Below, piece by piece: positions 1 through 64,000 of a DNA stretch of 64,000 nt. The notes below the pieces were generated by a model. That model did not search any database. It worked only from the letters and a program-made list of their open reading frames with translations, and was not told the DNA's origin. The stretch comes from Armatimonadota bacterium (lineage in GTDB: Bacteria > Armatimonadota > Zipacnadia > UBA1398 > JAKPQA01): NCBI GenBank assembly GCA_029547025.1, contig JAKPQA010000319.1, positions 1,263 through 65,262 of the forward strand. Reading direction: 5' to 3'. The translations under genes and the position numbers were made by a program. How positions within the stretch are numbered: the first letter of the stretch is position 1; the number at the start of each line of letters is the position of its first letter.

Positions 1-428
1 TCGATGAAGAGCTGGCGGAAGACCCACTTTCCACCGGCCGCCTCGGGTAGTTCGGCGACGAAACGGCCACTGACATCGCGAATGCGGCCTCGGATCGGCC
101 GCCCGCCCGAGATGACCGGGTGCTCGCCGGGATAGGCGCCGTAGGTGATGGGGCACTCGGGCGTGCCGGAGTCCTCGGGCTCGAACACGATGGGCTCGGT
201 GATGCGGTAGACGCCCTCCCGAAGGACCACGTTCACGGGTTCGGTGAGGCCGCCGGCCCTGATTCGGCGCACCTCGGCCTTGGCGCGCTCGACGGTGGCG
301 AAGGGGTCGCGCAGGCCGCCGCGGGCGGTATCGTCGCCATCGGGCGCCACGTAGACCGTGGCGGGCCAGGCCGGCCTGCCGACGAGCAGGGCACAGGCCA
401 TTAGCAAGCACAGGGTCGCGGATCGCAC
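1..428 (-). CDS. Secreted right-handed beta-helix (pectate-lyase-like) protein; the 3' end lies beyond the window start
   Basis: The minus-strand frame is open from nt 1. Translation from the GTG near 428 reads (M)[87 protein letters not shown]... This has a signal peptide followed by the YVAPDGDD..G....PF.T...A N-terminal motif typical of beta-helix proteins. It is absent from the ORF track because there is no stop within the window. Confidence 0.5.
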
Positions 429-535
429 GAGGATCGCCTCCCGGCATGTCGTGGGAGTGGATTCCCGGCGGCGCGCGGAGAGGCCTGCAAGGGGGACGAG
501 GGAGGACGGTGGCGGTGGGAGCGCCGAAGAAGACC

Positions 536-1825
536 ATGCGTCCCGCTCGGGACGAACTGGAGGGGAGGGCTCGCGTGCCAGACGACCGACCACCCGCACC
601 GCGCATCGAGGAGCTCCGCGTGCGCAACTACCGAGCCCTGCGCGACCTGAGGCTGGGCAAGCTCAGCCCTCTCACCGTGTTGCTCGGGCCGAATGGCAGC
701 GGCAAGTCGACGGTGTTCGACGTGTTCGCGTTCCTCTCCGAGTGCCTCTCAGAGGATCTGCACGGGCCATGGGGCAGACGTGGCGGGTTGAGGGAACTAC
801 GGAGCCGCGAGGCCGAGGGCCCGGTCAGCGTCCAGTTGAGCTACCGAGAGCCAGGCATGAGCCTGATGACCTATCTGCTCGAGATCGATGAGGACGCGGG
901 CGCACCCGTTGTGCGACGGGAGGTGCTCCGCTGGACAAGAGACCCGGGGGCTGGCAGGCCGTATCACTTCCTAGATGTCAGCAAGGGCGCTGGTCATGTC
1001 GTCACCGGCACGGACCCCGGGCTGGCGGGAGCGCGGAGGCCAGTTGCCCTTACGTCGTCGAGCCGGCTGGCGATCAGCGCACTCGGGCAGCTACGAGAGC
1101 ACCCGCGAGTCGCGGCCCTGCGGGACTTCATCACCGGTTGGTATCTGTCCTATCTGTCGGCGAGCGACGCCCGTCACCCGCCGGAGACCGGCCCCCAGCC
1201 GAGGCTCAACAAGAAGGGCGACAACCTGGCGAACGTGATCCAGTACCTACGGGAGCGGTATCCCCGAGTGCTCGAGCGGATCCTGGCGACGCTGTGCCAG
1301 CGAGTCCCACGGCTGGAGTCCGTCGACGCGAAGACGATGGAGGATGGGCGGCTGCTCCTCACCATCAAGGATTCCCCCTTCACCCAGCCCATCCTCGCCC
1401 GGTTCGCCTCCGATGGCACGCTGAAGATGCTGGCCTACCTCACGGTGCTGCATGACCCCTCCCCCCGACCACTGGTGGGCATCGAGGAGCCTGAGAACCA
1501 CCTACATCCGCGCCTGCTTCCGGGGCTGGCCGCGGAGTGTGCTGCGGCGACCGAGCGGTCGCAGCTCTTAGTGACGACCCACAGCCCCTTCTTCATCAAC
1601 GAGCTCCGCCCCGAGGATGTTTGGGTGCTCGAACGCGACGCACAGGGGTACGCGCGAGCCCGAGTGACGTCCAAGATGCCCGGCATACGCGAGCACATCG
1701 ACGCCGGGGGCAAGTTGGGCCACCTCTGGACGGAGGGCTACTTCAACTTCGGCGACCCGCTGAGTCGGGCGGGCGGTTCGACGCCCTCGCCTCGCCGGTC
1801 GAGGGGTGCCGGGCGTGCAGTTTGA
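536..1825 (+). CDS. ABC-type AAA_21-family ATPase, likely the ATPase of an OLD/PARIS(AriA)/Gabija-like ATPase+TOPRIM module
   Basis: Walker [17 protein letters not shown] is preceded by the typical [15 protein letters not shown]-terminus. ABC signature-like SDGTLKML, Walker B/D-loop [13 protein letters not shown] and H-loop LLVTTHSP are all present. I chose the in-frame ATG at 536 over the ORF-track start at 446 because the conserved N-terminal motif begins about 16 residues after it. Confidence 0.75.
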
Positions 1826-2420
1826 GTTCCTCGTCGAGGGCGAGTCCGATGAGATCGCTGTGCGCGAGTTGGCGGCTCGGGCGCTCGGCCCTGACCATGC
1901 GGTCGAGGTGCGCCGTTTCCAGGGCAAGGAGGACTTGCTGGCCCGGTGGCCGGAGAGGGCGGCGGCCTATGCGCGGATCGCCGACCCGAACCGGCGCATC
2001 GTCGTCGTGCTGGATAACGACCGTGGTAACTGCATCGACCTGAGGCGACGGGTCGAGGCCGTGGCCCGCACGGCTGGGCTCAAGGTGGATGGTCCGTTGA
2101 CGGCGCGTCAGGTGGTCGTGCGCATCGCCATGCATGAGCTGGAGGCGTGGTTCCTGGGTGACGTGTCTGCACTGCGAGCGGCGTATCCGGGCGTTCCGGA
2201 GACTCTCGCCGCCCGTAGGGGCTTCCGCGACGTGGATTCGATTGAGCGACCACACGCCAGGCTCGAGCGGGTGCTCCAGAACGCTGGCTACCACGCCAGC
2301 CGACTGGACAAGATACGCGCGGCGCAGGACATCGCCCCGCACATGAACCCCCGCTCGAACCGATCGCGGAGTTTCTGCGTGTTCGTGCGGGGGCTAAGGG
2401 AGCTGGCCGGTGAGCCGTAG
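1806..2420 (+). CDS. TOPRIM-like (DUF4276-like) putative nuclease partner of the ATPase
   Basis: About 200 aa. [11 protein letters not shown] supplies the TOPRIM conserved Glu and [10 protein letters not shown] supplies the DxD motif. The start (GTG at 1806 or 1815) overlaps the ATPase stop at 1825, which implies translational coupling. The family name DUF4276 comes from memory and is not verified. Confidence 0.55.
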
Positions 2421-2796
2421 CCGCGCCTGTGGGAGGTCTGCCTGATGGCCTCGGCGCGCATCCGCCCGCGCATCGAGCGGCGTCGACTCCGGCCTCAGCG
2501 TATCACCGGCACGGTGCGGCAGCTCGACGGCTGGCCCCCGGGCCACTTCGCGGCTTGGGGCGACGGCGCACCGCCCCGCCGCACGCTCTCCGACAGCGCG
2601 CCCTCGCCCAAGCCCGCACCGTCCGCGCCCACCGGGCCGAGCGCATCCTAGGCGACGGCCAGCCGTTGGTCGTTGGCCGGCGTGGGCGATGGGGGTGAGC
2701 TGAGCGGAGCGCTGGGTCGGGGGCGTGGCTGCACGCGGGGGGCCCGAGCGCTCCATAGGCGCCCGATAGCCCTCACCCGATCCGCTCCGGCAGGCT

Positions 2797-3030
2797 CTAC
2801 TCGCTCCAGTCGACCGAGAGGCCGACGCTGCTTCGACGGCTGTCCCGCCAGTCCGCGCTGAGGCCGGCGCTGCCACCGGAGGTGTCTTGCCAGTCAGCCG
2901 AGATGCCGGCGGAGCCCGAGGAGAGGTCGACCCAGTCTCCCGTCAGAGAGACATCGGATAGCGGTCGACTCACCCAATCACCCGTCAGCGCGAGGCTGCC
3001 GCTGGCCAGGTCCTGCCAGTCCATGGACGC
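2797..3030 (-). repeat. Imperfect 33-42 bp tandem repeats encoding the DW-containing peptide repeats at the lipoprotein C-terminus
   Basis: The periodicity is seen in the translated ORF (GDWVSRPLSDVSLTGDWVDLSSGSAGISADWQDTSGGSAGLSADWRDSRRSSVGLSVDWSE). The DNA repeat units diverge from one another. Confidence 0.35.
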
Positions 3031-3516
3031 GGCGGCTGAGCTCGAGAGCGGCTCGGGCCAGTAATCGATGGCCAGGGCCGCGTCGCCCTTCACCAGCACG
3101 AAAGTGAGCCGCACGCGGTTCTCGACGCCCGCAGTGATCTTCACGTTCTCGGCCTTGGCCGTGAGCAGCGAGTTGCCCGAGTCGTCCAGCGCTGTAGCCG
3201 AGAACAGCCGCGCGGTGCCCGGTGGAACGTAGAGCACAAGGGAGGACGCGGGCTGAGCGACCTCCCCCTCGATCGGAGTGGCGATGCCTGGGCCGGTCAC
3301 CACGACGCGAACGCGCGTGGTGAGGAAGGGCAGCTCTCGCGTTAGGCTTGGCCACCGGACACCGATCACCACCAGCGCCATGCCGGGCGGCGGCGTTGCC
3401 GAGGCCGCGGTGTCAAGACTCGCGTCAACGTCGGGCGCGTGCCCGCAGCTCGGAAGCAGCGCGGTGAGGGCCAGGGCCCAAGCCACCATCAGGGGTTGTC
3501 GGAGGTGAGAGCGCAT
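2797..3516 (-). CDS. Lipoprotein with C-terminal short tandem repeats
   Basis: The N-terminus MRSHLRQPLMVAWALALTALLPSCGHAP gives a signal peptide with a lipobox Cys. The C-terminus carries degenerate repeats of the form ..GSAG.SADW.D (SGSAGISADWQD / TSGGSAGLSADWRD / SVGLSVDWSE). Confidence 0.5.
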   Translation of the reverse strand: MRSHLRQPLMVAWALALTALLPSCGHAPDVDASLDTAASATPPPGMALVVIGVRWPSLTRELPFLTTRVRVVVTGPGIATPIEGEVAQPASSLVLYVPPGTARLFSATALDDSGNSLLTAKAENVKITAGVENRVRLTFVLVKGDAALAIDYWPEPLSSSAAASMDWQDLASGSLALTGDWVSRPLSDVSLTGDWVDLSSGSAGISADWQDTSGGSAGLSADWRDSRRSSVGLSVDWSE

Positions 3517-3529
3517 CCGGATGTCCCCT

Positions 3530-4696
3530 CTAAGGGCCCAGCACCAGTTCGCTCATATGCTTCGAGACCAGGGTCTCGATGCCGCAGGCACCGTTGTCGG
3601 AGATCAGCGTGAAGTCGTCGTCGGCAGTGAGTCCCGACGGGAAGAAGGCCTCGATGTAGACCCGCGCTCGGCGATGGTCGTAGTTCCGGACGTACGTGCC
3701 ATGGTCGCCAGCAGTGGGCGCTAGCTGAGCGTATACGCGCGAGTAGGTGTGCTCAGCGCCCTTCCATTTCAGGCTGCTGCCCGCCACGTCGAAGTAGTAC
3801 AATGCCCCTCCCTGATCTAGGCTATCGAGAACAGCTCGTGCCGCAGATGGAGCTGGGTCCGGAACACGTAGGCGGCCGTCGAACCGCGCGAACGATGTGG
3901 GCACGATCCTTGTTCGCACGTATGCTCCGGTCTGTTGCGAGTAGACTGCGGTGAGACACCCACGCGCCGCCCACTTGCTCGCATCGTCCAGTGCCGATGC
4001 GGCCTGGACCCGGTCAAGGAACCAGGACAGGTCATCCTCGAGCCACCAGATACCGTCGAGCCCGCTCAGGTTCCGGCTGCTGACGATGAATAGCCGGCCG
4101 GAGCCGTAGAGGTACGCGAGGTGGCGGCTGCCGATGAACCGGCACCACACCTTGTCGGCGTCGCGTGTCACATCGGCGCAGTAGGCTGTCTGGCTCTTCA
4201 GCTCGGCCTCGATGTCGGCCAACGAGGCCGTCACATCGAGCCCGATGTGGGTCTCGATGGCCGAACCCGTGACGACCCGGGCCAGAGTCATCGCCACCTG
4301 GGTTGTCTCGTTGGCCCTGATCTCGAACGCCGCTGAGGTGCCCCGCCCGATCACCTGGTCGTTGGCGTCGAAGGCCTGGGCGTAGGCAACCCGGCCCGTG
4401 CCGACAACGACCTTGAACGTCTTCGTTGCCTTGCCGCCCTGGACGTCGGCCTGGGTCAGCGTGGCCTGAACGGGGGCCATGTCACCCGCTTCGATCGAGA
4501 TGACGATGGTCTCTACCTCAGCCGGGATCGCGTCGCGAGCCGAGGCCTCTGCCCCCCACGGCAGGGAGACGCTGACCGTGCCCGACGCGGAGGCACCGCC
4601 GGGTGCCAGGTCGGCCGGCTGCGTCCCACAGCCGCAGGCCAAGGCGGCCAACGCGGCCGCCACACCGGCGGTGCGGAGGAGTGCTACGGTCCTCAT
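3530..4696 (-). CDS. Hypothetical lipoprotein
   Basis: An internal Met (ATG at 4696) begins MRTVALLRTAGVAAALAALACGCGT, a signal peptide with a lipobox. The upstream 59 codons of the ORF-track call are His/Arg-rich and unlikely to be coding. The stop lies only 13 nt upstream of the next gene in the operon. Confidence 0.5.
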   Translation of the reverse strand: MRTVALLRTAGVAAALAALACGCGTQPADLAPGGASASGTVSVSLPWGAEASARDAIPAEVETIVISIEAGDMAPVQATLTQADVQGGKATKTFKVVVGTGRVAYAQAFDANDQVIGRGTSAAFEIRANETTQVAMTLARVVTGSAIETHIGLDVTASLADIEAELKSQTAYCADVTRDADKVWCRFIGSRHLAYLYGSGRLFIVSSRNLSGLDGIWWLEDDLSWFLDRVQAASALDDASKWAARGCLTAVYSQQTGAYVRTRIVPTSFARFDGRLRVPDPAPSAARAVLDSLDQGGALYYFDVAGSSLKWKGAEHTYSRVYAQLAPTAGDHGTYVRNYDHRRARVYIEAFFPSGLTADDDFTLISDNGACGIETLVSKHMSELVLGP

Positions 4697-4740
4697 CCTG
4701 TGCTGCCTCCTGTCGGAGTCGCCCGGCGGCGCGGCGGCCG

Positions 4741-6066
4741 CTACCCGACTCCTTCGATGTCGACCACGGTGCTCGTGACCGTGATCGTGATGGCCCTGAA
4801 GCTGGAGCGTCCGCTCGAATCGGTCACGTCGCAGGTGATGGTGTAGCGCCCCGCCGTGGCCGGCGCGCGCCACGTGGCGATGGCCCCGCCGCCAAGGATG
4901 GTCCCGCCGGTCATCGACCAGGCATAGGCTAGGGCCCCACCGTCGGGGTCCTGCGCCACGCAGGTGACGCTCGAGATGCCGCCGGGCGGCAGCTCCCCGT
5001 ACTCGGATCGGAGGTCCTTGATCGTCGGCGGCTGACTGGTCCGGCTGACCTTCACCGTGGTGCCGACACAGGTGATGTGCCCTTTGCCGTCGGAGACCGC
5101 CACACGTATGGCGTACTCGCCGAGCTCGGACGGCGCCTCCCAGGCAGCCGTCGCGCCGGACGTGGTTAGGCTGCCTCCATAGGCTTCCCAGGAGTAGCTC
5201 AGCGTGTCGTTCTGCGGGTCGCTGGCCACGCAGACGACACCGACGGTGTCGCCCGGGCCGATCTCATCGCGCTCGGGTTCGAAGCGTTGCACCACGGGCG
5301 CCTGCCCATCGCTCGACGGTGCCTGGACGATCACTGTGGCCGATGACTCGACGCGGTACTCCGGCTGACCTTCCACCTGATCGACATAGGCCGTCACGGT
5401 GGCAGTGCCGACGCCATGGGCCCGGAGCTCCACCGTGCCGCCCACGGGATCGCGGACGAAGTGGACGAAGTCCATCCCGCGATCGCCCGGCGAGATCACC
5501 CACCGGAATGGTGGGACCTTCACCTCACGCCCCTGCGCGTCACGCGCCTTCGCAGAGAGCGTCACAGTGCTCCCATTGGTGACCGTCACGGGCGAGGGGG
5601 TGACTTCGATGCGTTCTATGGTGGACGCCATCACCAGGGCCACCGGGGTGAAGCCGACGTGCCCGACCCGCTTCCTCGACGAAGCCGAGGCGAGCGGAGC
5701 GCTGGACGCATCCGAGGCCGGGTAGGCTCGGGCGTTGATCTCGCACTCCACACCAGGGCGCACCGGGATCGTCGTCTCGTGCTCACCGCGTCTTAGGAGG
5801 GCCTCGCCAACGGCCTCGCTCGTGTCCGTGTCGGACACTGTGACTCTTACCGCCAGCGCCTCGTCGGGTATCATGCGCACCGCGGCCGATGGCCAGTGGA
5901 CCTGCACTCGGAAGCCCGTCGTGATCGTGCCCGGCTCAGTCGTCCCGTCCACAGGCGGCAGCGAGCCCGCCTGCACGCCGATGGTCTCGGACGCGCAGCC
6001 TGTGAGGAGCAGCAACACCAAGGGGCAAGACATCAGTGCCGCGACGCGCAGGGCAGAGGCGCTCAT
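4741..6066 (-). CDS. Lipoprotein with repeated PKD-like (Ig-like) domains
   Basis: The internal start is MSASALRVAALMSCPLVLLLLTGCASE. Repeated segments DTLSYSWEAYGGSLTTSGATAAWEAPSELGEYAIRVAVSDGKG and GALAYAWSMTGGTILGGGAIATWRAPATAGRYTITCDVTDSSG fit the PKD pattern sYsW..gdG......t.....GtYtvtl.vtD. The ATG overlaps the upstream gene's stop (6063-6066). Confidence 0.6.
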   Translation of the reverse strand: MSASALRVAALMSCPLVLLLLTGCASETIGVQAGSLPPVDGTTEPGTITTGFRVQVHWPSAAVRMIPDEALAVRVTVSDTDTSEAVGEALLRRGEHETTIPVRPGVECEINARAYPASDASSAPLASASSRKRVGHVGFTPVALVMASTIERIEVTPSPVTVTNGSTVTLSAKARDAQGREVKVPPFRWVISPGDRGMDFVHFVRDPVGGTVELRAHGVGTATVTAYVDQVEGQPEYRVESSATVIVQAPSSDGQAPVVQRFEPERDEIGPGDTVGVVCVASDPQNDTLSYSWEAYGGSLTTSGATAAWEAPSELGEYAIRVAVSDGKGHITCVGTTVKVSRTSQPPTIKDLRSEYGELPPGGISSVTCVAQDPDGGALAYAWSMTGGTILGGGAIATWRAPATAGRYTITCDVTDSSGRSSFRAITITVTSTVVDIEGVG

Positions 6067-8624
6067 CGGGCCCCCACCGTCCTGGGGCAGGAGAGGCCGT
6101 CCCTGACGTCCACCGCGAGCCCGGTGGAGATCACGCGCGGCGAGTAGGTCCCCCGGAGGACGGGCGTGAACACGCTGTCTCGGGCGTATTTCATGGTGGA
6201 GATACGGTTCTTCAGCCACTGGTGGTCCTGGTTCCCGAGGTACACCGCGTCAGCAAGGTAGGTCCTGAACCAGCTCCGTTCATAGATCCGCGCGTCAGCG
6301 TCGGCGTGCATCCGAGCCAGGTGGATCCTCATGCCTGCGCCCTGGAACATTCGCTCAGACTGGTACACGTTAGCGGGACGGACCGACCCGAAGACCTCAT
6401 GGACCAGCGTCAGAGCGCAGACGGCCTCGACCATGCTGGCATGGGCCTGGTTGCAGTCGGCATCAAGTACAGTCCATGCCACTAGGAGCGCCGACAGGGG
6501 TAGGGCCCAGTTGGCGGCGTACAACAACCCGCCTTTTGCAACGAGTGGGTAGATGGCGTTGGCAGTCCATCCCAGCCCCTGCAGCGCGGCGGGTGCGACC
6601 TTGAGGACACCTGCCAGAAGCTCGGCGCCGGTGATGATGTAGCCTGTGGATCGCTTGGACATCTGGTCAGCGAATAGCTGGGGGAGATTCTTAGTGCGGT
6701 CCCTCTCTATGCGTGCCCACGCACGGTCGAGGCCCTCCCGGATGGCTGGGTCGGTGCGCCCGCAAGCGCTGCAGAAGTCCCTGGCCACTTCGTACCGGGC
6801 CTCGGCCAGTGCGAGGCCCCAGTGTGCCAGCACCAGGGTACCCAGGGCGTCCGCTGAGAGATACACCATTCCGTTCGCCAGCGCTAGGAGCAACCCCGCC
6901 GCGTCGAGCACCGGAGCGGCATCGGTCCAGAACTGCGCAAAGCGCTTTGCCCAGGACGAGGCAGTCTTCCCGGCTGCAACCAGCTGCCGGACGCCTTGGA
7001 CATGCCACCCCAGCGCTCCGGTCATGCCGTTGCTGCTTAGGTAAGTTGCAATGAAGGTCGACAGCTTGGCACCGTCAGTGGCCGTCGCGTCCATAAGCCT
7101 CCAAAACTGCGGGTTAACCACGAGCTGGCTCGAGCCATCCCCGAGATCGAGCACGAGCATCGGTATGCCTGTGAGAAGCTCACACGCACCCACCACCGAC
7201 TCCATTGCCTCTCCCTCTGGCACGGTCGACGTCTGTAGCAGGGCCTCGCGCCACACTTCCTCGTACGCGGTCACCCTTGTGTCGTAGTCCTTGAGGCCCT
7301 TGCTGTACTTGCTGAGGGTGAACTCCAGGCCACCGGCGTATACCGAGTCGCGGTTGATCTCCATCGGGCACAGCAGAATGCCTTGGTCCAATGAGACGAT
7401 CTGCTGAGTGCTCGATACTCTGAAGTAGCTGTTGTCTAGAAGAAAGAGTGCAGTCTTCACGGGGTCTGTGGGGCCTGGCTCGGCTGCGTATGGGTAGCCC
7501 CCGGGCGTGCATGGCGGAACGAGACCGAGCGCGACGGTGTTCTCTAGTGTCTCCCCCGCGGCTGGCGATATCTCGGTGTACGGGCCGACAACATCAGTTC
7601 CGCGCTGGACCATCACCTCCATCGAGGAGAGGGGACGGCACGCAACGGTAGCGAGGCCGTCAGCGCCGGTCCATCCCCTGCTGCTCCAGCCTTCACCCGT
7701 GATCGTGACCGCCGCGCCAGCAACAGGCTGGTCTAGCGCGTCGACCACCTTGACATGCTTCCACGAGCGGTTCCACCACTGGTCGCAGTTCCAGGTCGAG
7801 AAGTGAGACACGGTCCCGCGGTAGACCTTGGCGGTGTCGTCGCGCGTGAGCTGGCCTTGCTCTACCCACTTGCCGGTCGCCTCGTCGAGGTACCACAGCG
7901 GCACGGTTGGCGTGCCAGGATCGTGTGCGGGGTCGATGGGGATGATCACGTCTGCCGTCTTGCCCTGCGCGAGTTGGAGCCGGTTGCCGGCCTCGTCCCT
8001 TAGGTCGACATCGACGATGCCAAAGCTCTCGAGCCCCACACTGCCGCCGTTCTCGCGCGTGCCGACGAACTCCCCCGGGAAGACATCGGTGTAGCGCTCG
8101 TCCGACGGAAGCGCCACGGTTACGGTCGCCTCTGCCACGCGCACGAGCTTACCTTCTGCGTCGGCCAGGCTGTTGGCGGGGATAGTCACACCGCCCTCGC
8201 GGTGCCGCACGCTCGACTGCTCACTGGCGTCGATGGTCTGTGTGACGCCGACGGGGGCCATCGCAAGGTCCACGGCCACCTCCTGATCGGCGATGACGTC
8301 GACGGCCTTGACGTTTCGCACGTAGCCGTCGTGCCGCAGGGCCAACAGGGCGCCTGACGTGGCCGCCAGATACCGGAACAGCGCTGACCCATCGCTGCCG
8401 GTCTGCAGCGTCTGTCCGGAGAGCGTGGCCGACACGCCTACGAGCGGCTGTCCTTCGGGCCCCGTGACCCGGATCCGCACACTGCCCGGTCCGGGGCTGG
8501 CGCTGTTGTTGGAGTCATTGTTCGAGGGCCCTGGCTCCGGAACTACCCCACAGCCGTCGCAGCCGTTCTCCCCCGCCGCACACAGGCAGAGCGCGATCGC
8601 CAGGCACAGCAGTGGGGCGCCCAT
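6063..8624 (-). CDS. Large secreted protein with two carboxypeptidase-regulatory-like (CarbopepD_reg-like) domains and a hydrophobic C-terminal half
   Basis: The internal start MGAPLLCLAIALCLCAAG gives a signal peptide. VRIRVTGPEGQPLVGVSATLSGQTLQTGSDGSALF and VKVVDALDQPVAGAAVTITGEGWSSRGWTGADGLATV resemble CarbopepD_reg beta-sandwich domains. The C-terminal ~450 aa is Ala/Leu-rich with probable TM segments and has unknown function. Confidence 0.5.
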   Translation of the reverse strand: MGAPLLCLAIALCLCAAGENGCDGCGVVPEPGPSNNDSNNSASPGPGSVRIRVTGPEGQPLVGVSATLSGQTLQTGSDGSALFRYLAATSGALLALRHDGYVRNVKAVDVIADQEVAVDLAMAPVGVTQTIDASEQSSVRHREGGVTIPANSLADAEGKLVRVAEATVTVALPSDERYTDVFPGEFVGTRENGGSVGLESFGIVDVDLRDEAGNRLQLAQGKTADVIIPIDPAHDPGTPTVPLWYLDEATGKWVEQGQLTRDDTAKVYRGTVSHFSTWNCDQWWNRSWKHVKVVDALDQPVAGAAVTITGEGWSSRGWTGADGLATVACRPLSSMEVMVQRGTDVVGPYTEISPAAGETLENTVALGLVPPCTPGGYPYAAEPGPTDPVKTALFLLDNSYFRVSSTQQIVSLDQGILLCPMEINRDSVYAGGLEFTLSKYSKGLKDYDTRVTAYEEVWREALLQTSTVPEGEAMESVVGACELLTGIPMLVLDLGDGSSQLVVNPQFWRLMDATATDGAKLSTFIATYLSSNGMTGALGWHVQGVRQLVAAGKTASSWAKRFAQFWTDAAPVLDAAGLLLALANGMVYLSADALGTLVLAHWGLALAEARYEVARDFCSACGRTDPAIREGLDRAWARIERDRTKNLPQLFADQMSKRSTGYIITGAELLAGVLKVAPAALQGLGWTANAIYPLVAKGGLLYAANWALPLSALLVAWTVLDADCNQAHASMVEAVCALTLVHEVFGSVRPANVYQSERMFQGAGMRIHLARMHADADARIYERSWFRTYLADAVYLGNQDHQWLKNRISTMKYARDSVFTPVLRGTYSPRVISTGLAVDVRDGLSCPRTVGAR

Positions 8625-8771
8625 GCGGCGCAGCGGTCGACCGCCGGACAACCGAATCACCTTGCAACACTCCTCACGCCGATCGGCGGCATCCGCTTGT
8701 GCTATCGCGTGCTGAGACCGAAGCGTTGCACGCATTTGCGCGGAATCTTTGGAGTGGTGACGGGGAGTTGG

Positions 8772-10406
8772 CTAGCGGTCTCTGAGGGGCGCGGTGAGCC
8801 GGTCGAAGAACCCCGGCCTCTGCTGGGCGGCTGGCTTCACGTACATGTCGTAAAGGTGCTCGCGATAGCTGGGGGAGAGATCGGCCGGGTCGAGGTGCCG
8901 AACGGCCTCAGACCACTCGTTGGCGTCGCGCTTCAGCAGAGCCGCCAGGCGCTGGCGCTCGAGGTCGAGGGACTCGCGGTCGGTCCCCTGGGGCTCGACC
9001 CGATAGATCTGGTGCGGGCATAGGCGGTCTGCCAGTCCCAGGGCCGCACCGCGCATGTTCTGCTTGAGGAAGTCGAGCGCCCCGGCGTCGCTGCAGGTGC
9101 CGGCACCGGCATCGACACGGTACGTGCGTCCGTTGACGAACGCATCGAAGCAGCCTGGCACCTGGACCTGTACGCTGGTGTCGGTGACCTTCGTGCCGAC
9201 CCCGGGATCGGGGAGGAAGCGCGGGATGATCCAGCTCCCGATGCCGCATTCGACCGGCCAGACCGCGTCCACACGAGGGTTCAGGGCGTAGAAGGGAGTC
9301 ACGGAGGCGCCCTTCAGCGCGAAGGGGTCGAGGAGGCTCACGACGATGCCGGCGCCGTTGCCCGACACCGGCACCACGTCCTTCCCGATTGTGGCCTCGC
9401 TCAGGATCCAGTAGACGACCAGGCGGTCGCGCGCCAGCCCGGGCACTCGGGTGATGCCGTTGATCTTGGTCTTGCTCTGATCCACTGGGAACGACCAGCC
9501 CACGTTGGTTAGGGTCGCCATGTAGCGCAGCGGCTCGCGGTCGCTTCTCGAGTCGTACGCGAAGACGCACAGCCCCGACAGATCGCCCTCACGCGACCGC
9601 CACCACACGATGGCGCGAGGCAGATCGTTCGGGTCCCTCGACTCGGCCACGCCAAGCTGGCGGATGATGAGCTGGTCACCCCCGAGGATCGCCTGGGGGA
9701 TGAAGTCGGCCACATCGGCCGGCACGAGGAAGTCGAACCGATTGGTGCGCTGCGACCAGCGGACCAGGTGCAACCGGCCACCCGGGCGATGGGGCGACAG
9801 GGAGCCGATGAGCACGTCACGATGCCGGGGATCGGCCGATGGCAGCACGATCGCCGCGGAGGGCCCGGGCGGGCTGGGATAGTGAAGCATGCCTGGCGTT
9901 TCGAACGCCTCGGGCTCCGGCGCCAGATCGACGGCGCCGGTGGCCGTGTAGACCCTGGCCACGGCGTTCTCGGCTTCGCCGAAGATGCCAGCAGAGAAGG
10001 GCTTGCGGTCCAGATCCTGCCGCGTGAGGAACCCGCCGCCCGAGACGATGGGCACCATCAGGCCGAGCACGAGAAGCACGGCGGCCACGGCGTACGCCAC
10101 GCGCAAGCGTGGCACCTCGGGCAGCGAGACATGGAGGACGGACGCCAGCCGCGACCTGAGCCCGCGCCGGGCGATGCGTTCCTGATAGAGCTCGCGCGCG
10201 CGCTTGGCACACGCCTCGCACCCGCGGATGTGGCCGTAGGCGGCGTGGGCCGTGTCCAGATCGGCCAGGCCGCGGAGGACCAGCAGGATCACTTCCGGGG
10301 CGACGTGCCCTGTGGCCTGAGCATTCGAGCGGTGGCTGGCGTCGGTCACGGCGCGTCCCACCCCCTCAACGCCCCCCGGCACTTCTTGAGGAACCGCGCA
10401 TACCAC
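8772..10406 (-). CDS. Anti-sigma factor (zf-HC2-type N-terminus, one TM, large periplasmic domain)
   Basis: ILLVLRGLADLDTAHAAYGHIRGCEACAKRAREL fits the zinc-finger anti-sigma motif (..yldgeL......v..HL..C..C). A TM segment VAYAVAAVLLVLGLMVPIV follows. The gene lies immediately downstream of, and overlaps, the ECF sigma gene. The true start is probably a few codons inside the ORF-track call. Confidence 0.55.
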   Translation of the reverse strand: MVCAVPQEVPGGVEGVGRAVTDASHRSNAQATGHVAPEVILLVLRGLADLDTAHAAYGHIRGCEACAKRARELYQERIARRGLRSRLASVLHVSLPEVPRLRVAYAVAAVLLVLGLMVPIVSGGGFLTRQDLDRKPFSAGIFGEAENAVARVYTATGAVDLAPEPEAFETPGMLHYPSPPGPSAAIVLPSADPRHRDVLIGSLSPHRPGGRLHLVRWSQRTNRFDFLVPADVADFIPQAILGGDQLIIRQLGVAESRDPNDLPRAIVWWRSREGDLSGLCVFAYDSRSDREPLRYMATLTNVGWSFPVDQSKTKINGITRVPGLARDRLVVYWILSEATIGKDVVPVSGNGAGIVVSLLDPFALKGASVTPFYALNPRVDAVWPVECGIGSWIIPRFLPDPGVGTKVTDTSVQVQVPGCFDAFVNGRTYRVDAGAGTCSDAGALDFLKQNMRGAALGLADRLCPHQIYRVEPQGTDRESLDLERQRLAALLKRDANEWSEAVRHLDPADLSPSYREHLYDMYVKPAAQQRPGFFDRLTAPLRDR

Positions 10407-11026
10407 GAACGCCCGGTGTTCTCATTGACGCCCAGCATCCTGCTGGCCTCGGCCTCGTCCCAATCCTCGATGAGCACCAGGTGCAGGAACGCCCGCCGAT
10501 TCTCGGTCTCGCCGAGTATCAGGTCCCTCAGGCGCTGGCGCACGGCGCGGTCGATGACCTCGTCGGAAGGGTTAGCCTCACCCGATGGTTCATCCCACCC
10601 GGGCGGAAGGGCCCCGGCGATCCTCTTCTCTCTTCTGCGGATGATAAGGTCTATGGCGCGGCGTTCGAGGATCCGCCAGAGGAGGGGTACTGTGTTTCCT
10701 GGCGTCCTCCTACGCCACACGAGGCCGTCGCCACGCGCCTGGCTCTCGAGCTTCCCACAAGCCTCGACGAAGGCTTGATCGAACAGGCCGTCGGCGTCGG
10801 CTTGGGTCAGCGCCCCGCGCCAACCGCTCACCAGGCGGCGCACCAGCCCTCGCTCAGCGCCCTGGAGGAGCGCAAAGACTCGCGCGCGTTCCCTCTCACA
10901 TACAGTATCGTCTAGCGTGCCCAGTTCCGTTGCACTCCCCCAGCGGATGGTCGCAGTTTCGCATGAGTGGGGCTTCTCTCCTGCGCGGCCGAGAGGCGGC
11001 TGAAGCCGCGGCCGCGAACACGCCAT
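10346..11026 (-). CDS. ECF (extracytoplasmic function) RNA polymerase sigma factor
   Basis: Region 2 is LVRRLVSGW...ADADGLFDQAFVEA...LLWRILERRAIDLIIRRR and region 4 is RRAFLHLVLIEDWDEAEASRMLGVNENTGRSWYARFLKKCRGAL. The start is set at the only in-frame ATG (11026) before region 2. This leaves only ~22 nt to the divergent gene at 11049, so the start is uncertain. Confidence 0.7.
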   Translation of the reverse strand: MACSRPRLQPPLGRAGEKPHSCETATIRWGSATELGTLDDTVCERERARVFALLQGAERGLVRRLVSGWRGALTQADADGLFDQAFVEACGKLESQARGDGLVWRRRTPGNTVPLLWRILERRAIDLIIRRREKRIAGALPPGWDEPSGEANPSDEVIDRAVRQRLRDLILGETENRRAFLHLVLIEDWDEAEASRMLGVNENTGRSWYARFLKKCRGALRGWDAP

Positions 11027-11048
11027 TCCCGGCCTCGACTCGGCCGGC

Positions 11049-12170
11049 GTGAGGGGGTTGCGACCCATGGCGTGGGGCACGACTGTACGCACGACTCTCG
11101 CGGGGCTGCCACTTGCCTTGGCCGCATCCGGAGCGGTCTCGGCCGGGCCTAGCGGCGGCGGGAACCCGTTGTTCTTCGAGACGCGGGGCCTGGTGGCGTT
11201 CCCGAGCGAGATCGCGGCGTTGGGCCTCCCGCAGCGGGCCCACGACCTTGGGCTCAACTCCATCGATGCCGCCTACGTCGACTGGCTGGCCAAGGACGCC
11301 GCGGGCCGCGAGTTCGTCAACCAGTGCCGCCGGCTCGACATCGACGTGGTCTACGCGTTCCACGTGGTCTCCGGCTGCCTGCCGCGGTCGCTGTTCGCCG
11401 AGGATCCCTCGATGTTCCGCATGAACGAGAAGGGCGAGCGCACGCCCGACGCCAATCTGTGCGTGCACTCCGAACGGGCCCTTGAGATCCTCTGTGAGAA
11501 CGCCATGGAGTACGTGGGCACATTCTACCCCGCGTCTCACCGCTACTACCTCTGGGGTGACGACAGCCGCTCCTGGTGCCACTGTCCGAAGTGTAGCCAA
11601 CTGTCCGCGAGCGACCAGGCACTCATCATGGAGAACCGCCTGCTCGCGGCGCTGCGGCAGGTCGACCCGCGAGCCGAGGTGTCTCACCTGGCCTATCTGG
11701 CCACGCTGGAAGCCCCCACTCGGGTGAAGCCCGAGCCGGGCGTCTTCCTCCAGTTCGCGCCCATCGAACGCACCACTACGAAGCCGCTGTCGGATACCGA
11801 TGCCTTCGACCCCAACTACAACCTGAAGCATGGCGAGATCGTGGCGGCGCTCGATGCCAACCTCGATGTCTTCGGGCGCGACGGTGCCGAGGTGCTCGAG
11901 TACTGGCTGGATGAGTCGCGGCAAGCCCGGTGGGACCGCACGAACCTGGCGCCGTTGCGGTGGAACCGTGAGAGCTTCCTCGAGGACCTGCGCGTATATG
12001 CCCGGGCGGGTATCCGGCGCATCCGCACCTACGCGGCCTGGATCGACGAGGAGTACGTGACTCGTTTCGGGATCCCGGAAGCCTTGGCCGAGTACGCTGA
12101 GGGTCTCCGGCGCTGGCGGTGGGTGAACGGGAGCCCCATCGAGAGGCGCGCCCCGGCAGCGCGCCCTTGA
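11049..12170 (+). CDS. Secreted hypothetical protein (possibly DUF4838/glycoside-hydrolase-like)
   Basis: The signal peptide is MRGLRPMAWGTTVRTTLAGLPLALAASGAVSA. The conserved-looking core HRYYLWGDDSRSWCHCPKCSQLS suggests a DUF4838-like family, recalled from memory only. There are no catalytic motifs I can name. Confidence 0.45.
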   Translation: MRGLRPMAWGTTVRTTLAGLPLALAASGAVSAGPSGGGNPLFFETRGLVAFPSEIAALGLPQRAHDLGLNSIDAAYVDWLAKDAAGREFVNQCRRLDIDVVYAFHVVSGCLPRSLFAEDPSMFRMNEKGERTPDANLCVHSERALEILCENAMEYVGTFYPASHRYYLWGDDSRSWCHCPKCSQLSASDQALIMENRLLAALRQVDPRAEVSHLAYLATLEAPTRVKPEPGVFLQFAPIERTTTKPLSDTDAFDPNYNLKHGEIVAALDANLDVFGRDGAEVLEYWLDESRQARWDRTNLAPLRWNRESFLEDLRVYARAGIRRIRTYAAWIDEEYVTRFGIPEALAEYAEGLRRWRWVNGSPIERRAPAARP

Positions 12171-12194
12171 GTGCGCCACGAGCCGTGCCCCGGA

Positions 12195-12785
12195 CTACTC
12201 CTGCCGCTCGATCATGAAGTACAGCCAGATGCCCACGGGCACCACGAAGATGACGGCAAGCCACCACATGGGGCTTCCGCGGTCCTGGATGTCCAGGTAT
12301 GCCCAGACCTGGACGAGGAGGTACGGCACGACCATCGAGCCCCAGAACACCACGCCACTGGCCTCGATGCCGAACTTCATGATGATGATGGGCACGAGCG
12401 CCGCAAGCAGCCACAGCACACCGGGGATGATGGCCCAGCCGGCACCCATCGCCTCAATGAACCGGCTCAGAGGCGCCAGTTCGGCCTCTTCCACGTTCTC
12501 GAGTGACTTGGCGACGGGCTCGTAGTCCCACGGGGCCCGGCCTGAGAGTGGGTCGACGGCGCGAGGCGCGGGGGCTGCGGGCTTGGCGGTCTCGGCCCGG
12601 GGAGGGCCGCTGGCTGTGGCTTTTGGCTGCCCCCGGGGCGGAGGTGGTGGCCCTGGGTTGCCGGCCATCAGCGACAGGTGCGGTGCGTGGGCTGCCACGG
12701 GGCAGGCCCATGCAGGTTGGAGGATTCCGAGAGGGGGCGTGCTGGCGGGCCATGGCGGTCGGTGGGACTGCCGGAGGAGCCACAT
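12195..12785 (-). CDS. Small membrane protein with Pro-rich N-terminus and PLD-nuclease-N-terminal-like (PLDc_N) TM domain
   Basis: The C-terminus IIPGVLWLLAALVPIIIMKFGIEASGVVFWGSMVVPYLLVQVWAYLDIQDRGSPMWWLAVIFVVPVGIWLYFMI resembles the short two-TM PLDc_N family (W..Y...D.....W). The N-terminus is PPPP-rich. The start may be the internal MAGNPG. Confidence 0.4.
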   Translation of the reverse strand: MWLLRQSHRPPWPASTPPLGILQPAWACPVAAHAPHLSLMAGNPGPPPPPRGQPKATASGPPRAETAKPAAPAPRAVDPLSGRAPWDYEPVAKSLENVEEAELAPLSRFIEAMGAGWAIIPGVLWLLAALVPIIIMKFGIEASGVVFWGSMVVPYLLVQVWAYLDIQDRGSPMWWLAVIFVVPVGIWLYFMIERQE

Positions 12786-12934
12786 GCCTCCCCACCTCCT
12801 GAACCGGAAGGAGATGAGCGTGAGGCGCTACACGCCGCCGAGCTGTTCGCCGGGTTGTCGCACTCTCCCTACCGGGAGAAGCAGTCGGGCCGGCGCGAGC
12901 TGGATGGCGCCGGCCCATGGCTCACAAGTTAGGT

Positions 12935-13312
12935 CTAGGAACTGCACTCGCTTGGAACGAGCCGATTGCAGATCTCCAGGATCTCCTCGGGGTCGAAGGG
13001 CTTCACCACATGCAGCTCGACGCCCAGGTCGTAGAGCGCCCGGGTGTAGCCGTTGCCGTTCTGCACCGTGACCATCACCACTGGGATCGGCTGTGTCTCC
13101 GGACTGGCCTTGAGCGCGCGGAGGGTACTCGAGCCGTCCAGCAGAGGCATCATCTCATCGAGTAGGATCAGATCCGGATGGATCTCGTGGGCCGCGATGA
13201 GCCCGTGTGCGCCATCCTGGGCCACGAACACCTCGTGGCCTCCAGACCCGAGAACGACCTGGAGTATCCGCGTGATGGCCCGATCGTCATCGATGACCAG
13301 GATCTTCGCCAT
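12935..13312 (-). CDS. Single-domain response regulator (CheY-like receiver)
   Basis: MAKILVIDDDRAITRILQVVLGSGGHEVFVAQDGAHGLIAAHEIHPDLILLDEMMPLLDGSSTLRALKA...PVVMVTVQ...HVVKPFDPEEI has the phospho-acceptor Asp, T/K residues and an REC fold. The internal ATG at 13312 is used as the start. Confidence 0.8.
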   Translation of the reverse strand: MAKILVIDDDRAITRILQVVLGSGGHEVFVAQDGAHGLIAAHEIHPDLILLDEMMPLLDGSSTLRALKASPETQPIPVVMVTVQNGNGYTRALYDLGVELHVVKPFDPEEILEICNRLVPSECSS

Positions 13313-13618
13313 GATACCCCGCCTTGCGCGTGCTTCAACGATTGCAAGCCAAAGAGCAAACAACACCAATCAATGATATCACAAACCCACTCCGGAGTCC
13401 GCGCGGAGCCACAGACATCCTCGCACCAACTCGACCGCCGGAGTTTTCGCCATCACGTGGGCAGTCACCCCCTTCGCGGCGCAAATGCTCCCACCCGCCG
13501 ATTCGACGATGCCTTGTTCCCCTTATACCCCATCGCCCACAGACCTAAGCGCGCGTGGCCCCGCTCCGCGCGTGCGGGCCTCGAACACGTCGTGTACGTA
13601 GGGAGGCCCCTGCGCCAG

Positions 13619-14065
13619 CTACGGCGACCGTTTCCCCGCCATCGACCGCATGACCTCGAGTGCCTGCCGCGTCTGTTGAAGTTCGAGTTCCTTCTGCGCC
13701 CGCTCCGGAGAGCCGGGTGGGAGCTTCTCGACCTCGGCCTCCAGACGCTTGATGTCGGCCGAACCGGCCCGGGTGGCCTCTTCCATGCCCTGCTGGAAGC
13801 CCTGGCGTGCCAGCACTCCACAAGTGATGCACCCGCCGATGCATACCAGCAGCAGGACCCCGATGACGATCAGCACGATGAGCAACGTCCGATTACCGCT
13901 GCCCTCGGAGGGTGGCGGCGTGTAGTACTGCCCGGGACCGGGTGGCGGGGGAGGAGGGGGCGCAGTGGGTGGAGTCGACACGGTGAACCTCCTCGATGCG
14001 CTGGGCCGTCCACTCAGGATTCGGGATGGCGACGGCTGATCCTCCGCCTGAGTTGGCCAGCGCAT
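13619..14065 (-). CDS. Pro-rich bitopic membrane protein (hypothetical)
   Basis: TAPPPPPPPGPGQYYTPPPSEG is followed by a TM segment LLIVLIVIGVLLLVCIGGCITCGVL and a coiled-coil-like tail. The ORF-track start (14185) would overlap the divergent oxidoreductase start, so I chose an internal Met. The gene is weakly supported. Confidence 0.3.
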   Translation of the reverse strand: MRWPTQAEDQPSPSRILSGRPSASRRFTVSTPPTAPPPPPPPGPGQYYTPPPSEGSGNRTLLIVLIVIGVLLLVCIGGCITCGVLARQGFQQGMEEATRAGSADIKRLEAEVEKLPPGSPERAQKELELQQTRQALEVMRSMAGKRSP

Positions 14066-14177
14066 GAACACCAGGGGCGAAGGCGAGGGACGACGAACGA
14101 GCGCCGGCCGCCTGGCAGGCCCTGGGGCGGATCGAGCCGAAGAGAATACTCCACATAACCCGACAGGAGTCACCCTG

Positions 14178-15173
14178 ATGCGCATTGGTGTCGTTGGACT
14201 GGCCGGTATCGGGGCCCATCATCTCCGCGTGTTCGCCGGGATGAACGAGTTCGAGCTTGTGGCCGCGTGTGACATCAACCCGGCGGTGCTGGAGGAGCGC
14301 ACCCGCGATATGGCGGTGGCCCGGTACAGCGATGCCGAGGCAATGATGGATCGAGAGCGGCTCGATGCCGTCAGCCTGTGCACGCCGCCGAAGGTCCATG
14401 TGCCGCACACGGAACTCGCCGCGCGGCGCGGGATTCACGTGCTCGTCGAGAAGCCCATGGCGCCCACGCCCGAAGCCTGCCAGGTGATGATCGACGCCTG
14501 CGCCGCCGGTGGGGTCGTTCTCATGGTGGCCCACAAGAAACGCTATGTGCCCGCGGTGGCCCGACTCCGCGAGCTGATCGACACCGAACTGGGGCGACCC
14601 GAGGTGCTCTACCATCGCTATCCGCATCCGTGGATGTCCGAAGCCGAGTGGTTCTGGGCCGAGGACGACGGCGGCGGGCCACTGCTCGAGAATGCGGTTC
14701 ACGCCGCCGATACGGTCCGCTTCCTGCTGGGAGACATCGAGCGGCTCTATGCCGAGGGTGACGTGTTCAACGCCCCCAGGCGCGCGCCCCAGCTCAACTG
14801 TGCCGTCTACACGGTGCGCGCCACCAGCGGCGCCATCGGGATGATCGGCGCTGGCATGATCGGCACGCCCAGCCCGGGTCTGGCCTTCGAGGACTTCTAC
14901 ATCGCCTGCGAGCATGGCACCGCGCAGGTCTCGGGCGACTTCGACAATCCCGCCCACCTGCGCTATGCGCTCCGCGCCCGGCCGGCTGAGGTGCACTCGG
15001 AATCCTTCACCGACGGCGATCCCTTCGCGGCCGAGTTCCGCCACTTCGCCGAATGCGTTCGCGAGGGAAAGGAGCCGCTGACGAGCGGCAGCGAGGGCAA
15101 GAAGGCCATCGAGTTGTGCATGGCAGTGAAGCAATCGGCCCGAACCGGTCAGCCAGTCGTGCTACCCGTCTAG
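14178..15173 (+). CDS. Gfo/Idh/MocA-family NAD(P)-dependent oxidoreductase
   Basis: MRIGVVGLAGIGAHHLRVFAGMNEFELVAACDINPAVLEE is the Rossmann N-terminus typical of the family, followed by EKPMAPT. The ATG at 14178 is preceded by AGGAG. Confidence 0.8.
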   Translation: MRIGVVGLAGIGAHHLRVFAGMNEFELVAACDINPAVLEERTRDMAVARYSDAEAMMDRERLDAVSLCTPPKVHVPHTELAARRGIHVLVEKPMAPTPEACQVMIDACAAGGVVLMVAHKKRYVPAVARLRELIDTELGRPEVLYHRYPHPWMSEAEWFWAEDDGGGPLLENAVHAADTVRFLLGDIERLYAEGDVFNAPRRAPQLNCAVYTVRATSGAIGMIGAGMIGTPSPGLAFEDFYIACEHGTAQVSGDFDNPAHLRYALRARPAEVHSESFTDGDPFAAEFRHFAECVREGKEPLTSGSEGKKAIELCMAVKQSARTGQPVVLPV

Positions 15174-15181
15174 GTTGTGAC

Positions 15182-16063
15182 GTGTTGCCCTCGGCCGCCG
15201 AGATCGATGCATTCTGGGAGCGGCGTCTCGCGGTGCTGGCGGAGACACCCCCCGAGCCTCGGCTCGTTCCGGCGCCCGAGTGGTCGACGGATGCCGTGCA
15301 TACCAGTCGGGTGACGCTGCGGAGCGCCGGCGGGGTCGATGTGTGCGGCTGGCTGTGTGTTCCTCGCCATGGGCCGCGTCCGCTCCCGGCCATCATCGAG
15401 TTCCCCGGCTATGATGGTGCCGGCCAGCCGCCGATCGGCGCCGCCGCTCGTGGCGTGGTCGCTCTGCACCTGGCCCCGCGAGGGCAGGGCATCAGCGCGG
15501 CTCACTATCACCTGCCCGAGGGCCAGCAGATCTGCCTCGGCCTCGAGAGCCCTCAGACTCACTACTACGGCTGGGCCTTCTGCGATGCGGTCCGCGGCGT
15601 TGATCTCCTCGAATCGCTCTCCGAAGTCGATGCGCGGCGCATCGCCGCCCAGGGCGGCAGTCAGGGCGGCGGGCTCGCGCTGGCACTGGCCGCCCTCGAC
15701 CCTCGCGTGCGGGTTGTGGCGGCTGCGGTGCCCTTCCTGTGCGGGTTCGAGCGAGTCATCGATGCCCGGTCGGATCCCCTCTGCCGGATCGCCCGGGCAC
15801 TGGCAACGCCCGGCGCACCCACCCGCGAGCGGGCCCTCGCCACACTGGCCCACATCGATGTCGTCCGCCTGGCGCCCCGAATCCGGTGCCCCGTGCTCAT
15901 GAGCATCCACGATGACGATGACGTCTGCCCCGGTGTGGCGATCGCGGCGGCCTTCGACTGTATCCCCACTCGGCGGATGCTCATTCGCTATCCCGGGCTC
16001 GGCCACTGCGGGAACATCGACTTCGCGCGCCGCGCATGGAGCTGGATCGAGGAGCACTGGTGA
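15182..16063 (+). CDS. Acetylxylan esterase / cephalosporin-C deacetylase (CE7, AXE1 family)
   Basis: IIEFPGYDGAGQP, the nucleophile motif GGSQGGGLALALAAL (GxSQG) and a C-terminal HxxxGH-like GLGHCG are present. The GTG start lies 9 nt after the upstream stop. Confidence 0.75.
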   Translation: MLPSAAEIDAFWERRLAVLAETPPEPRLVPAPEWSTDAVHTSRVTLRSAGGVDVCGWLCVPRHGPRPLPAIIEFPGYDGAGQPPIGAAARGVVALHLAPRGQGISAAHYHLPEGQQICLGLESPQTHYYGWAFCDAVRGVDLLESLSEVDARRIAAQGGSQGGGLALALAALDPRVRVVAAAVPFLCGFERVIDARSDPLCRIARALATPGAPTRERALATLAHIDVVRLAPRIRCPVLMSIHDDDDVCPGVAIAAAFDCIPTRRMLIRYPGLGHCGNIDFARRAWSWIEEHW

Positions 16064-16210
16064 GGTAGAACGATGCTGCCAAGCGCCGCGGTGGTGCCGG
16101 TCGACCCTCCCCGGTCCGCAATCGACGGGGCGAGCGGACACAGCAGTTGGGCGCTGGGCTCGGGCGGTGCACACTGATTGGGATCCATGCAGATCGCTCG
16201 GAGGTAGCCG

Positions 16211-18637
16211 ATGCGTCCCATCATCGCCATGGCTCTACTCTGGCTCGTTGCCCCCCCGGCCGGGGCCGCGCCACCGCCGCAGGTGTGGCCCGGCTTCCCC
16301 GAGGTGACTGCCGCCGGCGCCCGTTGGCGCGTGCTCGTGGCCGTGGACGGGCGAGGGCCCGCGCCGGTTGTCTCGGCGCCTGGCGCCGAAGTCTCCGTCC
16401 AGCGGGCGCCGTGGACGGGAGACAGTCAGGACGTCTTCCTTGTCCACGTGGAACAGGCGGGGTTCGACCATGGGCCCGAACTCGTCGTGGAATGCGGCGG
16501 CGCGCGCGCGCGGCAGGAACTGCCCATCGGTATCGACCTGTCGGCGCTTCCCTGGGAGGCCTGGTGGGCCGGGGCCGAGGTGCACGCAGCCGTTGTGAGG
16601 CGGCCCCCGGCGCCAGACGAGGGCATCTGGACACCGCGAGTGGTGCCACACACCTGGGAGGACCTCGGTGTGACCTGGGTGCGAACACGCGTGTGGATCC
16701 CCGAGGCGTGGCGCGCGAAATCCCTGGTCCTCGATATCGGCGCCATCGATGACGCCGACGTGACTTTCATCAACGGCGTGAGCATCGGGGCGACGGAGGG
16801 TTGGGACAGGCGCCGTACCTACGCCATCCCACCCCATGTCATCCGCTGGGATGCTGAGAACGAGCTGTGCATCGCGGTGGACAACCGCCACGCCGGCGGC
16901 GGACTCACGCGGCTGCCGCTGGCCCTGGTGCCCCTCGGCACCCGGGTCAGTGAGGCCATGCCCTTCGAGAATGGGGCCCGCCAGCGCGAGGCCGATCGCG
17001 CACGGCCGCAAGCTCTGGGACCACGGCTCCCGTTGCGGCCCATGGTCGTCCGCGGCGGCGTGCTCGAATATGCCGACGGCGGCGAGGTGGCCCTGTGGGG
17101 CGTGAACATCTACCCGCAGAGCTGGGTCGAGTTCAACACGCTGAAAGCTCTGGGCGTCGATCACTACCGGGCCCTCGACGAAGACATGGAGGACCTGTCG
17201 CGGATGGGAGTCGACATCATCCGCATCCACGTGTTCGACCGGGAAATCTCCGATGGCCAGGGCAACCTCGTCAGGAACATCCACCTCGACCTGCTGGACG
17301 ACATCATCCGCCACTGCAACGAACGCGGCATCTACCTGATGCTGACCCCCATCGCGTGGTGGGACAGCCCCAACGGCCGGCCCGACAGCTTCTCACGCGC
17401 CATCCCCAAAGAGGGGCTGTCCATGTGCGAGGACGCTCGACCCATCCAGCGGCGGTACCTGAGGCAGTTCCTCACCCACACAAACCCGTACACGGGCCGA
17501 CGGCTGGTGGATGAGCCCTGCCTGGCGCTGTTCGAGATCGTCAACGAGCCGGTCTACTGGTCGCTGGCCGATATGACCGGCCCGGGGGCCGTGCCGTCGC
17601 CCGCACTCGAGGGTGTCCGTGCGGCGTGGGAGCGGCTGGCCCCCGATCCGGGTTGGCGCACGCCGGCGCTGTTCGCCTGGTTCCGCTACCACCTGGTGCG
17701 GAGCTACATCGACGACATGATCGGGGCGATGCGCGCCACCGGTGCGCGCCAACCGATCGCCTACTCCGCCTGGGCCTGGCAAGGACCGGATCTGGCGGCG
17801 GCTGTGGCGGACAGCCGGTGCGACGCGGTGACGATGAGCGACTACCCGGGCGGCCTCGGGCAGATCAACGATGGCGTGAACCTGCTGGGCACCCAGGGCA
17901 ATGGCGACGTCGACACTCGCTTCGCCTCGAAGGCCCGGCTCGTCTATGAGTTCGACGCCCCCGGCACGGTCACGAAGGTGCACCTCTACCCGGCCATGGC
18001 GCGCCGGTGGCGGAACCTGGGCGTCCAGGTGGCCTGCCAGTTCCAGTATGATGCGCGAGCTGCGGCACACGTGAACTGGGACTGGCCCCAGCACTACCTC
18101 AACCTCTGGCACACACCAGGCAAGGCCGTGAGCTTCATGGCGGCCGGCGAGGCCTTCCGCCGCATCCCTCGGGGCACCGAGTTCGAGGTGGGCGAGGACG
18201 ACCAGGTGTTCGGCCAGGCCGCGGTGAGCTTCGGTCGGAACACAGCCCTTCTGGTCGCGCCCGACTGCTACATGCAAGCCGCCCCGACAGACTGGAGGCC
18301 ACTGCCGCCTCCACCGTTCCCTGGCCGGGTGGTCTCGGTCGGGTCCTGTCCATACTACCAGTATGGCGGCTCGGGAGTGGTAGAGCTGCGTGAGACTGCG
18401 GACGGCCTTTCGCTGACCATCTACCCCGACGTCGACCGGGTGGGCGAGGGCTGGAGCGGCACACTCGAGAGACCGCTCACGCGCCTCGTCGAACGCGAGC
18501 ACGACTTTCGGCTCACGCGGCCCGGCTGGACTCGGGCGCGCGTCGAGCGACGGCAAGGCGGCTCCTGGGTCCCGGTCGCCGGCGACGGCACGGGATTCGC
18601 CGCCCGCCCCGGCGAGTACCGGCTGCTCCGGCGGTGA
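16211..18637 (+). CDS. Secreted glycoside hydrolase: galactose-binding-like (GH2-N-like) domain plus TIM-barrel GH5-like domain
   Basis: The signal peptide is MRPIIAMALLWLVAPPAGAA. VLDIGAIDDADVTFINGVSIGATEG resembles the GH2 sugar-binding domain. The central GVNIYPQSWVEFNTLKALGVDHYRALDEDMEDLSRMGVDIIRIHVF...VNEPVYWS is cellulase-family-like with an NEP acid/base. GGAGG precedes the ATG. Confidence 0.55.
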   Translation: MRPIIAMALLWLVAPPAGAAPPPQVWPGFPEVTAAGARWRVLVAVDGRGPAPVVSAPGAEVSVQRAPWTGDSQDVFLVHVEQAGFDHGPELVVECGGARARQELPIGIDLSALPWEAWWAGAEVHAAVVRRPPAPDEGIWTPRVVPHTWEDLGVTWVRTRVWIPEAWRAKSLVLDIGAIDDADVTFINGVSIGATEGWDRRRTYAIPPHVIRWDAENELCIAVDNRHAGGGLTRLPLALVPLGTRVSEAMPFENGARQREADRARPQALGPRLPLRPMVVRGGVLEYADGGEVALWGVNIYPQSWVEFNTLKALGVDHYRALDEDMEDLSRMGVDIIRIHVFDREISDGQGNLVRNIHLDLLDDIIRHCNERGIYLMLTPIAWWDSPNGRPDSFSRAIPKEGLSMCEDARPIQRRYLRQFLTHTNPYTGRRLVDEPCLALFEIVNEPVYWSLADMTGPGAVPSPALEGVRAAWERLAPDPGWRTPALFAWFRYHLVRSYIDDMIGAMRATGARQPIAYSAWAWQGPDLAAAVADSRCDAVTMSDYPGGLGQINDGVNLLGTQGNGDVDTRFASKARLVYEFDAPGTVTKVHLYPAMARRWRNLGVQVACQFQYDARAAAHVNWDWPQHYLNLWHTPGKAVSFMAAGEAFRRIPRGTEFEVGEDDQVFGQAAVSFGRNTALLVAPDCYMQAAPTDWRPLPPPPFPGRVVSVGSCPYYQYGGSGVVELRETADGLSLTIYPDVDRVGEGWSGTLERPLTRLVEREHDFRLTRPGWTRARVERRQGGSWVPVAGDGTGFAARPGEYRLLRR

Positions 18638-18648
18638 CCCGCCCGAAA

Positions 18649-20136
18649 CTACACGGCCGCCGCCGCTGCCTTCCGCGCGTCGGCCTCGAGCAGCGAGCGG
18701 TAGGCGCCGATGCCCTTGAGTCTCGCCTTCACCTCAGGGCTGAAGGGCAGGTGGTGCCAGAACAGAGCGCGCAGCTTGGCGTCGAGCACCGGACGGCCCT
18801 GCGCCTCGCGGGTGATCCAACTCACGTAGTCCTGCGCGAAGGCCTCGTCGATTCTGGAGCCAGCCGACTTCCCGCGAAACTGGTAGTAGGCTCCGGTCAG
18901 GCCCTCCTCCATCCAGTAGTGCATGGCCGTCTCCTGAGCGACCAGCCAGCGGTGGGCACCAAGGGCCCGAACGACCAGGTCGTTCTGCGGGCGGCCACAG
19001 TAGAGTGGGACGGCGATGCGACCGGGTGTTCTCCGGTTGCCCTTCTGCCAGGCTTCCCAACAGATGCCGTGACTGCCGGAGCACGGTAGCAGCAGAACCA
19101 GGGGCTCGATGCGGATCTCCTGGCCAAATGAGACCCGCCGGAACAGGCCGGGTTCGATGGCCTCGACCTGCTGAATCTTCTCGATGACCGACGCCCGCGA
19201 GTTGACGCCCTCTGCCAGGGTGGTGCGCACGAAGGCTGGGCTGGCGATGGGGAAGTGGTTCCCTCTTGGCCCAATGGCCATCTTCATCATCTGCCGGATG
19301 GTCGCCAGTTCGGTTCCCAGAGCCGAAGAGTCCGCCACCCCTTCGGCACCGTCCACGGCCATTCGTGCCTGCAGACGCCGTCTCAAAGAGACGGCTTCGG
19401 CATACTTGGAGCAGACCTCGACCGTGCCGCGGTCGTTACCCGATAGGTTCTCGATCTGGCTCCGCAGCTCCTGGGCAATCCGGGCGCGCTCGCGCTGTAG
19501 TGGAGCCGCCGAGGGCATCTGTCCCTCAGCGCCCTCGGCGAGCAGTTTGCGTAGATCCTGCCCCAGTGCCACGATGCGTTGTGCGCATTCGAGGAGGGCA
19601 TCGTCCGCGCTGCCCGATGACTTCAGCGCCTGCACCGCCTGGGGCTTCAGGCTGGCCACTTCGGATTCGGCCCGGGCCAGCTGAGCCGATACCGACTGGC
19701 TGGGGCGGGCCGACATGGTGCTGACCTCGTCAGTGGTACTCGGCGCAACCTCCTGGCGGAAAACGGCCATCAACCATTCGTCCACATAGTAGACCGGCCC
19801 CACCGGTCCCGGGTCGGCGCAAAGCGAGTCAACCACTGAGGCCATCTCATCGCCGAGAAGCCCCGCCACGGGGGCCGCACAGCGAAGCAGTCTGAGGTCG
19901 CGAGCATCGGGCCCCTCCGCGCAGGCGCGCGCGCCGGCTCCAGCGTACAGTGTGAAGAACCGCGTGGTCAGCCGCTGGCCAAGCGAGGCGCGGTCTGCGC
20001 CCTCGGCGGCGGAGTAGTCGGCCAGGAGACGCGGAAGGTCGGCCAGAGCCTCAGTGGTATCGGTATCCAGGTTTTCACCGCGTACCCAGTCCTCGGTGGC
20101 TGCAAGTTCACTATCCAATACGATCACCCACCCCAT
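18649..20136 (-). CDS. Hypothetical cytoplasmic protein, divergent from the secretin operon
   Basis: The long ORF has no hits I recognise. The start is set at the internal MGWVIVLDSE. There is a central coiled-coil-like stretch (AQLARAESEVASLKPQAVQALK...). Confidence 0.4.
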   Translation of the reverse strand: MGWVIVLDSELAATEDWVRGENLDTDTTEALADLPRLLADYSAAEGADRASLGQRLTTRFFTLYAGAGARACAEGPDARDLRLLRCAAPVAGLLGDEMASVVDSLCADPGPVGPVYYVDEWLMAVFRQEVAPSTTDEVSTMSARPSQSVSAQLARAESEVASLKPQAVQALKSSGSADDALLECAQRIVALGQDLRKLLAEGAEGQMPSAAPLQRERARIAQELRSQIENLSGNDRGTVEVCSKYAEAVSLRRRLQARMAVDGAEGVADSSALGTELATIRQMMKMAIGPRGNHFPIASPAFVRTTLAEGVNSRASVIEKIQQVEAIEPGLFRRVSFGQEIRIEPLVLLLPCSGSHGICWEAWQKGNRRTPGRIAVPLYCGRPQNDLVVRALGAHRWLVAQETAMHYWMEEGLTGAYYQFRGKSAGSRIDEAFAQDYVSWITREAQGRPVLDAKLRALFWHHLPFSPEVKARLKGIGAYRSLLEADARKAAAAAV

Positions 20137-20424
20137 GGCAAGCCAGAGCGACGCGCGGCAGCCATGCACAGGGTTCCACACGGCGGCGGTGGACAGCGGC
20201 CCGGTTCCGAGCCAGTTCGGTCAACAAGGCGTGACAGTTTCGGGACGCTTCACGAGGAGGTCAAGGGGGGGCGCCAACGAAGGTGTAGGGTTATCCGGCT
20301 TCCCATGGCGCCGTCGGCAATGCCCTGGGGTCGTGACCCGACCCGCACCCAGGGCCGTCGGGCCGCCGTAACGAAGGAGTCCCCCCGCAGTCGGCCGTGT
20401 GCGAGCCCTGAGGAGGTCCCCGGT

Positions 20425-21762
20425 GTGAAAGCGCGATCATTGTGGCCCATGGTCTGCCCCTGCGTGATCCTCCTGGCGGCGGCAGCCCGTCCCGAGGCGG
20501 ACGCCACCACCGATAACCCTGTGGTCGGCCCGCCCGCCGCCCCAACCGACACACCCACGGCACCCGATAAGGGGCCCCTCATCACCATCACCCCCGAAGG
20601 GGTGTCCGTCTATGCCGTCCGGTGTGACGCGCATGCCCTGCTGACCGACATCGCCCGGAAGACCGGGTTCTCGATCATCGTCGACGACTCGGTCCGTGGC
20701 GTCCTGACCGTGAACTTCAAAAACCGCAAGGTGTCCGACATCATCCGGGACATCGCCGCCACCTACGGCCTGGCCTGCCGCGAGGAGAACGGCGTGTTCA
20801 CCATCACCGAAGGACTGCCGGCCCACGTCTCGTCCTACCTGCTCTCGGAGATGGCTTCGGTGCGTCCCGACTACATACCGGCCAGCGATGCCGAGCAGCT
20901 CCTCCCCGTGTTCCTGCAGGACTATACGGCGCCAAGTCTCCATCAGAACGCCGTGGTGCTGTCCGCCCCGCCCGAGATCCTCGAGAAGTTCCGCGGCGAC
21001 GTGAAGCAGTTCGATGTGCCGGCCGCTCAGATCATGATCGAGGTCCTGATGGTCGAGTTTGGCGAGACGAACAGCGACGAGTTCTACGCCAAGCTCGGTT
21101 GGTCGCGGAACGGCCGGGGAGTCACCACCGACTCGGCTCGGGGGGCGGCCACGTTCCACGTGCTGGGCGATCTGCCGGTGGGCTTCACGGCGGAGCTCCG
21201 GGCCATGGAGGCCGCCGGCAGAGCCCACGTTCGCGCCAACCCGCGGATCGCCACCGTCAGCGGGCGCGAGGCCAGTGTCTTCATCGGTGAAAGGCGGTTC
21301 CTGGCCAAGCCCGTCGAGATGTCGGGCGGAGATGATGGCAACGATGACAACCGGCGGCAGATCAACTTCATCAACGCCGGAGTGAACCTCAGCATCACGC
21401 CGTGGACCGGCGGAGAGGGCGAGATCCAGGCTCAGATCCAGACCGAGGTCTCAACCATGAGCGCACCCGATGCCGTAACCGGGTTACCCCAGAAACAGAC
21501 TCGATCCGCCAGCACGGACATCCGGATGCTCGACGGCGAGACGGTGCTCATTGGCGGGCTGGTCCAGGATGAGATGATCGAGACCAAGTCCAAGATACCG
21601 GTCCTCGGCGACATCCCGCTGATCGGCAAACTCTTCCGTAGCAAGAACACACGGCGATTCCAGACCGAGCTGGTGGTGTTCGTAACCGCCAGGATCCTGC
21701 CGGGAAGCAACGGGAATGGCCAACCACACGCCGCCAAGGAGGCCCGCGCGACCGCACCATGA
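20425..21762 (+). CDS. Secretin-family outer-membrane channel protein, paralog 1
   Basis: The C-terminus GGLVQDEMIETKSKIPVLGDIPLIGKLFRSKNTRRFQTELVVFVTARIL is the canonical secretin motif (VP.LGDIPllG.LFr.....e.ElliFiTPrIv). An N0/secretin-N-like segment LLTDIARKTGFSIIVDDSVRGVLTVNFKNRKVSDIIRDIAATYGL is present. The GTG start with GAGGAGG 8 nt upstream gives the signal peptide VKARSLWPMVCPCVILLAAAA. Confidence 0.75.
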   Translation: MKARSLWPMVCPCVILLAAAARPEADATTDNPVVGPPAAPTDTPTAPDKGPLITITPEGVSVYAVRCDAHALLTDIARKTGFSIIVDDSVRGVLTVNFKNRKVSDIIRDIAATYGLACREENGVFTITEGLPAHVSSYLLSEMASVRPDYIPASDAEQLLPVFLQDYTAPSLHQNAVVLSAPPEILEKFRGDVKQFDVPAAQIMIEVLMVEFGETNSDEFYAKLGWSRNGRGVTTDSARGAATFHVLGDLPVGFTAELRAMEAAGRAHVRANPRIATVSGREASVFIGERRFLAKPVEMSGGDDGNDDNRRQINFINAGVNLSITPWTGGEGEIQAQIQTEVSTMSAPDAVTGLPQKQTRSASTDIRMLDGETVLIGGLVQDEMIETKSKIPVLGDIPLIGKLFRSKNTRRFQTELVVFVTARILPGSNGNGQPHAAKEARATAP

Positions 21763-23474
21763 CGCCCCATCACGCTGCCCCTCGATTCGGCATGGCCCCC
21801 CTGCTTGCCCTGGCGATGGCAGGCGCGGCCGTCCCTGCCCTGGCGCAGGTCGGCCGCGTGTACTGCAACGTGACCGAAGTAAAGGCCACGCAGCTCTCGA
21901 ACGCGGTTCGCATCGATCTCCGGTGCGACGGGCAGCTCGAGGTCGCCGCGGACCTCACGGACTACGTCGAGGTGGATCCGCGGCAGGGCGGCGTCACCGC
22001 CGCCAAGCCGGTCCGGAACATCGTGTTGCGGCTGACGAACGCCAAGTCCAGGGTGGGCGCGTTCATCGATGTCGGTCGCTACCCCGTGAGCCACGTCGAG
22101 ATGGCCCCCCTGCCCGACAGCCCCGATGGCGTCGGCGTGGCCTGCACGATCTCGCTCTACCCCCCGGGCCGCACCAACGGCCTCCGTATGGCTCCGTACT
22201 ACCTCGATCCCCACGACTTCATCGAGGCCGGCCTGGGCTTCAGGCCCGGCGAGGTCCGATGGCTTGTTCAGGAGGCCGACGACCGGCGCGGCCTCGTGTT
22301 CATCGTGACCTCGGATCGCTTCGCCATCGATGCCGACTCCTCCCCTGAGGAAGAGGTCCCCTATACGCTCGACATCGGCTATGCCGACGGGCTGGTGGAA
22401 GTGCGTGCCGTGCGCGCGCCGATCGGCGCATTGGCGGAAACCATCGGAGCGCGCACCGGGCTCCGTTGCACCGTGGCCGGCGACCCGGGCCGGCGCGTGT
22501 CACTCTACGTGCCGCCCACTCGGCCGGAGCGGGTGTTGAGTGAACTCGCCCGCTCCCAGGGGCTGACGCTGATGAAAGACCCCGCCGGTCCCATGCAGCT
22601 GCAGGCCCTCGCTCCCCGCGACCCGGCCACCTATGACGGTACGGAGACACGCTTGCTCCGGCTGAACCACCTGACGGCCGAGGAGGCACTCGGGCTCCTG
22701 CCGGTGTGCCTTCTGCGCTATGTGCGACCCAGCCCCGAGCAGAACGCCCTCGTCGCGTCGGGCTCCACCGAGCTGCTCGACCACCTGCAGGCGAATCTGC
22801 AGGCCGTCGACCTGCCCGCCCCGATCATCGAGGTCGTCGTCGAGGTCCTGGCCCACTTCAGCGATCGTGGCTCACTGGCCCACCTCGCCATCGACGGCCA
22901 GGCGGGCCGCTGGGTTGGTGGGGCGAGCGGGGAGGGCCTCGAGGCATTCTGTACGCCCGTCGGAGCTCTGCGACCCGAACTCGAAGCGCACATCCGCGAC
23001 CTGCGCCTCGCCGGCGAGCTCGACGTCGTGACCCGGCAGCGTCTCAGCATCACCAATGGTAGCAAGGGCCACGTGTTCGTCGGTGACCAGCCGACGATTG
23101 TGACCAGCTACTATGACTACTTCGAGAACGAGATGCGACCGGATCTGACGGTGGTCGACGTCGGCGCCCGGCTCGAGATCGAGCCGTGGACCGGCAACCG
23201 CGAGGACATCACCGTCCACCTCTCCCCCGCGGTCTCGAGCATCCGCGGCGAGGATCCGATCACCGGTATGCCCGTGCTGAGTGTGCGCAGGGCCGAGGCC
23301 ACCGTCCGCGTGCGGGCCGGCGAGCCAATCGTGCTGGGCGGGCTCAGCATGTTCTCCGACGAGAGCACACACCACCGGCTCAACCTGCCGGTCATTCAGT
23401 CCATATTCCGGGGTCGAGGCCGCACGGAGCAGAACGCCGAGTTCAGCTTCGTGGTCACCCCCAGGGTGCTGTAG
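21759..23474 (+). CDS. Secretin-family protein, paralog 2
   Basis: The C-terminus GEPIVLGGLSMFSDESTHHRLNLPVIQSIFRGRGRTEQNAEFSFVVTPRVL is secretin-like. The signal peptide is MAPLLALAMAGAAVPALAQVG. The ATG overlaps the paralog-1 stop (ATGA). Confidence 0.75.
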   Translation: MTPHHAAPRFGMAPLLALAMAGAAVPALAQVGRVYCNVTEVKATQLSNAVRIDLRCDGQLEVAADLTDYVEVDPRQGGVTAAKPVRNIVLRLTNAKSRVGAFIDVGRYPVSHVEMAPLPDSPDGVGVACTISLYPPGRTNGLRMAPYYLDPHDFIEAGLGFRPGEVRWLVQEADDRRGLVFIVTSDRFAIDADSSPEEEVPYTLDIGYADGLVEVRAVRAPIGALAETIGARTGLRCTVAGDPGRRVSLYVPPTRPERVLSELARSQGLTLMKDPAGPMQLQALAPRDPATYDGTETRLLRLNHLTAEEALGLLPVCLLRYVRPSPEQNALVASGSTELLDHLQANLQAVDLPAPIIEVVVEVLAHFSDRGSLAHLAIDGQAGRWVGGASGEGLEAFCTPVGALRPELEAHIRDLRLAGELDVVTRQRLSITNGSKGHVFVGDQPTIVTSYYDYFENEMRPDLTVVDVGARLEIEPWTGNREDITVHLSPAVSSIRGEDPITGMPVLSVRRAEATVRVRAGEPIVLGGLSMFSDESTHHRLNLPVIQSIFRGRGRTEQNAEFSFVVTPRVL

Positions 23475-23484
23475 GGGCGGCGAG

Positions 23485-25227
23485 ATGAGACGTAGAGGAA
23501 CATGGCTGTCGTTGTGGCTGCTCGGCCTGATCTCTGCCCAGGCTCAAGCCATCGTCTACTGCAACATCACCGACGTCCGGTGTGACGTGCTCTCCAACGG
23601 TATCCAGGTCACCGTGGCATCGGATGGCATTCTGGAGTATCAGCATCCCACCGAGCAGTGGCAGCCGCGTTACTGGAGCGGCAAGAGCCTGACGCTCCTG
23701 TTCCCCGGCGCTCGCTCCAAGTTCGGACGCAACTTCATCGACGTGAGCAAGTTCCCCGTGAGCTTCATTCAGCTGTCCATTCCCACCACGGCCCAGGAGG
23801 GCGTTGGCATTCTCCTGACCGTATCGGCGATGGCCAACACGGACTTCCGCATCTCCCAGGCCGCCAACCGCCAAAGCGTCATCATCACGGTGGCCAGTAC
23901 GCGCACGCTCGAGAAGGGAGCCGGTGCGACAGCCACCTCGGGTGGCGAGGCCCAGCTCACCGTCGAGACCCGGAACGGCACCGCGTCCGTCCATGCCGTG
24001 AACGCCGACGTGCACGAGGTGTTCGCCCGTGTGGCGCAGGCGCTCAACCTCGACGTCGCCGTCGATGACGGCGTCGACCGTCGCATCAGCGTCTTCATGG
24101 CCGACGTTCCGGGTGAGGACCTGCTGCGAGCCATTGCCCGGGCCGCCGGGCTCGCCCTCGTCAAGACCCCCGATGGCACCTTCATGGTCAGCGCGGGTGT
24201 GGTCGAGGATCTGGCGACCTATCGTCTCACCGAGACGCGATCCTTCCGGATGCACAACATCCAGGCGTCCTCGGCCGCCCAGCTGCTGCCCACCTTCATC
24301 TTCCCCTACCTGCACCAGAACAAGCCCCAGAACGCCGTGGTCGTCACCGCCCAGGAGGATATGCTCGAGAAGATCGAGGCGGACCTGAGGGCCATCGACA
24401 AGGCGCCGCCCCAGATCATGATCGAGGTCCTGGCCGTGGAGTTCATCGACACCAGGGAGGCCGAGCGGTCCCTGGCGCTCCTCCACAACACGGCGGGCTC
24501 CGCCGACACCTACGACTCGACCCTCGGCGATATCAGCTACTCGACCATCGGCGTGCTGCCCGAGGAGTTCCTCGCCAATGTGAACTGGCTCAAGAGCAAG
24601 GGCAAGGCGGTCATCAAAGCGCAGCCGAAGATGGCTGTCCTCAACGGGGGTCAAGCGAGGATTTTCATCGGGTCGACCCGGTTCATCGAGGTCGAGGTGA
24701 GTCAGTGGGGCAGTGTGTCCCGTCGCATCCAGGGAGTCAACGTGGGCGTGACGCTCGACATCTCACCGTGGACCGGCGAGAGCCGGGAGATCACGACCAC
24801 CATCGCGCCCACCGTCTCGAACATCTCCGAGCTCGACTCGGAAACCGGCCTCCCCGTACTCAGCACGCGCGATGCCAAGACGCAGGTCCGGGCGCTCAGC
24901 GGCGAGACCATCATGATCGGAGGCCTCTCCCTCGAGCAGGCGCAAGTCACGAGCCACAAGACGAAGGTCCTTGGTGATCTGCCTCTCATCGGCAAACTCT
25001 TCCGCCGCAAAGCGACCCAGCGAACCGAGTCCCTGCTGGTCATCTTCGTCACACCCAGGCTGCTCGATGAGCGCGGCCGACTGCCGGAGGCCGAGCGCGA
25101 GTCGATCCACAAGCGGTTCCTGGAGTCCGACCACGGGTGGCAGGAACCCGCGACCATCGAGGTGAAGCGCTCGGGTGACCGCCTGAGCTGGAGGGAGACC
25201 GTCGCGACTCCGGCTTCGGGGTCGTGA
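23485..25227 (+). CDS. Secretin-family protein, paralog 3
   Basis: The C-terminus GETIMIGGLSLEQAQVTSHKTKVLGDLPLIGKLFRRKATQRTESLLVIFVTPRLL is secretin-like. The signal peptide is MRRRGTWLSLWLLGLISAQAQA. The ATG sits 10 nt after the paralog-2 stop. Confidence 0.8.
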   Translation: MRRRGTWLSLWLLGLISAQAQAIVYCNITDVRCDVLSNGIQVTVASDGILEYQHPTEQWQPRYWSGKSLTLLFPGARSKFGRNFIDVSKFPVSFIQLSIPTTAQEGVGILLTVSAMANTDFRISQAANRQSVIITVASTRTLEKGAGATATSGGEAQLTVETRNGTASVHAVNADVHEVFARVAQALNLDVAVDDGVDRRISVFMADVPGEDLLRAIARAAGLALVKTPDGTFMVSAGVVEDLATYRLTETRSFRMHNIQASSAAQLLPTFIFPYLHQNKPQNAVVVTAQEDMLEKIEADLRAIDKAPPQIMIEVLAVEFIDTREAERSLALLHNTAGSADTYDSTLGDISYSTIGVLPEEFLANVNWLKSKGKAVIKAQPKMAVLNGGQARIFIGSTRFIEVEVSQWGSVSRRIQGVNVGVTLDISPWTGESREITTTIAPTVSNISELDSETGLPVLSTRDAKTQVRALSGETIMIGGLSLEQAQVTSHKTKVLGDLPLIGKLFRRKATQRTESLLVIFVTPRLLDERGRLPEAERESIHKRFLESDHGWQEPATIEVKRSGDRLSWRETVATPASGS

Positions 25228-25247
25228 TCGGGAGGCGAGAGGCCCCG

Positions 25248-26258
25248 ATGACCTGGAGGGCGCGGACGCGAGGAAAACCGGGGCGAGTTTGTGCGGGCAT
25301 CGCCTGGCTTTCCCTGGTCTGCACCTGTGGCTGCGGGCTGTCCGCGGGTGGGGGTGAGGGAGCCGCCGGCTCGGACTACGAGGTGCTCTACGTCCGCGAT
25401 GGCCGCCTCGTCGCCGTTCACCCCGATGGGTCCGACGCCCGCGTGGTGAACTCTGCACTCACCGGCTGCCGCGAGCCCCAGGGGTCGCCCGATGGGCGTT
25501 TCATCGCCTGCGTCTCCGGTGCCTTCGTCTACATCATGGCCCGCGACGGCTCCGGGGCTCACGCCGTCGCTGGGCGCGTCGCCACCGCCGAGCCGGTCTA
25601 TCCCAACTGGTCGCCCGACGGGCGGAAGCTGTGTTTCGCCGGGCTGGACCAACGCGTCCACGTGCTCGAGCTCGACGCCACCATGGGCCCGGAGCGCGAG
25701 ACGGCCATCGCGGCAGGCCCGGGCGGCGCGCCCGCCACACCGAGCTTCCTGACCAACCAGAGACTGCTCTTCGCCGCGCGCGCCCCCGAGGCGGCCGGGC
25801 CCGGCCAGGGCGACGGCTGGCTCTACACGGTGAACATCGATGGCAGCGGCCTGCTGCCCTTCTTCTCCTCCGCCACCTCGGTCTACGGCGTCGACCCGAC
25901 TCGCGGCAACGTCCGGCGCGCCGTCCGCGCGAACCGCGCGGACTGGATCGTGTTCGAGAGCGATGTTCGCGGCGGCTACGACCTGTGGCTCGCCTACCTC
26001 GATGGCGATGTCTACGGCTGTGTTACGCAATACGACTACCCGGTTGGCGAGTCGGCGCGAGGCACCGCGGCCTGGGAGCGCAATGTGGCCGGGCGCTGGA
26101 CACCCGACGGCCGAATCGCCTACGAGTCCGCCCACTACGATGCCCTGGGATGGGGCGTGCCGCAGATCTGGATCACCGACAAGTTCGGCTCATACCCCGT
26201 GCAGCTCACCCACGACCCCGAGGGTGCACACCAGCCAGGGATCCTGGTGAGCGAGTAG
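25248..26258 (+). CDS. TolB-like beta-propeller lipoprotein (PD40/WD40-like repeats)
   Basis: PD40-type repeats PNWSPDGRKLCF, GSPDGRFIACVS and GRWTPDGRIAYES are present. A lipobox-like WLSLVCTCGCG follows a positively charged N-region. The ATG at 25248 has GGGAGG upstream. An alternative GTG at 25224 overlaps the secretin-3 stop. Confidence 0.6.
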   Translation: MTWRARTRGKPGRVCAGIAWLSLVCTCGCGLSAGGGEGAAGSDYEVLYVRDGRLVAVHPDGSDARVVNSALTGCREPQGSPDGRFIACVSGAFVYIMARDGSGAHAVAGRVATAEPVYPNWSPDGRKLCFAGLDQRVHVLELDATMGPERETAIAAGPGGAPATPSFLTNQRLLFAARAPEAAGPGQGDGWLYTVNIDGSGLLPFFSSATSVYGVDPTRGNVRRAVRANRADWIVFESDVRGGYDLWLAYLDGDVYGCVTQYDYPVGESARGTAAWERNVAGRWTPDGRIAYESAHYDALGWGVPQIWITDKFGSYPVQLTHDPEGAHQPGILVSE

Positions 26259-26422
26259 CGACCGGGCATGGGCGTCCATGGGCCGCAGAGTCGAAGGAGC
26301 TCGTCCGCTTGCCCAGGGTCTGGCGATCCGCCCGGAGGTCGTTTGGGGCCCAGCGGTAGCAGCTGGCCTCAGGGGGGTAAGAGCCTCGGGTGCGCTCATT
26401 GCGGTCCTCCGACGGGCCGTGA

Positions 26423-26797
26423 GCCTCCCCAGGCGTAGACGTTCCTGATCGGTCGGCCGCGGGTCCATCGGGGCGGGGGGAGAGGGCGACGGGGGGCGGC
26501 GAGCTGGATGACATCCTGTACTGCCCCCACCGGCCCGACGAGGCGTGCGCCTGCCGCAAACCGCGGCCCGGTCTGATCCTGGAGGCCATCGCGCGGTACG
26601 AGGTCGATCCGGCATCGTCATTCATGATCGGCGATCGCGAGGGCGACATGGCGGCGGGCCGCGCCGCCGGCGTGCGGACCATCCGTATCGTGACTCGCCT
26701 GACGGGTGCCGACGCGGCCCACACCCAGGCCGAACACCAGGCGCCGGACTTGCCCACGGCGGTGGATTACATCCTCGGTGCGGCAAGCGTGAAGTAG
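26423..26797 (+). pseudogene. 3' fragment of a gmhB-like HAD-IIIA phosphatase (D,D-heptose-1,7-bisphosphate phosphatase family); N-terminal catalytic part absent
   Basis: The in-frame translation ...GGGELDDILYCPHRPDEACACRKPRPGLILEAIARYEVDPASSFMIGDREGDMAAGRAAGV... matches the GmhB/HisB-N C-terminal half (yyCPHhP....C.CRKP.PGml..A......S.miGD...Dm.aa..AG). There is an in-frame stop at ~26420 and no DxDGT motif in any upstream frame. Coordinates are within a few nt. Confidence 0.45.
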
Positions 26798-26815
26798 AGG
26801 CGGTCACGGGCCGGG

Positions 26816-29800
26816 CTAGCCCTCCAGTCCGGCCAGTCGCGCCACGTGTGCTTTGCTACCGTCGTTGGCCCATGGGTCCAGTTCGCTGGGATCCTTCAGC
26901 TGCTGTCCCCGGCGGCGAGGGACCGCCAGGTACCCGCAGCGCACGTCGGCCAGCGCGGTCATATCGCCCCAGAGTTTCTCGAACTGGGCCGTGGGGTACA
27001 CATCCTCCTGGCCGTGACCCCAGCGCCATTTCACGTCTTTGATCGTCACATAGGTCGGCACGCGCCCGGCCAAGTGACGCACGGCCTCAGTGAGCCGTTC
27101 TTCCGGCCCGCGCAGATCGTTGCGGTTCAGCCCGAAGAGGTCGAGCAGCGGATCGATCTCGATCCAGCAGGTGCCCGAGTTGTAGTAGCGCAACCGCAGC
27201 TCGTCCCCGTCGCGTGGCTGGGCCAACCCTTCGAGCAGACGAATCCGCCCGTTCACCCGCGCCAACCCGCCGCCGCGATCGTTGGCACGCCGCGGCACCA
27301 CCTCGAAGGTCAATGCGTTGCCTGATGCCAGGTGAGCGCCCAAGGCCGCCGGATCGAGGTCGGCCCCCAGCGTGTCGATGTTGTGGAGCATGATGGTGGT
27401 GAGCTTCGGGTGCTCCTCCAGCAGCCGCGCTAGCACGCCGTTCCTCAGCAGATTCGGTACCTCATACCAGTGTCCTGGTGGGTGGAATCGTTGGGCAGGG
27501 ATGTTGTCCACATAGTCACTCCCCTCGCCCTTCTCCTTGGCCCACCTGACCAGGGCTGCGCGAACGGCATCTCGCACCTTTTGCTTCTGCTCGTCCAGAG
27601 CCTCCTGGGCCGTTTCCTCCCAGAGGCACACCAGGTCGCGCACCATGGGGATCATCCGCTGGCCGATTGCTCGCCCCGGCGACAGGTACACCGATCCCTC
27701 ATAGCCGTGGTTCCCGTGGCGCTCGAGGTGCTCGGCGATCGGCTCGTGCGTCAGGAAGCTGGTCGACACGATGTGTGGCACGTTCGTCCCATAGCCTCGG
27801 GACGTCTGGAGTGTCTTGCGGAGGTGGATCTCGAGGAAGCTCCGGTGGTGCCCGGCCATGAGTACGAAGGGGCTGAGGGCCTTGATGACGCCCGCGCCAG
27901 CGGTCCAGCGCGTCCCGACACCGGCTGCCAGGGACATTACGGCTACGCGGCCCTCGCGCAGAGCCCGCATACCCAGCTCCCGATGGTCACCGCAGGCATC
28001 GAGGGCCATCACATCGCCCGGCTCGACATCGCGGATCTCCGTCTCGACGGGAAGCCGGTTGTGAGCCAGGCCCGTGCGGCCTTGGCGGAGATCCGCGCGA
28101 AGCTGCTCGTGGAGCACCGGGTCGAACCCGTTGCGTCTCTTGATCTCCGCCGCCTCGGCATCCCACGCCAACCGGTCTCCCTGTGACGCCGGGTCGGAGA
28201 CGCGGAACAGATTGCTGACCAGGGTGCGGAGCAGTCCGTAGGCCTGGCCGGGTTGGTCGCAGCGGGTGGTGAAATGGTCGAGCTCGGCCCGCCGCAGGTA
28301 TGAGAGATCATCACGGTGCTGGCGCACCAGTTCCGGGGTCTGTAGCGCATAGTACCGTGCCGGCATCATGGCTTCGACACCCTCGAGCAGCGAGGCCACT
28401 GTGCCGTGCTCGTTCACGCGGAAGTCGTACACCAGCGGGTCGATGGCGAACGGGAGTGAGGCCTCGAGCTCTCGCTTCGCCTCGCACATGATCTCGAGCA
28501 CCTCGTCCCGGAATCGCCCATGGCGCTCCGGGGCCACGAACATGGCCATGCCGCCCCCGGACATGCCTCCGAGCATGAGGAAGCCCCAGAAGTCATCCTG
28601 CAGGCGCTGCCGGGCGCGCGCGATGAGGGTCTCGGTGAAGGCGTTGGTGACCCATGGGATGATGGTCTTCAGGGGGCCGGACCAGTTGCGGGTGGTGTTG
28701 CGCGCCAGCTCGAGCACATCGCCGGATCGCAGCGCCGCCACGATGTGGTCGAAGATCTCGCGCATGTGCTGACGGGCTTCCCACTCGGCCTGGTTCCGCA
28801 GCAGGTATTTCTCGGTGACCATCTCGAGGATCGGCCCCACGTTCTGAGCCAATCCGCCGTGGATCAGGACCAGGGAGTCGGCCAGCTGCTGGGCCGTGGC
28901 CGGGTGGAGGTCGTCGGCACCCAGAATCCTGTGCCGCGGCAGCAGGCGGCCTTTGCTGATGCCGAACTCGGGGTCACCGGGCTCGGCGACCGCCCCTTGG
29001 ATGATCTTGAACCCCGGCCAGAGCCCGCCCGAGTCCTGCCAGCCGCCGCCCGAGCCCCCCAGCCACTCCCCCAGGATGGCCCGTGAGGCCACCAGGCGCC
29101 GCTCGCGTTCGAGCAGAGGCCCCGTAAGCTGCGCGGTCTGCCCCGTGGCGCGCATGAGGACACTCACAATGCACGCCAGCAGATTCGTGGACACCGCCAG
29201 CCGCGACCCTTTGGGGATGTCGTTCACATTCGTGACGAGCTCCAGTCCCATACCCGGCCCGATGACGCGCGAGAGCAGGCGCGGCAGCGACTGCCCCGTC
29301 CCCTCGAACGCCGGGGGGACCACGCCGGAAGCGATGACACCCGCCTTCAGCAGCCCCAGGTAGTCGTCGCCGAAGTTGAACAGGTCACGAAGGTCCGTGA
29401 TGTCCTTCGTGGCCGGCAGGTCAACACTCGTGAGCCGCAGTACGGGCTCGGGGATGACACGGACATAGGCCTCGATGGGTGGTCGAACCGCTCTGTCCCG
29501 TCCGTAGACGCCGAGGTCAACGGAGATGTTGAGGACTCGCGCACCCTCGGGGTAATCCATGCCCAGGAAGAAGATGTCCGACCAGCCTGAGTGGCTGAGA
29601 TCGAGCCGGACCGGCGTTCGCTCGACCAGCACGGGATACAGGAGGGATCCCTCGCGGCGTGTGAGCAGGTCTTGCCGGATCCGCACGGGGTGATCCTCGA
29701 CATGGCTGGTGCGGAACATCCACTGGTTTCCGCGGCTGGCACGGACACTGCGCCGCACCTGGTCCACCAGACTCTGGAAGGCGAGGCGGTGGTAGCCCTC

Positions 29801-30151
29801 GGCCAAGGCGCTGGATAGGGCCGAGTTTGGCCCCTCGGTTCGCTGCACGCGGAGGAGCCGGTCGATGGCCTGACCGAAGCGGCGGGCCAGCAGGTCTTCG
29901 AATGCCTGCTGGGGGATGACGCCAGTCTGGGGGATGCCGGGCGATTCCATGAGGGCGAACCGGTGCGCGGCGTACAGGAAGAGGGCCGCGCGGACCCGGT
30001 GGTAGAGGTTCTCCGTCGACCGGCGGAACGCGTCGAGCTCATCGCAGGCGGAGACCAATTCGGTGGCTGTGAGCCCCGTGCAGAGCTCCTCGAAGGGGCG
30101 ATCCCGTTCCGCAGGCTCCGTACTGGTGATGGTGCGGATGAAAGCGTTCAC
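26816..30151 (-). CDS. Large multidomain protein: unknown N-domain + GHMP-kinase-like domain + UDPGP-family (UDP-sugar/UGPase-type) pyrophosphorylase domain
   Basis: GHMP-like glycine motifs are LGGSGGGWQDSGG and LMLGGMSGGGMAMFVAPE. UDPGP-family signatures are LAAGVGTRW (compare LNGGLGTSMG), LHNIDTLGADLDP (compare SNIDNLGATVD) and YNSGTCWIEID (compare FNTNNLWISL). The 1111-aa frame is continuous. Confidence 0.6.
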   Translation of the reverse strand: MNAFIRTITSTEPAERDRPFEELCTGLTATELVSACDELDAFRRSTENLYHRVRAALFLYAAHRFALMESPGIPQTGVIPQQAFEDLLARRFGQAIDRLLRVQRTEGPNSALSSALAEGYHRLAFQSLVDQVRRSVRASRGNQWMFRTSHVEDHPVRIRQDLLTRREGSLLYPVLVERTPVRLDLSHSGWSDIFFLGMDYPEGARVLNISVDLGVYGRDRAVRPPIEAYVRVIPEPVLRLTSVDLPATKDITDLRDLFNFGDDYLGLLKAGVIASGVVPPAFEGTGQSLPRLLSRVIGPGMGLELVTNVNDIPKGSRLAVSTNLLACIVSVLMRATGQTAQLTGPLLERERRLVASRAILGEWLGGSGGGWQDSGGLWPGFKIIQGAVAEPGDPEFGISKGRLLPRHRILGADDLHPATAQQLADSLVLIHGGLAQNVGPILEMVTEKYLLRNQAEWEARQHMREIFDHIVAALRSGDVLELARNTTRNWSGPLKTIIPWVTNAFTETLIARARQRLQDDFWGFLMLGGMSGGGMAMFVAPERHGRFRDEVLEIMCEAKRELEASLPFAIDPLVYDFRVNEHGTVASLLEGVEAMMPARYYALQTPELVRQHRDDLSYLRRAELDHFTTRCDQPGQAYGLLRTLVSNLFRVSDPASQGDRLAWDAEAAEIKRRNGFDPVLHEQLRADLRQGRTGLAHNRLPVETEIRDVEPGDVMALDACGDHRELGMRALREGRVAVMSLAAGVGTRWTAGAGVIKALSPFVLMAGHHRSFLEIHLRKTLQTSRGYGTNVPHIVSTSFLTHEPIAEHLERHGNHGYEGSVYLSPGRAIGQRMIPMVRDLVCLWEETAQEALDEQKQKVRDAVRAALVRWAKEKGEGSDYVDNIPAQRFHPPGHWYEVPNLLRNGVLARLLEEHPKLTTIMLHNIDTLGADLDPAALGAHLASGNALTFEVVPRRANDRGGGLARVNGRIRLLEGLAQPRDGDELRLRYYNSGTCWIEIDPLLDLFGLNRNDLRGPEERLTEAVRHLAGRVPTYVTIKDVKWRWGHGQEDVYPTAQFEKLWGDMTALADVRCGYLAVPRRRGQQLKDPSELDPWANDGSKAHVARLAGLEG

Positions 30152-30152
30152 G

Positions 30153-31124
30153 CTAGCTCACCCGCTCCATGGCGCGGCCCAGCCTGGCTTCCGCCAGGAG
30201 ATCGGCGATGGCGCCCAGGACCTCTGCCTGATCGTTGCCGGTCAGGCCCAGGGCGATCTGAGTTCGGAGGAGGCCATAGCGCTGGCCGATGTCGCACCAC
30301 CGGCCGTCGACCTCCAGCGCCAGGCATTTCTGCCGTTGGGCGAGTTCGTGGAGGGCAGGAGTGAGTTGGTACTCCCCCTCTTCGGCGCCGCCGCGTTCGA
30401 TGCTCTCTTCGAGGATCTCGAGGATCTCGGGCGTCAGCACATGCATCCCAAGCAGGCACAGGTAGTGCCCGGCGCGCAGACCGGGGGTCTGGAGCTCGAG
30501 CTCAGCCAGGCTTACCGAAGGCTTCTCGATGATTCGCTCGATCTGGTACACCCCGGCCAGGTCAGGGACGTGGGATCCCGCTAGCGTCCCGTAGTTGCCG
30601 ATCAGGTGTTCTCGGGTCGACTGGACCGTGGAGACGGCGCATTTCGCTTGGGTGGCGAGCCCGATCGCCAACTCGGCGCCGTGCTTCCCGTTCTCGCGGG
30701 GCACATAGAGGTGATCGCCGAGTAGGAGCATGAAGGGCTCGGCGCCCACGAAGTGCCGGCCGCAGTAGACCGCGTGCCCGTAGCCCAGGGGCTCCTCCTG
30801 GACCGCAAAATGCAGTCGTGCCAGCAGATCCCCGATCCGATCCGCCTGGGCTTCGGCCCACGGGCCGCTGTGAGGCGCGGCCAGGAGGTTTTGGCGGAGA
30901 AGGCCAAACTGGGCGAGGTATTGAGCCTCATCGCCGGGGGCACAGATGATGCAGATCTCCTCGATGCCGCTGGCGAGGGCCTCCTCGGCGATGATCTGGA
31001 TGACCGGCTTCGCCACGCCGTCGCGATCGATGAGGGGGAGCATGGCCTTCTGGACAGTGCTCGCGGCCGGGTATAGCCGGGCACCTCGCCCGGCGGCTGT
31101 GATGAGCGCTTTGCGGACCTGCAT
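30153..31124 (-). CDS. GalU-type UTP--glucose-1-phosphate uridylyltransferase-like nucleotidyltransferase
   Basis: ALITAAGRGARLYPAASTVQKAMLPLIDRDGVAKPVIQIIAEEALASGIEEICII matches the GalU N-terminus (AvIPAAGlGTRfLPATKaiPKEMLPivDkP.IQY.veEA..aGi). There is a C-terminal extension of ~100 aa. The stop abuts the start of the 1111-aa gene. Confidence 0.7.
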   Translation of the reverse strand: MQVRKALITAAGRGARLYPAASTVQKAMLPLIDRDGVAKPVIQIIAEEALASGIEEICIICAPGDEAQYLAQFGLLRQNLLAAPHSGPWAEAQADRIGDLLARLHFAVQEEPLGYGHAVYCGRHFVGAEPFMLLLGDHLYVPRENGKHGAELAIGLATQAKCAVSTVQSTREHLIGNYGTLAGSHVPDLAGVYQIERIIEKPSVSLAELELQTPGLRAGHYLCLLGMHVLTPEILEILEESIERGGAEEGEYQLTPALHELAQRQKCLALEVDGRWCDIGQRYGLLRTQIALGLTGNDQAEVLGAIADLLAEARLGRAMERVS

Positions 31125-31244
31125 GGCTTGTTCCTCTCGTGGCAGCAGGTGCTCACCGCCCCTGCGGCAGAGCAGGGAATGCCTGGTATACGACACCAAC
31201 CTGCAGATTGGTGGTCCTGAGATCCAGGAGTCCACAGTGCTTGG

Positions 31245-31949
31245 TCAGGTTGGCGCCATGGTTGGCTCGGCGCGTGCGGCGTTGGCCGCGGGCGATCTGC
31301 GCGGTGAGCGCGCCCAGACTATCGGGCGTGTGGTTGGCCAGTTCTGGCCGCGCAGGTTCGCCCACACCACTACCGTCCACCGGAGGTGCGGTCGCAGCTG
31401 TCGCACGTTCGGACGCTGGGAGCAGCCACTCTCGTCGACGAAAACCACGGTGGCATGCGCGTTCAGCGCCCCCCCCAAGACGCGAGGCCACTCCTCGGCC
31501 TGCCATGCCGCGATCCACTCCTCATTGCGCTGTTTGGCGCGCCGCGAGGGCTTCTGGCAACTGAAACCCATCTGCTGCATTATCTGCCACACCTGGGTCA
31601 CTGACCGCTGGACACCAAACCGCTTCTTGATGACCTGGACGATCCGAGTCAAAGCCCACAGGTCGGTGCTGTATCCATGGGCTCGCGGGCCCCGCAGCAG
31701 TTCCTCCCTCAGTATCCGTAGCTCTTCGGCACCCAGAGCGGGCCGGTAGCCCCGCGGTCCAATGCTCCGCAGCGCCTCGACCCCCCCCTCCTGCCATTTC
31801 CTCCGCCCGCCACACGCGGCGTGGGCACTCACGCCCAGCCTCCGGGCCACCTCGCTGCCGGACATGCCGGCCTCGAACAGCGGGCCTGCTTCCATGCGAC
31901 AGGTTTCCAGCGCCGCCGTGTTCTGTGGGTTTCTCGGTAGCTTGGCCAT
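31245..31949 (-). mobile_element. IS630/Tc1-family transposase remnant (HTH domains and start of DDE domain, then frame decay)
   Basis: The N-terminal HTH is GMSGSEVARRLGVSAHAA. ...WALTRIVQVIKKRFGVQRSVTQVWQIMQQMGFSCQKPSRRAKQRNEEWIAAWQAEEWPRVL..ATVVFVDESG is the first DDE Asp region. The downstream translation then becomes Arg/Pro nonsense, indicating a frameshift or truncation. No inverted repeats were identified. Confidence 0.55.
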
Positions 31950-32189
31950 GCATACATGTACTAGACACATCCACTCCGTGCCTACATTCCCAAAACGGGA
32001 ATGTCATTAGTCCGCATCCCCCGTTCCGTCGTGTTGTCGGCCCACACACGACAAGCGCATGCGCCTCGACCTATACTCTGTCATGGACCCAAGAGCTCCA
32101 TCCTCGTGCAGGCGCCGCCATCAAGAGGATCAGTGGTGTTGCGGCGGTCGGCCTGTAGGAGCCGAGGGGTACCAAGGGAGCTGAAGGGT

Positions 32190-32588
32190 ATGCGGATCGC
32201 CGAGCAGCACTGGTCAGGGGAAGGAATCAGGACCGCCAAGGGCCTGGTAACCGGACCCATCGTCTTGTTCCGAGGCGCTGCTGGCGAGGTGCACCGGGAC
32301 CTCGAGGCATTCGCGGGTCTTGCCGGTGATGCCGCGGGGCGGCAGTGGAGCCGTCCGGTCACTGTTGTCGAGGAGGGGGACGCCTCGTGGGATCCCATCG
32401 TGATGGGTCTGCGCGGCGCGCTGGTCCCTCACTTGGGTGACCTGGCGGAGCTGCTGGAGGTCTCCCAGGTCGAATGCACGGAGGATCGGGCCACGGTCAG
32501 CGTGACGCTGTGGGCAACTGGCGCGGCGCCGCAGACCGGCGAGGCATGGCTGTCGGCCGTCCGGATGGATCGCGCCGTCGGCTCCTGA
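32190..32588 (+). CDS. Small hypothetical protein (weak call)
   Basis: MRIAEQHWSGEGIRTAKGLVTGPIVLFRGAAGEVHRDLEAF... shows no recognisable family. It lies inside the IS630-bracketed island. Confidence 0.2.
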   Translation: MRIAEQHWSGEGIRTAKGLVTGPIVLFRGAAGEVHRDLEAFAGLAGDAAGRQWSRPVTVVEEGDASWDPIVMGLRGALVPHLGDLAELLEVSQVECTEDRATVSVTLWATGAAPQTGEAWLSAVRMDRAVGS

Positions 32589-32900
32589 GTCGGGCACTGG
32601 ACCCGATGGTCTGAACTGCCTCTGCTACCAGCGTGTGAGTGGCGACTCCCTGTTTCTCAATCGGCCCACTGCATGGCCGCCCGAAGTCCGGCTTCGCCCG
32701 TCGTCTCCGGTAACAGACCCCGATGGAACCAACTTGAAAGCATGAGTCGGGTCCGGGGCCTCAGAACATGGCATATGAGCGATGCATCGCCGACGTGCGT
32801 CAGGGCTGCTCGAGCGATGTTTGGTGTGCGGATGGCGAGATCGGGTCGGGGTCCGGCCGGGCCCGGAAGCCACATGGGGGGGCTGCTAGGAGCGAGAGGC

Positions 32901-33701
32901 ATGGCGCAGGATGGCTGGTTACGCGAAGATCAGGTGGTTGCCGATCTGACCAAGGAGGCGATCCTTCAGACCATTGCGGGATCCATGGAGCGGGTCGAAC
33001 TGGGGGCCGTCGAGGACGGGACCCTCTGTTGGTACCCGTCGCGGTTGGTCGCGACTGAGCCCGATGGTCGCCTGGTACTGGTGGCCAGCGACGCCCTGCG
33101 GCAGAGCGCGGCCGGACGACCCGGCAGCCGACTCCTGCTATGCCTGCGCGGCTCCAGCGGCGGCTATGTCGGCCAGGTGCTCGTCTGCGCCGAGGGGCCG
33201 GACGATCCGAACCAGCCGGAGCACACGATCGCCGTCTCGCCTCCTGCGGTGTTTCACCTTCTCCGAAGAAGAGAGCATCAGCGTCTGCGTCTGAGTCCGC
33301 CCATCGAGGCGCAGGTGAGCTTCGCGGGGATGCGCTTCCGGTGCCAGGCGGTGGTTGAGGACGTCAGCGTCTCCGGCGCTCGGGTGCGGGTCTTCCCGCC
33401 CACTCCCGATGGGAGTGAGCTGCCGGTGGGTGCACCGGCGGGCAGATCGGGGGGCGTTATGAGGTTCGAGCTGCCCGGCAGTATGGAGCCATTGTGTTGT
33501 GAGATCTGCATCGCCTGGTGCCAGTACGTGCCCAATGCCAACGGGGACCAGTCGATGGTGATGGGTGTGAGCTGGCCTCATATGGCCGCTGTGGACAAGG
33601 CCCGGTTGTCCGATTTCCTGGCCACCCTCGGGGGTCCCGAGCCGGCAGGAGGACTCAGCCGGCGGGGCACACTGCTCGAACTGCTCACATCGCCAGAATG
33701 A
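32901..33701 (+). CDS. PilZ-domain protein (putative c-di-GMP receptor) with N-terminal domain of unknown function
   Basis: The C-terminal half has RREHQRLRLSPPIEAQVSF...RCQAVVEDVSVSGARV, which fits the PilZ RxxxR...D/NxSxxG signature. The ATG at 32901 is preceded by GAGAGG. Confidence 0.5.
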   Translation: MAQDGWLREDQVVADLTKEAILQTIAGSMERVELGAVEDGTLCWYPSRLVATEPDGRLVLVASDALRQSAAGRPGSRLLLCLRGSSGGYVGQVLVCAEGPDDPNQPEHTIAVSPPAVFHLLRRREHQRLRLSPPIEAQVSFAGMRFRCQAVVEDVSVSGARVRVFPPTPDGSELPVGAPAGRSGGVMRFELPGSMEPLCCEICIAWCQYVPNANGDQSMVMGVSWPHMAAVDKARLSDFLATLGGPEPAGGLSRRGTLLELLTSPE

Positions 33702-34080
33702 CCCCCCACCCGTCCGGACGGCACGACCCATTGGGTGCGGAGTGTGTATGTTGCCAGCACGCGGTGGTTGTGACGCCGCGCGGGCGGGATATGGAGCTCT
33801 CGCTTCCCCCGGGCGGCGCGCGAGCCGATCAGGGGCAGTGAGGGCACGCACCAAGCCGCCGGGGGCTGCGTGGGCAGGGGCTATGGGCTCTGATCCGCTC
33901 GAGCCTTCATGACTGCGGCGGCCTGTAGCACCTGTCGGCGTGTTGAACGCGAGCCTCCGCCGGGCAGTGAGGCGCGCGGGCATTCCGCGCACCGCCCAGG
34001 CCTCAGTGACCGCCCATGCCCGTCCAGGGGCTCTCGGGAAGCCAGAGTGGCCCCGGATCGCGGTCGCCTGATCTGTGCGC

Positions 34081-35295
34081 CTACCACATCACCCGCGCGA
34101 GGAAGGTACTGCCGTTTCCGCCGCGAGGGCTCGGGTGGTAGCCGTGCTTCAGAGAGAGGTACTCGGAGTCCGTCACCCACGATTCCTGGGGCGTGATGGC
34201 CGCGGCGCCGAAGTTGCCGAGCATCAGGCCCCGCTCTGGAATGAGCACCTTCTCCGTCGCCCGAATGACGCACAGCCGCACCGGATCGACTTGCGCCATG
34301 AACAGTGGCGCGCGGTTGCGCGGGATGTGGTCGTTGTCCGCGCCGCGGCGCGTGTAGCACAGGAACAGGCCCTCGCCGTGCGTCAGCCAATGCTGCTGCG
34401 TGTTGTAGCTGCCCAGGTCCGAACCATCGTCGAAGGTCCACGGCCGGATGGGCTCATAGTTCAGCCCGTCATCGCTCACGGTGACATAGGCCCTCTCGTC
34501 GTTCCGCAGCGTCAGATAGACGCGCCCGTGGAAGGCAGCGAGCGAGGGCTCACACAGGCCACGGACCACGTTGAGCTCGAGCGTGTTGCCCTGCTCCTGG
34601 CACCTCATCTCCGTGCCGTCGAAGGTGCAACGAAACACGGTGACCTTCGAGGGCTCACCGGCCGTGCGATTGTGATAGAAGGGCACGAGCAGCCGACCGT
34701 CGGCCTCGACGAGCCACTGCGAGCACGCGCTACGGCAGAAGTCGAAGACCGGGTCCGTCGGCATCTCCAGGACCCGCCAGCCCGCCCAGGAGTCAGCCAC
34801 CGGGTCATAGGTCGCATAGGCTGTGCAGTTGGCTCGATGGACATCGTCGAGCTGCTCGCCGCTCTCCGAGTACCGCACCTGGCAGCCGATGGCGACGAGC
34901 TTGCCTGTCGGCGCGTGCCAGCCGGGGGTCACATCGGCCACCGAGATGATGACCCCTTTCCCGTCGCGCCGCCAGGCCAGCTCGGGGATCTCGATGGGCC
35001 CGCGCCAGGTACGGCCCAGGTCGTCGGTCCGCATGAAGTAGAGGCCCGAGTAGAAGTCGCTGGCCGACAGCTCCTTCATCAGCGTCATCACCACGGCAGG
35101 AGCGCCCTCTTGTCCCGCGCCGGGTATGGCGGCGCAGCGCGGGTGGAACCAACAGAAGTCTTCGTGGATCTCCTGCAGCGGGACCTCGAGCTTCACCTCG
35201 AATGCCACGGCATCGGGCATGGGTGGCTCCTCCCCGTTGGCCCCGAGGCCAGCCAGCGACAGCCACAGGCCGAGTAGCACGCGCACGGTGATCAC
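34081..35295 (-). CDS. Secreted BNR-repeat exo-alpha-sialidase-like glycoside hydrolase
   Basis: The signal peptide is MITVRVLLGLWLSLAGLGA. BNR/Asp-box motifs are RTDDLGRTW (SxDxGxTW) and VSDDGLNYE. Confidence 0.55.
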   Translation of the reverse strand: MITVRVLLGLWLSLAGLGANGEEPPMPDAVAFEVKLEVPLQEIHEDFCWFHPRCAAIPGAGQEGAPAVVMTLMKELSASDFYSGLYFMRTDDLGRTWRGPIEIPELAWRRDGKGVIISVADVTPGWHAPTGKLVAIGCQVRYSESGEQLDDVHRANCTAYATYDPVADSWAGWRVLEMPTDPVFDFCRSACSQWLVEADGRLLVPFYHNRTAGEPSKVTVFRCTFDGTEMRCQEQGNTLELNVVRGLCEPSLAAFHGRVYLTLRNDERAYVTVSDDGLNYEPIRPWTFDDGSDLGSYNTQQHWLTHGEGLFLCYTRRGADNDHIPRNRAPLFMAQVDPVRLCVIRATEKVLIPERGLMLGNFGAAAITPQESWVTDSEYLSLKHGYHPSPRGGNGSTFLARVMW

Positions 35296-35539
35296 CTCAT
35301 GGGCTGGGTGGTTCGGTGGTCGAGGGGAGTGTGCCTGCGCGACTCCCGTTGTGCCGCGTCGGGGGGGCGATGTGGGGAGCAGCGCCCGAGACCCGACGGC
35401 TATGGGACTTCGGCGACCAGGCGACCTCCGACAGGAACCCCACCGCCCACGCGGACGGCGACACTGGCCTCTACAGAGCCACCGTCACGGCCACCACCGC
35501 GATGGAGGTCATGGTCACGAGGGGCGAGGGCGGGACGGG

Positions 35540-35700
35540 GACTTCACGCGGGGCGAAAGCGCGCGCGTCGACGAAAGCCACGGTGGCATTCGCCGTCAGT
35601 GCCCCCCAACACCCGAGGCCAACCGTTGGCCTGCGATGCCGCGACCGGCTTCTCATCGCACTGTTTGGCGCGTCAGGGCGCAACCCGGGAGCCCGATGGG
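35540..35700 (-). mobile_element. Second, short and diverged IS630-family transposase fragment
   Basis: The DNA here is ~75-80% identical to 31420-31540 (gtcgacgaaa[a/g]ccacggtggcat...ctgtttggcgcg). The minus-strand translation ANATVAFVDARAF / PTVGLGCWGAL parallels AHATVVFVDESGC / WPRVLGGAL of the first copy. Coordinates are approximate. Confidence 0.45.
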
Positions 35701-35793
35701 CCGCGGCCGTGTGCTGTGGGTCCTTCGATGACGGGACCATGCCTGCACCAGGCAGGCCCCTCTTGTGCCCTCAGTCCCACGACGGAGCGGTCG

Positions 35794-36888
35794 CTAGAAC
35801 GCCGAGTCGGACAGGAATCCCCCGAGCAGCCCATCGTTGAACTCGAGCAGAAGCTCGGGGGCGCCACTGATGGTGGCGTCGGGCACCTGGCTCGCCGTGA
35901 ATGAGGCCACTTGACTGAGGTAGTCCCGGGCAGGCCAGCCAGCTTCGTGCTGCCACCATATGAGGGCAGTCGACGCGCAGAGGGCGGCGGTCAGGAGTCC
36001 GACCTCGACGGCTCTCCACCCGGTGGGTCGCCGTCCGCGGTGTCTGCGCAGCTCGCTGCGGTGTCGCCCGGGGCGGCCGCCCTCCCGGGGTGCCCCGCCC
36101 GCCAGTGCGACGAGTTGGGGCTCGGCATTCGGCGCCGTGGCCGGGCGAGCGTCGAGGTTGAACCGCATCTGCACCAGGGCCGCGGTCCGAGCCCGGACCG
36201 GTGCGGTCGAGGGCCGCAATGCCAGGAGGCGCGAGCAGGCGTCAACCAGTGTCTCGCACCCAGCGATCCGCCGGCTGGCGTCGGCGGGTCCGAGGAGAAC
36301 CTGACCGATGCCGCCGGCCGTCAGCACCAGCACATCGCCGGGCGCGGCCAACAGCTCATGGGTGTGCGGCGCCGCTGCGGGCGCGCCCCAGAGACTGGCC
36401 GAGGGGCGTCCGGCCGACGGGCCCTGGAGCACCTCGTACGCGGCCGAAGGCGATGCATCGCGGATGACATAGGCCGTGCAGTCGCCCTGCCAGGCGAAGG
36501 CCACATGCTTACCGCTGACGATGCATGCCATGAGCGGGCAACCGCGGGGCGGCTGGCTGGCGACGAACGCGAGGCGCAGTCGCTCCCGCAGATCGAGTTT
36601 GGGGCCGTGCAGGGGTTCTCCCGCTGAGAGGGCCCGGCGGAGGCGGTCGATGGTGGCGATGGCATCGCGCTCCAGGCGCCCGCCCACCCGAGGCGCGGTC
36701 ACGACCACGGCCGCCGTAAAGGGACGGTGCGACGGAGGCATGCCCGCGCTCGGGCCCGTGCCGATCCAGAACAGGTCGGGCCCTGCAGCCCCGTCCGGAC
36801 GACAGCACGATGCGGATGCATCGGCCGCCAACAGGCTACAGGGCTGGGCCTGAAGGGGGTCCGGGCACCGAAGCGCCGAGTTGGCCAT
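35794..36888 (-). CDS. Possible PP2C/SpoIIE-like phosphatase domain protein with C-terminal TM anchor (tentative)
   Basis: MACIVSGKHVAFAWQGDCTAYVIRD and LAAPGDVLVLTAGGI resemble the PP2C motifs GDSRaYl.r and GD.llLcSDGl, but no clear DGMGG is present. The TM segment is VGLLTAALCASTALIWW. Confidence 0.3.
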   Translation of the reverse strand: MANSALRCPDPLQAQPCSLLAADASASCCRPDGAAGPDLFWIGTGPSAGMPPSHRPFTAAVVVTAPRVGGRLERDAIATIDRLRRALSAGEPLHGPKLDLRERLRLAFVASQPPRGCPLMACIVSGKHVAFAWQGDCTAYVIRDASPSAAYEVLQGPSAGRPSASLWGAPAAAPHTHELLAAPGDVLVLTAGGIGQVLLGPADASRRIAGCETLVDACSRLLALRPSTAPVRARTAALVQMRFNLDARPATAPNAEPQLVALAGGAPREGGRPGRHRSELRRHRGRRPTGWRAVEVGLLTAALCASTALIWWQHEAGWPARDYLSQVASFTASQVPDATISGAPELLLEFNDGLLGGFLSDSAF

Positions 36889-37153
36889 GATAGGTCCCTG
36901 CCTTGCCGCCGGCTTCCAGCGCCTCAGCGCAAGTGCTCGACGGAACGGTCTTTCGCCAGGGCAACCAGGGGGAGGGCGTGCCGCGGCACGGCCTCTGTGT
37001 ACCCCGAACGCCTTCGCGGGCGCTCGGGCTCAAAGCGAGGTGAAGTTACGCCCCAAGCCGGACTCGCGCGCTCACACCAGTTGTGCGGAGGTGTTCGTTT
37101 CCGGACGGCGTAGTTAGGAACATGGGTGTAAGGCATCCTCGGGAGGTGTTCCC

Positions 37154-37873
37154 ATGGATTCGCCTCTGCCGAGCAGACGGGTCAACATCGAGCAGCTCGT
37201 GGATCGCCGCGCCAAGCACTGGGACCATGCCCGCGAGACCCAGGCGGGTCTCCAGGCTGTCCGGCGCACGGGTCTGGGGCCCTATGTGGCCATCTCGCGC
37301 GCCATCGGCACCCACGGCCGCACCATCTCCCAGCTGGTGGCCGACCTTCTGGGCTGGGACTACTATGAGCGGGAGATTGTCGAGTTCATCGCCAAACGGG
37401 CTCAGGTCCGCGAGCACATGGTGAAGTCTCTCGGGGAGACGCAGCGGGAGGAGGCCATGAACTGGGTCCGGAGCATGATCGATGGTCATGCGGTGGCAGA
37501 GACGGTCTACTTCCGGCACTTGGTTGCGGTCATCACGGGGATTGCGGCCCATGGAAACGCCGTAATCCTGGGGCGGGGCGCCCAGTTCATCCTTCCTCCA
37601 TCCGCGGGACTCCGGGTGCGGCTATACGCCCCCAAGCCGTGGCGGATCGAGACGGCCATGGTTCGTTACAACACGACTCGGGAGGAAGCCGAGAAGCTCA
37701 TCAGAGACTCCGATCGGGCGCAAGCGAGGTTCTACAAGGATCGCTTCCACAAAGACATGCTCGACCCTCTCGGCTACGATCTTATGGTGAATGTATCACA
37801 AATGGATGTGGAAGGTGCCGCGCGGTCGATCGTTTGCGCCCTTCGTGGGAAGCTTGGGTCTGAAGCTCTTTGA
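37154..37873 (+). CDS. Cytidylate-kinase-like family protein (P-loop NTPase-related, non-canonical)
   Basis: VAISRAIGTHGRTISQLVADLLGWDYYEREIVEFIA matches the family N-terminus (itIsRqfGSGG..ia..LA..LGy.yyDkeli). The gene is ~239 aa. Confidence 0.55.
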   Translation: MDSPLPSRRVNIEQLVDRRAKHWDHARETQAGLQAVRRTGLGPYVAISRAIGTHGRTISQLVADLLGWDYYEREIVEFIAKRAQVREHMVKSLGETQREEAMNWVRSMIDGHAVAETVYFRHLVAVITGIAAHGNAVILGRGAQFILPPSAGLRVRLYAPKPWRIETAMVRYNTTREEAEKLIRDSDRAQARFYKDRFHKDMLDPLGYDLMVNVSQMDVEGAARSIVCALRGKLGSEAL

Positions 37874-37996
37874 TGCCACTCCGCGTGAGGCACTGGGGGA
37901 TGTCTTCCGGAAGCAGGCTGGCGTCGCTGTTGCCCCGGACCGAGTGCCCGGCCTGCTGCTCTTGCAGCCTGTGGACCTAGCCCGCAGGCAGCGGAG

Positions 37997-38482
37997 TCAT
38001 CGAGACAGCGGCCCGGTGGTGTTCCGGGCCGCCCGCGTTGGTTCTGGCTCCATCAGGAGTAGCGGCCCGTCACGGAGCACCACGTCATCCACACTGGTCA
38101 TACTGATGACCTTGCACCCGGCATCGCAGGTGGCCGCGATGAGCTTCGAGCACGCATGGGGTGCGAAGGCGGTGTACAGGCCAGGCTCATACGCTTCGTA
38201 GGGGACCCCGAGCTCGTCCAGCACCCGGTGGCCGGGGTCGCGGATGGTCAGTTGGTTCATCAGGTAGCCGCCGATCCAGAACCCGCCTCCCAGGTAGTTG
38301 TTGCTCTCGAAGATGACGGTGCGCGCGCCACGGCGTGCCAGGTCGCGGCCGGCCATCAGGCCACTGGGTCCGGCACCGACGATGATGACGTCGCTGTCGG
38401 TGACGGACAGGAGCTCGCGAGTGAACCGCTCGACGATGCCCCGGGTGATGCTCTTCTCGGTTACTGGAGCGAACAGGCTCAT
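37997..38482 (-). pseudogene. thi4: Thi4-family thiazole synthase, truncated after ~160 aa
   Basis: GIVERFTRELLSVTDSDVIIVGAGPSGLMAGRDLARRGARTVIFESNNYLGGGFWIGGYLMNQLTIRDPGHRVLDELGVPYE...VDDVVLRDG closely parallels the Thi4 N-terminal two-thirds. Translation stops 9 codons after the conserved RDG, and only 123 nt remain before the convergent gene's stop. No Thi4-like C-terminus appears in any frame. Confidence 0.5.
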
Positions 38483-38621
38483 GGGGTACCTCCGCGGAAA
38501 GAGAGATGCGGCACCCGCCTACGCCCGGACCACCGGGGCGCCGCAAAATGATAGGCTAGTTAGGGTAATACATCAACTTTATTGCGTCGCCGTCCGGCTC
38601 GGGCGGGATGAGAGGGGAATC

Positions 38622-39836
38622 GTGGTGTCTGCGGTGGTGCTGCTGGCCCTGTCGGCCACCGTTCTGGCCGAGGGCCTGCCTTCGCGAGCTGATCTTCGGC
38701 CCGACTACGCGTCGCTTGGCCTCAAGCCCAAGAACCAGAATCCGCGCGGGTGCTGCTCGCTCTTCGCCATGGTCGGTGTCCTCGAGTTCGAGCTGGCCAA
38801 GGCCACCGGTAAGCCCGTCTCGCTGTCTGAGGAGTATATGAACTGGGCATCGCACCAGACCAACGGACGCGGGAGTGATGGTTCGTTCTTCTCGGATGCG
38901 CTCCGCGGCGCCGAGTGCTTCGGCATCTGCGCCGAGACGCTCATGCCCTACCAGCGTGAGTTCCGCCCCGATGCCGAGCCATCGGTCGAGGCGTTTCGCG
39001 ATGCCGAGACGCGCAAGGGCGTGTCGGCTCTGTGGATCAAGGAGTGGGACGTCACGACCGGCATGACCAATGCCATGCTGGCGCAGATCCGCGAGAGCGT
39101 CGCGACGGGCCACCCGGTGGCGATCGGCATGCGGTGGCCGAAGACCGACACCTACCTGGGCGACCAGTTGCTCACTCCGCCGAGACCCGAGGATGTGTTC
39201 GACGGCCACAGCGTGGTGATCGTGGCCTATGAGGATGACGCGGCCCAGCCGGGCGGGGGCACATTCGTCTTCCGCAACTCCTTCGGCCCCGAGTGGGGCG
39301 AGGGCGGGTACGCCCGCATGTCGTACGCCTACGCCCAGGCCTACGGCAACGACGCGCTGGGCCTGCGCATTGGTGGAGGACGGACGGTGCCGAGCAACCG
39401 GGTTGCAGCCGATCCCATCGAGGTTGAGACCCTCGAGGTCGCCCAACGGCGTGGGTGCCAGTCCGCCGACCCACCGCCCCTTCTGTGGTGCCCTGCGCTA
39501 TGGAGTGGCGGCGGGCAGGTCGCCTATGCGGCGGAGGTGGGAGCCCGGCTGGACCTGCGACTGATTGCTCCCGCGGCGGGTACCTATCGAGTTTGGCTCT
39601 TCGGGACGGCTGGGCCGAGCTTCGGTGAGATCCGGATGACGCTCGACGGAGAGCGGGCGGGTCGTGACATCGACCTGTATGCCACGGAGCTACGGCCCAC
39701 CGGTCGCATTGACCTCGGGGTACATACGCTGGAGGCGGGTGCGCGGGCACTCCGCCTGGACGTGATCGGGAAGGACCATCGGTCGTCGGGGTATGACTTC
39801 GGCCTGGACTGCATCGAGCTGGAGAGGGTCTTGTAG
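38622..39836 (+). CDS. Secreted papain-like (C1 family) cysteine peptidase with C-terminal beta-sandwich domain
   Basis: The GTG start with GAGGGGAA upstream gives the signal peptide VVSAVVLLALSATVLA. The catalytic Cys context is NQNPRGCCSLFAMVGVLE, the His context is DGHSVVIVAYED, and the Asn/Trp region is NSFGPEWGEGGYARMSY. Confidence 0.65.
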   Translation: MVSAVVLLALSATVLAEGLPSRADLRPDYASLGLKPKNQNPRGCCSLFAMVGVLEFELAKATGKPVSLSEEYMNWASHQTNGRGSDGSFFSDALRGAECFGICAETLMPYQREFRPDAEPSVEAFRDAETRKGVSALWIKEWDVTTGMTNAMLAQIRESVATGHPVAIGMRWPKTDTYLGDQLLTPPRPEDVFDGHSVVIVAYEDDAAQPGGGTFVFRNSFGPEWGEGGYARMSYAYAQAYGNDALGLRIGGGRTVPSNRVAADPIEVETLEVAQRRGCQSADPPPLLWCPALWSGGGQVAYAAEVGARLDLRLIAPAAGTYRVWLFGTAGPSFGEIRMTLDGERAGRDIDLYATELRPTGRIDLGVHTLEAGARALRLDVIGKDHRSSGYDFGLDCIELERVL

Positions 39837-39838
39837 CC

Positions 39839-42403
39839 ATGGGAACGCCTGAGGAGCTTCGAGCCAAGGCGGCCGGCGGTACCTTTTGCATCGTCCCCTA
39901 CTGCCACCCGGACTTCGCGTGGACCCACCACCGGGAGTGGCACGAGGAGCGCTATGCGGTCAGCATCAGCGAGGCCCTGGACCTGATGGGGGAATGCCCC
40001 CAGTTCCGTTTCTGCATTGAGCCATGGATCGACCAGGTGCAGCCGTTCCTCGAGCGCTGCCCCGAACGCGCGGATGAGCTGCGGGAGCGGCTGACGACGG
40101 GACAGATGGGCGTGAAGGCGTTCACGCTCGTGAGCCCGCGTCCGGCGACGTGCCCGGAAGAGGCATTCGTGCGGAACATGGTCCTCGGCCGCCGCAGGTA
40201 CCGTGAGTTCGCTCCGGAGGCCGACCTGTCAGTGATGGCGTGCCCGGATGTGTGTATCGGCCACAGCCAGATGCCCCAGGTGGTGCGTTTGGCCGGCGGG
40301 CGGATGTACCGGGGGTGGCGGTCAGAGGCGGCGTTCAACGCCCTGGGCATTCCGCGCGACTTCGTCTGGCGTGGACTCGACGGCACCGAGTTGATCACGT
40401 CGCGCGGCATCTACGGCGGGCTGTGCTGGGACCCCGCCATCCCGGAGGACTTCGCCGACTGCTGGGAGGAGCTCACGAGCCGCCTCTTCGGCGCCGAGCT
40501 GGGTGACGCCATGACCAACTCGAGCACGCCCCTGTGGTGGGTTGCCCAAGGGATGGATGATTCCCGGCCGCTGTGTGCGTGGCCGCGCGACAAGCGGCAA
40601 CCCGTGGTGGCGTTCATCGACGAGTGGAATCGGCGCGAGTCGAGCCACATGAGGTTCGCCACGCCCAACGAGTACGGCCGAATGCTCGCGGCGCTCGACC
40701 TCCCGGTGTGGGACGGCGTCATTGACCAGGTCGACGTGGCCTACAACAGCGGTTGGCACGGTGCCCGCGGCCTCTGGCGCTTGAGGCAGCGGCTCGACAC
40801 GGCGGCTGTCATCGCGGAACGTGCCTGCGCCATGGCCCGGCTGGCAGGAGGCCAGGCGGCTGGCCCGGATCGCCTTGCCGAGCTGTGGACCGAGGTGGTT
40901 CGCGTCCAGTCGCATGCGCTGCAGTGGGTCTTCGAGAAGGACTGGGAGTGGATCAACACCCGGGCCCGCTACGCGCTCAGGGAGCTTGCCGAGGCGACCC
41001 ACGATGCCGTCTGCGCGCTGGCCGGTGCCGGGCGCGGCTTCGGCGAGGACCGGCCTCTGGTGCTCTTCAACCCACTCCCGTATGCGCGCGACGAGTGGAT
41101 CGAGGTGCCGTGGGTTCAGCCGAGGCAGGACGCTGGCGGACACCAGGTCATCGGCCCGGACGGCCGGGCGGTCGAGCTGCAGCTTGGTGAGCAGGCGGGA
41201 GAGAGCTGGGGCGACCAGGTGGTGGAGGCGCCGCTGATCTTTCGCGCGCGCGTGCCGGCACTCGGGTGCGCGATCTATCGGGTGGCCGATGGTCCCTTCG
41301 AGGCGGCGCCACCGGCGCCCGAAGGTGATGTGGTGGACAACGGACGACTGAGGCTGGCGCTGTCGGGGCGCGGCCTTCAGTCGGTCGAGGACTCTGTGAC
41401 TGGAACCGAGTGGCGGGCCCCTCGAGGGTCGGCCATCGGTGACTGCCGGCTCTTCGAGATGGGTCCCGGCGTGCTGGGCGTGGGGCCCATCACGGCGGAG
41501 ATGTCCGGCGAGGCGGGCCAGGGGCGGTGGATCAGCACGGGGCCGATCCGATGGCGCTATCGTTGGGAGACGCGCTTCCACGGCCATCGGGTTCGGCAGG
41601 ACATCGTGGTCGACCGCGACGAGGGGCATGTGGACTTCGTCACCCGCGTGTTCTGCATCGGCGCCAACGGGTTCTTCGCGCTCTGCTTCGACCTGCCGGT
41701 CCGCGGGGTCATGCATGTCGACATCCCGTTCGGCGTGGAGCCGCGGGACCTGTCGCACGAGGTCTACGCCATGGACATGCCGCCGGGCATGCACAACATT
41801 GAGCGGAACCGGGAGGACCAGTTCTGGGCGCGAAGCTGGGCATCCGTGTCAGACGGCGAGAAGGGTGTCGCGGTCATCACCCTCGACGGCGATCGCTACT
41901 GGACCTACGAGGCTGGGCCGGGCCGGCTGAGACACATCTTGTTCATGGCCCTGCATGACGTGGACACCTCGTGGGAGGCATGGGTGCCCAAGGACCGCAT
42001 GGCACTGGGCTGGCACGAGTTCCAGCATCGTGTCGTCTTCCACCAGGGCGATTGGAGGGCCGCCGGCCTATGCGGTGAATCGGACCGCGTCCGACTGCCG
42101 CTGCAGGCCGTGAAGCCGGTAGGGCCTCCGGGGGACCGCAAGCTCGGCCGCCCACTGGAGGTGTCGCCGAAATCCGCGCGGCTATCGGCTTTCTATGAGG
42201 CGCCCCAGGGCCATGTTCTCCGGGTGTACGAGTCGGCAGGCGAGAGCGTGACTGCTGACATCACACTGCCGCACGGGTTCGCCGTCGCGCGGCGGACGGA
42301 CTTCAACCTGGAGCCGATGGAGGCGACTTGCCTTCTGGACGGAGACCGCCTGAGTGTGCCGCTCAGGCCCTGGGAGATCGCGACGGTGTTGCTGGAGGGT
42401 TAG
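39839..42403 (+). CDS. GH38-like (alpha-mannosidase family) glycoside hydrolase (tentative family)
   Basis: The N-terminus CIVPYCHPDFAWTHH resembles the GH38 metal-binding start (hvvpHsH.D.gW). It is ~854 aa and cytoplasmic, with no signal peptide. The family assignment is from motif memory only. Confidence 0.4.
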   Translation: MGTPEELRAKAAGGTFCIVPYCHPDFAWTHHREWHEERYAVSISEALDLMGECPQFRFCIEPWIDQVQPFLERCPERADELRERLTTGQMGVKAFTLVSPRPATCPEEAFVRNMVLGRRRYREFAPEADLSVMACPDVCIGHSQMPQVVRLAGGRMYRGWRSEAAFNALGIPRDFVWRGLDGTELITSRGIYGGLCWDPAIPEDFADCWEELTSRLFGAELGDAMTNSSTPLWWVAQGMDDSRPLCAWPRDKRQPVVAFIDEWNRRESSHMRFATPNEYGRMLAALDLPVWDGVIDQVDVAYNSGWHGARGLWRLRQRLDTAAVIAERACAMARLAGGQAAGPDRLAELWTEVVRVQSHALQWVFEKDWEWINTRARYALRELAEATHDAVCALAGAGRGFGEDRPLVLFNPLPYARDEWIEVPWVQPRQDAGGHQVIGPDGRAVELQLGEQAGESWGDQVVEAPLIFRARVPALGCAIYRVADGPFEAAPPAPEGDVVDNGRLRLALSGRGLQSVEDSVTGTEWRAPRGSAIGDCRLFEMGPGVLGVGPITAEMSGEAGQGRWISTGPIRWRYRWETRFHGHRVRQDIVVDRDEGHVDFVTRVFCIGANGFFALCFDLPVRGVMHVDIPFGVEPRDLSHEVYAMDMPPGMHNIERNREDQFWARSWASVSDGEKGVAVITLDGDRYWTYEAGPGRLRHILFMALHDVDTSWEAWVPKDRMALGWHEFQHRVVFHQGDWRAAGLCGESDRVRLPLQAVKPVGPPGDRKLGRPLEVSPKSARLSAFYEAPQGHVLRVYESAGESVTADITLPHGFAVARRTDFNLEPMEATCLLDGDRLSVPLRPWEIATVLLEG

Positions 42404-42530
42404 CACGGGCCGGCGGCTGGGCCGACTGCAAAAGCGCCCGGGCCGAGTGGAAGTGGCCCGCGAGGCGGGGAGGGCGCCATCCGATCCGTTCGGGCGGAAG
42501 GCGCTACAGTACCAGGCACGGGACAGGGCG

Positions 42531-44543
42531 ATGACGGAGCAGGAGCAGTCCGGAGTCAGACCCGCCGAGGTCGAAGCGCACCCGTCCGCGCGCGTCGTGG
42601 GTGGGGTCACGCCTCGATCCGTCGTCATCAGCCTGGTCGTGGTGTTCCTGTGCGTGTTCTGGATCCGCCAGGCCGAACTGCTCTCGTTCACGTGCCAGAT
42701 TACCGAGTCCGTGCCTCCGATCCCGGCACTGGCAACGCTGCTCCTCTACGCGGCTATCGCACCGCTGCTTCGGCGTGTGGCGCCCCGGTGGATGCTCACG
42801 CGAGCCGAATTGGGCGTCGTTTTCGTGTTCGTCGGCATCGGCACCGTGATGTCGGCGGTCGGGGTGACCCAGGCGTTCCTGCCCTATCAGACGGTGCCGT
42901 TCTACTTTCAGGGCAGCGACAACAACTTCGACCAGATGTGCCAGCACCTGCCCTCATGGACCGGGCCGCGGGATCCTGAGGTCATCCGTACGTTCTTCGA
43001 AGGAGTGGACGTGGGCGGTACGCCGTGGCGGGCGTGGAGTGGCCCCCTGGCCTGGTGGCTGTTGTTCTTCGTCGCCTTCTGGGTTACGGCCACGTGCATT
43101 TTCGTGCTGTTCCGTGCCCAGTGGTCGGAGCGCGAGCGGCTGACGTATCCGCTGGTGTCGATTCCCGTCCGTTTGATCGAGGAGCGCCCAGCGGCCGGCG
43201 AGGTGCCGCTGCTGCGGAACCGCATGATGTGGCTCGGATTCGGCGTGGTACTCGTGTTCCACGTGATGAACGTGCTACACGTCGTGAATCCCTCGGTGGC
43301 CGCGCCGGGGCCGACCTACGCGCTCGGGCAGTTTTTCACCGAACGGCCGCTTGACGCGCTTTCGGGGATCAGCATCTGGCACCGACCTGAGCTGGTGGGC
43401 CTCGGGTACCTGGTACCGCTAGACATCCTGTTCTCGGTGTGGTTCTTCTTCGTCCTCGAACAGGTGGCGGCCGTCTTGGGGCGGGCGGGAGGTTTTGACA
43501 CCGCCGGGTACCCGTTCGAGATCACCCAGGGCATGGGTGCCTACATTGCCATGTCGTTCTTCCTGGTGTTCATGGCGCGGCGGCATCTGGCCGATGTGAT
43601 CCGGCGGGCGTGGTCGGGCACGCGTGGGGCCGATGACCGCACGGAGGCCCTGCCGTACCGTACCGCCGTGGCTGGCGCTGCCATCGGGTTCGCGGTGGTA
43701 GTAGGGTTTGCCGTTCGGGCTGGCGTGGCGCCGTGGGTGGCCTTGCTGTTTTTTGGACTCCTCTTCGCCTTCCAGCTCACCTACTGCCGGATCCGGTGCG
43801 AGTCGGGCACACCGGCGATCTGGGTGCTCCCACACACCGAGTTGCGGCTGTTCCCGTTCCAGATGCTGGGGTCGGACGCATTCAAGGTGGGTGGGAGTTT
43901 CCGCACCCTGAGCTCGCTGACGAGCTTTTACTTCCTGGTGCATGGCGGGTTCTTCAACCAGAGCACCGTCTATCAGATGGAGAGCTTCCGTCTGGCGGAT
44001 GAGCTGGGGATCCGCAAGCGGCAGATGGTCGGCGTCGGCGTGGTTGCCGTGGCCATCGGGCTCGTGCTGGCCTTCTGGATGTTCCTGTGGACCTACTACA
44101 GCTACGGCACCAATGTCCTGGCCGGGGGCAGCACTTCGGGTACTGGAGGCGTGAGAATCGCCTATTGCCTCCAGTCTTGGCAACAGACCTCGGGGCAGAT
44201 CACGTTGGCGACCACGCCCGAGCGTCCGCGGCACGTGGCGGCATTGATGGGCTTCTCCGTCACGGTGGGCCTGCTCTTGGCCCGTGCCGTGATGCTGCGG
44301 AGCTGGCTGAGTCCGCTCGGCTACATCATGGCGACCATCAACGGCATGCAGCTGTGGTGGTCGTTCTTGCTGGCGTGGATCGCCAAGGCGGCCATCCTCC
44401 GGCTGGGTGGAGTGACCCTGTACCGGCGGATGGTGCCCCTGTTCCTTGGCCTGGCGCTGGGGCAGTTCTTCATCGGGGGCGTGGTATGGGGGACGCTGGC
44501 GATCTTCTTCCGCGACATCTCGTATGTGATCTGGTTCACGTGA
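42531..44543 (+). CDS. Polytopic integral membrane protein of unknown function (~670 aa, at least 12 TM)
   Basis: Hydrophobic segments are spaced throughout (SLVVVFLCVFWI, LLLYAAIAPLL, VVFVFVGIGTVMSAV, WLLFFVAFWVTATCIFVLF, and others). The ATG at 42531 begins MTEQEQ. I recognise no family. Confidence 0.5.
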   Translation: MTEQEQSGVRPAEVEAHPSARVVGGVTPRSVVISLVVVFLCVFWIRQAELLSFTCQITESVPPIPALATLLLYAAIAPLLRRVAPRWMLTRAELGVVFVFVGIGTVMSAVGVTQAFLPYQTVPFYFQGSDNNFDQMCQHLPSWTGPRDPEVIRTFFEGVDVGGTPWRAWSGPLAWWLLFFVAFWVTATCIFVLFRAQWSERERLTYPLVSIPVRLIEERPAAGEVPLLRNRMMWLGFGVVLVFHVMNVLHVVNPSVAAPGPTYALGQFFTERPLDALSGISIWHRPELVGLGYLVPLDILFSVWFFFVLEQVAAVLGRAGGFDTAGYPFEITQGMGAYIAMSFFLVFMARRHLADVIRRAWSGTRGADDRTEALPYRTAVAGAAIGFAVVVGFAVRAGVAPWVALLFFGLLFAFQLTYCRIRCESGTPAIWVLPHTELRLFPFQMLGSDAFKVGGSFRTLSSLTSFYFLVHGGFFNQSTVYQMESFRLADELGIRKRQMVGVGVVAVAIGLVLAFWMFLWTYYSYGTNVLAGGSTSGTGGVRIAYCLQSWQQTSGQITLATTPERPRHVAALMGFSVTVGLLLARAVMLRSWLSPLGYIMATINGMQLWWSFLLAWIAKAAILRLGGVTLYRRMVPLFLGLALGQFFIGGVVWGTLAIFFRDISYVIWFT

Positions 44544-44733
44544 GTGCCCGGCGTCCCGACAACGGCAGCGCCAGTGGCCAACGGCGGAACCCGGGCCGAA
44601 ACGCCCCGCGCCGAACGGATTCACGGCTACTTTGAACCGGCCCTGGCCGGCCCGCGTTGCTCACCTGGCAGCCAGGGCCGGGGGCGATCCGTCGGGTATC
44701 CCGACAGGTCGCCCTCTCTTTTTCCGCTGTGGG

Positions 44734-48060
<3,327 letters not shown>

Positions 48061-48166
48061 GGGATGTCCTCCGTTGGTGCTGCTGCGCGGATGGGTTGAG
48101 CCTGCCACCGGTCGGGCCGGATGGCGGCCTTCGTGCTCCGCGGGCCCCCTATCTGGCCCGTGCTCT

Positions 48167-49366
48167 TCAGCCCGCGCCTCGCTCGAGCATGGCCTCGATG
48201 AAGTTTACAAACAGATAGTCGGCGTCGTGCGGTCCGGGAGATGCCTCGGGGTGGTACTGGACCGAGAACACGGGGAGCACCTCATGGCGCATTCCCTCAT
48301 TGGTGTCGTCATTGAGGTTGACGTGGGTCATGATCATGCCCTCGTCGTGCAGGCTGCCCATATCGACGGCGAACCCGTGGTTCTGCGAGGTGATCTCGAC
48401 CGTCAGCGTCTGCAGGTTCTTCACCGGGTGATTCGCGCCGCGGTGGCCGAACTTGAGCTTGTAGGTTCGCCCGCCGAAGGCCAGGCCCAGGATCTGGTGG
48501 CCGAGACAGATGCCGAAGATGGGCAACCGGTTCCTCAGCCGCCGTGCGGTCTCGATGACGTACGGCACGGCTTCCGGGTCGCCGGGACCGTTCGAGAGCA
48601 GCAGCCCATGAGGCTCCATGCGCAAGATGGCATCGGCGTCCGTATCGGCTGGCACCACCGTCACGTCGCAGCCGTAAGCGGCCGCCCGGCGGACGATGTT
48701 GAGCTTGATGCCGCAGTCGATGGCCACCACCCTCAGTGGCGTGGGAGAGATGGCCCGCGGCTGGAGGAGCAGCGTATCGCCGTCCGCGGGGGCCAGTGGC
48801 GACCGGCCCGGCAACCTCATCCGGAGCTGGCCCTGGCCGTTTTGGCCATTGATGGGCCAGGTGTAGGCCTGGTCGCAGGTCACCTCCTTCACCAGGTCGA
48901 CGCCCACCAGGCCCGGTGACAGTTGCGCGAACTTCACGAGCTGTTCAACCTCGTCGATCTGCGTCGTGATGATGCCCTTCTTGGCCCCATAGGTCCGCAG
49001 GTGCTTGGTCAGCATCCGTGTATCGATGCCCTCGATACCGATGATGCCCTGTTCAGCCAAGTAGTCCGGCAGCGACTGCCCGCTGCGCCAGTTGGAGGGG
49101 ATCTGGCTGCACTCCTTGACGACGAAGCCCTCGACGAACGAGCGGCGGGACTCCACATCCTCCGTGTTCACGCCGTAGTTCCCGATCAGCGGATAGGTCA
49201 TGGTGACGATCTGGCCCTTGTAGGAGGGATCGGTCAGGATCTCCTGGTAGCCGCTCATGCTCGTGTTGAAGACGACCTCGCCCGTCTTGGTGCCCTGGGC
49301 CCCGAAACTGCGGCCCTCGAAGACGAGCCCATCCTCCAGAGCCAGGTAAGCCTTCACCGTCGCCAC
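48167..49366 (-). CDS. carA: Carbamoyl-phosphate synthase small (glutaminase) subunit
   Basis: [49 protein letters not shown] is followed by the GATase catalytic region ICLGHQ. The start is a GTG. Confidence 0.95.
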
Positions 49367-49369
49367 TCC

Positions 49370-50692
49370 CTAGTGCGGCGACACAGAAGTCGCCGAGAAC
49401 AACGCGTGTTCGAGCACCGTTACCCAGGGCCGCAGGGTCACCGGGTACCCGATGAAGGGCGTGTTGCGGCCCTTGCCGAGGAACCAGTCCTCGTCGATGG
49501 TCCACTCGCCAGGCCGGAAGACTGCCAGGCGCGCGGGCGCCCCGGCCTCCAGCGACGGGACGGTGGCGCCCACCAGAGCGGCCGGAGCGCCGGCCAGCCG
49601 CCGTAGGAACTCGTCGAGCCCGAGATCGTGCCGCTCGCAGAGCGCCGTGTAGGCCAGCGCGGCCATGGTTTCGAGGCCCACGATGCCGGCTGGCGCCGCC
49701 TCGAGGCCCCGGGCCTTCTCGTCCGCCGTGTGCGGCGCGTGGTCAGAGGCGATGATGTCGATGGTGCCGTCGAGCAAGCCCTGGGTCACGGCCCGCACGT
49801 CCCGCGGGCGCCTCAACGGCGGGCTCATCTTGGCCAGACTCCCCTGTTCGAGCAGCGCCTCGCCGGTGAGTGTGAAGTGGTGTGGGCAGGCCTCGGCTGT
49901 GACGCGGATGCCGTCGGCCTTGGCTTGGCGCAGCAGATCGACAGACTCGGCCACGCTGATGTGCAGGATGTGCAGCCGTGCGCCCGTATCATCGGCCAGC
50001 TCGATGTTCCGCTCCACGGCAACGACCTCGGCTCGGCAGCTCGTTGTCAGGCGCTCCTCAGTTCCTGTGGCCGTGTCGAGCACGCCCGCGGACGCCGAGA
50101 GTGCCTCGTCCTCACAGTGGGCGAAAAAGGGCAACCCGACCTCGGCGCAGCCAGCCAGTGCCTCGCGCGCGAGTTCACGATCCTGCAGCGAGAAGCCGTC
50201 ATCGCTCAGTGCCACGCATCCGGCGCGAGCCAGGGCCGCCAGATCCGACAGCTCGGCGGCCCCGCGGCATGGCAGCACCGAGCCGGCCACCATGACGTGG
50301 ACGCCGCGTCCGAGCTGGGCGGCGCGCTCGAGGACGAACTCGACATCGTCCGGCCTCGCCAGAAGCGGGTCGGTGTTCGGCATGCACACCAGGGCGCCCA
50401 CACCGCCGGCCTGAGCAGCCCGGCAGCCCGTCTCGACCGTCTCCTTGTGCGTCTGGCCCGGCTCGCGCAGGTGAACGTGTATGTCGACGAGGGCGGGGAC
50501 GATCAGGCATCGGCGGCAGTCCACACTGGCCGACTCGAGTGCCTCGATCTCCTCGTCCATAGCGGCGATGTGGCCATCCTCGATGAGGATGTCGGCCGGC
50601 TCCGGCTCGCCGTCGGCGCCCACGACGCGACCGCCCCACAGCAGCAGGCGTCCCGGAGTGCCGGTAGAACGCGGCGGAGTCGCGTCAGACAT
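49370..50692 (-). CDS. pyrC: Dihydroorotase
   Basis: [43 protein letters not shown] is a metal-dependent amidohydrolase with the HxH motif. The stop lies 3 nt from the carA start. The internal Met MSDATPP is chosen as the start. Confidence 0.85.
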
Positions 50693-51290
50693 GGTGACCC
50701 ATCGCCCCTCGGCTAGCAGCGGCCGCCCGGCCCCGGTGGATGAACACGGCATCTCCGTCCGGGCCTAGCAACACATGCACGTGTTCATCCCGGCTGGTCG
50801 GCACGTTCCTCCCGACGAAGTCGGGACGGATGGGTAGCTCGCGGTGGCCGCGGTCGATGAGCACGGCCAGTTGGATGGCTCGGGGCCGGCCGAGATCCAT
50901 CAGCGCATCCATGGCCGCACGCGCCGTGCGCCCGGTGTAGAGAACCTCGTCGACGAGGATGATCACCCGGTCGGTGATTTCGAAGGGGATGTCGGTGCGC
51001 GTCGGAGTCGTCCCGGCGCCACGTTCGACATCGTCGCGGTGAGCGGTGGCATCGAGCCGCCCCGCGGGCACGGGGCGGCCATCGAACCGGTGGATGAGCT
51101 GGCCGAGTCGCTCGGCGATGGGCACTCCGCCGCTGAGGATGCCCACGAGGGCCAGATCCTGGCTGCCCCGGTTGGCCTCGAGGATCTCATGGGCCATGCG
51201 GGTCAGCGCCCGGCGAACGTCATCGGCATCGAGGATGGTCACCGTGTCCTGCTCGGCCACGGCTACCGCCCCGCCAATGCCCAGGCACAC
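50685..51290 (-). CDS. pyrR: Bifunctional pyr-operon regulator / uracil phosphoribosyltransferase
   Basis: [45 protein letters not shown] is followed by the PRPP-binding [16 protein letters not shown]. The gene overlaps the pyrC start by 8 nt. The true start may be the GTG ~10 codons in. Confidence 0.85.
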
Positions 51291-51349
51291 GAAAGCCCTT
51301 GGCTCACACTCACCACACCAAGGGCCCAGACATCATGTGACACACCGCA

Positions 51350-51390
51350 CCACCCTTTTCGGCCTCACCGGACCGAGTTAAAAGGCGGAC
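51350..51390 (-). promoter_or_regulatory. PyrR-binding RNA hairpin (binding-loop element) in the pyr operon leader
   Basis: The minus-strand RNA reads gcCUUUUaacucggUCCGGUGAGGCCgAAAAGGgug. A 6-bp stem CCUUUU/AAAAGG encloses UCCGGUGAGGCC, which fits the PyrR binding-loop consensus UCC(A/G)G(A/G)GAGGCU. It lies ~60-100 nt upstream of the pyrR start. Coordinates are approximate. Confidence 0.55.
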
Positions 51391-51467
51391 TCAAGACCAG
51401 CCCCACTCGCTTCAGGTAGGATAGCTGGAGGCGGCCTGGATGTCAATGGCGGTATGAGCGAGACTCC

Positions 51468-52934
51468 CTAGGACAGCGACGGATCGGCCGTGACGGCCAT
51501 GCGGCCACGGAGGCGCTGAAGGGCCTTGACCTCGATCTGACGGACACGCTCGCGCGAGAGGCCAAGAAGGGCTCCCACCTCGGCGAGGGTCCGCTCGACC
51601 TGGTCGAACAGCCCGAACCGCAGGAGTATGACCTGGCGTTGCTGGGCCGGCAACGAATCCACTGCGGCGCGTAGCGCGTGGACTCCCAGTGCCGTTACCG
51701 CGGCTTGATCCGGGCCAGAGGCGCCGGGATCGGGCAGGAACTCGGCCAAGGAGACCTCGTTCTCGTCGCCGATGGGCCGATCCAGGGAAACCGGGGGCGA
51801 TTGGGCGAAACGCAGGCGGCCCAGAGAGGATTCAGAGGCGCCGATCTCACGCGCCACCTCAGCCAGAGACGGGGTGCGGCCATATTGGTGAGTGAGCGCC
51901 TCTTCGGTGCGCGATGCGCGCTCCAGCAACTCACCCACGTGATCGGGCACGCGGACGCACGGGGAGAGGAGCCCCAGCGCGCGCTGCATTGACTGCTGGA
52001 TCCACCAGACGCTGAACGTGCTGAACCGATTGCCGCGCTCGGGGTCGAAGCGCTCGATGGCTCGGATCAGGCCCAGGGTGCCGGCTTGGACCAGGTCGTC
52101 AAAAGGATAGCCGTGACGAGAGTAGTGACCGGCGGCCTGATGCACGAGTCCCATGTTGGCCTCGACCAACAGGCGGAATGCCTCCACGTCGCGAAGGCCA
52201 ATGGAGCGGTCGGAGACCGTGGTCGCATCGAGCGGCTGGTCGAACTTCAGAGAGACCTCGATGTCTGTGGGCACATCCACAGCGCCCAAGACGGGCGAGC
52301 TCTCAATGAGCCGTGGCCCCATTCGATGCGGGAGTTGCCCGCCCAGAGCCGCCGGGCCGTCGGTCCCGCAGGGCAGCGGCGCGTTGGGGCGGCGCGGCGC
52401 GTTGCCAGCGGTCCGGAACTCGAGTATGAAAGGCTCGACGGGGAGCCCCTCGGCGCCTGGCCCGGAGGGAATCCCGGTCAGATCGGCCCGCCAGACGGCG
52501 TACAGCGTGTCGGCACGCAACGGGGCGGACGGGATCAGGTGGATCGTACAGGTGTCGGGGTCGTACCGGACGCTGCAGGCGCCACGACGGATCCGTCGGG
52601 ACAGCCTCACCTCATCGGCAGCCAGCAGACCCTTGCCGCGCCGCGCACGCAACTCCAGACGCCTGGGGGACGACCGGTGACCGCAACCTGCTGCTCGGTG
52701 AGCTGCGGGAACCGGCGTTATGGACGCCCCCAGCGTTTTGACGGACTCAGCCACCACCGTACGGGATGCGTGTTGCCTCGGCACCGCATCCACCTCCCAC
52801 CCCATGACCGCCAATCCACAGCCCCGTGCTTTCCCGCGCCGGCCCCAGGTCACGCCCGCCTCTGCGCTCCGAAGCCCCTGCTCTGGCTCCGGCCTCGGCA
52901 GGCGAGGCCATCCCATACCACTAGGCTTCCACAA
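51468..52934 (-). CDS. Sigma-70 family RNA polymerase sigma factor (regions 2-4) with a ~200-240 aa N-terminal extension of uncertain reality
   Basis: The C-terminal 250 aa has region 2 FDDLVQAGTLGLIRAIERFDPERGNRFSTFSVWWIQQSMQRAL and a region 4 HTH RTLAEVGALLGLSRERVRQIEVKALQRL. An alternative start at the internal MGPRLIESS (52322) would give a 284-aa group-3-like sigma. Confidence 0.65.
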   Translation of the reverse strand: MWKPSGMGWPRLPRPEPEQGLRSAEAGVTWGRRGKARGCGLAVMGWEVDAVPRQHASRTVVAESVKTLGASITPVPAAHRAAGCGHRSSPRRLELRARRGKGLLAADEVRLSRRIRRGACSVRYDPDTCTIHLIPSAPLRADTLYAVWRADLTGIPSGPGAEGLPVEPFILEFRTAGNAPRRPNAPLPCGTDGPAALGGQLPHRMGPRLIESSPVLGAVDVPTDIEVSLKFDQPLDATTVSDRSIGLRDVEAFRLLVEANMGLVHQAAGHYSRHGYPFDDLVQAGTLGLIRAIERFDPERGNRFSTFSVWWIQQSMQRALGLLSPCVRVPDHVGELLERASRTEEALTHQYGRTPSLAEVAREIGASESSLGRLRFAQSPPVSLDRPIGDENEVSLAEFLPDPGASGPDQAAVTALGVHALRAAVDSLPAQQRQVILLRFGLFDQVERTLAEVGALLGLSRERVRQIEVKALQRLRGRMAVTADPSLS

Positions 52935-53083
52935 ACGGCGGTGATTCCAAGCAGGCCAAGACCGAACGGCTGTCGTTCTTCGCTATCAATAGGACCCCAG
53001 GGGGGGCCGGGAGTTCCCTGAAGGTTCGCATTCCCGCGCGTCGTCGTTACGGCCCGGGGCCACCAGTCTCCGCTCCCTTCGCG

Positions 53084-54415
53084 TCAGCCCCGGCATTCGG
53101 GATCACCCGGGCGCTCGGGTGCTCCAAGGAGATCATCGGCATGCTCCGCCACCTTGCGGAAAGCCAGGGCATACTCGGCGATCACGCTGGGCCGGAAGTG
53201 CTTGAACCATGGGACGGCATAGGTGCGCTCGGGTATCGACTCGGTGACCGGGAGGCTACCCGACGGCTGGCGCACGTCGCGCCCCGCATGGGCAATCCGG
53301 GTGGGCTTACCGTGGCCGTAGATATCCGCATCATTGAGTAATGGATGAAGATGGAGCAGCAGGTTGGCACCAGGATGGGTGGGCGCGCCCTCGGCCTGCA
53401 CGGCCTCGCAGAAGCGCCCCACGGGCAGCCCTCCGAGCTCCTCGGGCACGTACATTCCGTGAGGGGCATACCAGCCGCCATTGTGCGAGCCACTCCCCTT
53501 GGGTGGCCGGTGGGCGCGGACGCCGGGTACACCCTCCAGCAGGTCCCAGAAGTGGTCCATTGACCGGCGGATCTCTTCCATGCGCGAGCGGTAGTGGCGG
53601 AGCTGGACCCGTCCGACGGCGGATGATAGCTGGTGCATGCGGTACTTGTGTGCACCCCACGGAAGGCCCGTGTATGGAGCGAGTGAAGGATCTCGAAGCA
53701 CCTCGGCCGTCCGCTCGTAGTGTCCCCAGGCGACGGCACGCTCGTACATGAGCCGGTCGCGGGTCAGCAGGAAGCCTCCTTCGCCCACAGGCAGGGCCTT
53801 GCCCGACATGGTGGACATGGCGTTGCAGTGACCGATGGTTCCGAGCAGCCGACCATGGTATTCGCCGCCGTGGGCATGGGACACGTCCTCGATGACCTTG
53901 ACACCGTGTCGTTCGGCAATGCTCATGATGGGATCCATGTCGCAGGGATGCCCGCAGTAGTGCACCGCGACGATGGCGCGGGTGCGGTCGGTGATGCGAT
54001 GCTCGATGTCGTTGGGGTCGAGGCACATGCTGTGGGCCTGGACTTCGGCGAACACGACGGTGGCTCCCAGGCAGAACGCGGGTAGTGCGGAGGCCCAGTA
54101 GGTCAGGCTCGGACAGATGATTTCGTCGCCGGCACGGACGCCGGAGGCCCACATGGCTGCCTCGAGCGCGGCGGTGCCGCTCGAGTGAGCCAGGGCGTAC
54201 TCGATGCCGTGCCACGCGGCGAACTCCCGCTCGAACTCGCGGGTCACGTCGGTGTCAGACATGGCACCACGACGGAGCACCTCGAGACACGCATCCTCGT
54301 CCTCTTGGGTGATGATGGGCCAGGCGAAGAGGTCGCCTGGGTCCGACTGGACGGCTTTGGATCCGCCGAGTAGGGCCAGGGAGCTCTGGAGCATGGGTAC
54401 CGCCTCCAGGAACAT
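53084..54415 (-). CDS. DegT/DnrJ/EryC1/StrS-family PLP-dependent (NDP-sugar) aminotransferase
   Basis: FEREFAAWHGIEYALAHSSGTAALEAAMWASGVRAGDEIICPSLTYWAS...AVHYCGHPCDMDPIMSIAERHGVKVIEDVSHAHG is present. The PLP-binding Lys region is CNAMSTMSGKALPVGEGG. Confidence 0.8.
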   Translation of the reverse strand: MFLEAVPMLQSSLALLGGSKAVQSDPGDLFAWPIITQEDEDACLEVLRRGAMSDTDVTREFEREFAAWHGIEYALAHSSGTAALEAAMWASGVRAGDEIICPSLTYWASALPAFCLGATVVFAEVQAHSMCLDPNDIEHRITDRTRAIVAVHYCGHPCDMDPIMSIAERHGVKVIEDVSHAHGGEYHGRLLGTIGHCNAMSTMSGKALPVGEGGFLLTRDRLMYERAVAWGHYERTAEVLRDPSLAPYTGLPWGAHKYRMHQLSSAVGRVQLRHYRSRMEEIRRSMDHFWDLLEGVPGVRAHRPPKGSGSHNGGWYAPHGMYVPEELGGLPVGRFCEAVQAEGAPTHPGANLLLHLHPLLNDADIYGHGKPTRIAHAGRDVRQPSGSLPVTESIPERTYAVPWFKHFRPSVIAEYALAFRKVAEHADDLLGAPERPGDPECRG

Positions 54416-54678
54416 GGGAGCGCTTGCGCCGCATGCCGCGGCAGTGCGGCGTTTCGCCGTCGGCCTTCCGGGGCCTGCGCGGCGCGGAGCCTCGCCGTAC
54501 GCGCTCGGCCAGTGCAGACGTCCGGGGTCCCGACGTTGCCGGCTGCCTTCGCGCCGACGGCGGCCTCGTGCTAGACTAGGGGCGCGACAACGCGCCAGCA
54601 CCGATGCTGCCGGAGGCCCCCACGGATCGACGTCACGGCGTCTGGGGTCTCTGTGTCTACCCGAAAGGACCCAACACC

Positions 54679-55674
54679 ATGGCGAAGCTGTATTACGACG
54701 ACGACGCTTCTCTGGATGCGCTCAAGGACAAGACCATCGCGATCATCGGCTACGGTATCCAGGGGCGGGGCCAGGGCCTGAACCTGCGCGATTCCGGCTG
54801 CAAGGTCGTCGTGGCCGACATCCCCGGTAGCCCGGCCTGGGAGAACGCCAAGGCCGATGGGCAGACGCTTCTCTCAACCGAGGAAGCCGCTGAAGCGGGC
54901 GACATCGTGCAGATCCTGACCGAGGATCATGTTCAGGCTCGCGTGTACGAGACCCAGGTCAAGGCCCATCTCAAGGACGGCAACGCGCTGTTCTTCAGCC
55001 ACGGGTTCAACATCCACTACAACCAGATCGTCCCCCCCAAGACCATTGACGTGCTGATGGTGGCGCCCAAGGGCCCTGGTAGCCTGGTCCGGCAGCAGTT
55101 TGAGAAGGGCGGCGGCGTCCCGTGCCTTCTGGCCATCCATCAGGACTACACCGGCAAGGCCAAGGAGATCGGCCTGGCCTACGCCAAGGCCATCGGCGGA
55201 ACGCGAGGCGGTGTGTTTGAGACCACGTTCCGCGAGGAGACTGAGACCGACCTGTTCGGTGAACAGGCCGTGCTGTGCGGTGGACTGTCCGCTCTGATCA
55301 AGGCGGGGTTCGACACCCTGGTCGAGGCCGGCTATCAGCCCGAGATGGCCTACTTTGAGTGCTGCCATGAACTCAAGCTGATCATGGACATGGTGTTCAA
55401 GTATGGGATTTCGGGCATGCGCAAGCGCGTGTCCAACACGGCGGCGTATGGCGACATGAGTCGCGGCCCCAGGGTGATTGATGATTACGTCCGCGAGGTC
55501 ATGCGCGAGATGCTGCGCGAGGTCCAGACGGGTCAGTTCGCCAAGGAGTGGATCCTCGAATGCATGGCTGGCCGCCCGGTCTTCAAGCGGGTGTGGGAGC
55601 AGGATAGCGAGCATCCCATCGAGAGCATCGGGGCGGAGCTACGGTCGCACATGCCGTGGCTTGAGGACATGTAG
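54679..55674 (+). CDS. ilvC: Ketol-acid reductoisomerase
   Basis: [46 protein letters not shown] is the class I KARI N-terminus. The gene is 331 aa. Confidence 0.95.
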
Positions 55675-55685
55675 GATGTGACAGC

Positions 55686-57212
55686 ATGGCCCGGCAGATC
55701 CGGATCTTCGATACCACGCTGCGTGACGGAGAGCAGTCGCCCGGCGCCAGTCTGACGCCGAGCGAGAAACTACGCATCGCCCACCAGCTGTCGAAGCTGA
55801 ACGTGGACGTGATCGAGGCGGGGTTCCCGATCGCGTCGGTGGGTGATTTCGAGGCCGTGCGGGCCATCGCGCAGGAGGTCCAGGGGCCGGAGATCGCTGG
55901 GCTCTGCCGGGCCGTGCCGGGCGACATCGATCGGGCTTGGGAGGCACTGCAGTACGCCGGCAAACCCCGGATTCACACGTTCATCGCCACGTCGGACATC
56001 CATCTCAAGCACAAACTCAAGCGCACGCGCGACCAGGTGCGCAAGGCCGCGGTCGACGCCGTGGCCCGTGCGCGCTCATATACGCCGCGGGTGGAGTTCT
56101 CGGCCGAGGACGCAGTCCGGTCGGACTTCGGCTTTCTCTGCGAGATGGTGTCGGCCGTGATCGACGCGGGTGCCTCGGTGGTGAACATCCCGGACACGGT
56201 GGGGTACTCGACCCCGTCCGAGTTCGGGCCATTGATCGGCCGGCTGATGGAGTGCGTGCCCAACGTGAACCAGGCGGTGATCAGCGTTCACTGTCACAAC
56301 GACCTGGGGCTGGCCGTGGCGAACTCGCTGGCGGCCGTTGAGCACGGCGCGCAGCAGGTCGAGTGCACGATTAACGGCCTCGGCGAGCGGGCGGGCAACG
56401 CGTCGCTCGAGGAGATCGTGATGGCGCTGAAGGTCCGGGAGGACCTGTACGATGCCTCAACGGGCGTGAACACGAGGCAACTCTACCCGACGAGCCGGTT
56501 GGTGAGCAGCCTGACGGGCATCGCGGTGCAGCCCAACAAGGCGATCGTGGGCGATAACGCGTTCGCCCACGAGGCGGGAATTCACCAGCACGGCGTGCTG
56601 CAGGCGGCGGAGACGTACGAGATCATGGACGCGCGGTCCATCGGCCGCGCCGAGAGTCAGTTGGTTCTGGGGAAGCATTCGGGTCGCCATGCATTCGAAC
56701 GGCATCTGAGGGAGCTTGGGTACGAACTCGGCCACGACGATCTGAACCGGGCTTTCTACCAGTTCAAGGAGCTGGCGGACAAGAAGAAGCAGGTCTCCGA
56801 TCGTGACATCGAGTTTGTCGTCGCCGATGCGGTGGCTGGGGCTCCGGAAGCGCTGCATCTGGAGTACCTTCACGTGGCGACGGGAATGGACATCGTGCCG
56901 ACGGCCACGGTCCGGCTGCTGCGGAATGGTCAGCCGGTCCAAGAGGCGCGCACTGGCGTCGGGTCGGTGGACGCGGTGTACCGAGCGATCGCCAAGCTGT
57001 CCGGTGTGAAGCACCAGCTCGTGGACTTCACGGTCCAGTCCGTGACGGGCGGCACGGATGCGCTGGCCGACGTGACGGTCCGTGTGTCGTGGCGGAACCG
57101 CGTCTTCACCGGTCGCGGCTCGAGCATGGACGTGATCGAGGCCAGCGCCAAGGCCTACGTGCAGGCAGTGAACCGCGTCCTCCTTGCGCGGGACCAGGCG
57201 GCCAAGCGATAA
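55686..57212 (+). CDS. leuA: 2-isopropylmalate synthase
   Basis: MARQIRIFDTTLRDGEQSPGASLTPSEKLRIAHQLSKLNVDVIEAGFPIAS has the HxH/DRE-TIM metallolyase signature. There is a LeuA dimerisation C-terminus. Confidence 0.9.
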   Translation: MARQIRIFDTTLRDGEQSPGASLTPSEKLRIAHQLSKLNVDVIEAGFPIASVGDFEAVRAIAQEVQGPEIAGLCRAVPGDIDRAWEALQYAGKPRIHTFIATSDIHLKHKLKRTRDQVRKAAVDAVARARSYTPRVEFSAEDAVRSDFGFLCEMVSAVIDAGASVVNIPDTVGYSTPSEFGPLIGRLMECVPNVNQAVISVHCHNDLGLAVANSLAAVEHGAQQVECTINGLGERAGNASLEEIVMALKVREDLYDASTGVNTRQLYPTSRLVSSLTGIAVQPNKAIVGDNAFAHEAGIHQHGVLQAAETYEIMDARSIGRAESQLVLGKHSGRHAFERHLRELGYELGHDDLNRAFYQFKELADKKKQVSDRDIEFVVADAVAGAPEALHLEYLHVATGMDIVPTATVRLLRNGQPVQEARTGVGSVDAVYRAIAKLSGVKHQLVDFTVQSVTGGTDALADVTVRVSWRNRVFTGRGSSMDVIEASAKAYVQAVNRVLLARDQAAKR

Positions 57213-57265
57213 AGCCCACAGGAGCCTATCGCCGGTTCCACCACCCTACTCGGAAGGATACCGCT

Positions 57266-58528
57266 ATGCCCGGGATGACCTTGACTGAGAAGATCCTGGC
57301 GGCCCACGCCGGCCGAGAGCGCGTGGTGCCGGGCGAGTTTGTCCTGGCCAAAGTGGACCTCGTGCTCGGCAATGATGTCACCGCCCCCATCGCCATCCGG
57401 GAGTTCGAGTCCATTGGTGTGGACACGGTGTTCGCCAAGGACCGTATCGCCCTGGTTCAGAGCCACTATGTACCGAACAAGGACATCAAGTCGGCCGAAC
57501 AGGCCAAGGTGATGAGGGAGTTCGCGCGACGGCACCAGATCGATCTGTTCTGGGAAGTCGGCAGGGCTGGCGTCGACCACGCAATCCTGCCGCAGGAGGG
57601 GCTGGTGGTCCCTGGCGATGCGGTCGTGGGTGCCGATTCGCACACCTGCACCTATGGGGCCCTGGGGTGCTTCTCGACTGGGATCGGCAGTACCGATCTG
57701 GCCGCCGCCATGGCCACCGGCGAGTGCTGGCTCATGGTGCCCAAGACGCTGAGGTTCGTCCTCACGGGCCAGCGTCGGCCCTATGTCTCGGGCAAGGACA
57801 TCATCTTGTACATCATCGGCATGATCGGCGTCGACGGAGCCCTGTACCGGTCGATGGAGTACACGGGCAGTGCGGTGGCCGACCTCGAGATGCACGACCG
57901 CTTCACCATCGCCAATATGGCCATCGAGGCTGGTGCGAAGAACGGTGTTTTCGCCGCCGACGCGAAGACGCGGGCGTACTGCGACGGCCGGGCCAAACGC
58001 GAACCCGTCTACTTGGAGGCCGACGCAGACGCCGAGTATGAGAAGGTCTACGAGATCGACGTGAGCCAGATCGGACTTCAGGTCGCCTTCCCCCATCTGC
58101 CTGAGAATGCGAGGCCGGTAGGCGAGGCCCGGGGTATCCGGATCGATCAAGTGTTCATCGGGTCGTGTACCAATGGGTGGATCGAGGATCTGCGGGTTGC
58201 CGCGGAGATCCTCCGCGGCCGCCAGGTCCATGGCGATGTCCGCGCCATCGTCATCCCGCCGACGCGGGAGATCTACCAGCAGGCACTTCGAGAGGGGCTC
58301 CTCGAGGTCTTCGTCGAGGCCGGCGCGGCGGTGGGCCCACCGACGTGTGGGCCATGTCTTGGCGGGCACATGGGCGTCCTGGCGGCGGGCGAGAAGGCGG
58401 TCGCGACCAGCAACCGCAACTTCGTTGGGCGCATGGGCCACAAGGACTCGGCCGTCTACCTGGCGGGTCCGGCGGTGGCGGCCGCTTCGGCCGTGGCGGG
58501 CGAGATCGCGTCGCCCGAGGATCTCTAG
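57266..58528 (+). CDS. leuC: 3-isopropylmalate dehydratase large subunit (short/archaeal-type aconitase-family)
   Basis: MPGMTLTEKILAAHAG...GADSHTCTYGALGCFSTGIGSTD...GSCTNG carries the Fe-S cluster cysteines. The gene is ~420 aa. Confidence 0.9.
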   Translation: MPGMTLTEKILAAHAGRERVVPGEFVLAKVDLVLGNDVTAPIAIREFESIGVDTVFAKDRIALVQSHYVPNKDIKSAEQAKVMREFARRHQIDLFWEVGRAGVDHAILPQEGLVVPGDAVVGADSHTCTYGALGCFSTGIGSTDLAAAMATGECWLMVPKTLRFVLTGQRRPYVSGKDIILYIIGMIGVDGALYRSMEYTGSAVADLEMHDRFTIANMAIEAGAKNGVFAADAKTRAYCDGRAKREPVYLEADADAEYEKVYEIDVSQIGLQVAFPHLPENARPVGEARGIRIDQVFIGSCTNGWIEDLRVAAEILRGRQVHGDVRAIVIPPTREIYQQALREGLLEVFVEAGAAVGPPTCGPCLGGHMGVLAAGEKAVATSNRNFVGRMGHKDSAVYLAGPAVAAASAVAGEIASPEDL

Positions 58529-58578
58529 CTTCATCACCACTCAGTCGGCTGCGGGCGCGAAAGGAAGCGGGAGACCCG

Positions 58579-59082
58579 ATGGCAGGACGAGCGCACAAGT
58601 ACGGAGATCATATCGATACCGACATCATCATCGCGGCGCGCTATCTGGTGACCGCTGACGCGGACGAGTTGGCGCAGCACTGCATGGAGGATGGCGACGC
58701 GGAGTTCGCCAAGCGGGTGAGGCCCGGAGACTACATCGTCGCCGGAGAGAACTTCGGCTGCGGTAGCTCGCGCGAGCACGCGCCCATCGCCATCAAGGCG
58801 AGCGGCATCGCGTGCGTGGTCGCCAAGAGCTTCGCGCGCATCTTCTGCCGTAACAGCATCAACATCGGCCTCCCGATCCTGATCTGCCCGGAGGCGGTCG
58901 ACGGGACGGCAATGGGCGATGAGCTCGAGGTCGCTCTCGCGGCCGGCCGAGTGCGCAACGTGACCCGGGACAGGGAGTTCCAGGCGCAGCCGTTTCCGGC
59001 GTTCATGCTCGAGATTGTGGAGGCAGGCGGCCTGATCCCGTTCACGCGGGCGCGGTTGCAGAAGGCTGGAGCGCGCGAGTAG
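58579..59082 (+). CDS. leuD: 3-isopropylmalate dehydratase small subunit
   Basis: MAGRAHKYGDHIDTDIIIAARYL...GENFGCGSSREHAPIAIKASGIACVVAKSFARIFCRNSINIGLPIL is ~167 aa. The ATG at 58579 has AGGAAGCGGGAG upstream. Confidence 0.9.
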   Translation: MAGRAHKYGDHIDTDIIIAARYLVTADADELAQHCMEDGDAEFAKRVRPGDYIVAGENFGCGSSREHAPIAIKASGIACVVAKSFARIFCRNSINIGLPILICPEAVDGTAMGDELEVALAAGRVRNVTRDREFQAQPFPAFMLEIVEAGGLIPFTRARLQKAGARE

Positions 59083-59146
59083 GGGGCGGGACCGCGCCAA
59101 ACATCGGACCGGTCTGCGCTGAGTGGCTTTGAACGGTGGTGGGCCG

Positions 59147-61006
59147 ATGCAGCTTCACAACCCGCTGAACCTGCTGCTGCTGCTGACCACCATCCCCGTC
59201 ATCGCGCTGTACTTGCTGCGCCTGAGGCGCCGCGATGTGAAGGTCCCGTCGACTCTGCTGTGGGACCGGATGATCCGCGACGTGCAGGCGAACGCGCCCC
59301 TGCAGAAGCTGCGTGTGAACCTGCTCCTGATCCTGCAGCTGCTGGTGCTCCTGCTGGCCAGCTTGGCCTTCGCCGCCCCCTTCATGAAGTCGAGCGCTCT
59401 CTCGGGCGAGCATCAGGTGCTCATCCTCGACGCGTCGCTGTCGATGCAGTCGCGGGATGTGTCGCCATCCCGGTTCGCGGCCGCGCAGGCCGAGGCCTTG
59501 AAGATGATCGACGGCCTGCGCCGGCATGACGAGATGATGGTGATCGAGGCGGGGGCGCGTACGCGCGTCATGTGCGGGTTCACCAGCGAGAAGGCCACGC
59601 TGCGCCGCGCGGTCGAGGCGTGTGCCCCGCGCGATGTGTCCTCGAATCTCCGGGAGGCCATCGTGCTAACGCTGTCGATGTCGCGCAACACTTCGGCGGG
59701 CACGCGGATCTTCGTGTTCAGCGATGGCGCCTTCGACGCGATCCCCGACGTGCAGCTCCCCTCGAACGTGCAAGCGTCCTTCGTTCAGTTCGGCAAGACG
59801 GGCAACAACGTCGCGGTCACGGGCCTGGACTTCCGCCGCAGCCTTCGGGACCCCAGTCGGTTCGATCTGTTCGTTGCCGTGGACAACTTCGGTGACAAGC
59901 CGGTGCAGTGCCCGCTGACAGTGGAGCTCGACGGATCGCTGCTTCGTGCCCGTGATTCGAGCGAGTTCACCATCGCCCCGCGCGATCGGGGCGAGGCGGT
60001 GTTCGCCGACCTGGCCGGTCTCTCGGGTCTGCTCACTGCTCGGGCGGATGTTGCCGATGACCTGCCAGCCGACAATGTCGCGCACGCGGTGGTGGCGGGG
60101 CGCAGGACGCTGAGAGTCCTGCTGGCCGCCCCAGGCCGAAGCCCGTTTCTCGAGAGGGCGCTGAACGCGGACCCGTTCGTCAAGCTGTTCTTCGGAAAGA
60201 GTGGGGATTTCAGACCGGGCGACGCGACGGACTACGATGCCGTCGTGTTCGACGGCGACTGTCCCGACGAAGTCGGACCCGGGTCGTATCTGCTGTTCGG
60301 GGCCGCCCCGAAGGATTCGCCGGTGACGGTGACGGGCACCGAGGAGCGACCGAGGGTAACCGACTGGAATCCCACGCACCCCATCACGAGGCTGCTGCCC
60401 GGGCTTGGGAGCGTACGGATGAGTGAGGGCAAGACGGCCACCGTGGCGGACTGGGGCAAGGTGCTGGCCGAGACGGCCCGGACCCCGCTGATTGTGGCCG
60501 GTGAGCGTCGCGGTTACCGGTGCGTGTATGTGGGCTTCGACGTGGCGAAGTCGGACATCGTCGTGCGGCCGGCGTTCCCGTTGCTCATCATCGGTGCGCT
60601 CGAGTGGCTGACAAGCGACCCCACGCAGTTGGGCGAGCGGTACTACCGCGCAGGCGAGGCGGTACCCATCCCCGTGGCACCGGGCGTCGAGCACCTGGTC
60701 GTACACACTCCCCGGCGTGAGGAGATCGACGTGCCCGTGCGGTCCAACCCCGTTCTGTTTGATGGAACGGAGTATGCAGGCATCTACGAGGTGAAGGCCG
60801 GCGACGAGTCCACTCGCTTCATCGTGAACATACTCGACCGCCGCGAGTCGAACACGAAGCCGAAGTCGGAGATACGGCTGGCGAGTGGCGGGGGGCCGAC
60901 GAAGGCATCGACGGTGCAGACGAACGTTGAGCTGTGGCGCCATCTCATCATGGTGGCTCTCGGGGTGCTGACACTGGAGTGGTGGGTCTACCATCGCCGC
61001 GTGTAG
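59147..61006 (+). CDS. BatA-like (aerotolerance-related) VWA-domain membrane protein
   Basis: The N-terminus MQLHNPLNLLLLLTTIPVIALYLLRLRRRDVKVPSTLLW is the BatA N-terminal TM motif. The VWA region is HQVLILDASLSMQSRDVSPSRFAAAQAEALKMI. There is a C-terminal TM. Confidence 0.6.
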   Translation: MQLHNPLNLLLLLTTIPVIALYLLRLRRRDVKVPSTLLWDRMIRDVQANAPLQKLRVNLLLILQLLVLLLASLAFAAPFMKSSALSGEHQVLILDASLSMQSRDVSPSRFAAAQAEALKMIDGLRRHDEMMVIEAGARTRVMCGFTSEKATLRRAVEACAPRDVSSNLREAIVLTLSMSRNTSAGTRIFVFSDGAFDAIPDVQLPSNVQASFVQFGKTGNNVAVTGLDFRRSLRDPSRFDLFVAVDNFGDKPVQCPLTVELDGSLLRARDSSEFTIAPRDRGEAVFADLAGLSGLLTARADVADDLPADNVAHAVVAGRRTLRVLLAAPGRSPFLERALNADPFVKLFFGKSGDFRPGDATDYDAVVFDGDCPDEVGPGSYLLFGAAPKDSPVTVTGTEERPRVTDWNPTHPITRLLPGLGSVRMSEGKTATVADWGKVLAETARTPLIVAGERRGYRCVYVGFDVAKSDIVVRPAFPLLIIGALEWLTSDPTQLGERYYRAGEAVPIPVAPGVEHLVVHTPRREEIDVPVRSNPVLFDGTEYAGIYEVKAGDESTRFIVNILDRRESNTKPKSEIRLASGGGPTKASTVQTNVELWRHLIMVALGVLTLEWWVYHRRV

Positions 61007-61077
61007 GGGCGGATGGCTGGTCTTCCGCCAAGCGGAATGGCCGGGTGCGACCCGCATGGCCAACGCGCCGCACGGTT

Positions 61078-63603
61078 TCACGTACGGAGAGCCTGGTGGA
61101 CCGCCCGCGACAGGCGCGCGAGGCCCACCGGCTTCTGGATCAGGCCCAGGATTCCCTCGCGAGCCAGCTCGTCAGCCATGCCGTCCATTGCGTAGCCGGT
61201 GGCAAGCAGGGTGCGGACGCCGGGGTTGATCTGGCGCAGGGCGCGAATGCACTGCCTGCCATCCATGCCTGGCATGATGAGATCGACGAGGACGAGGTCG
61301 AATGCGTTGGCCTCGCCACGGTAGATCTCGATGGCCTCGGCGCCGCTGCGGGCGGTGCGGACGGTGTAACCCAGGTACCGGAGCATCTCCGTGGTCGAAC
61401 TCAGGGCGGCGTCATCGTCATCGACCACAAGAAGCGACTCGCATCCGGGGACCACTGCTTCGAGCTCGGTGGATGCCGGTCCGGTCTGCTGTTCGCCGGG
61501 CGGCACCGGTAAGTAGATGCGGACCGTAGTGCCGACGCCGACCTCGCTGTAGATCCGCACAGTGCCTCCATGGTTCTTGACAATGCCATAGACCATGGCG
61601 AGCCCCATGCCTGTGCCCTTGCCCGGTTCTTTGGTTGTGAAAAAGGGCTCAAATGCATGGTCCTGGACTTCTTGCGGCATACCCGCCCCGCTGTCGGTGA
61701 CGGAGAGCATGACGTACTCGCCGGGGCGAGCGCCGGCATGGGCCCGGCAGTAGGCGGCGTCGAGCTCGACGACGTCGGTGGCAAAGCTCAGCACGCCTCC
61801 GTCGGGCATGGCATCGCGCGCATTGATGGCCAGGTTGATGATCACCTGCTCGAGCTGGTGCGGGTCCCCCTGCACAAAGGCTCGGAGGCGAGTCAGGTGG
61901 GTCGAGATGGCGATGTTCTTGCCCAGGGCGCGGCCGAGGAAACGTATGGCCTCCTCGACCCGCGCGTTCAGGTCCACGGGCACATTGAGCTGCTTGCCCT
62001 TGCGTGCGAAGCCCAGGAGCTGCTGGGTGAGCCGTGCGCCGCGGGTGGCCGCGGTCTCGATCACCTCGGCCGCCTCGTGAACCGGCGTGCCGGGCTCGGA
62101 CCGCAGCTTGAGCAGCGTGGCGTGCCCCTGGATGCCGGTCAGCACATTGTTGAAGTCATGGGCGACACCGCCGGCCAGGGTGCCAATGGCGTCGAGCTTC
62201 TGGATCTGGCGAAGCTGAGCTTCGAGTGCCGCCACCTCGGTCACGTCACGCCCGACCCAGATGCCACCCAGTGGGATCCCGTTCTCGTCGCGGAGGGCAC
62301 TGGTCTGCACCTCGAGGATGACCTCCCGCCCGTCGGCCGTCCGGGCGCGCACCTGCCCGCGCCAACCATCGGGGACGACTCCGCCAGGCCGCCAGGCCAC
62401 CAGGTCGCCATCGATGGCGGCCGCGCGCAGTGCGTCGGTCAGGGGGCGACCATGCATGTCCTCGGGCGTCAACCCGAGTATGCTTCGAACGGATGGGCTG
62501 GCGTAGTCGACGGTGCCGTCGAGTCCGGTGACGACGACCAGGTCCGTCATACTCCTGAGGATCGACGACTGCAGCCGAAGGGCTTCCTCGGCCCTCCGGC
62601 GCTCGGTGATATCGCGCGTGACGCCGACGATGCCTGTGGGGCTGCCGGTGTCATCTGTCGTGAAGCCCGCATTGATCTCGGTCCATACCGTGGAGCCGTC
62701 CTTGCAGCGCATCTCGAGCTGAAGCCCTCGGACTTCCACGGCACCCGGCTCACCCGCACGGGCCCGCGCGATGGCGTCCGCAAAGTGGCGGCGGGCGACT
62801 TCCAGGGAGTCGGGAGCGACGACGTCCTCGAGTCCCTGGCCGATGGCTTCCTCGGCGGTGTAGCCGCGCACTCGGTGCACTGCCGGGCTCGCGTAGGTGA
62901 TCTTGAGGTCGAGATCCATCGTCCAGACGACGTCCGACGCGTGTTCGGCCACCAGGCGAAGCGTCTGTTCGCTCTCCTTGAGGGCCCGTTCCGCGGCCGT
63001 GCGGGCCACCAAGCGAGCCAACCAGGACGACAGGCCCGTGCTTGCGCCATCACACCCCGCCATGGGGCCGTGGTCCACGTACATCGGATTCTCGCATAGA
63101 ACCCCATCGAGGAGGATGAACGGGTAGGCGCGGATCTCCTGTTCGAGCTCGTCATCAGACACCGAGGAACGGTCGTAGACGCAGGCCGAACGTACGGGCA
63201 CAGCTTCCGGGCTGACGGTGCCGGGCGCGAGGCCCAAGCGGCGCGCCATATCCCTGTGTCCGGCGTCCCAGACTGCGGTCACACCCACGGCCTCGGTGGC
63301 CCCGAGAGCATGGATGACCTCGTCGTCGGTGCCGGTGAACAGCCGGCCCGTCATGCGCAGTGGACCGGTGTCCCATCCGGCCTCCTGAAGGAGCCGCAGA
63401 AGGCTTTGGGACGCCTCAGGTCCGGCCAAGTACGCGCACCGGTCGCCTCGGCCGAGTCCGGCCGCAATGAGGGGCAGGATGCTGTTCGGAGCTTCCTCGG
63501 CTGATGCGCTGATAACACAGACGGAGTCGCCCGGACGCAGTGTCGTCAGAGCCTCGGGAACCAATCCCATCGCAGTCCCTATGTCCCGTACGCCCAGGCC
63601 CAT
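61078..63603 (-). CDS. Hybrid sensor histidine kinase: MEDS-like N-domain, PAS domains, HisKA/HATPase_c, C-terminal receiver
   Basis: The N-terminus [40 protein letters not shown] is MEDS-like. PAS repeats are followed by the H-box [17 protein letters not shown], an ATPase G-box DSGAGM and a receiver [10 protein letters not shown]...[14 protein letters not shown]. The start is uncertain (M at 63603 or 63570; the ORF-track start is 63717). Confidence 0.8.
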
Positions 63604-63895
63604 AGCGCTGCCATTGGTCCACACTGAAGGCACCGAAAGGCATTGCTTCGTGCGTAGGCATACCATCCCGCGCCGCCATCGGCTAGCGCTCTTCGTGCTG
63701 CCGCGTGCCCTTGACACGCTGCCGTGTCCATAACGGTACGTGCAAGCGTTGGTTCACGGTCTGGTTACCGAACGCTCGGGCATGCCATACCCCGTACCGA
63801 CCAGCTTCGCCGGCCTCGGGAAGGTGTGATGGCGGGCCGGGCGAACCGCGCCGCCATGCTGACACCGGGTGAGAAGGGGGTCGCCATGCCACCCA

Positions 63896-64000
63896 AGCTG
63901 GTTGCCTTCGTGGGAAGCCCCAGGCCGGGCGGCAACACCGACACACTGGCCGACGCCGCGCTCTCGGCATTCGCGCAGGCTGGAGGCGAGGCCGAGAAGG
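63896..64000 (+). CDS. NAD(P)H-dependent FMN-reductase/flavodoxin-like protein, 5' end only
   Basis: MPPKLVAFVGSPRPGGNTDTLADAALSAFAQAGGEAEK matches the flavodoxin-like N-terminus (kilvlvGSpR..gnT..La.a). GAGAAGGGGG precedes the ATG. The gene runs off the window end. Coordinates are approximate. Confidence 0.45.

Follow-up and report, generated by a model that had tools for sequence, protein, structure and literature searches.

A stand-alone copy of the HEC-01 candidate defence cassette, in which an ABC-type ATPase gene overlaps a DUF4276 gene, in an Armatimonadota contig

The gene pair and its surroundings

The window, which is the whole 64,000-nt stretch of Armatimonadota DNA analysed here, carries two plus-strand genes, gene A and gene B (Table 1), which belong to HEC-01 (Hma-embedded candidate 1, PADLOC-DB v2; Payne et al., bioRxiv 10.1101/2024.01.29.577857). 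A previous sequence-only reading had placed two open reading frames here, the second overlapping the stop of the first, and both were confirmed. The gene A stop codon TGA (1823-1825) lies within gene B; the overlap is one of translational coupling, and the two genes are called co-translated. Both genes have a third-position GC of 0.82, a value expected of real coding sequence, and a JGI metagenome contig (L001) encodes a protein of 429 aa that is 100% identical to that of gene A, together with one 99% identical to that of gene B. The pair consists of real, intact overlapping genes. The reading frame of gene A opens at ATG446, upstream of the start used in Table 1, and an alternative start may be GTG575, preceded at a distance of 5 nt by GGAGGGGAGGG, although the sequence ahead of GTG575 is conserved in the closest relative (L111). 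For gene B, GTG1815 (201 aa) appears a likelier start than GTG1806, because a GAGGGG (1799-1804) lies 10 nt upstream of it, because the resulting N-terminus M-Q-F-E-F-L-V-E fits the family consensus MHxEFLVE, and because gene B of the closest relative is annotated from the equivalent start with an 11-nt overlap.

Table 1. Features of the cassette, in positions of the window
Feature	Position (nt)	Residues	Strand	Remarks
Upstream region travelling with the cassette	413..535		+	homology to the closest relative
Gene A	536..1825		+	ABC-type ATPase, HEC-01A; 429 aa from ATG536
Walker A / P-loop GPNGSGKST	686..712	51-59	+	invariant in 40 homologs
Q-loop candidate LGQ (Q185)	1082..1090		+	G184, Q185 invariant in 40 homologs
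ABC signature-like SDGTLKML	1409..1432	292-299	+	S292, D293, G294, T295 invariant
Walker B and D-loop region	1481..1510	316-325	+	I316, E317, E318, P319, E320 invariant
H-loop TTHSP (H349)	1574..1588	347-351	+	T348, H349 invariant
A/B overlap	1806..1825		+	gene A 3' end / gene B 5' end; 20 nt, or 11 nt from GTG1815
Gene B	1806..2420		+	DUF4276 protein, HEC-01B; 204 aa from GTG1806 to TAG2420
EGESDE, E11 right after strand b1	1836..1853	11-16	+	E11, S14 invariant in 39 homologs
FQGK after strand b2	1917..1928		+	G40 invariant, K41 at least 90%
DxD (D70, D72) at C-terminal end of b3	2001..2030	66-75	+	D70 invariant, D72 at least 90%
ELEAW just after strand b4	2136..2150		+	E111, E113, W115 invariant
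NRSRSF, C-terminal helical part	2358..2375		+	N185, S187, S189, F190 invariant

As compared by blastn with the closest relative, the window is 77% identical in nucleotides over 413-2409, beginning at the first base of the contig of that relative; the homology stops about 11 nt ahead of the gene B stop, and a different gene lies downstream. The region 413-535 is probably either a promoter plus 5' leader or additional N-terminal coding sequence of gene A, and it is divergent from a minus-strand gene for a secreted GH141-like protein at the left edge of the window. A sigma-70 consensus promoter was not found upstream of gene A, terminal repeats, promoters and terminators around the cassette were none of them convincing, the Rfam scan of the window gave no match, and the 376-nt downstream spacer showed no unusual RNA structure (z = +0.78). 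A 68-aa ORF at 2445-2651 was considered as a third cassette gene and rejected, as it was not conserved in the closest relative; a compositional anomaly was likewise rejected, the GC of the cassette (0.66-0.70) being like that of its surroundings. The sequence-only reading had described the cassette as adjoining cell-surface genes and lying outside a defence island. Indeed, ten neighbours look cell-surface or secreted, and no PADLOC match was obtained in the 10 neighbour proteins out to 18.6 kb; helicase, reverse transcriptase, methyltransferase, RM and GajB-like genes are absent among the neighbours of the cassette. The cassette (approximately 413-2420) is a stand-alone HEC-01 copy.

The ATPase and the DUF4276 protein

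The Walker A, Q-loop, signature, Walker B and H-loop elements of gene A follow one another in the canonical order of ABC ATPases, in which LGQ is the putative Q-loop by analogy with ABC ATPase architecture, and Payne et al. reported an ABC fold for HEC-01A (bioRxiv 10.1101/2024.01.29.577857). The protein matched Pfam AAA_21 at 1.4e-29 (104.6 bits against a cut-off of 27) and AAA_15 at 1.8e-16 (61.2 against 32.1), and the PADLOC model of HEC-01A, PDLC04182, at 6e-152 (504 bits), with residues 22-407 aligned to positions 2-404 of the 406 of the model. Further PADLOC matches were to AriA (5e-31), PDC-M07A, AbiLi, mad3 (6.6e-19) and PtuA (about 7e-17); among solved structures, an OLD nuclease and PtuA are nearest to gene A in sequence. 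Defence-system ATPases make up all of the best profile matches, which bears out the earlier view that this ATPase sides with defence proteins rather than with housekeeping ABC or SMC proteins; the matches to RecF, SMC and Rad50 are weak, cover the P-loop only and are far below the family cut-offs. Judged from these profiles, gene A stands apart from housekeeping SMC proteins and from ABC transporters. The mean column identity in the alignment of 40 homologs was 70%. The ATPase keeps about 60% identity between phyla and between domains, which is unusually high conservation for an immune sensor.

The protein encoded by gene B had been described as DUF4276-like, and it matched Pfam DUF4276 at 5.3e-25, above the Pfam cut-off (residues 10-197, model 1-191 of 192). 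The PADLOC model of HEC-01B, PDLC04202, matched at 4.5e-62 (208 bits; residues 5-200, model 2-200 of 204). The PADLOC check, which the sequence-only reading, uncertain whether the pairing had a name, had proposed, therefore places both proteins end to end in HEC-01, and the pairing is already a named candidate system; the cassette is an ordinary further member of the catalogued HEC-01 and no new kind of system. All of the motifs quoted in that reading for the two proteins were located at residue level, and they are not due to chance: in the alignments of 40 gene A and 39 gene B homologs, the key residues of the gene A motifs are invariant, as are E11, D70, E111 and E113 of gene B, and D72 is kept in at least 90%. 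C76, near the DxD of gene B, is also invariant in the 39 homologs.

The AlphaFold2 model of gene B (pLDDT 94.3) begins with a b-a-b-a-b-a-b core and is helical in its C-terminal half, with b1 at 5-10, b3 at 63-69/70 and b4 at 103-108 in the models, and the invariant acidic residues come directly after b1, b3 and b4 of this confident model. The layout is that of TOPRIM, with a Glu after b1 and the DxD after b3 (AlphaFold2 models, pLDDT 94.3 and 86.6), and HEC-01B and DUF4276 have been described in the literature as TOPRIM-like with a conserved metal site. The label of TOPRIM, which the sequence-only reading had given to gene B, stands on this motif placement and on the published structure comparisons, but it was not confirmed by our own fold and profile searches. 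Foldseek searches of the PDB with the full model and with the core model (residues 1-128) gave a best E of about 1e-2, with generic three-layer a/b folds and no TOPRIM structures, the full model had no significant match in the viral structure library, and the DUF4276 alignment, used as a profile against PDB sequences, found nothing. Pfam OLD-like_TOPRIM was matched by gene B below threshold (E 0.073, 14 bits against 23.2), a match seen in 2 of the 39 homologs. With hhalign, the comparison of gene B with the TOPRIM of P2 Old was non-significant (probability 0.4-6.5%, best pairwise E 0.0056, shallow profiles); it landed on the right region (b1-a1-b2; Old TOPRIM 395-436) but mis-registered the DxD, and its pairings of FLVEGESDE with LLVEGKTE and of FQGK with VDGKG of P2 Old were likewise non-significant. 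The P2 Old TOPRIM profile was shallow, the homolog search with the Old TOPRIM fragment having given 4 proteins, and the scans of viral contigs for such a profile gave only close Old relatives; an OLD-type TOPRIM was not found in the fetched loci. Gene B is presumed to encode a Toprim-like, metal-dependent nuclease effector.

Partnership, context and spread of the relatives

A peptide pattern from the ELEAW region retrieved 564 genomic relatives. An A homolog lies directly upstream and on the same strand in 80 of the 80 genome loci found through gene B alone, the tblastn matches being separated by -7 to +111 nt (-16 nt in the JGI contig), and the same was found in 4 plasmids and 1 phage-labelled contig of remote subfamilies, with identities of 34-60% for A and 26-36% for B. 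Gene A and gene B were always together in the loci examined. When all ORFs of the 80 loci were clustered, no conserved third gene was found, the other wide clusters being antisense shadow ORFs and one-lineage synteny. At E <=1e-3 the DUF4276 profile matched 2,245 cluster representatives, and relatives of the ATPase number more than 8,000. Bacterial and archaeal relatives resemble the query to almost the same degree (A 50-61%, B 38-49%), a pattern consistent with horizontal transfer. DUF4276 is scarce in plasmid records (10 of 72,556) and in phage records (1 of 50,697).

The order A-B-hsdR on one strand was found in 11 of the 80 loci, with hsdM and/or hsdS upstream in 8 of these 11, and the hosts are as distant as Elusimicrobia, Poribacteria, WOR-3, a cyanobacterium, a Smithellaceae bacterium and an archaeon. 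A Meiothermus plasmid carries, in a row, DUF262, HsdS, DUF4433, a macro-domain protein, the AAA ATPase, DUF4276 and HsdR. Such arrangements would suit a pair that serves as a back-up guard of RM, monitoring the type I system or sensing anti-restriction proteins, the nuclease firing when restriction is blocked. This would be in line with PARIS, which is triggered by the anti-restriction protein Ocr, and with PrrC, which is nearly always found inside a type I RM system. On the other hand, no RM genes adjoin the pair in 69 of the 80 loci or in the window, so dependence on RM cannot be general. We consider such a guard unlikely, and it is a specialised version of our main explanation, that of an ATPase-controlled abortive-infection nuclease, rather than a separate alternative.

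The other loci, like that of the window, have unrelated housekeeping flanks, e.g., the pair lies between carA and carB or beside lnt and prfA. In Synechocystis pSYSM it is found amid toxin-antitoxin, HNH, DUF86 and phosphorothioation-associated genes, and in one conjugative plasmid it is located between T4SS genes and a relaxase gene. The two genes move together among unrelated genomic sites. A compact unit of two overlapping genes with sharp boundaries at many unrelated sites, including plasmids of which one is conjugative, could also be a selfish, toxin-antitoxin-like addiction module, in which DUF4276 would be the toxin and the ATPase would neutralise it, without a role of its own against phages, and which would persist and spread as its loss is harmful. 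Pfam calls AAA_21 a 'putative AbiEii toxin, Type IV TA system' domain, and the first published test of HEC-01 showed no protection against phage. However, the toxicity of gene B is hypothetical, another HEC-01 has been reported as protective, and a defence role better suits a pair that is found time and again inside RM operons and in the same orientation. The probability of an addiction module is, in our judgement, small; since many toxin-antitoxin systems are themselves antiphage, this reading and that of defence overlap.

The flanks of most copies and the very high conservation of the ATPase would also be compatible with housekeeping nucleic-acid maintenance, where a RecF/SbcC/OLD-like ATPase and its nuclease would act in DNA repair or RNA processing, and to which the P-loop matches to repair ATPases might be added. 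But even the closest relative has different flanks, the flat similarity fits transfer, the repair-ATPase matches fall far short of their cut-offs whereas the best matches are to defence ATPases, and relatives of DUF4276 occur in 10 plasmid records, with the upstream ATPase confirmed in all 4 plasmids examined. A housekeeping role is thus very improbable.

Likeness to known systems and proposed mode of action

The window pair shares with HEC-01 the ABC ATPase gene followed by an adjacent gene, on the same strand, for a small TOPRIM-like (DUF4276) protein; it differs in standing alone, without embedding in Hma or RM. Its proteins are about 60% (A) and 48% (B) identical to typical HEC-01 members, and 78% and 72% identical to the nearest. 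The single HEC-01 tested by its discoverers gave E. coli MG1655 no protection against the panel phages (bioRxiv 10.1101/2024.01.29.577857). For another HEC-01, protection of E. coli B from one or more of the phages T4, T5 and T7 is reported, in a text that gives no effect size for HEC-01. The defence function of HEC-01 is therefore disputed, with one negative and one positive published test.

Mad3 and Mad4 of MADS are likewise an AAA_15/21 ABC ATPase and a DUF4276-type protein. The window proteins match them weakly (mad3 6.6e-19; mad4 1.4e-3, marginal), gene A reaches 114 bits on NCBIfam MAD3 against a cut-off of 420, and there is no methyltransferase or other MADS gene nearby; the pair is a distant paralogue of Mad3/Mad4 and not a member of MADS. 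The likeness to PARIS and OLD, which the sequence-only reading had drawn, holds for the kind of ATPase. PARIS also has a split ATPase and small nuclease, and gene A matches AriA models at 5.4e-31 and 2.4e-19, whereas gene B had no AriB or DUF4435 match (PADLOC and Pfam, E up to 1); PARIS is often borne by phages or satellites, while DUF4276 is nearly missing from phage records. The OLD family (P2 Old of class 1, Gabija GajA of class 2) has the same kind of ATPase and a TOPRIM-type E...DxD effector as proposed for gene B, and the closest solved relative of gene A by sequence is the OLD-family endonuclease 6p74 (3.2e-9, P-loop region). However, OLD proteins fuse ATPase and TOPRIM in one chain where the window has two genes, and the GajB-like helicase and the reverse transcriptase of classes 2 and 3 are not found near the pair. 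PrrC and RloA/RloB share the embedding in type I RM seen in the 11 loci, and RloB, like DUF4276, has been described as a newly recognised Toprim member, but gene B had no Pfam RloB match (E up to 1) and the window copy has no RM genes. Variants of Menshen NsnB/NsnC employ DUF4276 as predicted nuclease effector under an ABC ATPase, and gene A matches NsnB at 2.2e-16; Menshen has three components, with NsnA and a multidomain NsnC, whereas the DUF4276 protein of the window is free-standing, about 200 aa long and accompanied by no conserved third gene.

We favour, with moderate confidence, the explanation that the cassette is a stand-alone HEC-01 whose ATPase-controlled nuclease acts in abortive infection, as in PARIS and OLD. 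The ATPase would be both sensor and switch, keeping the DUF4276 protein inactive in a complex, and a cue associated with infection would lead, through ATP binding or hydrolysis, to the release or activation of that protein. The DUF4276 protein would then cut nucleic acid through a metal site, which would lie at the C-terminal edge of its parallel sheet and be held by the carboxylates of E11, D70/D72 and E111/E113. Both AriB and P2 Old are TOPRIM tRNases under the control of an ATPase, and by analogy the substrate is plausibly tRNA or other RNA, with DNA as a further possibility. Cleavage would stop growth and abort the infection. The logic of sequestration and subsequent release is borrowed from PARIS. 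Counting against an abortive-infection nuclease are the negative test of the discoverers, the lack of a TOPRIM match in our fold searches, the weak profile comparison with the TOPRIM of P2 Old and the absence of defence neighbours at this locus, and also the scarcity of DUF4276 on plasmids and phages and the high conservation of the ATPase.

For the locus in the window, our results mainly settle the annotation, which is that of a HEC-01 candidate defence cassette. The family is very widespread in bacteria and archaea while its published phenotypes conflict, and two observations bear on how it works, i.e., the repeated placement just upstream of hsdR in type I RM operons and a conservation of the ATPase far above that of usual immune sensors. 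Biochemical proof would add a branch to the theme of ATPase-controlled nucleases known from OLD, Gabija and PARIS. It is also conceivable, though we hold it only tentatively, that DUF4276 is a distinct Toprim-like branch that cuts tRNA or other RNA, and that the ATPase senses a conserved change in the state of the host and not a variable phage protein. If this were true, HEC-01 would be a broadly portable 'state-sensing' abortive-infection module, which would explain the disagreement of the tests in heterologous hosts; the host states sensed might be blocked restriction, free DNA ends or a replication intermediate.

Coding sequences and assignment to HEC-01

Genes A and B, which encode an ABC-type ATPase and a DUF4276 protein, lie head to tail on the plus strand, and the TGA of gene A falls within gene B, as the sequence-only reading had described; every motif quoted there for a two-gene cassette was located at its expected position in the two genes. 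Third-codon-position GC is 0.82 for both genes, and a 3.3-kb contig from a JGI metagenome has called A and B proteins that are 100% and 99% identical, respectively, to those of the window. The start of gene B is probably GTG1815, giving a predicted 201 aa, because GAGGGG lies 10 nt upstream and the N-terminus M-Q-F-E-F-L-V-E fits both the family consensus and the call in the closest relative, where the A/B overlap is 11 nt, the same as with the GTG1815 start. Gene A might alternatively start at GTG575, behind a strong Shine-Dalgarno sequence; the residues ahead of this codon are kept in the nearest relative, which counts against it.

Coordinates of the features in the window and at related loci
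Feature	Location	Strand	Details
Gene A	window 536-1825	+	ORF opens at 446; ATG536 start, 429 aa; TGA stop 1823-1825 (ORF call)
Gene B	window 1806-2420	+	GTG1806 to TAG2420, 204 aa (ORF call)
Arg/Pro-rich ORF	window 2445-2651	+	68 aa; ATG; GGGAGG 8 nt upstream; third-position GC 0.84
Spacer between convergent gene B and minus-strand lipoprotein gene	window 2421-2796		376 nt, 74% GC
Divergent gene	window 1-400; near-identical JGI contig (L001) 3-992	-	putative signal-peptide protein by eye; runs off left window edge
Three tandem secretin-domain genes (PF00263)	window 20164-25227	+	532, 571, 648 aa
DUF4433 and macro-domain genes directly upstream of the ATPase-DUF4276 pair, Meiothermus taiwanensis plasmid pMtWR-220	L092 3028-4721		
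Extra ORF between hsdS region and ATPase gene (three genome loci)	L017 6709-8211; L068 6738-8219; L004 7545-8723		

Gene A matched AAA_21 (1.4e-29) and AAA_15 (1.8e-16) of Pfam well over the cut-offs, and its best PADLOC model was HEC-01A (6e-152, spanning the full protein and the full model), followed more weakly by AriA (5e-31), PDC-M07A, AbiLi, mad3 and then PtuA. Among solved structures, an OLD-family endonuclease and PtuA come nearest in sequence. In profile searches the similarity to SMC, RecF and ABC transporters was limited to the P-loop, and the best matches of gene A are to defence ATPases, as had been proposed; a housekeeping repair function for the pair is less well supported. The relatives of gene A number more than 8,000, with about 60% identity over the whole length among the matches listed, and in the homolog alignment the columns average 70% identity and every nucleotide-binding motif is invariant.

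Gene B matched DUF4276 across its whole length (5.3e-25), the family suggested for it earlier, and HEC-01B of PADLOC (4.5e-62, full protein and full model), so the pairing already carries the name HEC-01. Judged from these sequence matches, the window pair is this catalogued candidate system. The sole non-HEC PADLOC match of gene B was mad4 (1.4e-3), and NCBIfam MAD3 scored 114 bits on gene A, far under its cut-off of 420; the relation to Mad3/Mad4 of MADS is distant. The interest lies in the HEC-01 family, for which the published antiphage activity is itself conflicting. Payne et al. [quoted passage not shown] The tree of the PARIS Nature paper takes in DUF4276-associated AAA15/21 ATPases, and MADS3-4 is counted there among the ATPase-plus-TOPRIM systems.

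The DUF4276 protein as a proposed Toprim-type nuclease

All 594 close homologs of gene B are DUF4276 proteins, typically of 40-50% identity and from many phyla; at E <= 1e-3 a DUF4276 profile recovered 2,245 cluster representatives, almost all of the best-scoring being about 200 aa long and free-standing. The residues E7, E11, S14, G40, D70, C76, R106, E111, E113, W115, G118, D119, D144, N185, S187, S189 and F190 are invariant in the homolog alignment, and D72 and K41 reach 90% conservation or more. The ATPase site of gene A is intact, and the acidic site of gene B is invariant.

In the AlphaFold2 model of gene B, which is of high confidence (pLDDT 94.3, pTM 0.89), a helical C-terminal half comes after a b-a-b-a-b-a-b core, with E11 directly after b1, D70-x-D72 at the end of b3 and E111/E113 after b4. 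This is how a metal site of the Toprim type is expected to be arranged, following the definition of Aravind et al. 1998 as cited in later literature. The E and DxD motifs on which the TOPRIM assignment was based earlier are in place and the topology agrees, but a significant fold or profile match to TOPRIM domains was not obtained. Foldseek against the PDB, with the full and the core-only model, yielded no match under E 1e-3, the best being generic three-layer a/b folds, and the hits to an RloB-like protein and to primase TOPRIM domains in a viral structure library had E values of 0.1-0.4 only. The hhalign comparison with P2 Old reached the correct TOPRIM region, pairing FLVEGESDE...FQGK with LLVEGKTE...VDGKG, but at low score (probability only 0.4-6.5%, best pairwise E 0.0056). 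The other Pfam matches were all sub-threshold, namely DUF3226 (6e-4) and OLD-like_TOPRIM (0.073, residues 9-30), the latter found, still below threshold, in just 2 of 39 homologs. No solved relative was found by sequence and no PHROG family was matched. The likeness to known TOPRIM domains rests on two published structure comparisons; Payne et al. reported a metal-binding site common to HEC-01B and the Burkholderia OLD TOPRIM domain, and the Menshen paper (NAR 2025) named DUF4276 and RloB as new Toprim members and connected DUF4276 to Mad4 of MADS.

The ATPase would sense an infection cue and control the DUF4276 nuclease, which would then cut nucleic acid and abort the infection. By analogy with the best-studied relatives, a plausible target is tRNA: AriB of PARIS is a TOPRIM tRNase under ATPase control, and so is P2 Old.

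Conservation and genomic context of the pair

Genes A and B form an obligate, co-translated pair. One genome per species was scanned with a gene B peptide pattern, which gave 564 relatives, and 80 loci were kept, which cover over 15 bacterial phyla as well as several archaeal lineages; a gene A homolog lay directly upstream of gene B on the same strand in all 80, the two tblastn matches being -7 to +111 nt apart, and no third gene proved to be conserved when the ORFs of these loci were clustered. Identity to the window proteins was consistently higher for A (50-61%) than for B (38-49%). Such better conservation of the ATPase would be unusual for a fast-evolving phage sensor. DUF4276 relatives are rare on plasmids (10/72,556 records) and nearly absent from phages (1/50,697), and the pairing recurred in remote subfamilies on four plasmids and one phage-labelled contig (A 34-60%, B 26-36% identity), the Meiothermus plasmid showing 60% and 36%.

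The unit is mobile and recurrently embedded in restriction-modification (RM) operons. The order A-B-hsdR on one strand was found in 11 of the 80 loci, eight of them with hsdM and/or hsdS upstream, from Elusimicrobia, Poribacteria, WOR-3, a cyanobacterium, a Smithellaceae bacterium and a methanogen-related archaeon. The Meiothermus plasmid carries consecutive genes for DUF262, HsdS, DUF4433, a macro-domain protein, an AAA ATPase, DUF4276 and HsdR. This embedding suggests that some copies may guard restriction, like PrrC and PARIS; the window copy has no RM partner. In Synechocystis pSYSM the pair lies amid toxin-antitoxin, HNH, DUF86 and phosphorothioation-associated genes. A rival reading of the pair as a selfish toxin-antitoxin-like module is less well supported than the antiphage reading. 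At other loci the pair is flanked by heterogeneous housekeeping genes, and a stand-alone copy like that of the window is therefore typical.

Several copies embedded in type I RM operons have an extra ORF of about 390-500 aa ahead of the ATPase gene, which may be an additional embedded gene. On pMtWR-220 the DUF4433 gene, the macro-domain gene and the pair all lie within one type I RM operon as a stack of embedded modules, the first two presumably resembling the DarT/DarG pair. In two genomes (A2/A3 members) the carbamoyl-phosphate synthase small-chain and large-chain genes immediately flank the pair, and the cassette can therefore occupy a core metabolic operon.

Surroundings in the window

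A secreted GH141-like gene, whose match to the GH141 insertion domain is near-threshold (26.2 bits, cut-off 27), lies at the left edge in divergent orientation to the pair. On the other side the pair faces a block of minus-strand genes (lipoprotein, PKD and CarboxypepD_reg) in convergent orientation. No PADLOC model matched any of ten neighbours up to 18.6 kb away, which bears out the earlier view that the cassette is not embedded in an obvious defence island. Nucleotide homology to the closest relative (77% identity) covers window 413-2409, from the first base of that contig, and stops about 11 nt ahead of the gene B stop, and the next gene in that relative encodes an unrelated regulator of the ArsR type, so that the pair behaves as a unit that is discrete and transferable. 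The 68-aa ORF beginning 25 nt past the gene B stop is probably neither a gene nor part of the cassette, since the near-identical JGI contig has no call for it and the closest relative does not conserve it. No consensus terminator was found in the spacer after gene B, and its RNA structure is not unusual (z = +0.78). The rest of the window is chromosomal in look, with carB, three secretin genes, glycoside hydrolases and a PAS histidine kinase; the secretin triplication is unusual for an outer-membrane channel gene.

What the first reader, a model, noticed from the sequence alone, without database searches (positions are those of the whole stretch)
20425..26258. Orphan operon of three tandem secretin paralogs plus a TolB-like beta-propeller lipoprotein
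Three consecutive genes (20425-21762, 21759-23474, 23485-25227) each end in an unmistakable secretin C-domain. The motifs are ...PVLGDIPLIGKLFRSKNTRRFQTELVVFVTARIL, ...NLPVIQSIFRGRGRTEQNAEFSFVVTPRVL and ...KVLGDLPLIGKLFRRKATQRTESLLVIFVTPRLL. Each also carries an N0-like domain.

The three genes are tightly coupled: an ATGA overlap between paralogs 1 and 2, and a 10-nt gap between paralogs 2 and 3. A PD40-repeat TolB-like lipoprotein gene follows whose start overlaps or abuts the last stop.

Canonical T2SS, T4P, T3SS and filamentous-phage systems use a single secretin together with an ATPase, inner-membrane platform and pseudopilins. None of those is present within 20 kb on either side here. 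The flanks instead hold a glycoside hydrolase and an unrelated 510-aa hypothetical. A triplicated secretin co-transcribed with a periplasmic beta-propeller and no cognate machinery suggests either a hetero-oligomeric outer-membrane channel or three specialised gates coupled to a TolB-like periplasmic partner. I do not recognise this architecture as a described system.
Basis: partly seen in the sequence, partly recalled or inferred. Interest (0 to 1): 0.8.

Follow-up and report, generated by a model that had tools for sequence, protein, structure and literature searches.

The report
Phylum-wide three-gene PilQ-like secretin operon
Three back-to-back genes for outer-membrane "secretin" channel proteins are real and are kept together, in the same order, in every Armatimonadota lineage sampled, which suggests that these bacteria build their pilus/secretion channel from three different subunits rather than the usual one.

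Summary
ORFs 20425-21762, 21759-23474 and 23485-25227 all pass Pfam Secretin. They are joined by an ATGA overlap and a 10-nt gap, and a PD40 beta-propeller gene follows. No pilus or type II secretion gene was found anywhere in the 64-kb window.

The source is an Armatimonadota MAG. The same short-middle-long secretin triplet occurs in 46 of 50 loci from at least six classes of that phylum. The other four loci are cut by contig ends. The three genes form position-specific clades, so the triplication is ancient.

Paralogs 2 and 3 carry an N-terminal AMIN domain, the mark of type IVa pilus PilQ. Paralog 2 evolves about twice as fast and usually lacks the conserved LGDxPxxGxLF motif.

The PD40 gene occurs only in the window's small clade and fails the TolB tests. 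The 510-aa neighbour belongs to a large, mostly spirochaete family that is not linked to secretins elsewhere.

Published Armatimonadota genomes encode PilB/C/D/M/T and PulE/F elsewhere and are known to be non-operonic, so "orphan" is expected here.

Best reading: this is the phylum's PilQ-like outer-membrane conduit, probably co-assembled from three paralogs. That last step is inferred, not shown.

The parts
20411..20417 (+). Shine-Dalgarno-like GAGGAGG ahead of the GTG start of paralog 1
   Evidence: Read directly from the sequence.
20425..21762 (+). Secretin paralog s1 (445 aa): signal peptide, Pro-rich linker, N0-like domain, N1-type domain, secretin domain. It has no AMIN domain.
   Evidence: Pfam Secretin 140 bits at residues 260-425; STN, N0 and Secretin_N matches are below threshold. 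Its orthologues form a clade with 100% bootstrap. The conserved LGDxPxxGxLF motif is present in 37 of 41 orthologues, and mean pairwise identity is 0.60.
21759..23474 (+). Secretin paralog s2 (571 aa): signal peptide, AMIN domain with an insertion, N0, N1-type domain, then a divergent secretin domain that ends at the last beta-strand.
   Evidence: Pfam Secretin 66 bits. The AlphaFold model has mean pLDDT 79.7 and matches solved secretins of every class. The family evolves fast: mean pairwise identity is 0.32 and the motif is present in only 14 of 45 orthologues. In the model the motif position (residues 540-551) is a low-confidence loop with no helix.
21858..22310 (+). AMIN-like domain of s2 (about residues 34-184)
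   Evidence: Aligns with the AMIN domain of s3. An AMIN profile built from the s3 family hits 45 of 45 s2 orthologues. The model shows a beta-sandwich at residues 36-184.
23485..25227 (+). Secretin paralog s3 (580 aa): signal peptide, AMIN, N0, N1-type domain, secretin domain and a tail of about 50 aa.
   Evidence: Pfam Secretin 116 bits at residues 369-527. Its orthologues form a clade with 100% bootstrap. More than 100 clusters at 90% identity share 38-50% identity with it; all that carry a name are Armatimonadota.
23548..23910 (+). AMIN domain of s3 (residues 22-142)
   Evidence: AlphaFold pLDDT 92.3. The best Foldseek matches in PDB are the PilQ B2/AMIN domain 4aqz, AmiC AMIN 4bin, and PilQ 4av2 and 3jc8; TM-score about 0.6, probability 0.98-1.00. 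Pfam AMIN matches weakly in 4 of 10 family members.
25248..26258 (+). PD40 beta-propeller protein (336 aa from ATG 25248; 344 aa from GTG 25224). Probably exported, possibly a lipoprotein. It is an add-on specific to this clade.
   Evidence: Pfam PD40 36 bits. The TolB models score far below cutoff. A Gly-Cys pair at the end of the hydrophobic N-terminal segment is conserved, but it is not a canonical lipobox. Full-length orthologues occur only in the window clade, in L006-L009 and in L003-L005, always directly after s3.

Best explanation
The three genes are the Armatimonadota version of the secretin PilQ. They form an ancient, phylum-wide operon of three paralogs. s1 is N0-N1-secretin; s2 and s3 are AMIN-N0-N1-secretin.

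I propose that they build the gated outer-membrane conduit for type IV filament machinery (type IVa pili and/or a T2SS-like system). The ATPases, platform proteins and pilins of that machinery are encoded elsewhere, as is usual in these non-operonic genomes. The AMIN domains of s2 and s3 would anchor the complex to peptidoglycan.

All three genes have stayed adjacent, in the same order and translationally coupled across the phylum. s2 evolves fast and usually lacks the most conserved membrane-contact motif. I therefore infer that the three proteins work together in one envelope assembly, either as a mixed ring or with s2 as a dependent or scaffold subunit, rather than as three unrelated gates.

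In this clade a PD40 beta-propeller protein was added to the operon as a periplasmic or outer-membrane accessory.

Shown: domain identities, orthology, conservation and gene coupling. Inferred: the link to pili or secretion, and the co-assembly.
For: - All three proteins pass the Pfam Secretin cutoff.
- The s3 N-domain model (pLDDT 92) best matches the AMIN domains of PilQ and AmiC. The AMIN profile hits every s2 and s3 orthologue. AMIN-N0-N3-secretin without an S-domain is the type IVa PilQ layout (PMC10653833).
- The s1-s2-s3 order is present in 46 of 50 loci. The other 4 are cut by contig ends. The loci come from Chthonomonadia (including a C. calidirosea MAG), Fimbriimonadia, Abditibacteria, Armatimonadia, Hebobacteria and Zipacnadia.
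- The s1 and s3 clades are position-specific with 100% bootstrap.
- The median distance from the upstream stop codon to the first AMIN residue is 83 nt (s1 to s2) and 73 nt (s2 to s3). That is just a signal peptide, so there is essentially no intergenic spacer in most lineages.
- No other flanking gene family is shared by more than 10 of 50 loci.
- s2 has 0.32 mean pairwise identity against 0.60 for s1 and s3. The conserved motif is present in 14 of 45 s2, 37 of 41 s1 and 32 of 46 s3 orthologues. The amphipathic helical loop is described as the most conserved secretin region and as the first contact with the membrane (PMC6532946).
- F. ginsengisoli is fimbriated and has PilB/C/D/Q/M, six PilT, PulE/F and four COG1450 secretins (PMC4072686).
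- C. calidirosea has a non-operonic genome (PMC4959169). T2SS have been called in Armatimonadetes (PMC6668835).
Against: - No pilus or T2SS gene is linked to the triplet in any of the 50 loci, so the link to that machinery rests on domain homology and on the literature for other species.
- None of the three proteins reaches the NCBIfam cutoffs for PilQ, GspD, SctC or MshL. The secretin domains are about equally distant from solved GspD and PilQ.
- Each paralog has its own signal peptide and a complete secretin domain. s1 and s3 are both strongly conserved, so each could form a ring of its own.
- All solved secretins known to me are homo-oligomers.
- The identification of the LGDxPxxGxLF motif with the amphipathic helical loop is my inference.
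- I could not run a multimer prediction.
Confidence: 0.6

Rival explanations
1. The three proteins are independent homo-oligomeric gates. Each paralog forms its own ring and serves a different type IV filament machine (for example pili, T2SS-like secretion and DNA uptake). They sit together only because they arose by tandem duplication and are co-regulated.
For: - Each has its own signal peptide and a full secretin domain.
- s1 lacks the AMIN domain that s2 and s3 carry, which suggests different periplasmic contexts.
- s1 and s3 are both highly conserved and keep the motif.
- F. ginsengisoli has several ATPase sets: PilB, PulE and six PilT (PMC4072686).
- M. xanthus has three functionally separate secretin paralogs, although they are unlinked (PMC12475490).
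Against: - Adjacency, order and near-zero spacing are kept in every informative locus of a phylum noted for scattering functionally related genes (PMC4959169).
- s2 is fast-evolving and mostly lacks the motif thought to start membrane insertion (PMC6532946), which is odd for a self-sufficient gate.
- No paralog is ever found next to a machine of its own.
Confidence: 0.25
2. The triplet is a polysaccharide or slime nozzle. The secretins export exopolymer rather than pili or proteins, as reported for PilQ/GspD-type secretins in cyanobacteria and myxobacteria.
For: - A published precedent exists (PMC12475490).
- The window flanks hold sugar-nucleotide enzymes (UDPGP and NTP_transferase), glycoside hydrolases and a PilZ-domain ORF.
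Against: - The flanks differ in every lineage and no polysaccharide gene is a conserved neighbour.
- In the precedent the secretins belong to T2SS or pilus systems anyway.
Confidence: 0.07
3. This is the first reader's model: a self-contained, previously undescribed outer-membrane system in which a triplicated secretin works with a TolB-like periplasmic propeller and needs no ATPase, platform or pseudopilin machinery.
For: - No machinery genes lie in the 64-kb window.
- The propeller gene abuts s3 and is kept in three related lineages.
Against: - The propeller is absent from all 44 species-representative loci that carry the triplet and from L010, L011 and L013. Only the window's own contig and the L003/L004 contig carried full-length orthologues in the metagenome scan.
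- It fails the TolB thresholds and lacks the TolB N-terminal domain.
- Machinery genes are present elsewhere in cultured Armatimonadota (PMC4072686).
- AMIN domains link s2 and s3 to PilQ.
Confidence: 0.05

Closest known systems
PilQ, the type IVa pilus secretin (e.g. Myxococcus xanthus, Pseudomonas aeruginosa, Neisseria, cyanobacteria)
   Same: s2 and s3 have the AMIN-N0-N1/N3-secretin layout with no S-domain. The AMIN fold matches the PilQ B2 domain (PMC10653833). s1 resembles PilQ proteins that lack AMIN.
   Different: There are three translationally coupled paralogs instead of one gene. They are never next to pilMNOP. They score below the TIGR02515 cutoff. The middle paralog has a degenerate conserved motif.
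GspD, the type II secretion secretin
   Same: The secretin domains give the best sequence matches to solved GspD structures and to TIGR02517. T2SS have been called in Armatimonadetes (PMC6668835).
   Different: There is only N0 plus one N-type domain, no N2 and no S-domain. s2 and s3 carry AMIN. There is no gspC-M neighbourhood. Scores are far below the model cutoff (152 against 351 bits).
Genomes with several secretin paralogs (e.g. M. xanthus gspD, pilQ and mxan_3106)
   Same: More than one secretin paralog occurs in a single organism (PMC12475490).
   Different: In those genomes the paralogs are unlinked and each belongs to its own system. Here the three form one conserved operon across a phylum.
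TolB (the comparison for the fourth gene)
   Same: PD40-type beta-propeller repeats and a probable periplasmic location.
   Different: There is no TolB N-terminal domain. It scores 24.7 bits against a cutoff of 343. No tolQRA-pal genes are in the window. It is restricted to one small clade.
Secretin pilotins and accessory lipoproteins (Tgl/PilF/PilW, GspS/AspS)
   Same: An exported, possibly lipidated protein is encoded beside its secretin. This is a possible analogy for the PD40 protein.
   Different: Known pilotins are TPR or small alpha/beta lipoproteins, not beta-propellers (PMC10653833). No interaction was tested, and the lipobox is non-canonical.

Membership tests
Secretin superfamily (Pfam PF00263) | C-terminal secretin domain scoring above the curated cutoff | tested here: met
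   140.3, 66.4 and 116.2 bits against a cutoff of 27.5. The s2 model matches solved secretins of all classes at E about 1e-15 to 1e-10.
Secretin superfamily (Pfam PF00263) | Periplasmic N0 plus at least one N1/N3 ring-building domain | tested here: met
   The s2 model has beta-alpha domains at residues 203-283 and 295-367. Foldseek matches them to the N0-N1 structures of MxiD, EscC, InvG and XcpQ. s1 and s3 align to this region and give Pfam STN, N0 and Secretin_N matches below threshold.
Secretin superfamily (Pfam PF00263) | Conserved LGDxPxxGxLF motif (taken here to be the amphipathic helical loop) | tested here: inconclusive
   Present in window s1 and s3 and in 37 of 41 s1 and 32 of 46 s3 orthologues. 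Absent from window s2 and present in only 14 of 45 s2 orthologues. Equating the motif with the loop is my inference from PMC6532946.
PilQ (type IVa pilus secretin) | N-terminal AMIN domain(s). These are frequent but not universal in PilQ. | tested here: met
   Met for s2 and s3. s1 has none.
PilQ (type IVa pilus secretin) | Score at or above the NCBIfam TIGR02515 cutoff | tested here: not met
   130, 22 and 93 bits against a cutoff of 284.
PilQ (type IVa pilus secretin) | Genomic linkage with pilM, pilN, pilO and pilP | tested here: not met
   No conserved neighbour of any kind in 50 loci, and none in the 64-kb window.
PilQ (type IVa pilus secretin) | Required for pilus extrusion | not testable with these tools
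   This needs genetics or imaging in a cultured Armatimonadota species.
GspD (type II secretion secretin) | Score at or above the NCBIfam TIGR02517 cutoff | tested here: not met
   152, 38 and 118 bits against a cutoff of 351.
GspD (type II secretion secretin) | N0-N1-N2-N3 periplasmic domains and a C-terminal S-domain | tested here: not met
   Only two N-type domains appear in the s2 model, and the protein ends at the last barrel strand. The tails of s1 and s3 are short and not conserved.
GspD (type II secretion secretin) | Linkage with gspC, gspE-M and gspO | tested here: not met
TolB (fourth gene) | Full-length match to the TolB models (N-terminal alpha/beta domain plus six-bladed propeller) | tested here: not met
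   TIGR02800 scores 24.7 bits against a cutoff of 343 and covers only model positions 311-404 of 418. NF002183 scores 25.6 against 405.
TolB (fourth gene) | Tol-Pal gene neighbourhood | tested here: not met
   No tolQ, tolR, tolA or pal gene was detected in the window.
PD40 beta-propeller repeat proteins (fourth gene) | PD40 repeat scoring above the Pfam cutoff | tested here: met
   36.1 bits against a cutoff of 20.9.

The most novel reading that the evidence does not exclude
Armatimonadota build a naturally hetero-oligomeric secretin. In this reading one outer-membrane ring, or one stacked assembly, is made from three ancient paralogs (s1, s2 and s3). s2 has become an obligate, non-autonomous subunit. 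Ring sizes divisible by three, such as 12 or 15, would fit. As far as I can find, this would be the first secretin that is not a homo-oligomer.
Probability: 0.35. Interest if true: 0.8.

Novelty: new variant of a known kind. Interest (0 to 1): 0.6.

Why it matters
Every secretin structure solved so far, to my knowledge, is a ring of 12 to 16 copies of one protein. This phylum has kept three distinct, translationally coupled secretin genes together over deep evolutionary time, in genomes that otherwise scatter their operons.

That makes it a natural test case for whether secretin rings can be heteromeric. It also bears on how ring symmetry and gating would then be set, and on how duplicated subunits become dependent on each other.

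It also sheds light on the cell envelope and pilus apparatus of a little-studied, deep-branching diderm phylum that has cultured members suitable for biochemistry and cryo-EM.

Tried and rejected
- **The 510-aa divergent neighbour as part of the module.** It is conserved beside the operon in the window clade and in L003 (40% identity). However, its family has at least 706 members, mostly spirochaete, and they are not next to secretins elsewhere. I rejected it as local synteny.
- **A leader RNA or riboswitch.** Rfam found nothing in 19500-27000.
- **Promoter and terminator scan.** The counts were no better than in shuffled sequence.
- **A profile of the N-domain against PDB sequences.** Only chance uL22 hits came back. 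The fold search was needed to see the AMIN domain.
- **Foldseek on the full s2 model.** It matches T3SS, T2SS, T4P and phage secretins about equally, so it cannot assign a class.
- **Supplementary tables of the F. ginsengisoli paper.** I searched them for secretin locus tags and found no text hits.
- **Apparent conserved ORFs downstream of s3 in the L023 and L015 groups.** Their composition marks them as out-of-frame shadows of genes on the other strand.
- **Prepilin-like genes near the operon.** There were 6 hits in 50 loci. That is no more than expected given about 79 pseudopilin genes per 5.2 Mb (PMC4072686).
- Alignment A2 was too diverse for locus scanning.

Full report
**1. Observation**

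The four ORFs are present as described, and the quoted C-terminal motifs are verbatim. Pfam Secretin (PF00263) is passed by all three: 140, 66 and 116 bits against a cutoff of 27.5. The fourth ORF passes PD40.

- An ATGA overlap at 21759-21762.
- A 10-nt gap at 23475-23484.
- Either a GTGA overlap at 25224, or more likely an ATG at 25248 behind GGAGG/GAGAGG. The public gene call chose the ATG.
- A GAGGAGG precedes GTG 20425.

Pfam scans of the long ORFs across the whole 64-kb window found none of PilB/GspE, PilT, PilC/GspF, PilMNO or pilins. They found glycoside hydrolases, an esterase, oxidoreductases, sugar-nucleotide enzymes, pyrimidine and leucine biosynthesis genes, a sigma factor, BatA/VWA and a histidine kinase. 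A regex for the GspE-type Walker A gave no hit in any ORF, and a regex for prepilin N-termini gave none in the window.

**2. Source and distribution**

Exact-sequence look-up places the block in Armatimonadota MAGs (GCA_035418165.1 and GCA_035374825.1).

A homology search with paralog 3 (s3) gave more than 100 clusters at 38-50% identity over about 90% of the length. Every named one is Armatimonadota or Fimbriimonadales.

I looked up the gene context of six divergent members. In each, three tandem secretin genes lie in the same order: a short one of about 440-500 aa, a middle one of about 554-635 aa, and a third of about 551-608 aa. They overlap or nearly abut.

I then scanned one genome per species with an alignment of the s3 N-terminal domain. 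This returned 44 loci titled Chthonomonadia (including a Chthonomonas calidirosea MAG), Fimbriimonadaceae, Abditibacteria, Armatimonadia, Candidatus Hebobacteria, Candidatus Zipacnadia, HR16 and a few unclassified or probably mislabelled bins.

HMMs built from the first six triplets classify the ORFs of all 50 distinct loci. In 46 loci, s1-s2-s3 lie on one strand in that order. The other four (L021, L025, L037, L045) are cut by a contig end just upstream of s3.

A neighbour-joining tree groups the proteins by position in the operon, not by genome. The s1 and s3 clades have 100% bootstrap. The fast-evolving s2 clade has only 41%. The triplication therefore predates the sampled classes.

**3. 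Domain anatomy**

The paralogs share 27-39% identity over their common parts.

s2 and s3 carry an extra N-terminal domain of about 120-150 aa that s1 lacks. I modelled this domain from 34 family sequences (pLDDT 92.3). Its best structural matches in PDB are:
- the B2/AMIN domain of Neisseria PilQ (4aqz),
- the AMIN domain of AmiC (4bin),
- the PilQ entries 4av2 and 3jc8.

These matches have TM-score about 0.6 and probability 0.98-1.00. Pfam AMIN is weakly hit by 4 of 10 members. An AMIN profile built from the s3 family hits all 45 s2 and all 46 s3 orthologues.

A full-length model of s2 (pLDDT 79.7) shows a signal helix, AMIN, two beta-alpha N-domains and the secretin barrel elements. It matches solved secretins of every class, and its N-domains match N0-N1 crystal structures.

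AMIN-N0-N3-secretin without an S-domain is the layout described for type IVa pilus secretins (PMC10653833).

By sequence, none of the three reaches the NCBIfam cutoffs for PilQ, GspD, SctC or MshL. The secretin domains are about equally distant from solved GspD and PilQ.

**4. Signs that the three work together**

These signs are evidence; co-assembly itself is an inference.

(a) Gene coupling. Across 41 loci, the median distance from the upstream stop codon to the first AMIN residue of the next gene is 83 nt for s1 to s2 and 73 nt for s2 to s3. That is the length of a signal peptide, so there is almost no spacer. One exception is L049, where a PEP-CTERM protein gene is inserted between s1 and s2.

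(b) No other conserved neighbour. Clustering all flanking ORFs shows no other family shared by more than 10 of 50 loci. The recurrent ones are housekeeping genes such as dnaX, ybaB, recR, a MiaB-like enzyme and a response regulator. This is in a phylum whose genomes are known for dispersing functionally related genes (PMC4959169; PMC4072686).

(c) Unequal divergence. Mean pairwise identity in the secretin domain is 0.60 for s1, 0.60 for s3 and 0.32 for s2. The conserved LGDxPxxGxLF motif is present in 37 of 41 s1, 32 of 46 s3 and only 14 of 45 s2 orthologues. In the window's s2 model this position is a short, low-confidence loop with no helix. The amphipathic helical loop is described as the most conserved secretin region and as the first contact with the outer membrane (PMC6532946). 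Equating the motif with that loop is my inference.

A subunit that is always retained but has lost this element fits a protein that depends on its neighbours.

**5. The accessory genes**

The PD40 gene follows s3 only in the window clade, in L006-L009 (82-95% identical secretins) and in L003-L005 (about 41-48%). It is absent from L010, L011, L013 and from all 44 species-representative loci. A metagenome scan found only two contigs with full-length orthologues: the window's own sequence and the contig already held as L004. The other 43 matches were generic PD40 repeats.

It matches TolB models only over the propeller part and far below cutoff. Its N-terminus has a conserved Gly-Cys after a hydrophobic segment, but this is not a canonical lipobox.

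The divergently transcribed 489-510-aa gene is conserved in the same three lineages (40% identity). It belongs to a family of at least 706 proteins with no Pfam domain, mostly from spirochaetes, and members elsewhere are not beside secretins. I treat it as local synteny.

**6. Where the machinery is**

I could not scan the source genome. Published data fill part of the gap:
- Fimbriimonas ginsengisoli has fimbriae. Its genome encodes PilB, C, D, Q and M, six PilT, PulE/F/O, four COG1450 secretins and about 79 pseudopilin genes (PMC4072686).
- T2SS were assigned to Armatimonadetes in the type IV filament survey (PMC6668835).

Prepilin-like genes lie near the triplet in 6 of 50 loci. That is not more than chance at this gene density.

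**7. Interpretation**

The best-supported reading is that this is the phylum's PilQ-like outer-membrane conduit for type IV filament machines, encoded as three ancient paralogs that probably co-assemble.

Rivals:
- Three independent gates for three machines.
- A polysaccharide nozzle (precedent in PMC12475490).

The last is the least supported, because the propeller is clade-limited and is not TolB, and because machinery genes exist elsewhere in the phylum.

**8. Novelty**

Five full-text searches found no description of tandem, triplicated or hetero-oligomeric secretins, or of secretins in Armatimonadota beyond gene counts. The library is incomplete, so this is not proof of absence.

I class the finding as a new variant of a known kind. 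The proteins are ordinary secretin family members. The conserved three-subunit operon, and what it implies, is the unusual part.

Noticed in passing
window 18649-20118 (-) (the ORF extends to 20181): This is a protein of about 490-510 aa with no Pfam domain. Its family has at least 706 members, mostly from Spirochaetes (e.g. Spirochaeta africana, Marispirochaeta) plus some Armatimonadota. The C-terminal half is very conserved (GPxGNHFP ... LPCxGxxGxCW ... GNRRTPGR ... ETAMHYWMEEGLTGAYY). The family appears to be uncharacterised.
   Followed up: partly
window 21861-21875 and 23554-23568 (start of the AMIN domains): A cysteine in the first AMIN strand (motif Y-C-N-[IV]-T) is nearly invariant in s2 and s3 across the phylum, although some lineages replace it with A, S or T. 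It is not a lipobox position. It could form a disulfide, possibly between subunits.
   Followed up: no
L049 6584-7603 (+): In one Abditibacteriaceae MAG a 339-aa gene is inserted between s1 and s2. It ends in a PEP-CTERM-type sorting signal (VPEPSTLTLMALGVAGLLGRRRK). It is the only gene-sized gap between s1 and s2 among the 41 loci measured (1372 nt; the next largest is 295 nt).
   Followed up: partly
L026 6866-8605 (+) and 8606-9493 (+): In a Chthonomonadales MAG, s3 is split into two ORFs, either by an in-frame stop or by an assembly error. A prepilin-type gene (AFTLIELLVVIAIIAILAAILFP) follows directly on the same strand.
   Followed up: no
L010 11823-13741 (-): A small cluster of three genes, including an N_methyl (prepilin-like) gene, lies convergent to the secretin operon on a 2.69-Mb Armatimonadota contig.
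   Followed up: partly
L009 161-1739 (-): The 500-aa neighbour gene is split into two overlapping ORFs in one metagenome population. This could be a frameshift or a pseudogene.
   Followed up: no
window 32589-33701 (+): An ORF with a C-terminal PilZ domain (24.7 bits against a cutoff of 22.5), a possible c-di-GMP receptor, lies about 6 kb downstream of the operon.
   Followed up: no
window 31245-32003 (-): An ORF with helix-turn-helix domains only (HTH_33, HTH_23, HTH_32), resembling the N-terminal part of an IS630-type transposase. It may be a remnant of a mobile element. In L006 an IS110 transposase sits upstream of the block.
   Followed up: no
window 26816-30151 (-) and 30153-31235 (-): A 1111-aa protein whose only recognised part is a C-terminal UDP-glucose pyrophosphorylase-like domain overlaps by 4 nt with an NTP_transferase gene. 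This is a large uncharacterised sugar-nucleotide enzyme pair.
   Followed up: no
window 42354-44543 (+): A DUF6785/DUF6784 membrane protein lies here. The same family also occurs near the secretin block in L006-L009, on the other side.
   Followed up: no

Follow-up and report, generated by a model that had tools for sequence, protein, structure and literature searches.

On the minus strand of the window (the whole 64,000-nucleotide stretch of Armatimonadota DNA that was analysed), a GalU-like gene is followed by a very large open reading frame, in which the first-pass annotation had recognized a GHMP-kinase-like domain fused to a UDPGP-type pyrophosphorylase. The locus raises the question of whether this fusion is genuine and, if so, why one kinase is accompanied by two different sugar-1-phosphate nucleotidyltransferases.

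Architecture of the 1111-residue protein

The reading frame (26816..30151, minus strand) starts with GTG at 30151, stops at 26816–26818 and encodes a three-domain protein of 1111 residues with zero internal stops. All five GHMP-like and UDPGP motifs originally quoted (LGGSGGGWQDSGG, LMLGGMSGGGMAMFVAPE, LAAGVGTRW, LHNIDTLGADLDP and YNSGTCWIEID) are present in the translation. We considered whether an assembly error or frameshift had joined two genes. More than 100 homologues of 1108–1127 residues cover 99–100% of the protein at 66–90% identity, and the same uninterrupted protein of ~1110 residues is encoded in 83 loci of named genomes. These homologues match end to end, which rules out a frameshift artefact. 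We found no support for the artefact reading and assign it practically no probability: hundreds of independent genomes, some of them complete chromosomes (Singulisphaera, Chitinophagaceae), show the identical uninterrupted architecture and length. The AF2 model of the whole protein has a pLDDT of 76.6 and a pTM of 0.76.

The N-terminal region, first described as ~270 residues lacking an assignment, is in reality ~150–170 residues long; the match to the FKP fucokinase begins at residues 174–176, and GHMP motif I (PVRLDLSHSGWSD) occupies residues 180–192. Residues 1–150 (29702..30151, minus strand) were analysed with AF2, Foldseek and a sequence profile, and form an all-alpha domain that gives nine helices with a pLDDT of 90 when modelled alone in AF2. 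Foldseek against the PDB returned no significant structural match for this domain (best E 0.73), and the profile search gave a weak TPR-like signal at residues 76–124 (IFT70 E 4e-7, per-domain E 0.14). Every family member has this domain, even those only 33–42% identical, and it is probably an assembly or regulatory surface.

The kinase domain

Residues ~170–592 (28376..29644, minus strand) constitute a GHMP anomeric sugar kinase of the fucokinase/heptokinase type. By sequence, the domain matches the fucokinase half of NCBIfam PRK13412 (E 7e-21) and FKP in the PDB (E 1e-10), and Foldseek relates its predicted fold to FKP (E 7e-19) and to the heptokinase WcbL (TM 0.85), a top structural match. 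The proposal that the middle domain is a GHMP kinase therefore holds, and the domain falls in the fucokinase/heptokinase branch; Pfam GHMP_kinases_N/C gave no match in the 1111-residue protein. The glycine-rich motifs noted earlier do exist within a GHMP fold, but the phosphate loop is not the canonical motif II.

The closest homologue of this domain is the kinase of Bacteroides fragilis FKP (L-fucokinase/GDP-L-fucose pyrophosphorylase; 5yys, 9iit), which likewise joins an anomeric GHMP kinase to a sugar-1-phosphate nucleotidyltransferase in one polypeptide. The GGGWQD motif is conserved in both, although the score against the FKP equivalog is far below its cut-off (74 vs 721 bits). The roles of the FKP active-site residues have been described, including the general base D762 and the metal ligand S719 (PMC11982464). 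Sequence alignment maps R592 to R182, W599 to W190, D601 to D192, E751 to E362, Q761 to Q372, D762 to D373 and S719 to S321, while one Thr sugar contact is lost from the pocket (T602 to Ile193). The FKP loop AGSGLGTSS reads KGSRLAVST here (G715R, G717A and T718V), and all 40 aligned homologues share its core, GSRLAVST, unchanged. This loop departs from the GHMP signature GSGLGSS, and its Arg, which replaces a Gly, could obstruct the ATP site or adapt it to another use. The mapped catalytic and sugar-binding residues are conserved and do not vary across the family; the metal-binding Ser, the Glu, the Arg, the general base Asp and motif III stay constant over about nine phyla. Judged from sequence, the pocket most resembles that of an L-fucokinase (L-fucose, L-galactose or D-arabinose type). 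With ATP as donor, the domain would transfer phosphate to the anomeric hydroxyl of a sugar, with Asp373 as general base, Arg182 and Ser321/Mg2+ stabilizing the transferred phosphate, and Trp190, Asp192 and Gln372 holding the sugar.

The presence of WcbL, a heptose-7-phosphate kinase, among the closest folds also fits a different chemistry, in which C1 of a sugar-6-phosphate is phosphorylated to a 1,6-bisphosphate, loop residue Arg317 binds the distal phosphate, and a separate phosphatase then yields the sugar-1-phosphate for the UDPGP domain, bypassing phosphomutase. Giant metagenomic homologues, in which the module is fused to ROK sugar 6-kinases and an inositol-monophosphatase-family phosphatase, point in the same direction. 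However, these fusions belong to a divergent subfamily B, which has the phosphate loop GSGLAVST and lacks the loop Arg, Trp190 and the GalU-like partner. Furthermore, none of the 84 loci has a phosphatase linked to the operon, and the FKP contacts for free sugar are conserved, so that we regard heptokinase-like chemistry as very improbable. The GDP-heptose pathway of HddA/HddC (WcbL/WcbM) resembles the present locus in pairing a fucokinase-related GHMP kinase with an NTP_transferase-family enzyme. That pathway uses GTP and cannot run without an isomerase and a phosphatase, whereas genes for these two enzymes are not linked here and a UDPGP domain is found instead.

The pyrophosphorylase domain

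Residues ~593–700 (28052..28375, minus strand) comprise a linker and the N-terminal helices of the UDPGP module. This segment is helical in the AF2 model, partly at low confidence, and is the least conserved of the protein (12% invariant columns). It leads into the catalytic domain of a UDPGP-type UDP-sugar pyrophosphorylase at residues ~701–1111 (26819..28051, minus strand), which matches PF01704 (E 5e-14; 52 bits against a cut-off of 22), UGP structures by sequence (E 5e-11) and the UGP/UAP1 fold by Foldseek (E ~1e-10). These matches confirm the UDPGP assignment of the C-terminal part. Equally correct was the observation that domain order and pyrophosphorylase fold differ from FKP: here the kinase precedes the pyrophosphorylase, and a UDPGP domain (PF01704) replaces the NTP_transferase and beta-helix GFPP domain of FKP. 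Compared with FKP, the protein also has an additional all-alpha domain at its N-terminus and is accompanied by an obligatory GalU-like partner encoded separately.

The catalytic fold and most of the phosphate-, Mg- and sugar-binding residues are common to this domain and to USP, UGP and UAP1 (Pfam UDPGP). On the residue roles described for A. nidulans UGP (PMC10470519), L121/G124 align with L741/G744, G227/H228 with G893/H894, N256 with N924, D258 with D926, K292 with R959, E307 with E974 and N329 with N991. In sequence alignment, K135 and K403 probably correspond to K757 and K1086, both invariant. One of the three glucose-binding Asn residues is lost, N331 being G993 here and Met in most homologues. 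Only 25 residues follow K1086, compared with ~110 in UGPs, and the C-terminal beta-helix domain of eukaryotic UGPs is missing. A family-specific insert of 69 residues (827–895; 27467..27673, minus strand; consensus IPMVRDLVFLWEEMPQETLDEQKQKVR...) has no counterpart in the UGP alignments. Its pLDDT in AF2 is below 50, yet 30% of its columns are invariant among 84 sequences, as in the catalytic cores, and it is probably an assembly or regulatory surface. The domain would convert sugar-1-phosphate and UTP into UDP-sugar and pyrophosphate, with catalysis likely resting on His894, Asp926 and Lys757/Lys1086. Lineages with a type-2 partner have Leu at the position of Gln831, the candidate uracil-binding residue, so UTP is only the presumed nucleotide.

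In plants and Leishmania, salvage proceeds by separate anomeric kinases (GalK, AraK, GlcAK) followed by a UDPGP-type enzyme, with the same logic of sugar to sugar-1-phosphate to UDP-sugar (PMC6329318). In contrast, the kinase is here supplied in cis.

The GalU-like partner

The upstream gene (30153..31127, minus strand) encodes a divergent sugar-1-phosphate nucleotidyltransferase of the GalU family with 324 residues, running from ATG at 31127 to TAG at 30155–30153. The mechanically predicted frame of 360 residues, with GTG at 31235, carries 36 surplus N-terminal codons; the true start codon, ATG at 31127, has GAGAGGAA just before it. The ~100-residue C-terminal extension ascribed to this gene does not exist: orthologues have 311–339 residues, residues 3–311 align with residues 3–287 of the 297-residue B. 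subtilis YngB (7b1r; E 1.6e-33), and the additional length relative to YngB consists of internal insertions. Membership of the GalU family stands (PF00483, E 7e-20), but the protein is not an orthodox GalU, since its score against TIGR01099 galU (135 bits) is far under the cut-off of 327 and its NTP loop is altered. This loop reads AAGRGARLYPAASTVQKAMLP in place of AAGLGTRFLPATKAxPKEMLP, the GxGTRxLPxTK...PKEMLP pattern being changed to G[RK]xxR. In 45 of 79 orthologues an 8-residue deletion removes the conserved Lys of the PKEMLP motif. A family-specific 11-residue insert follows the EKP motif (PGLRAGHYLC-LGMHVL). Fold, length and most of the sugar and catalytic motifs are those of GalU/GalF, including EPLGYGHAV, LLGDH, YG, IEKP and D-G.

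Some GHMP kinases and nucleotidyltransferases have non-catalytic relatives, such as Gal3p among galactokinases and the regulatory subunits GalF and GMPPA. The GHMP-like domain could similarly be a non-catalytic sensor of a sugar or nucleotide, the GalU-like protein a non-catalytic regulatory subunit, or both, controlling a single active pyrophosphorylase. The non-canonical kinase loop, the missing Pfam GHMP match and the strongly altered, in part Lys-deleted, NTP loop of the partner would agree with such a role, and a hetero-oligomer is suggested by the strict one-to-one coupling of the genes together with the helical N-terminus and the conserved insert. Against it, the kinase residues listed above are invariant across phyla, and the partner retains the EKP lysine and Mg-binding Asp motifs. 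Moreover, the loop of subfamily B is more canonical, and the ancestor was therefore probably an active kinase. We judge regulation of this kind to be quite unlikely.

Operon structure and distribution

The two genes abut, as first reported, in a TAG-c-GTG junction (30149..30155, minus strand), with a single base between the partner stop and the GTG at 30151, an arrangement of translational coupling; in other phyla they overlap by 4 nt. The association proved much stronger than first noted. In 81 of 84 homologous loci the gene immediately upstream, in the same orientation, is GalU-like, and the other three are truncated contigs, so that the partner is present in every testable locus. The 84 loci contain no other conserved neighbour, including no transporter, glycosidase or regulator. 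At least 566 species-representative genomes, from about nine phyla, carry the pair, and the architecture recurs in more than 8000 90%-identity clusters; we found no characterised member and no experimental data for any member of the family. Conservation is highest in the GHMP and UDPGP cores (25–32% invariant columns, 84 sequences), and its persistence across about nine phyla speaks for catalysis and against decay.

In a few loci, nearby genes encode enzymes acting on NDP-sugars, a point in favour of sugar activation. Two planctomycete loci have a TviC/GalE-like 4-epimerase immediately downstream. In one verrucomicrobial locus a UXS-like decarboxylase follows at a distance of ~1.2 kb, and an Omnitrophota homologue is translationally coupled to an upstream gene whose product contains a UDP-Glc/GDP-Man dehydrogenase.

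The constant co-inheritance and coupling of a kinase with two different nucleotidyltransferases would be explained by a closed pyrophosphorylase (Isselbacher-type) shunt. The kinase would form a sugar-1-phosphate (e.g. Gal-1-P), the UDPGP domain UDP-sugar and PPi, and a housekeeping 4-epimerase UDP-Glc. The partner, running in reverse, would convert UDP-Glc and PPi to Glc-1-P and UTP, and UTP and PPi would therefore cycle between the two pyrophosphorylases, for a net reaction of sugar + ATP to Glc-1-P + ADP without GalT. In plants, with USP, such a pathway is established (PMC6329318), and both the GalU glucose and catalytic motifs of the partner and the two downstream epimerases accord with it. 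However, the kinase pocket is like that of L-fucokinase, not galactokinase, and in the type-2 partner the conserved loop Lys, which pyrophosphorolysis would also require, is missing. In addition, an epimerase adjoins in only 2–3 of 84 loci and no catabolic or transport genes are linked. We therefore consider the shunt possible though unlikely.

Function of the two-gene unit

On balance, the locus is probably a conserved two-gene operon that activates a free sugar. The co-translated GalU-like protein is an obligatory partner, which would either catalyse a linked sugar-1-phosphate/NDP-sugar step or serve as a regulatory subunit. Its presence counts against salvage, since for simple salvage one nucleotidyltransferase would be enough; the non-canonical kinase loop, the missing Pfam GHMP match, the lost UGP Asn, the missing beta-helix domain, the Gln831 replacement, the atypical NTP loop of the partner and the lack of a conserved transporter, glycosidase or regulator beside the operon are further points against.

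Fusion of a kinase with a pyrophosphorylase has precedent, by analogy, in FKP (PMC11982464) and in zebrafish DrGKUP, a glucuronokinase/putative UDP-GlcA pyrophosphorylase (PMC3938481). Like the kinase and partner described here, DrGKUP combines a GHMP sugar-1-kinase with a bacterial-type (GalU/RmlA-like) nucleotidyltransferase, although the latter is N-terminal in the fusion and a UDPGP domain is absent. Judged against FKP, the kinase motifs of the present protein are FKP-like. Overall, the 1111-residue protein is a natural kinase–pyrophosphorylase fusion within a real and widespread bacterial two-gene unit, and its sequence and predicted structure suggest that it most likely carries out salvage from sugar through sugar-1-phosphate to UDP-sugar in one polypeptide.

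A kinase and a pyrophosphorylase domain in one reading frame

The large gene (26816..30151, minus strand) lies in a window with a GC content of about 67% and is read from a GTG start through 1111 uninterrupted codons. The TAG of the preceding ORF falls at 30155-30153 and is followed by one base and then this GTG. All five motifs quoted in the first-pass annotation were found in the translation. The results also showed that the gene is single and continuous and did not arise by a frameshift artefact: among the homologues listed, over 100 with lengths of 1108-1127 aa align with 99-100% coverage at 66-90% identity, and the same full-length protein is encoded without stops at 83 genomic loci. A partial protein from an Armatimonadota MAG (P0046) is identical to it, which makes an Armatimonadota origin of the window probable.

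We modelled the fold of the large protein with AlphaFold2 (pLDDT 76.6, pTM 0.76) and compared the model by Foldseek. It is divided into an N-terminal all-alpha domain (aa 1-150), a GHMP kinase domain (aa ~170-592), a helical linker (aa ~593-700) and a UDPGP catalytic domain (aa ~701-1111), the last with a 69-aa insert (aa 827-895) that is predicted at low confidence. The N-terminal part without assignment, previously put at about 270 aa, is shorter, about 150-170 aa. When modelled alone, this domain was predicted confidently (pLDDT 90); Foldseek returned no significant neighbour for it in the PDB (best E 0.73), and a profile search against the PDB gave only a weak TPR-like signature. At the sequence level, UDPGP (PF01704) was the sole Pfam match of the large protein, while in NCBIfam the fucokinase half of FKP matched aa 174-541 (E 7e-21). 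Among solved structures, UDP-glucose pyrophosphorylases from fungi and plants (E 5e-11) and FKP of B. fragilis (E 1e-10) matched best. Across 84 sequences, invariant columns make up 32% of the GHMP core, 25% of the second half of the UDPGP domain and 30% of the 69-aa insert; the share is lower in the N-terminal domain (18%) and the linker (12%).

The kinase domain

The proposal that the middle domain is a GHMP kinase was borne out by the AlphaFold2 model, which has the two-domain GHMP fold and matches FKP (9iit, E 7e-19) and the heptokinase WcbL (4usk, TM 0.85) in Foldseek. Other matches were the kinase half of FKP (9iip, TM 0.75) and galactokinases (E ~1e-9). Residues were mapped by HMMER alignment to FKP, with roles taken from PMC11982464. 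The catalytic Arg of FKP, R592, corresponds to R182; W599, which stacks on the sugar, to W190; the sugar-binding residues D601 and Q761 to D192 and Q372; E751, which is needed for catalysis (E751A is inactive; PMC11982464), to E362; the general base D762 to D373; and the metal ligand S719 to S321. One sugar contact is lost, as T602 of FKP is replaced by Ile193. All of the kept residues are invariant in a 40-sequence alignment. Motif I (PVR182LDLSHSGW190SD192) is invariant in 40/40 homologues, and the general-base motif G368GGWQD373 and motif III (G528GMSGGG534) are likewise invariant.

Motif II of GHMP kinases, the PROSITE/Pfam PF00288 signature, is a glycine-rich phosphate-binding loop of the form Pxx-G-[LM]-[GS]-S-S. 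The large protein departs from this form: its loop reads IPKGSRLAVST, with Gly replaced by Arg, Gly by Ala and Ser/Thr by Val, and only the metal-ligand Ser is retained. Where FKP has AGSGLGTSS, the large protein has KGSRLAVST, which is invariant too. This replacement explains why the Pfam GHMP models are silent, PF00288 giving no match to the large protein at E <= 0.1. In the divergent homologues that we call subfamily B (33-42% identity; Omnitrophota and metagenomic giant proteins), the loop is GSGLAVST and Trp190 is absent; one member matched PF00288 weakly. The subfamily B loop implies that the loop Arg is derived and became fixed in subfamily A, the main clade that includes the window protein. 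The predicted sugar pocket bears the closest resemblance to that of L-fucokinase.

The UDPGP domain

Assignment of the C-terminal part to UDPGP was upheld by PF01704 (52.2 bits against a cut-off of 22) and by Foldseek matches to UGP/UAP1 (E ~1e-10). We mapped its residues by HMMER alignment to A. nidulans UGP (AnUGP), in which L121 and G124 belong to the nucleotide loop, H228 serves the phosphate, D258 the Mg, and N256 and E307 the sugar (PMC10470519). The nucleotide-binding loop LxGGxGT is present (L741..G744.G746T) and, together with G893H894, N924.D926 (Asp926 being the Mg residue) and E974, is invariant or nearly so. Lys292 of AnUGP becomes Arg959. The glucose-specific N329 is kept as N991, whereas N331, one of the three glucose-binding Asn, is Gly in the window protein and Met in most homologues. 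Gln831 was considered as the equivalent of the uracil-binding Gln198 of UGP and was set aside as a marker of nucleotide specificity, being Leu in all lineages with a type 2 partner (defined below).

Two further lysines, K757 and K1086, are invariant. The former lies two positions off AnUGP K135 in the HMMER alignment; the latter stands in VPRxRGQQLK, which resembles the VPRxRFxPVK motif, and was left unaligned to AnUGP K403. They are probably the two essential UGP lysines, in a part of the alignment that is inexact. The protein ends 25 residues beyond K1086 and lacks the left-handed beta-helix domain found at the C terminus of UGPs. Because N331 is replaced and the beta-helix domain is lacking, the protein is no orthodox UDP-glucose pyrophosphorylase, despite its database name. 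We conclude that both domains, which are predicted to be active, show constraint of the kind expected in active enzymes, and that neither fits the orthodox pattern of the characterised family closest to it.

The GalU-like partner

The coupling of the large gene to a GalU-like gene, proposed from the window, is general: at 81 of the 84 loci the partner directly precedes the large gene in the same orientation, and the other three loci lie within 1 kb of a contig end. In several phyla there is a 4-nt overlap between the two genes. Two more divergent homologues (P0121 and P0150) have no partner. In the window the partner (30153..31127, minus strand) starts at an ATG at 31127, with GAGAGGAA upstream, and encodes 324 aa, which fits the lengths of its orthologues; the 360-aa mechanical ORF carries a spurious N-terminal extension. 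A C-terminal extension of about 100 aa had been described and is absent, as the alignment of the partner with B. subtilis YngB (E 1.6e-33) runs from end to end.

The partner has the fold and the C-terminal motifs of GalU (EPLGYGHAV, LLGDH, IEKP), and it fell short of the GalU equivalog (TIGR01099) with 135 bits against a cut-off of 327. Its orthologues are named only 'sugar phosphate nucleotidyltransferase' by the NCBI pipeline. The GalU signature GxGTRxLPxTK...PKEMLP has become GRGARLYPAAS..QKAMLP in the window. An alignment of 79 orthologues separated two types. Type 1 (34/79 loci, including the window) combines AAGRGxRLYPxxDTVQKAMLP with the GalU helical hairpin; type 2 (45/79 loci; Verrucomicrobiota, Chloroflexota, Phycisphaerae and others) shows AAGKxQRTLP-LQTL, having lost 8 aa with the conserved Lys among them, and is without the hairpin. 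Common to both are the three GalU motifs, YG and a D-G motif, as well as a family-specific insert after EKP. In the large protein, the residue switches exactly with partner type in 11 columns (aa 259, 261, 271, 281, 332, 495, 525, 831, 888, 889 and 1037), three of which lie inside or border the 69-aa insert. Such switching could reflect co-evolution or merely shared phylogeny.

No fusion of partner and large protein was found among the best 120 partner homologues. The N-terminal-domain/kinase/UDPGP module itself is fused to ROK sugar kinases in two metagenomic giants (P0139, 2318 aa; P0149, 2939 aa; locus L086), P0139 having an additional inositol-monophosphatase-family domain, and the GalU-like domain was not found in these giants. 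Another gene on the P0149 contig, 7976 aa long, has HAD and 'Glycoamylase' (PF10091) domains.

The atypical partner is the least explained element of the operon. GalF is a regulatory or assembly subunit, and the partner could be a GalF-like subunit of this kind. It could instead be catalytic and serve an Isselbacher-type shunt (PMC6329318) by recycling UTP and PPi.

Neighbourhood and distribution

Flanking ORFs of the 84 loci were clustered into families, and none occurred in more than 4 of the 84; no transporter, glycosidase, regulator or phosphatase recurs beside the operon. Some neighbours that turn up sporadically act on NDP-sugars. In two planctomycete loci the next gene downstream encodes a TviC/GalE-like 4-epimerase, and a single verrucomicrobial locus has a UXS-like enzyme ~1.2 kb downstream. 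In an Omnitrophota MAG (L087, 42-5615), a gene for an 1857-aa protein with UDP-Glc/GDP-Man dehydrogenase domains is upstream of and translationally coupled to a 1343-aa family member, whose start it overlaps by 4 nt; this member keeps the GSRLAVST loop and has no GalU-like partner. The IMPase and ROK fusions and the UXS-like neighbour raised the idea of a glucuronokinase/MIOX pathway, which ranks as a minor possibility, given that the kinase motifs resemble those of FKP and that the Omnitrophota homologue has a UDP-Glc/GDP-Man dehydrogenase-type protein coupled to it. The lost Thr contact, the altered UDPGP Asn and the uninformative neighbours speak against naming any one substrate.

Rfam searches detected no riboswitch or leader RNA in window positions 25000-33000 at E <= 0.1 and only tRNAs at nine other loci, and promoter and terminator scans gave nothing above the level of shuffled sequence. 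In Singulisphaera sp. Ch08 (L037), the operon is preceded at 4390-4789 by three tandem tRNA matches of equal score; Singulisphaera sp. PoT has one matching copy.

Within the window, a 183-aa ORF just downstream of the large gene (26206-26757, minus strand) matched no Pfam or NCBIfam family. Directly upstream of the operon, a 241-aa protein (31245-31970, minus strand) has only HTH_23, HTH_32 and HTH_33 domains; no catalytic domain was detected in it, and its domains suggest the N-terminal DNA-binding part of an IS630-type transposase. On the plus strand, three consecutive secretin-domain genes (20164-21762, 21759-23474 and ~23471-25227) and, after them, a PD40/WD40-like beta-propeller gene (25224-26258) overlap or abut one another; this run (20164-26258) is an unusual triple-secretin cluster. 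A PilZ-domain protein is encoded at 32673-33701, and a three-gene run (38298-44543) comprises genes for a papain-family protease (38298-39836), a GH38 alpha-mannosidase-like protein (39839-42403) and a DUF6785/DUF6784 protein (42354-44543, E 1e-124), all on the plus strand.

With one genome scanned per species, at least 566 stretches encoding the protein were counted, and homologues in the protein collection form more than 8000 clusters at 90% identity. Conservation of the two-gene module is strong, with ~55-72% identity over 1100 residues in about nine phyla, and cultured Hymenobacter, Pontibacter, Spirosoma, Singulisphaera and Tautonia are among its carriers. Taxa with the module include Hydrogenedentota, Armatimonadota, Planctomycetota (Singulisphaera, Tautonia), Verrucomicrobiota, Chloroflexota, Acidobacteriota, Myxococcota and, among Bacteroidota, Hymenobacter, Pontibacter, Spirosoma, Adhaeribacter, Larkinella and Mucilaginibacter. 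A 1292-aa homologue (P0147/L090) on a 667-kb contig of the nuclear assembly of the oxymonad Blattamonas nauphoetae may represent a bacterium-to-eukaryote transfer. Some taxonomic labels (loci L027 and L005/L008/L009; protein P0022) seem to disagree with similarity: a 'Williamsia' MAG contig is about as similar to the query as Bacteroidota (Cytophagales-type) loci, and 'Nitrospirales' and 'Bathyarchaeia' entries about as similar as Hydrogenedentota entries. These mismatches may be binning errors.

Discussion

Domain homology, fold and residue conservation make the interpretation already offered in the first-pass annotation the best-supported one, namely that the large protein is a natural fusion of a predicted anomeric sugar kinase and a predicted UDP-sugar pyrophosphorylase. 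Less probably, the kinase domain may be only a sensor, or may act on sugar-6-phosphates. The predicted kinase/pyrophosphorylase fusion shares with FKP (PMC11982464) the logic of combining both functions in one protein. As noted from the window, the domain order is opposite and the pyrophosphorylase is of the UDPGP instead of the NTP_transferase type: in FKP an N-terminal GFPP (NTP_transferase and beta-helix) precedes the kinase, whereas here the kinase precedes UDPGP. Consistent with this, the large protein scored 73.6 bits against the FKP equivalog (PRK13412; cut-off 721), matching only positions 609-936, the kinase half. The zebrafish glucuronokinase/pyrophosphorylase (PMC3938481) follows a logic analogous to that indicated here by sequence and model; its pyrophosphorylase is of the NTP_transferase type, in contrast to the UDPGP domain and reversed order of the large protein.

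A more ambitious reading, which we regard as unlikely, is that the operon forms a self-contained metabolon with three active sites, of a kind so far undescribed in bacteria. The fused protein and its partner would then either pass UTP and PPi to and fro in a GalT-independent shunt, converting a salvaged sugar to Glc-1-P, or provide the route to a UDP-activated sugar that has no currently known salvage route, for example an L-fucose/L-galactose/D-arabinose-type sugar carried on UDP and not on GDP. In the latter version, the Arg-containing phosphate loop, the N-terminal fold and the 69-aa insert would be coupling and regulatory machinery.

The searchable literature yielded no experimental or bioinformatic description of the family, the operon or the unusual motifs. 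Both domains have already been spotted by automated pipelines; JGI names include 'UDP-N-acetylglucosamine pyrophosphorylase/galactokinase/mevalonate kinase-like predicted kinase'. In public databases the family is labelled simply 'UTP--glucose-1-phosphate uridylyltransferase', which is probably wrong or incomplete. We rate the family as belonging to a previously known kind, the bifunctional sugar-1-kinase/NDP-sugar pyrophosphorylases, and its breadth and conservation as notable. If the predicted chemistry holds, it would be the first natural kinase-then-UDPGP fusion and a single enzyme for one-pot UDP-sugar synthesis, as FKP is for GDP-fucose. The partner poses a mechanistic question, that of catalytic recycling or regulation. 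Synthesis of the cell envelope and of exopolysaccharides hinges on the supply of nucleotide sugars, and knowing the sugar would fill a gap in the metabolic reconstruction of many glycan-degrading phyla.
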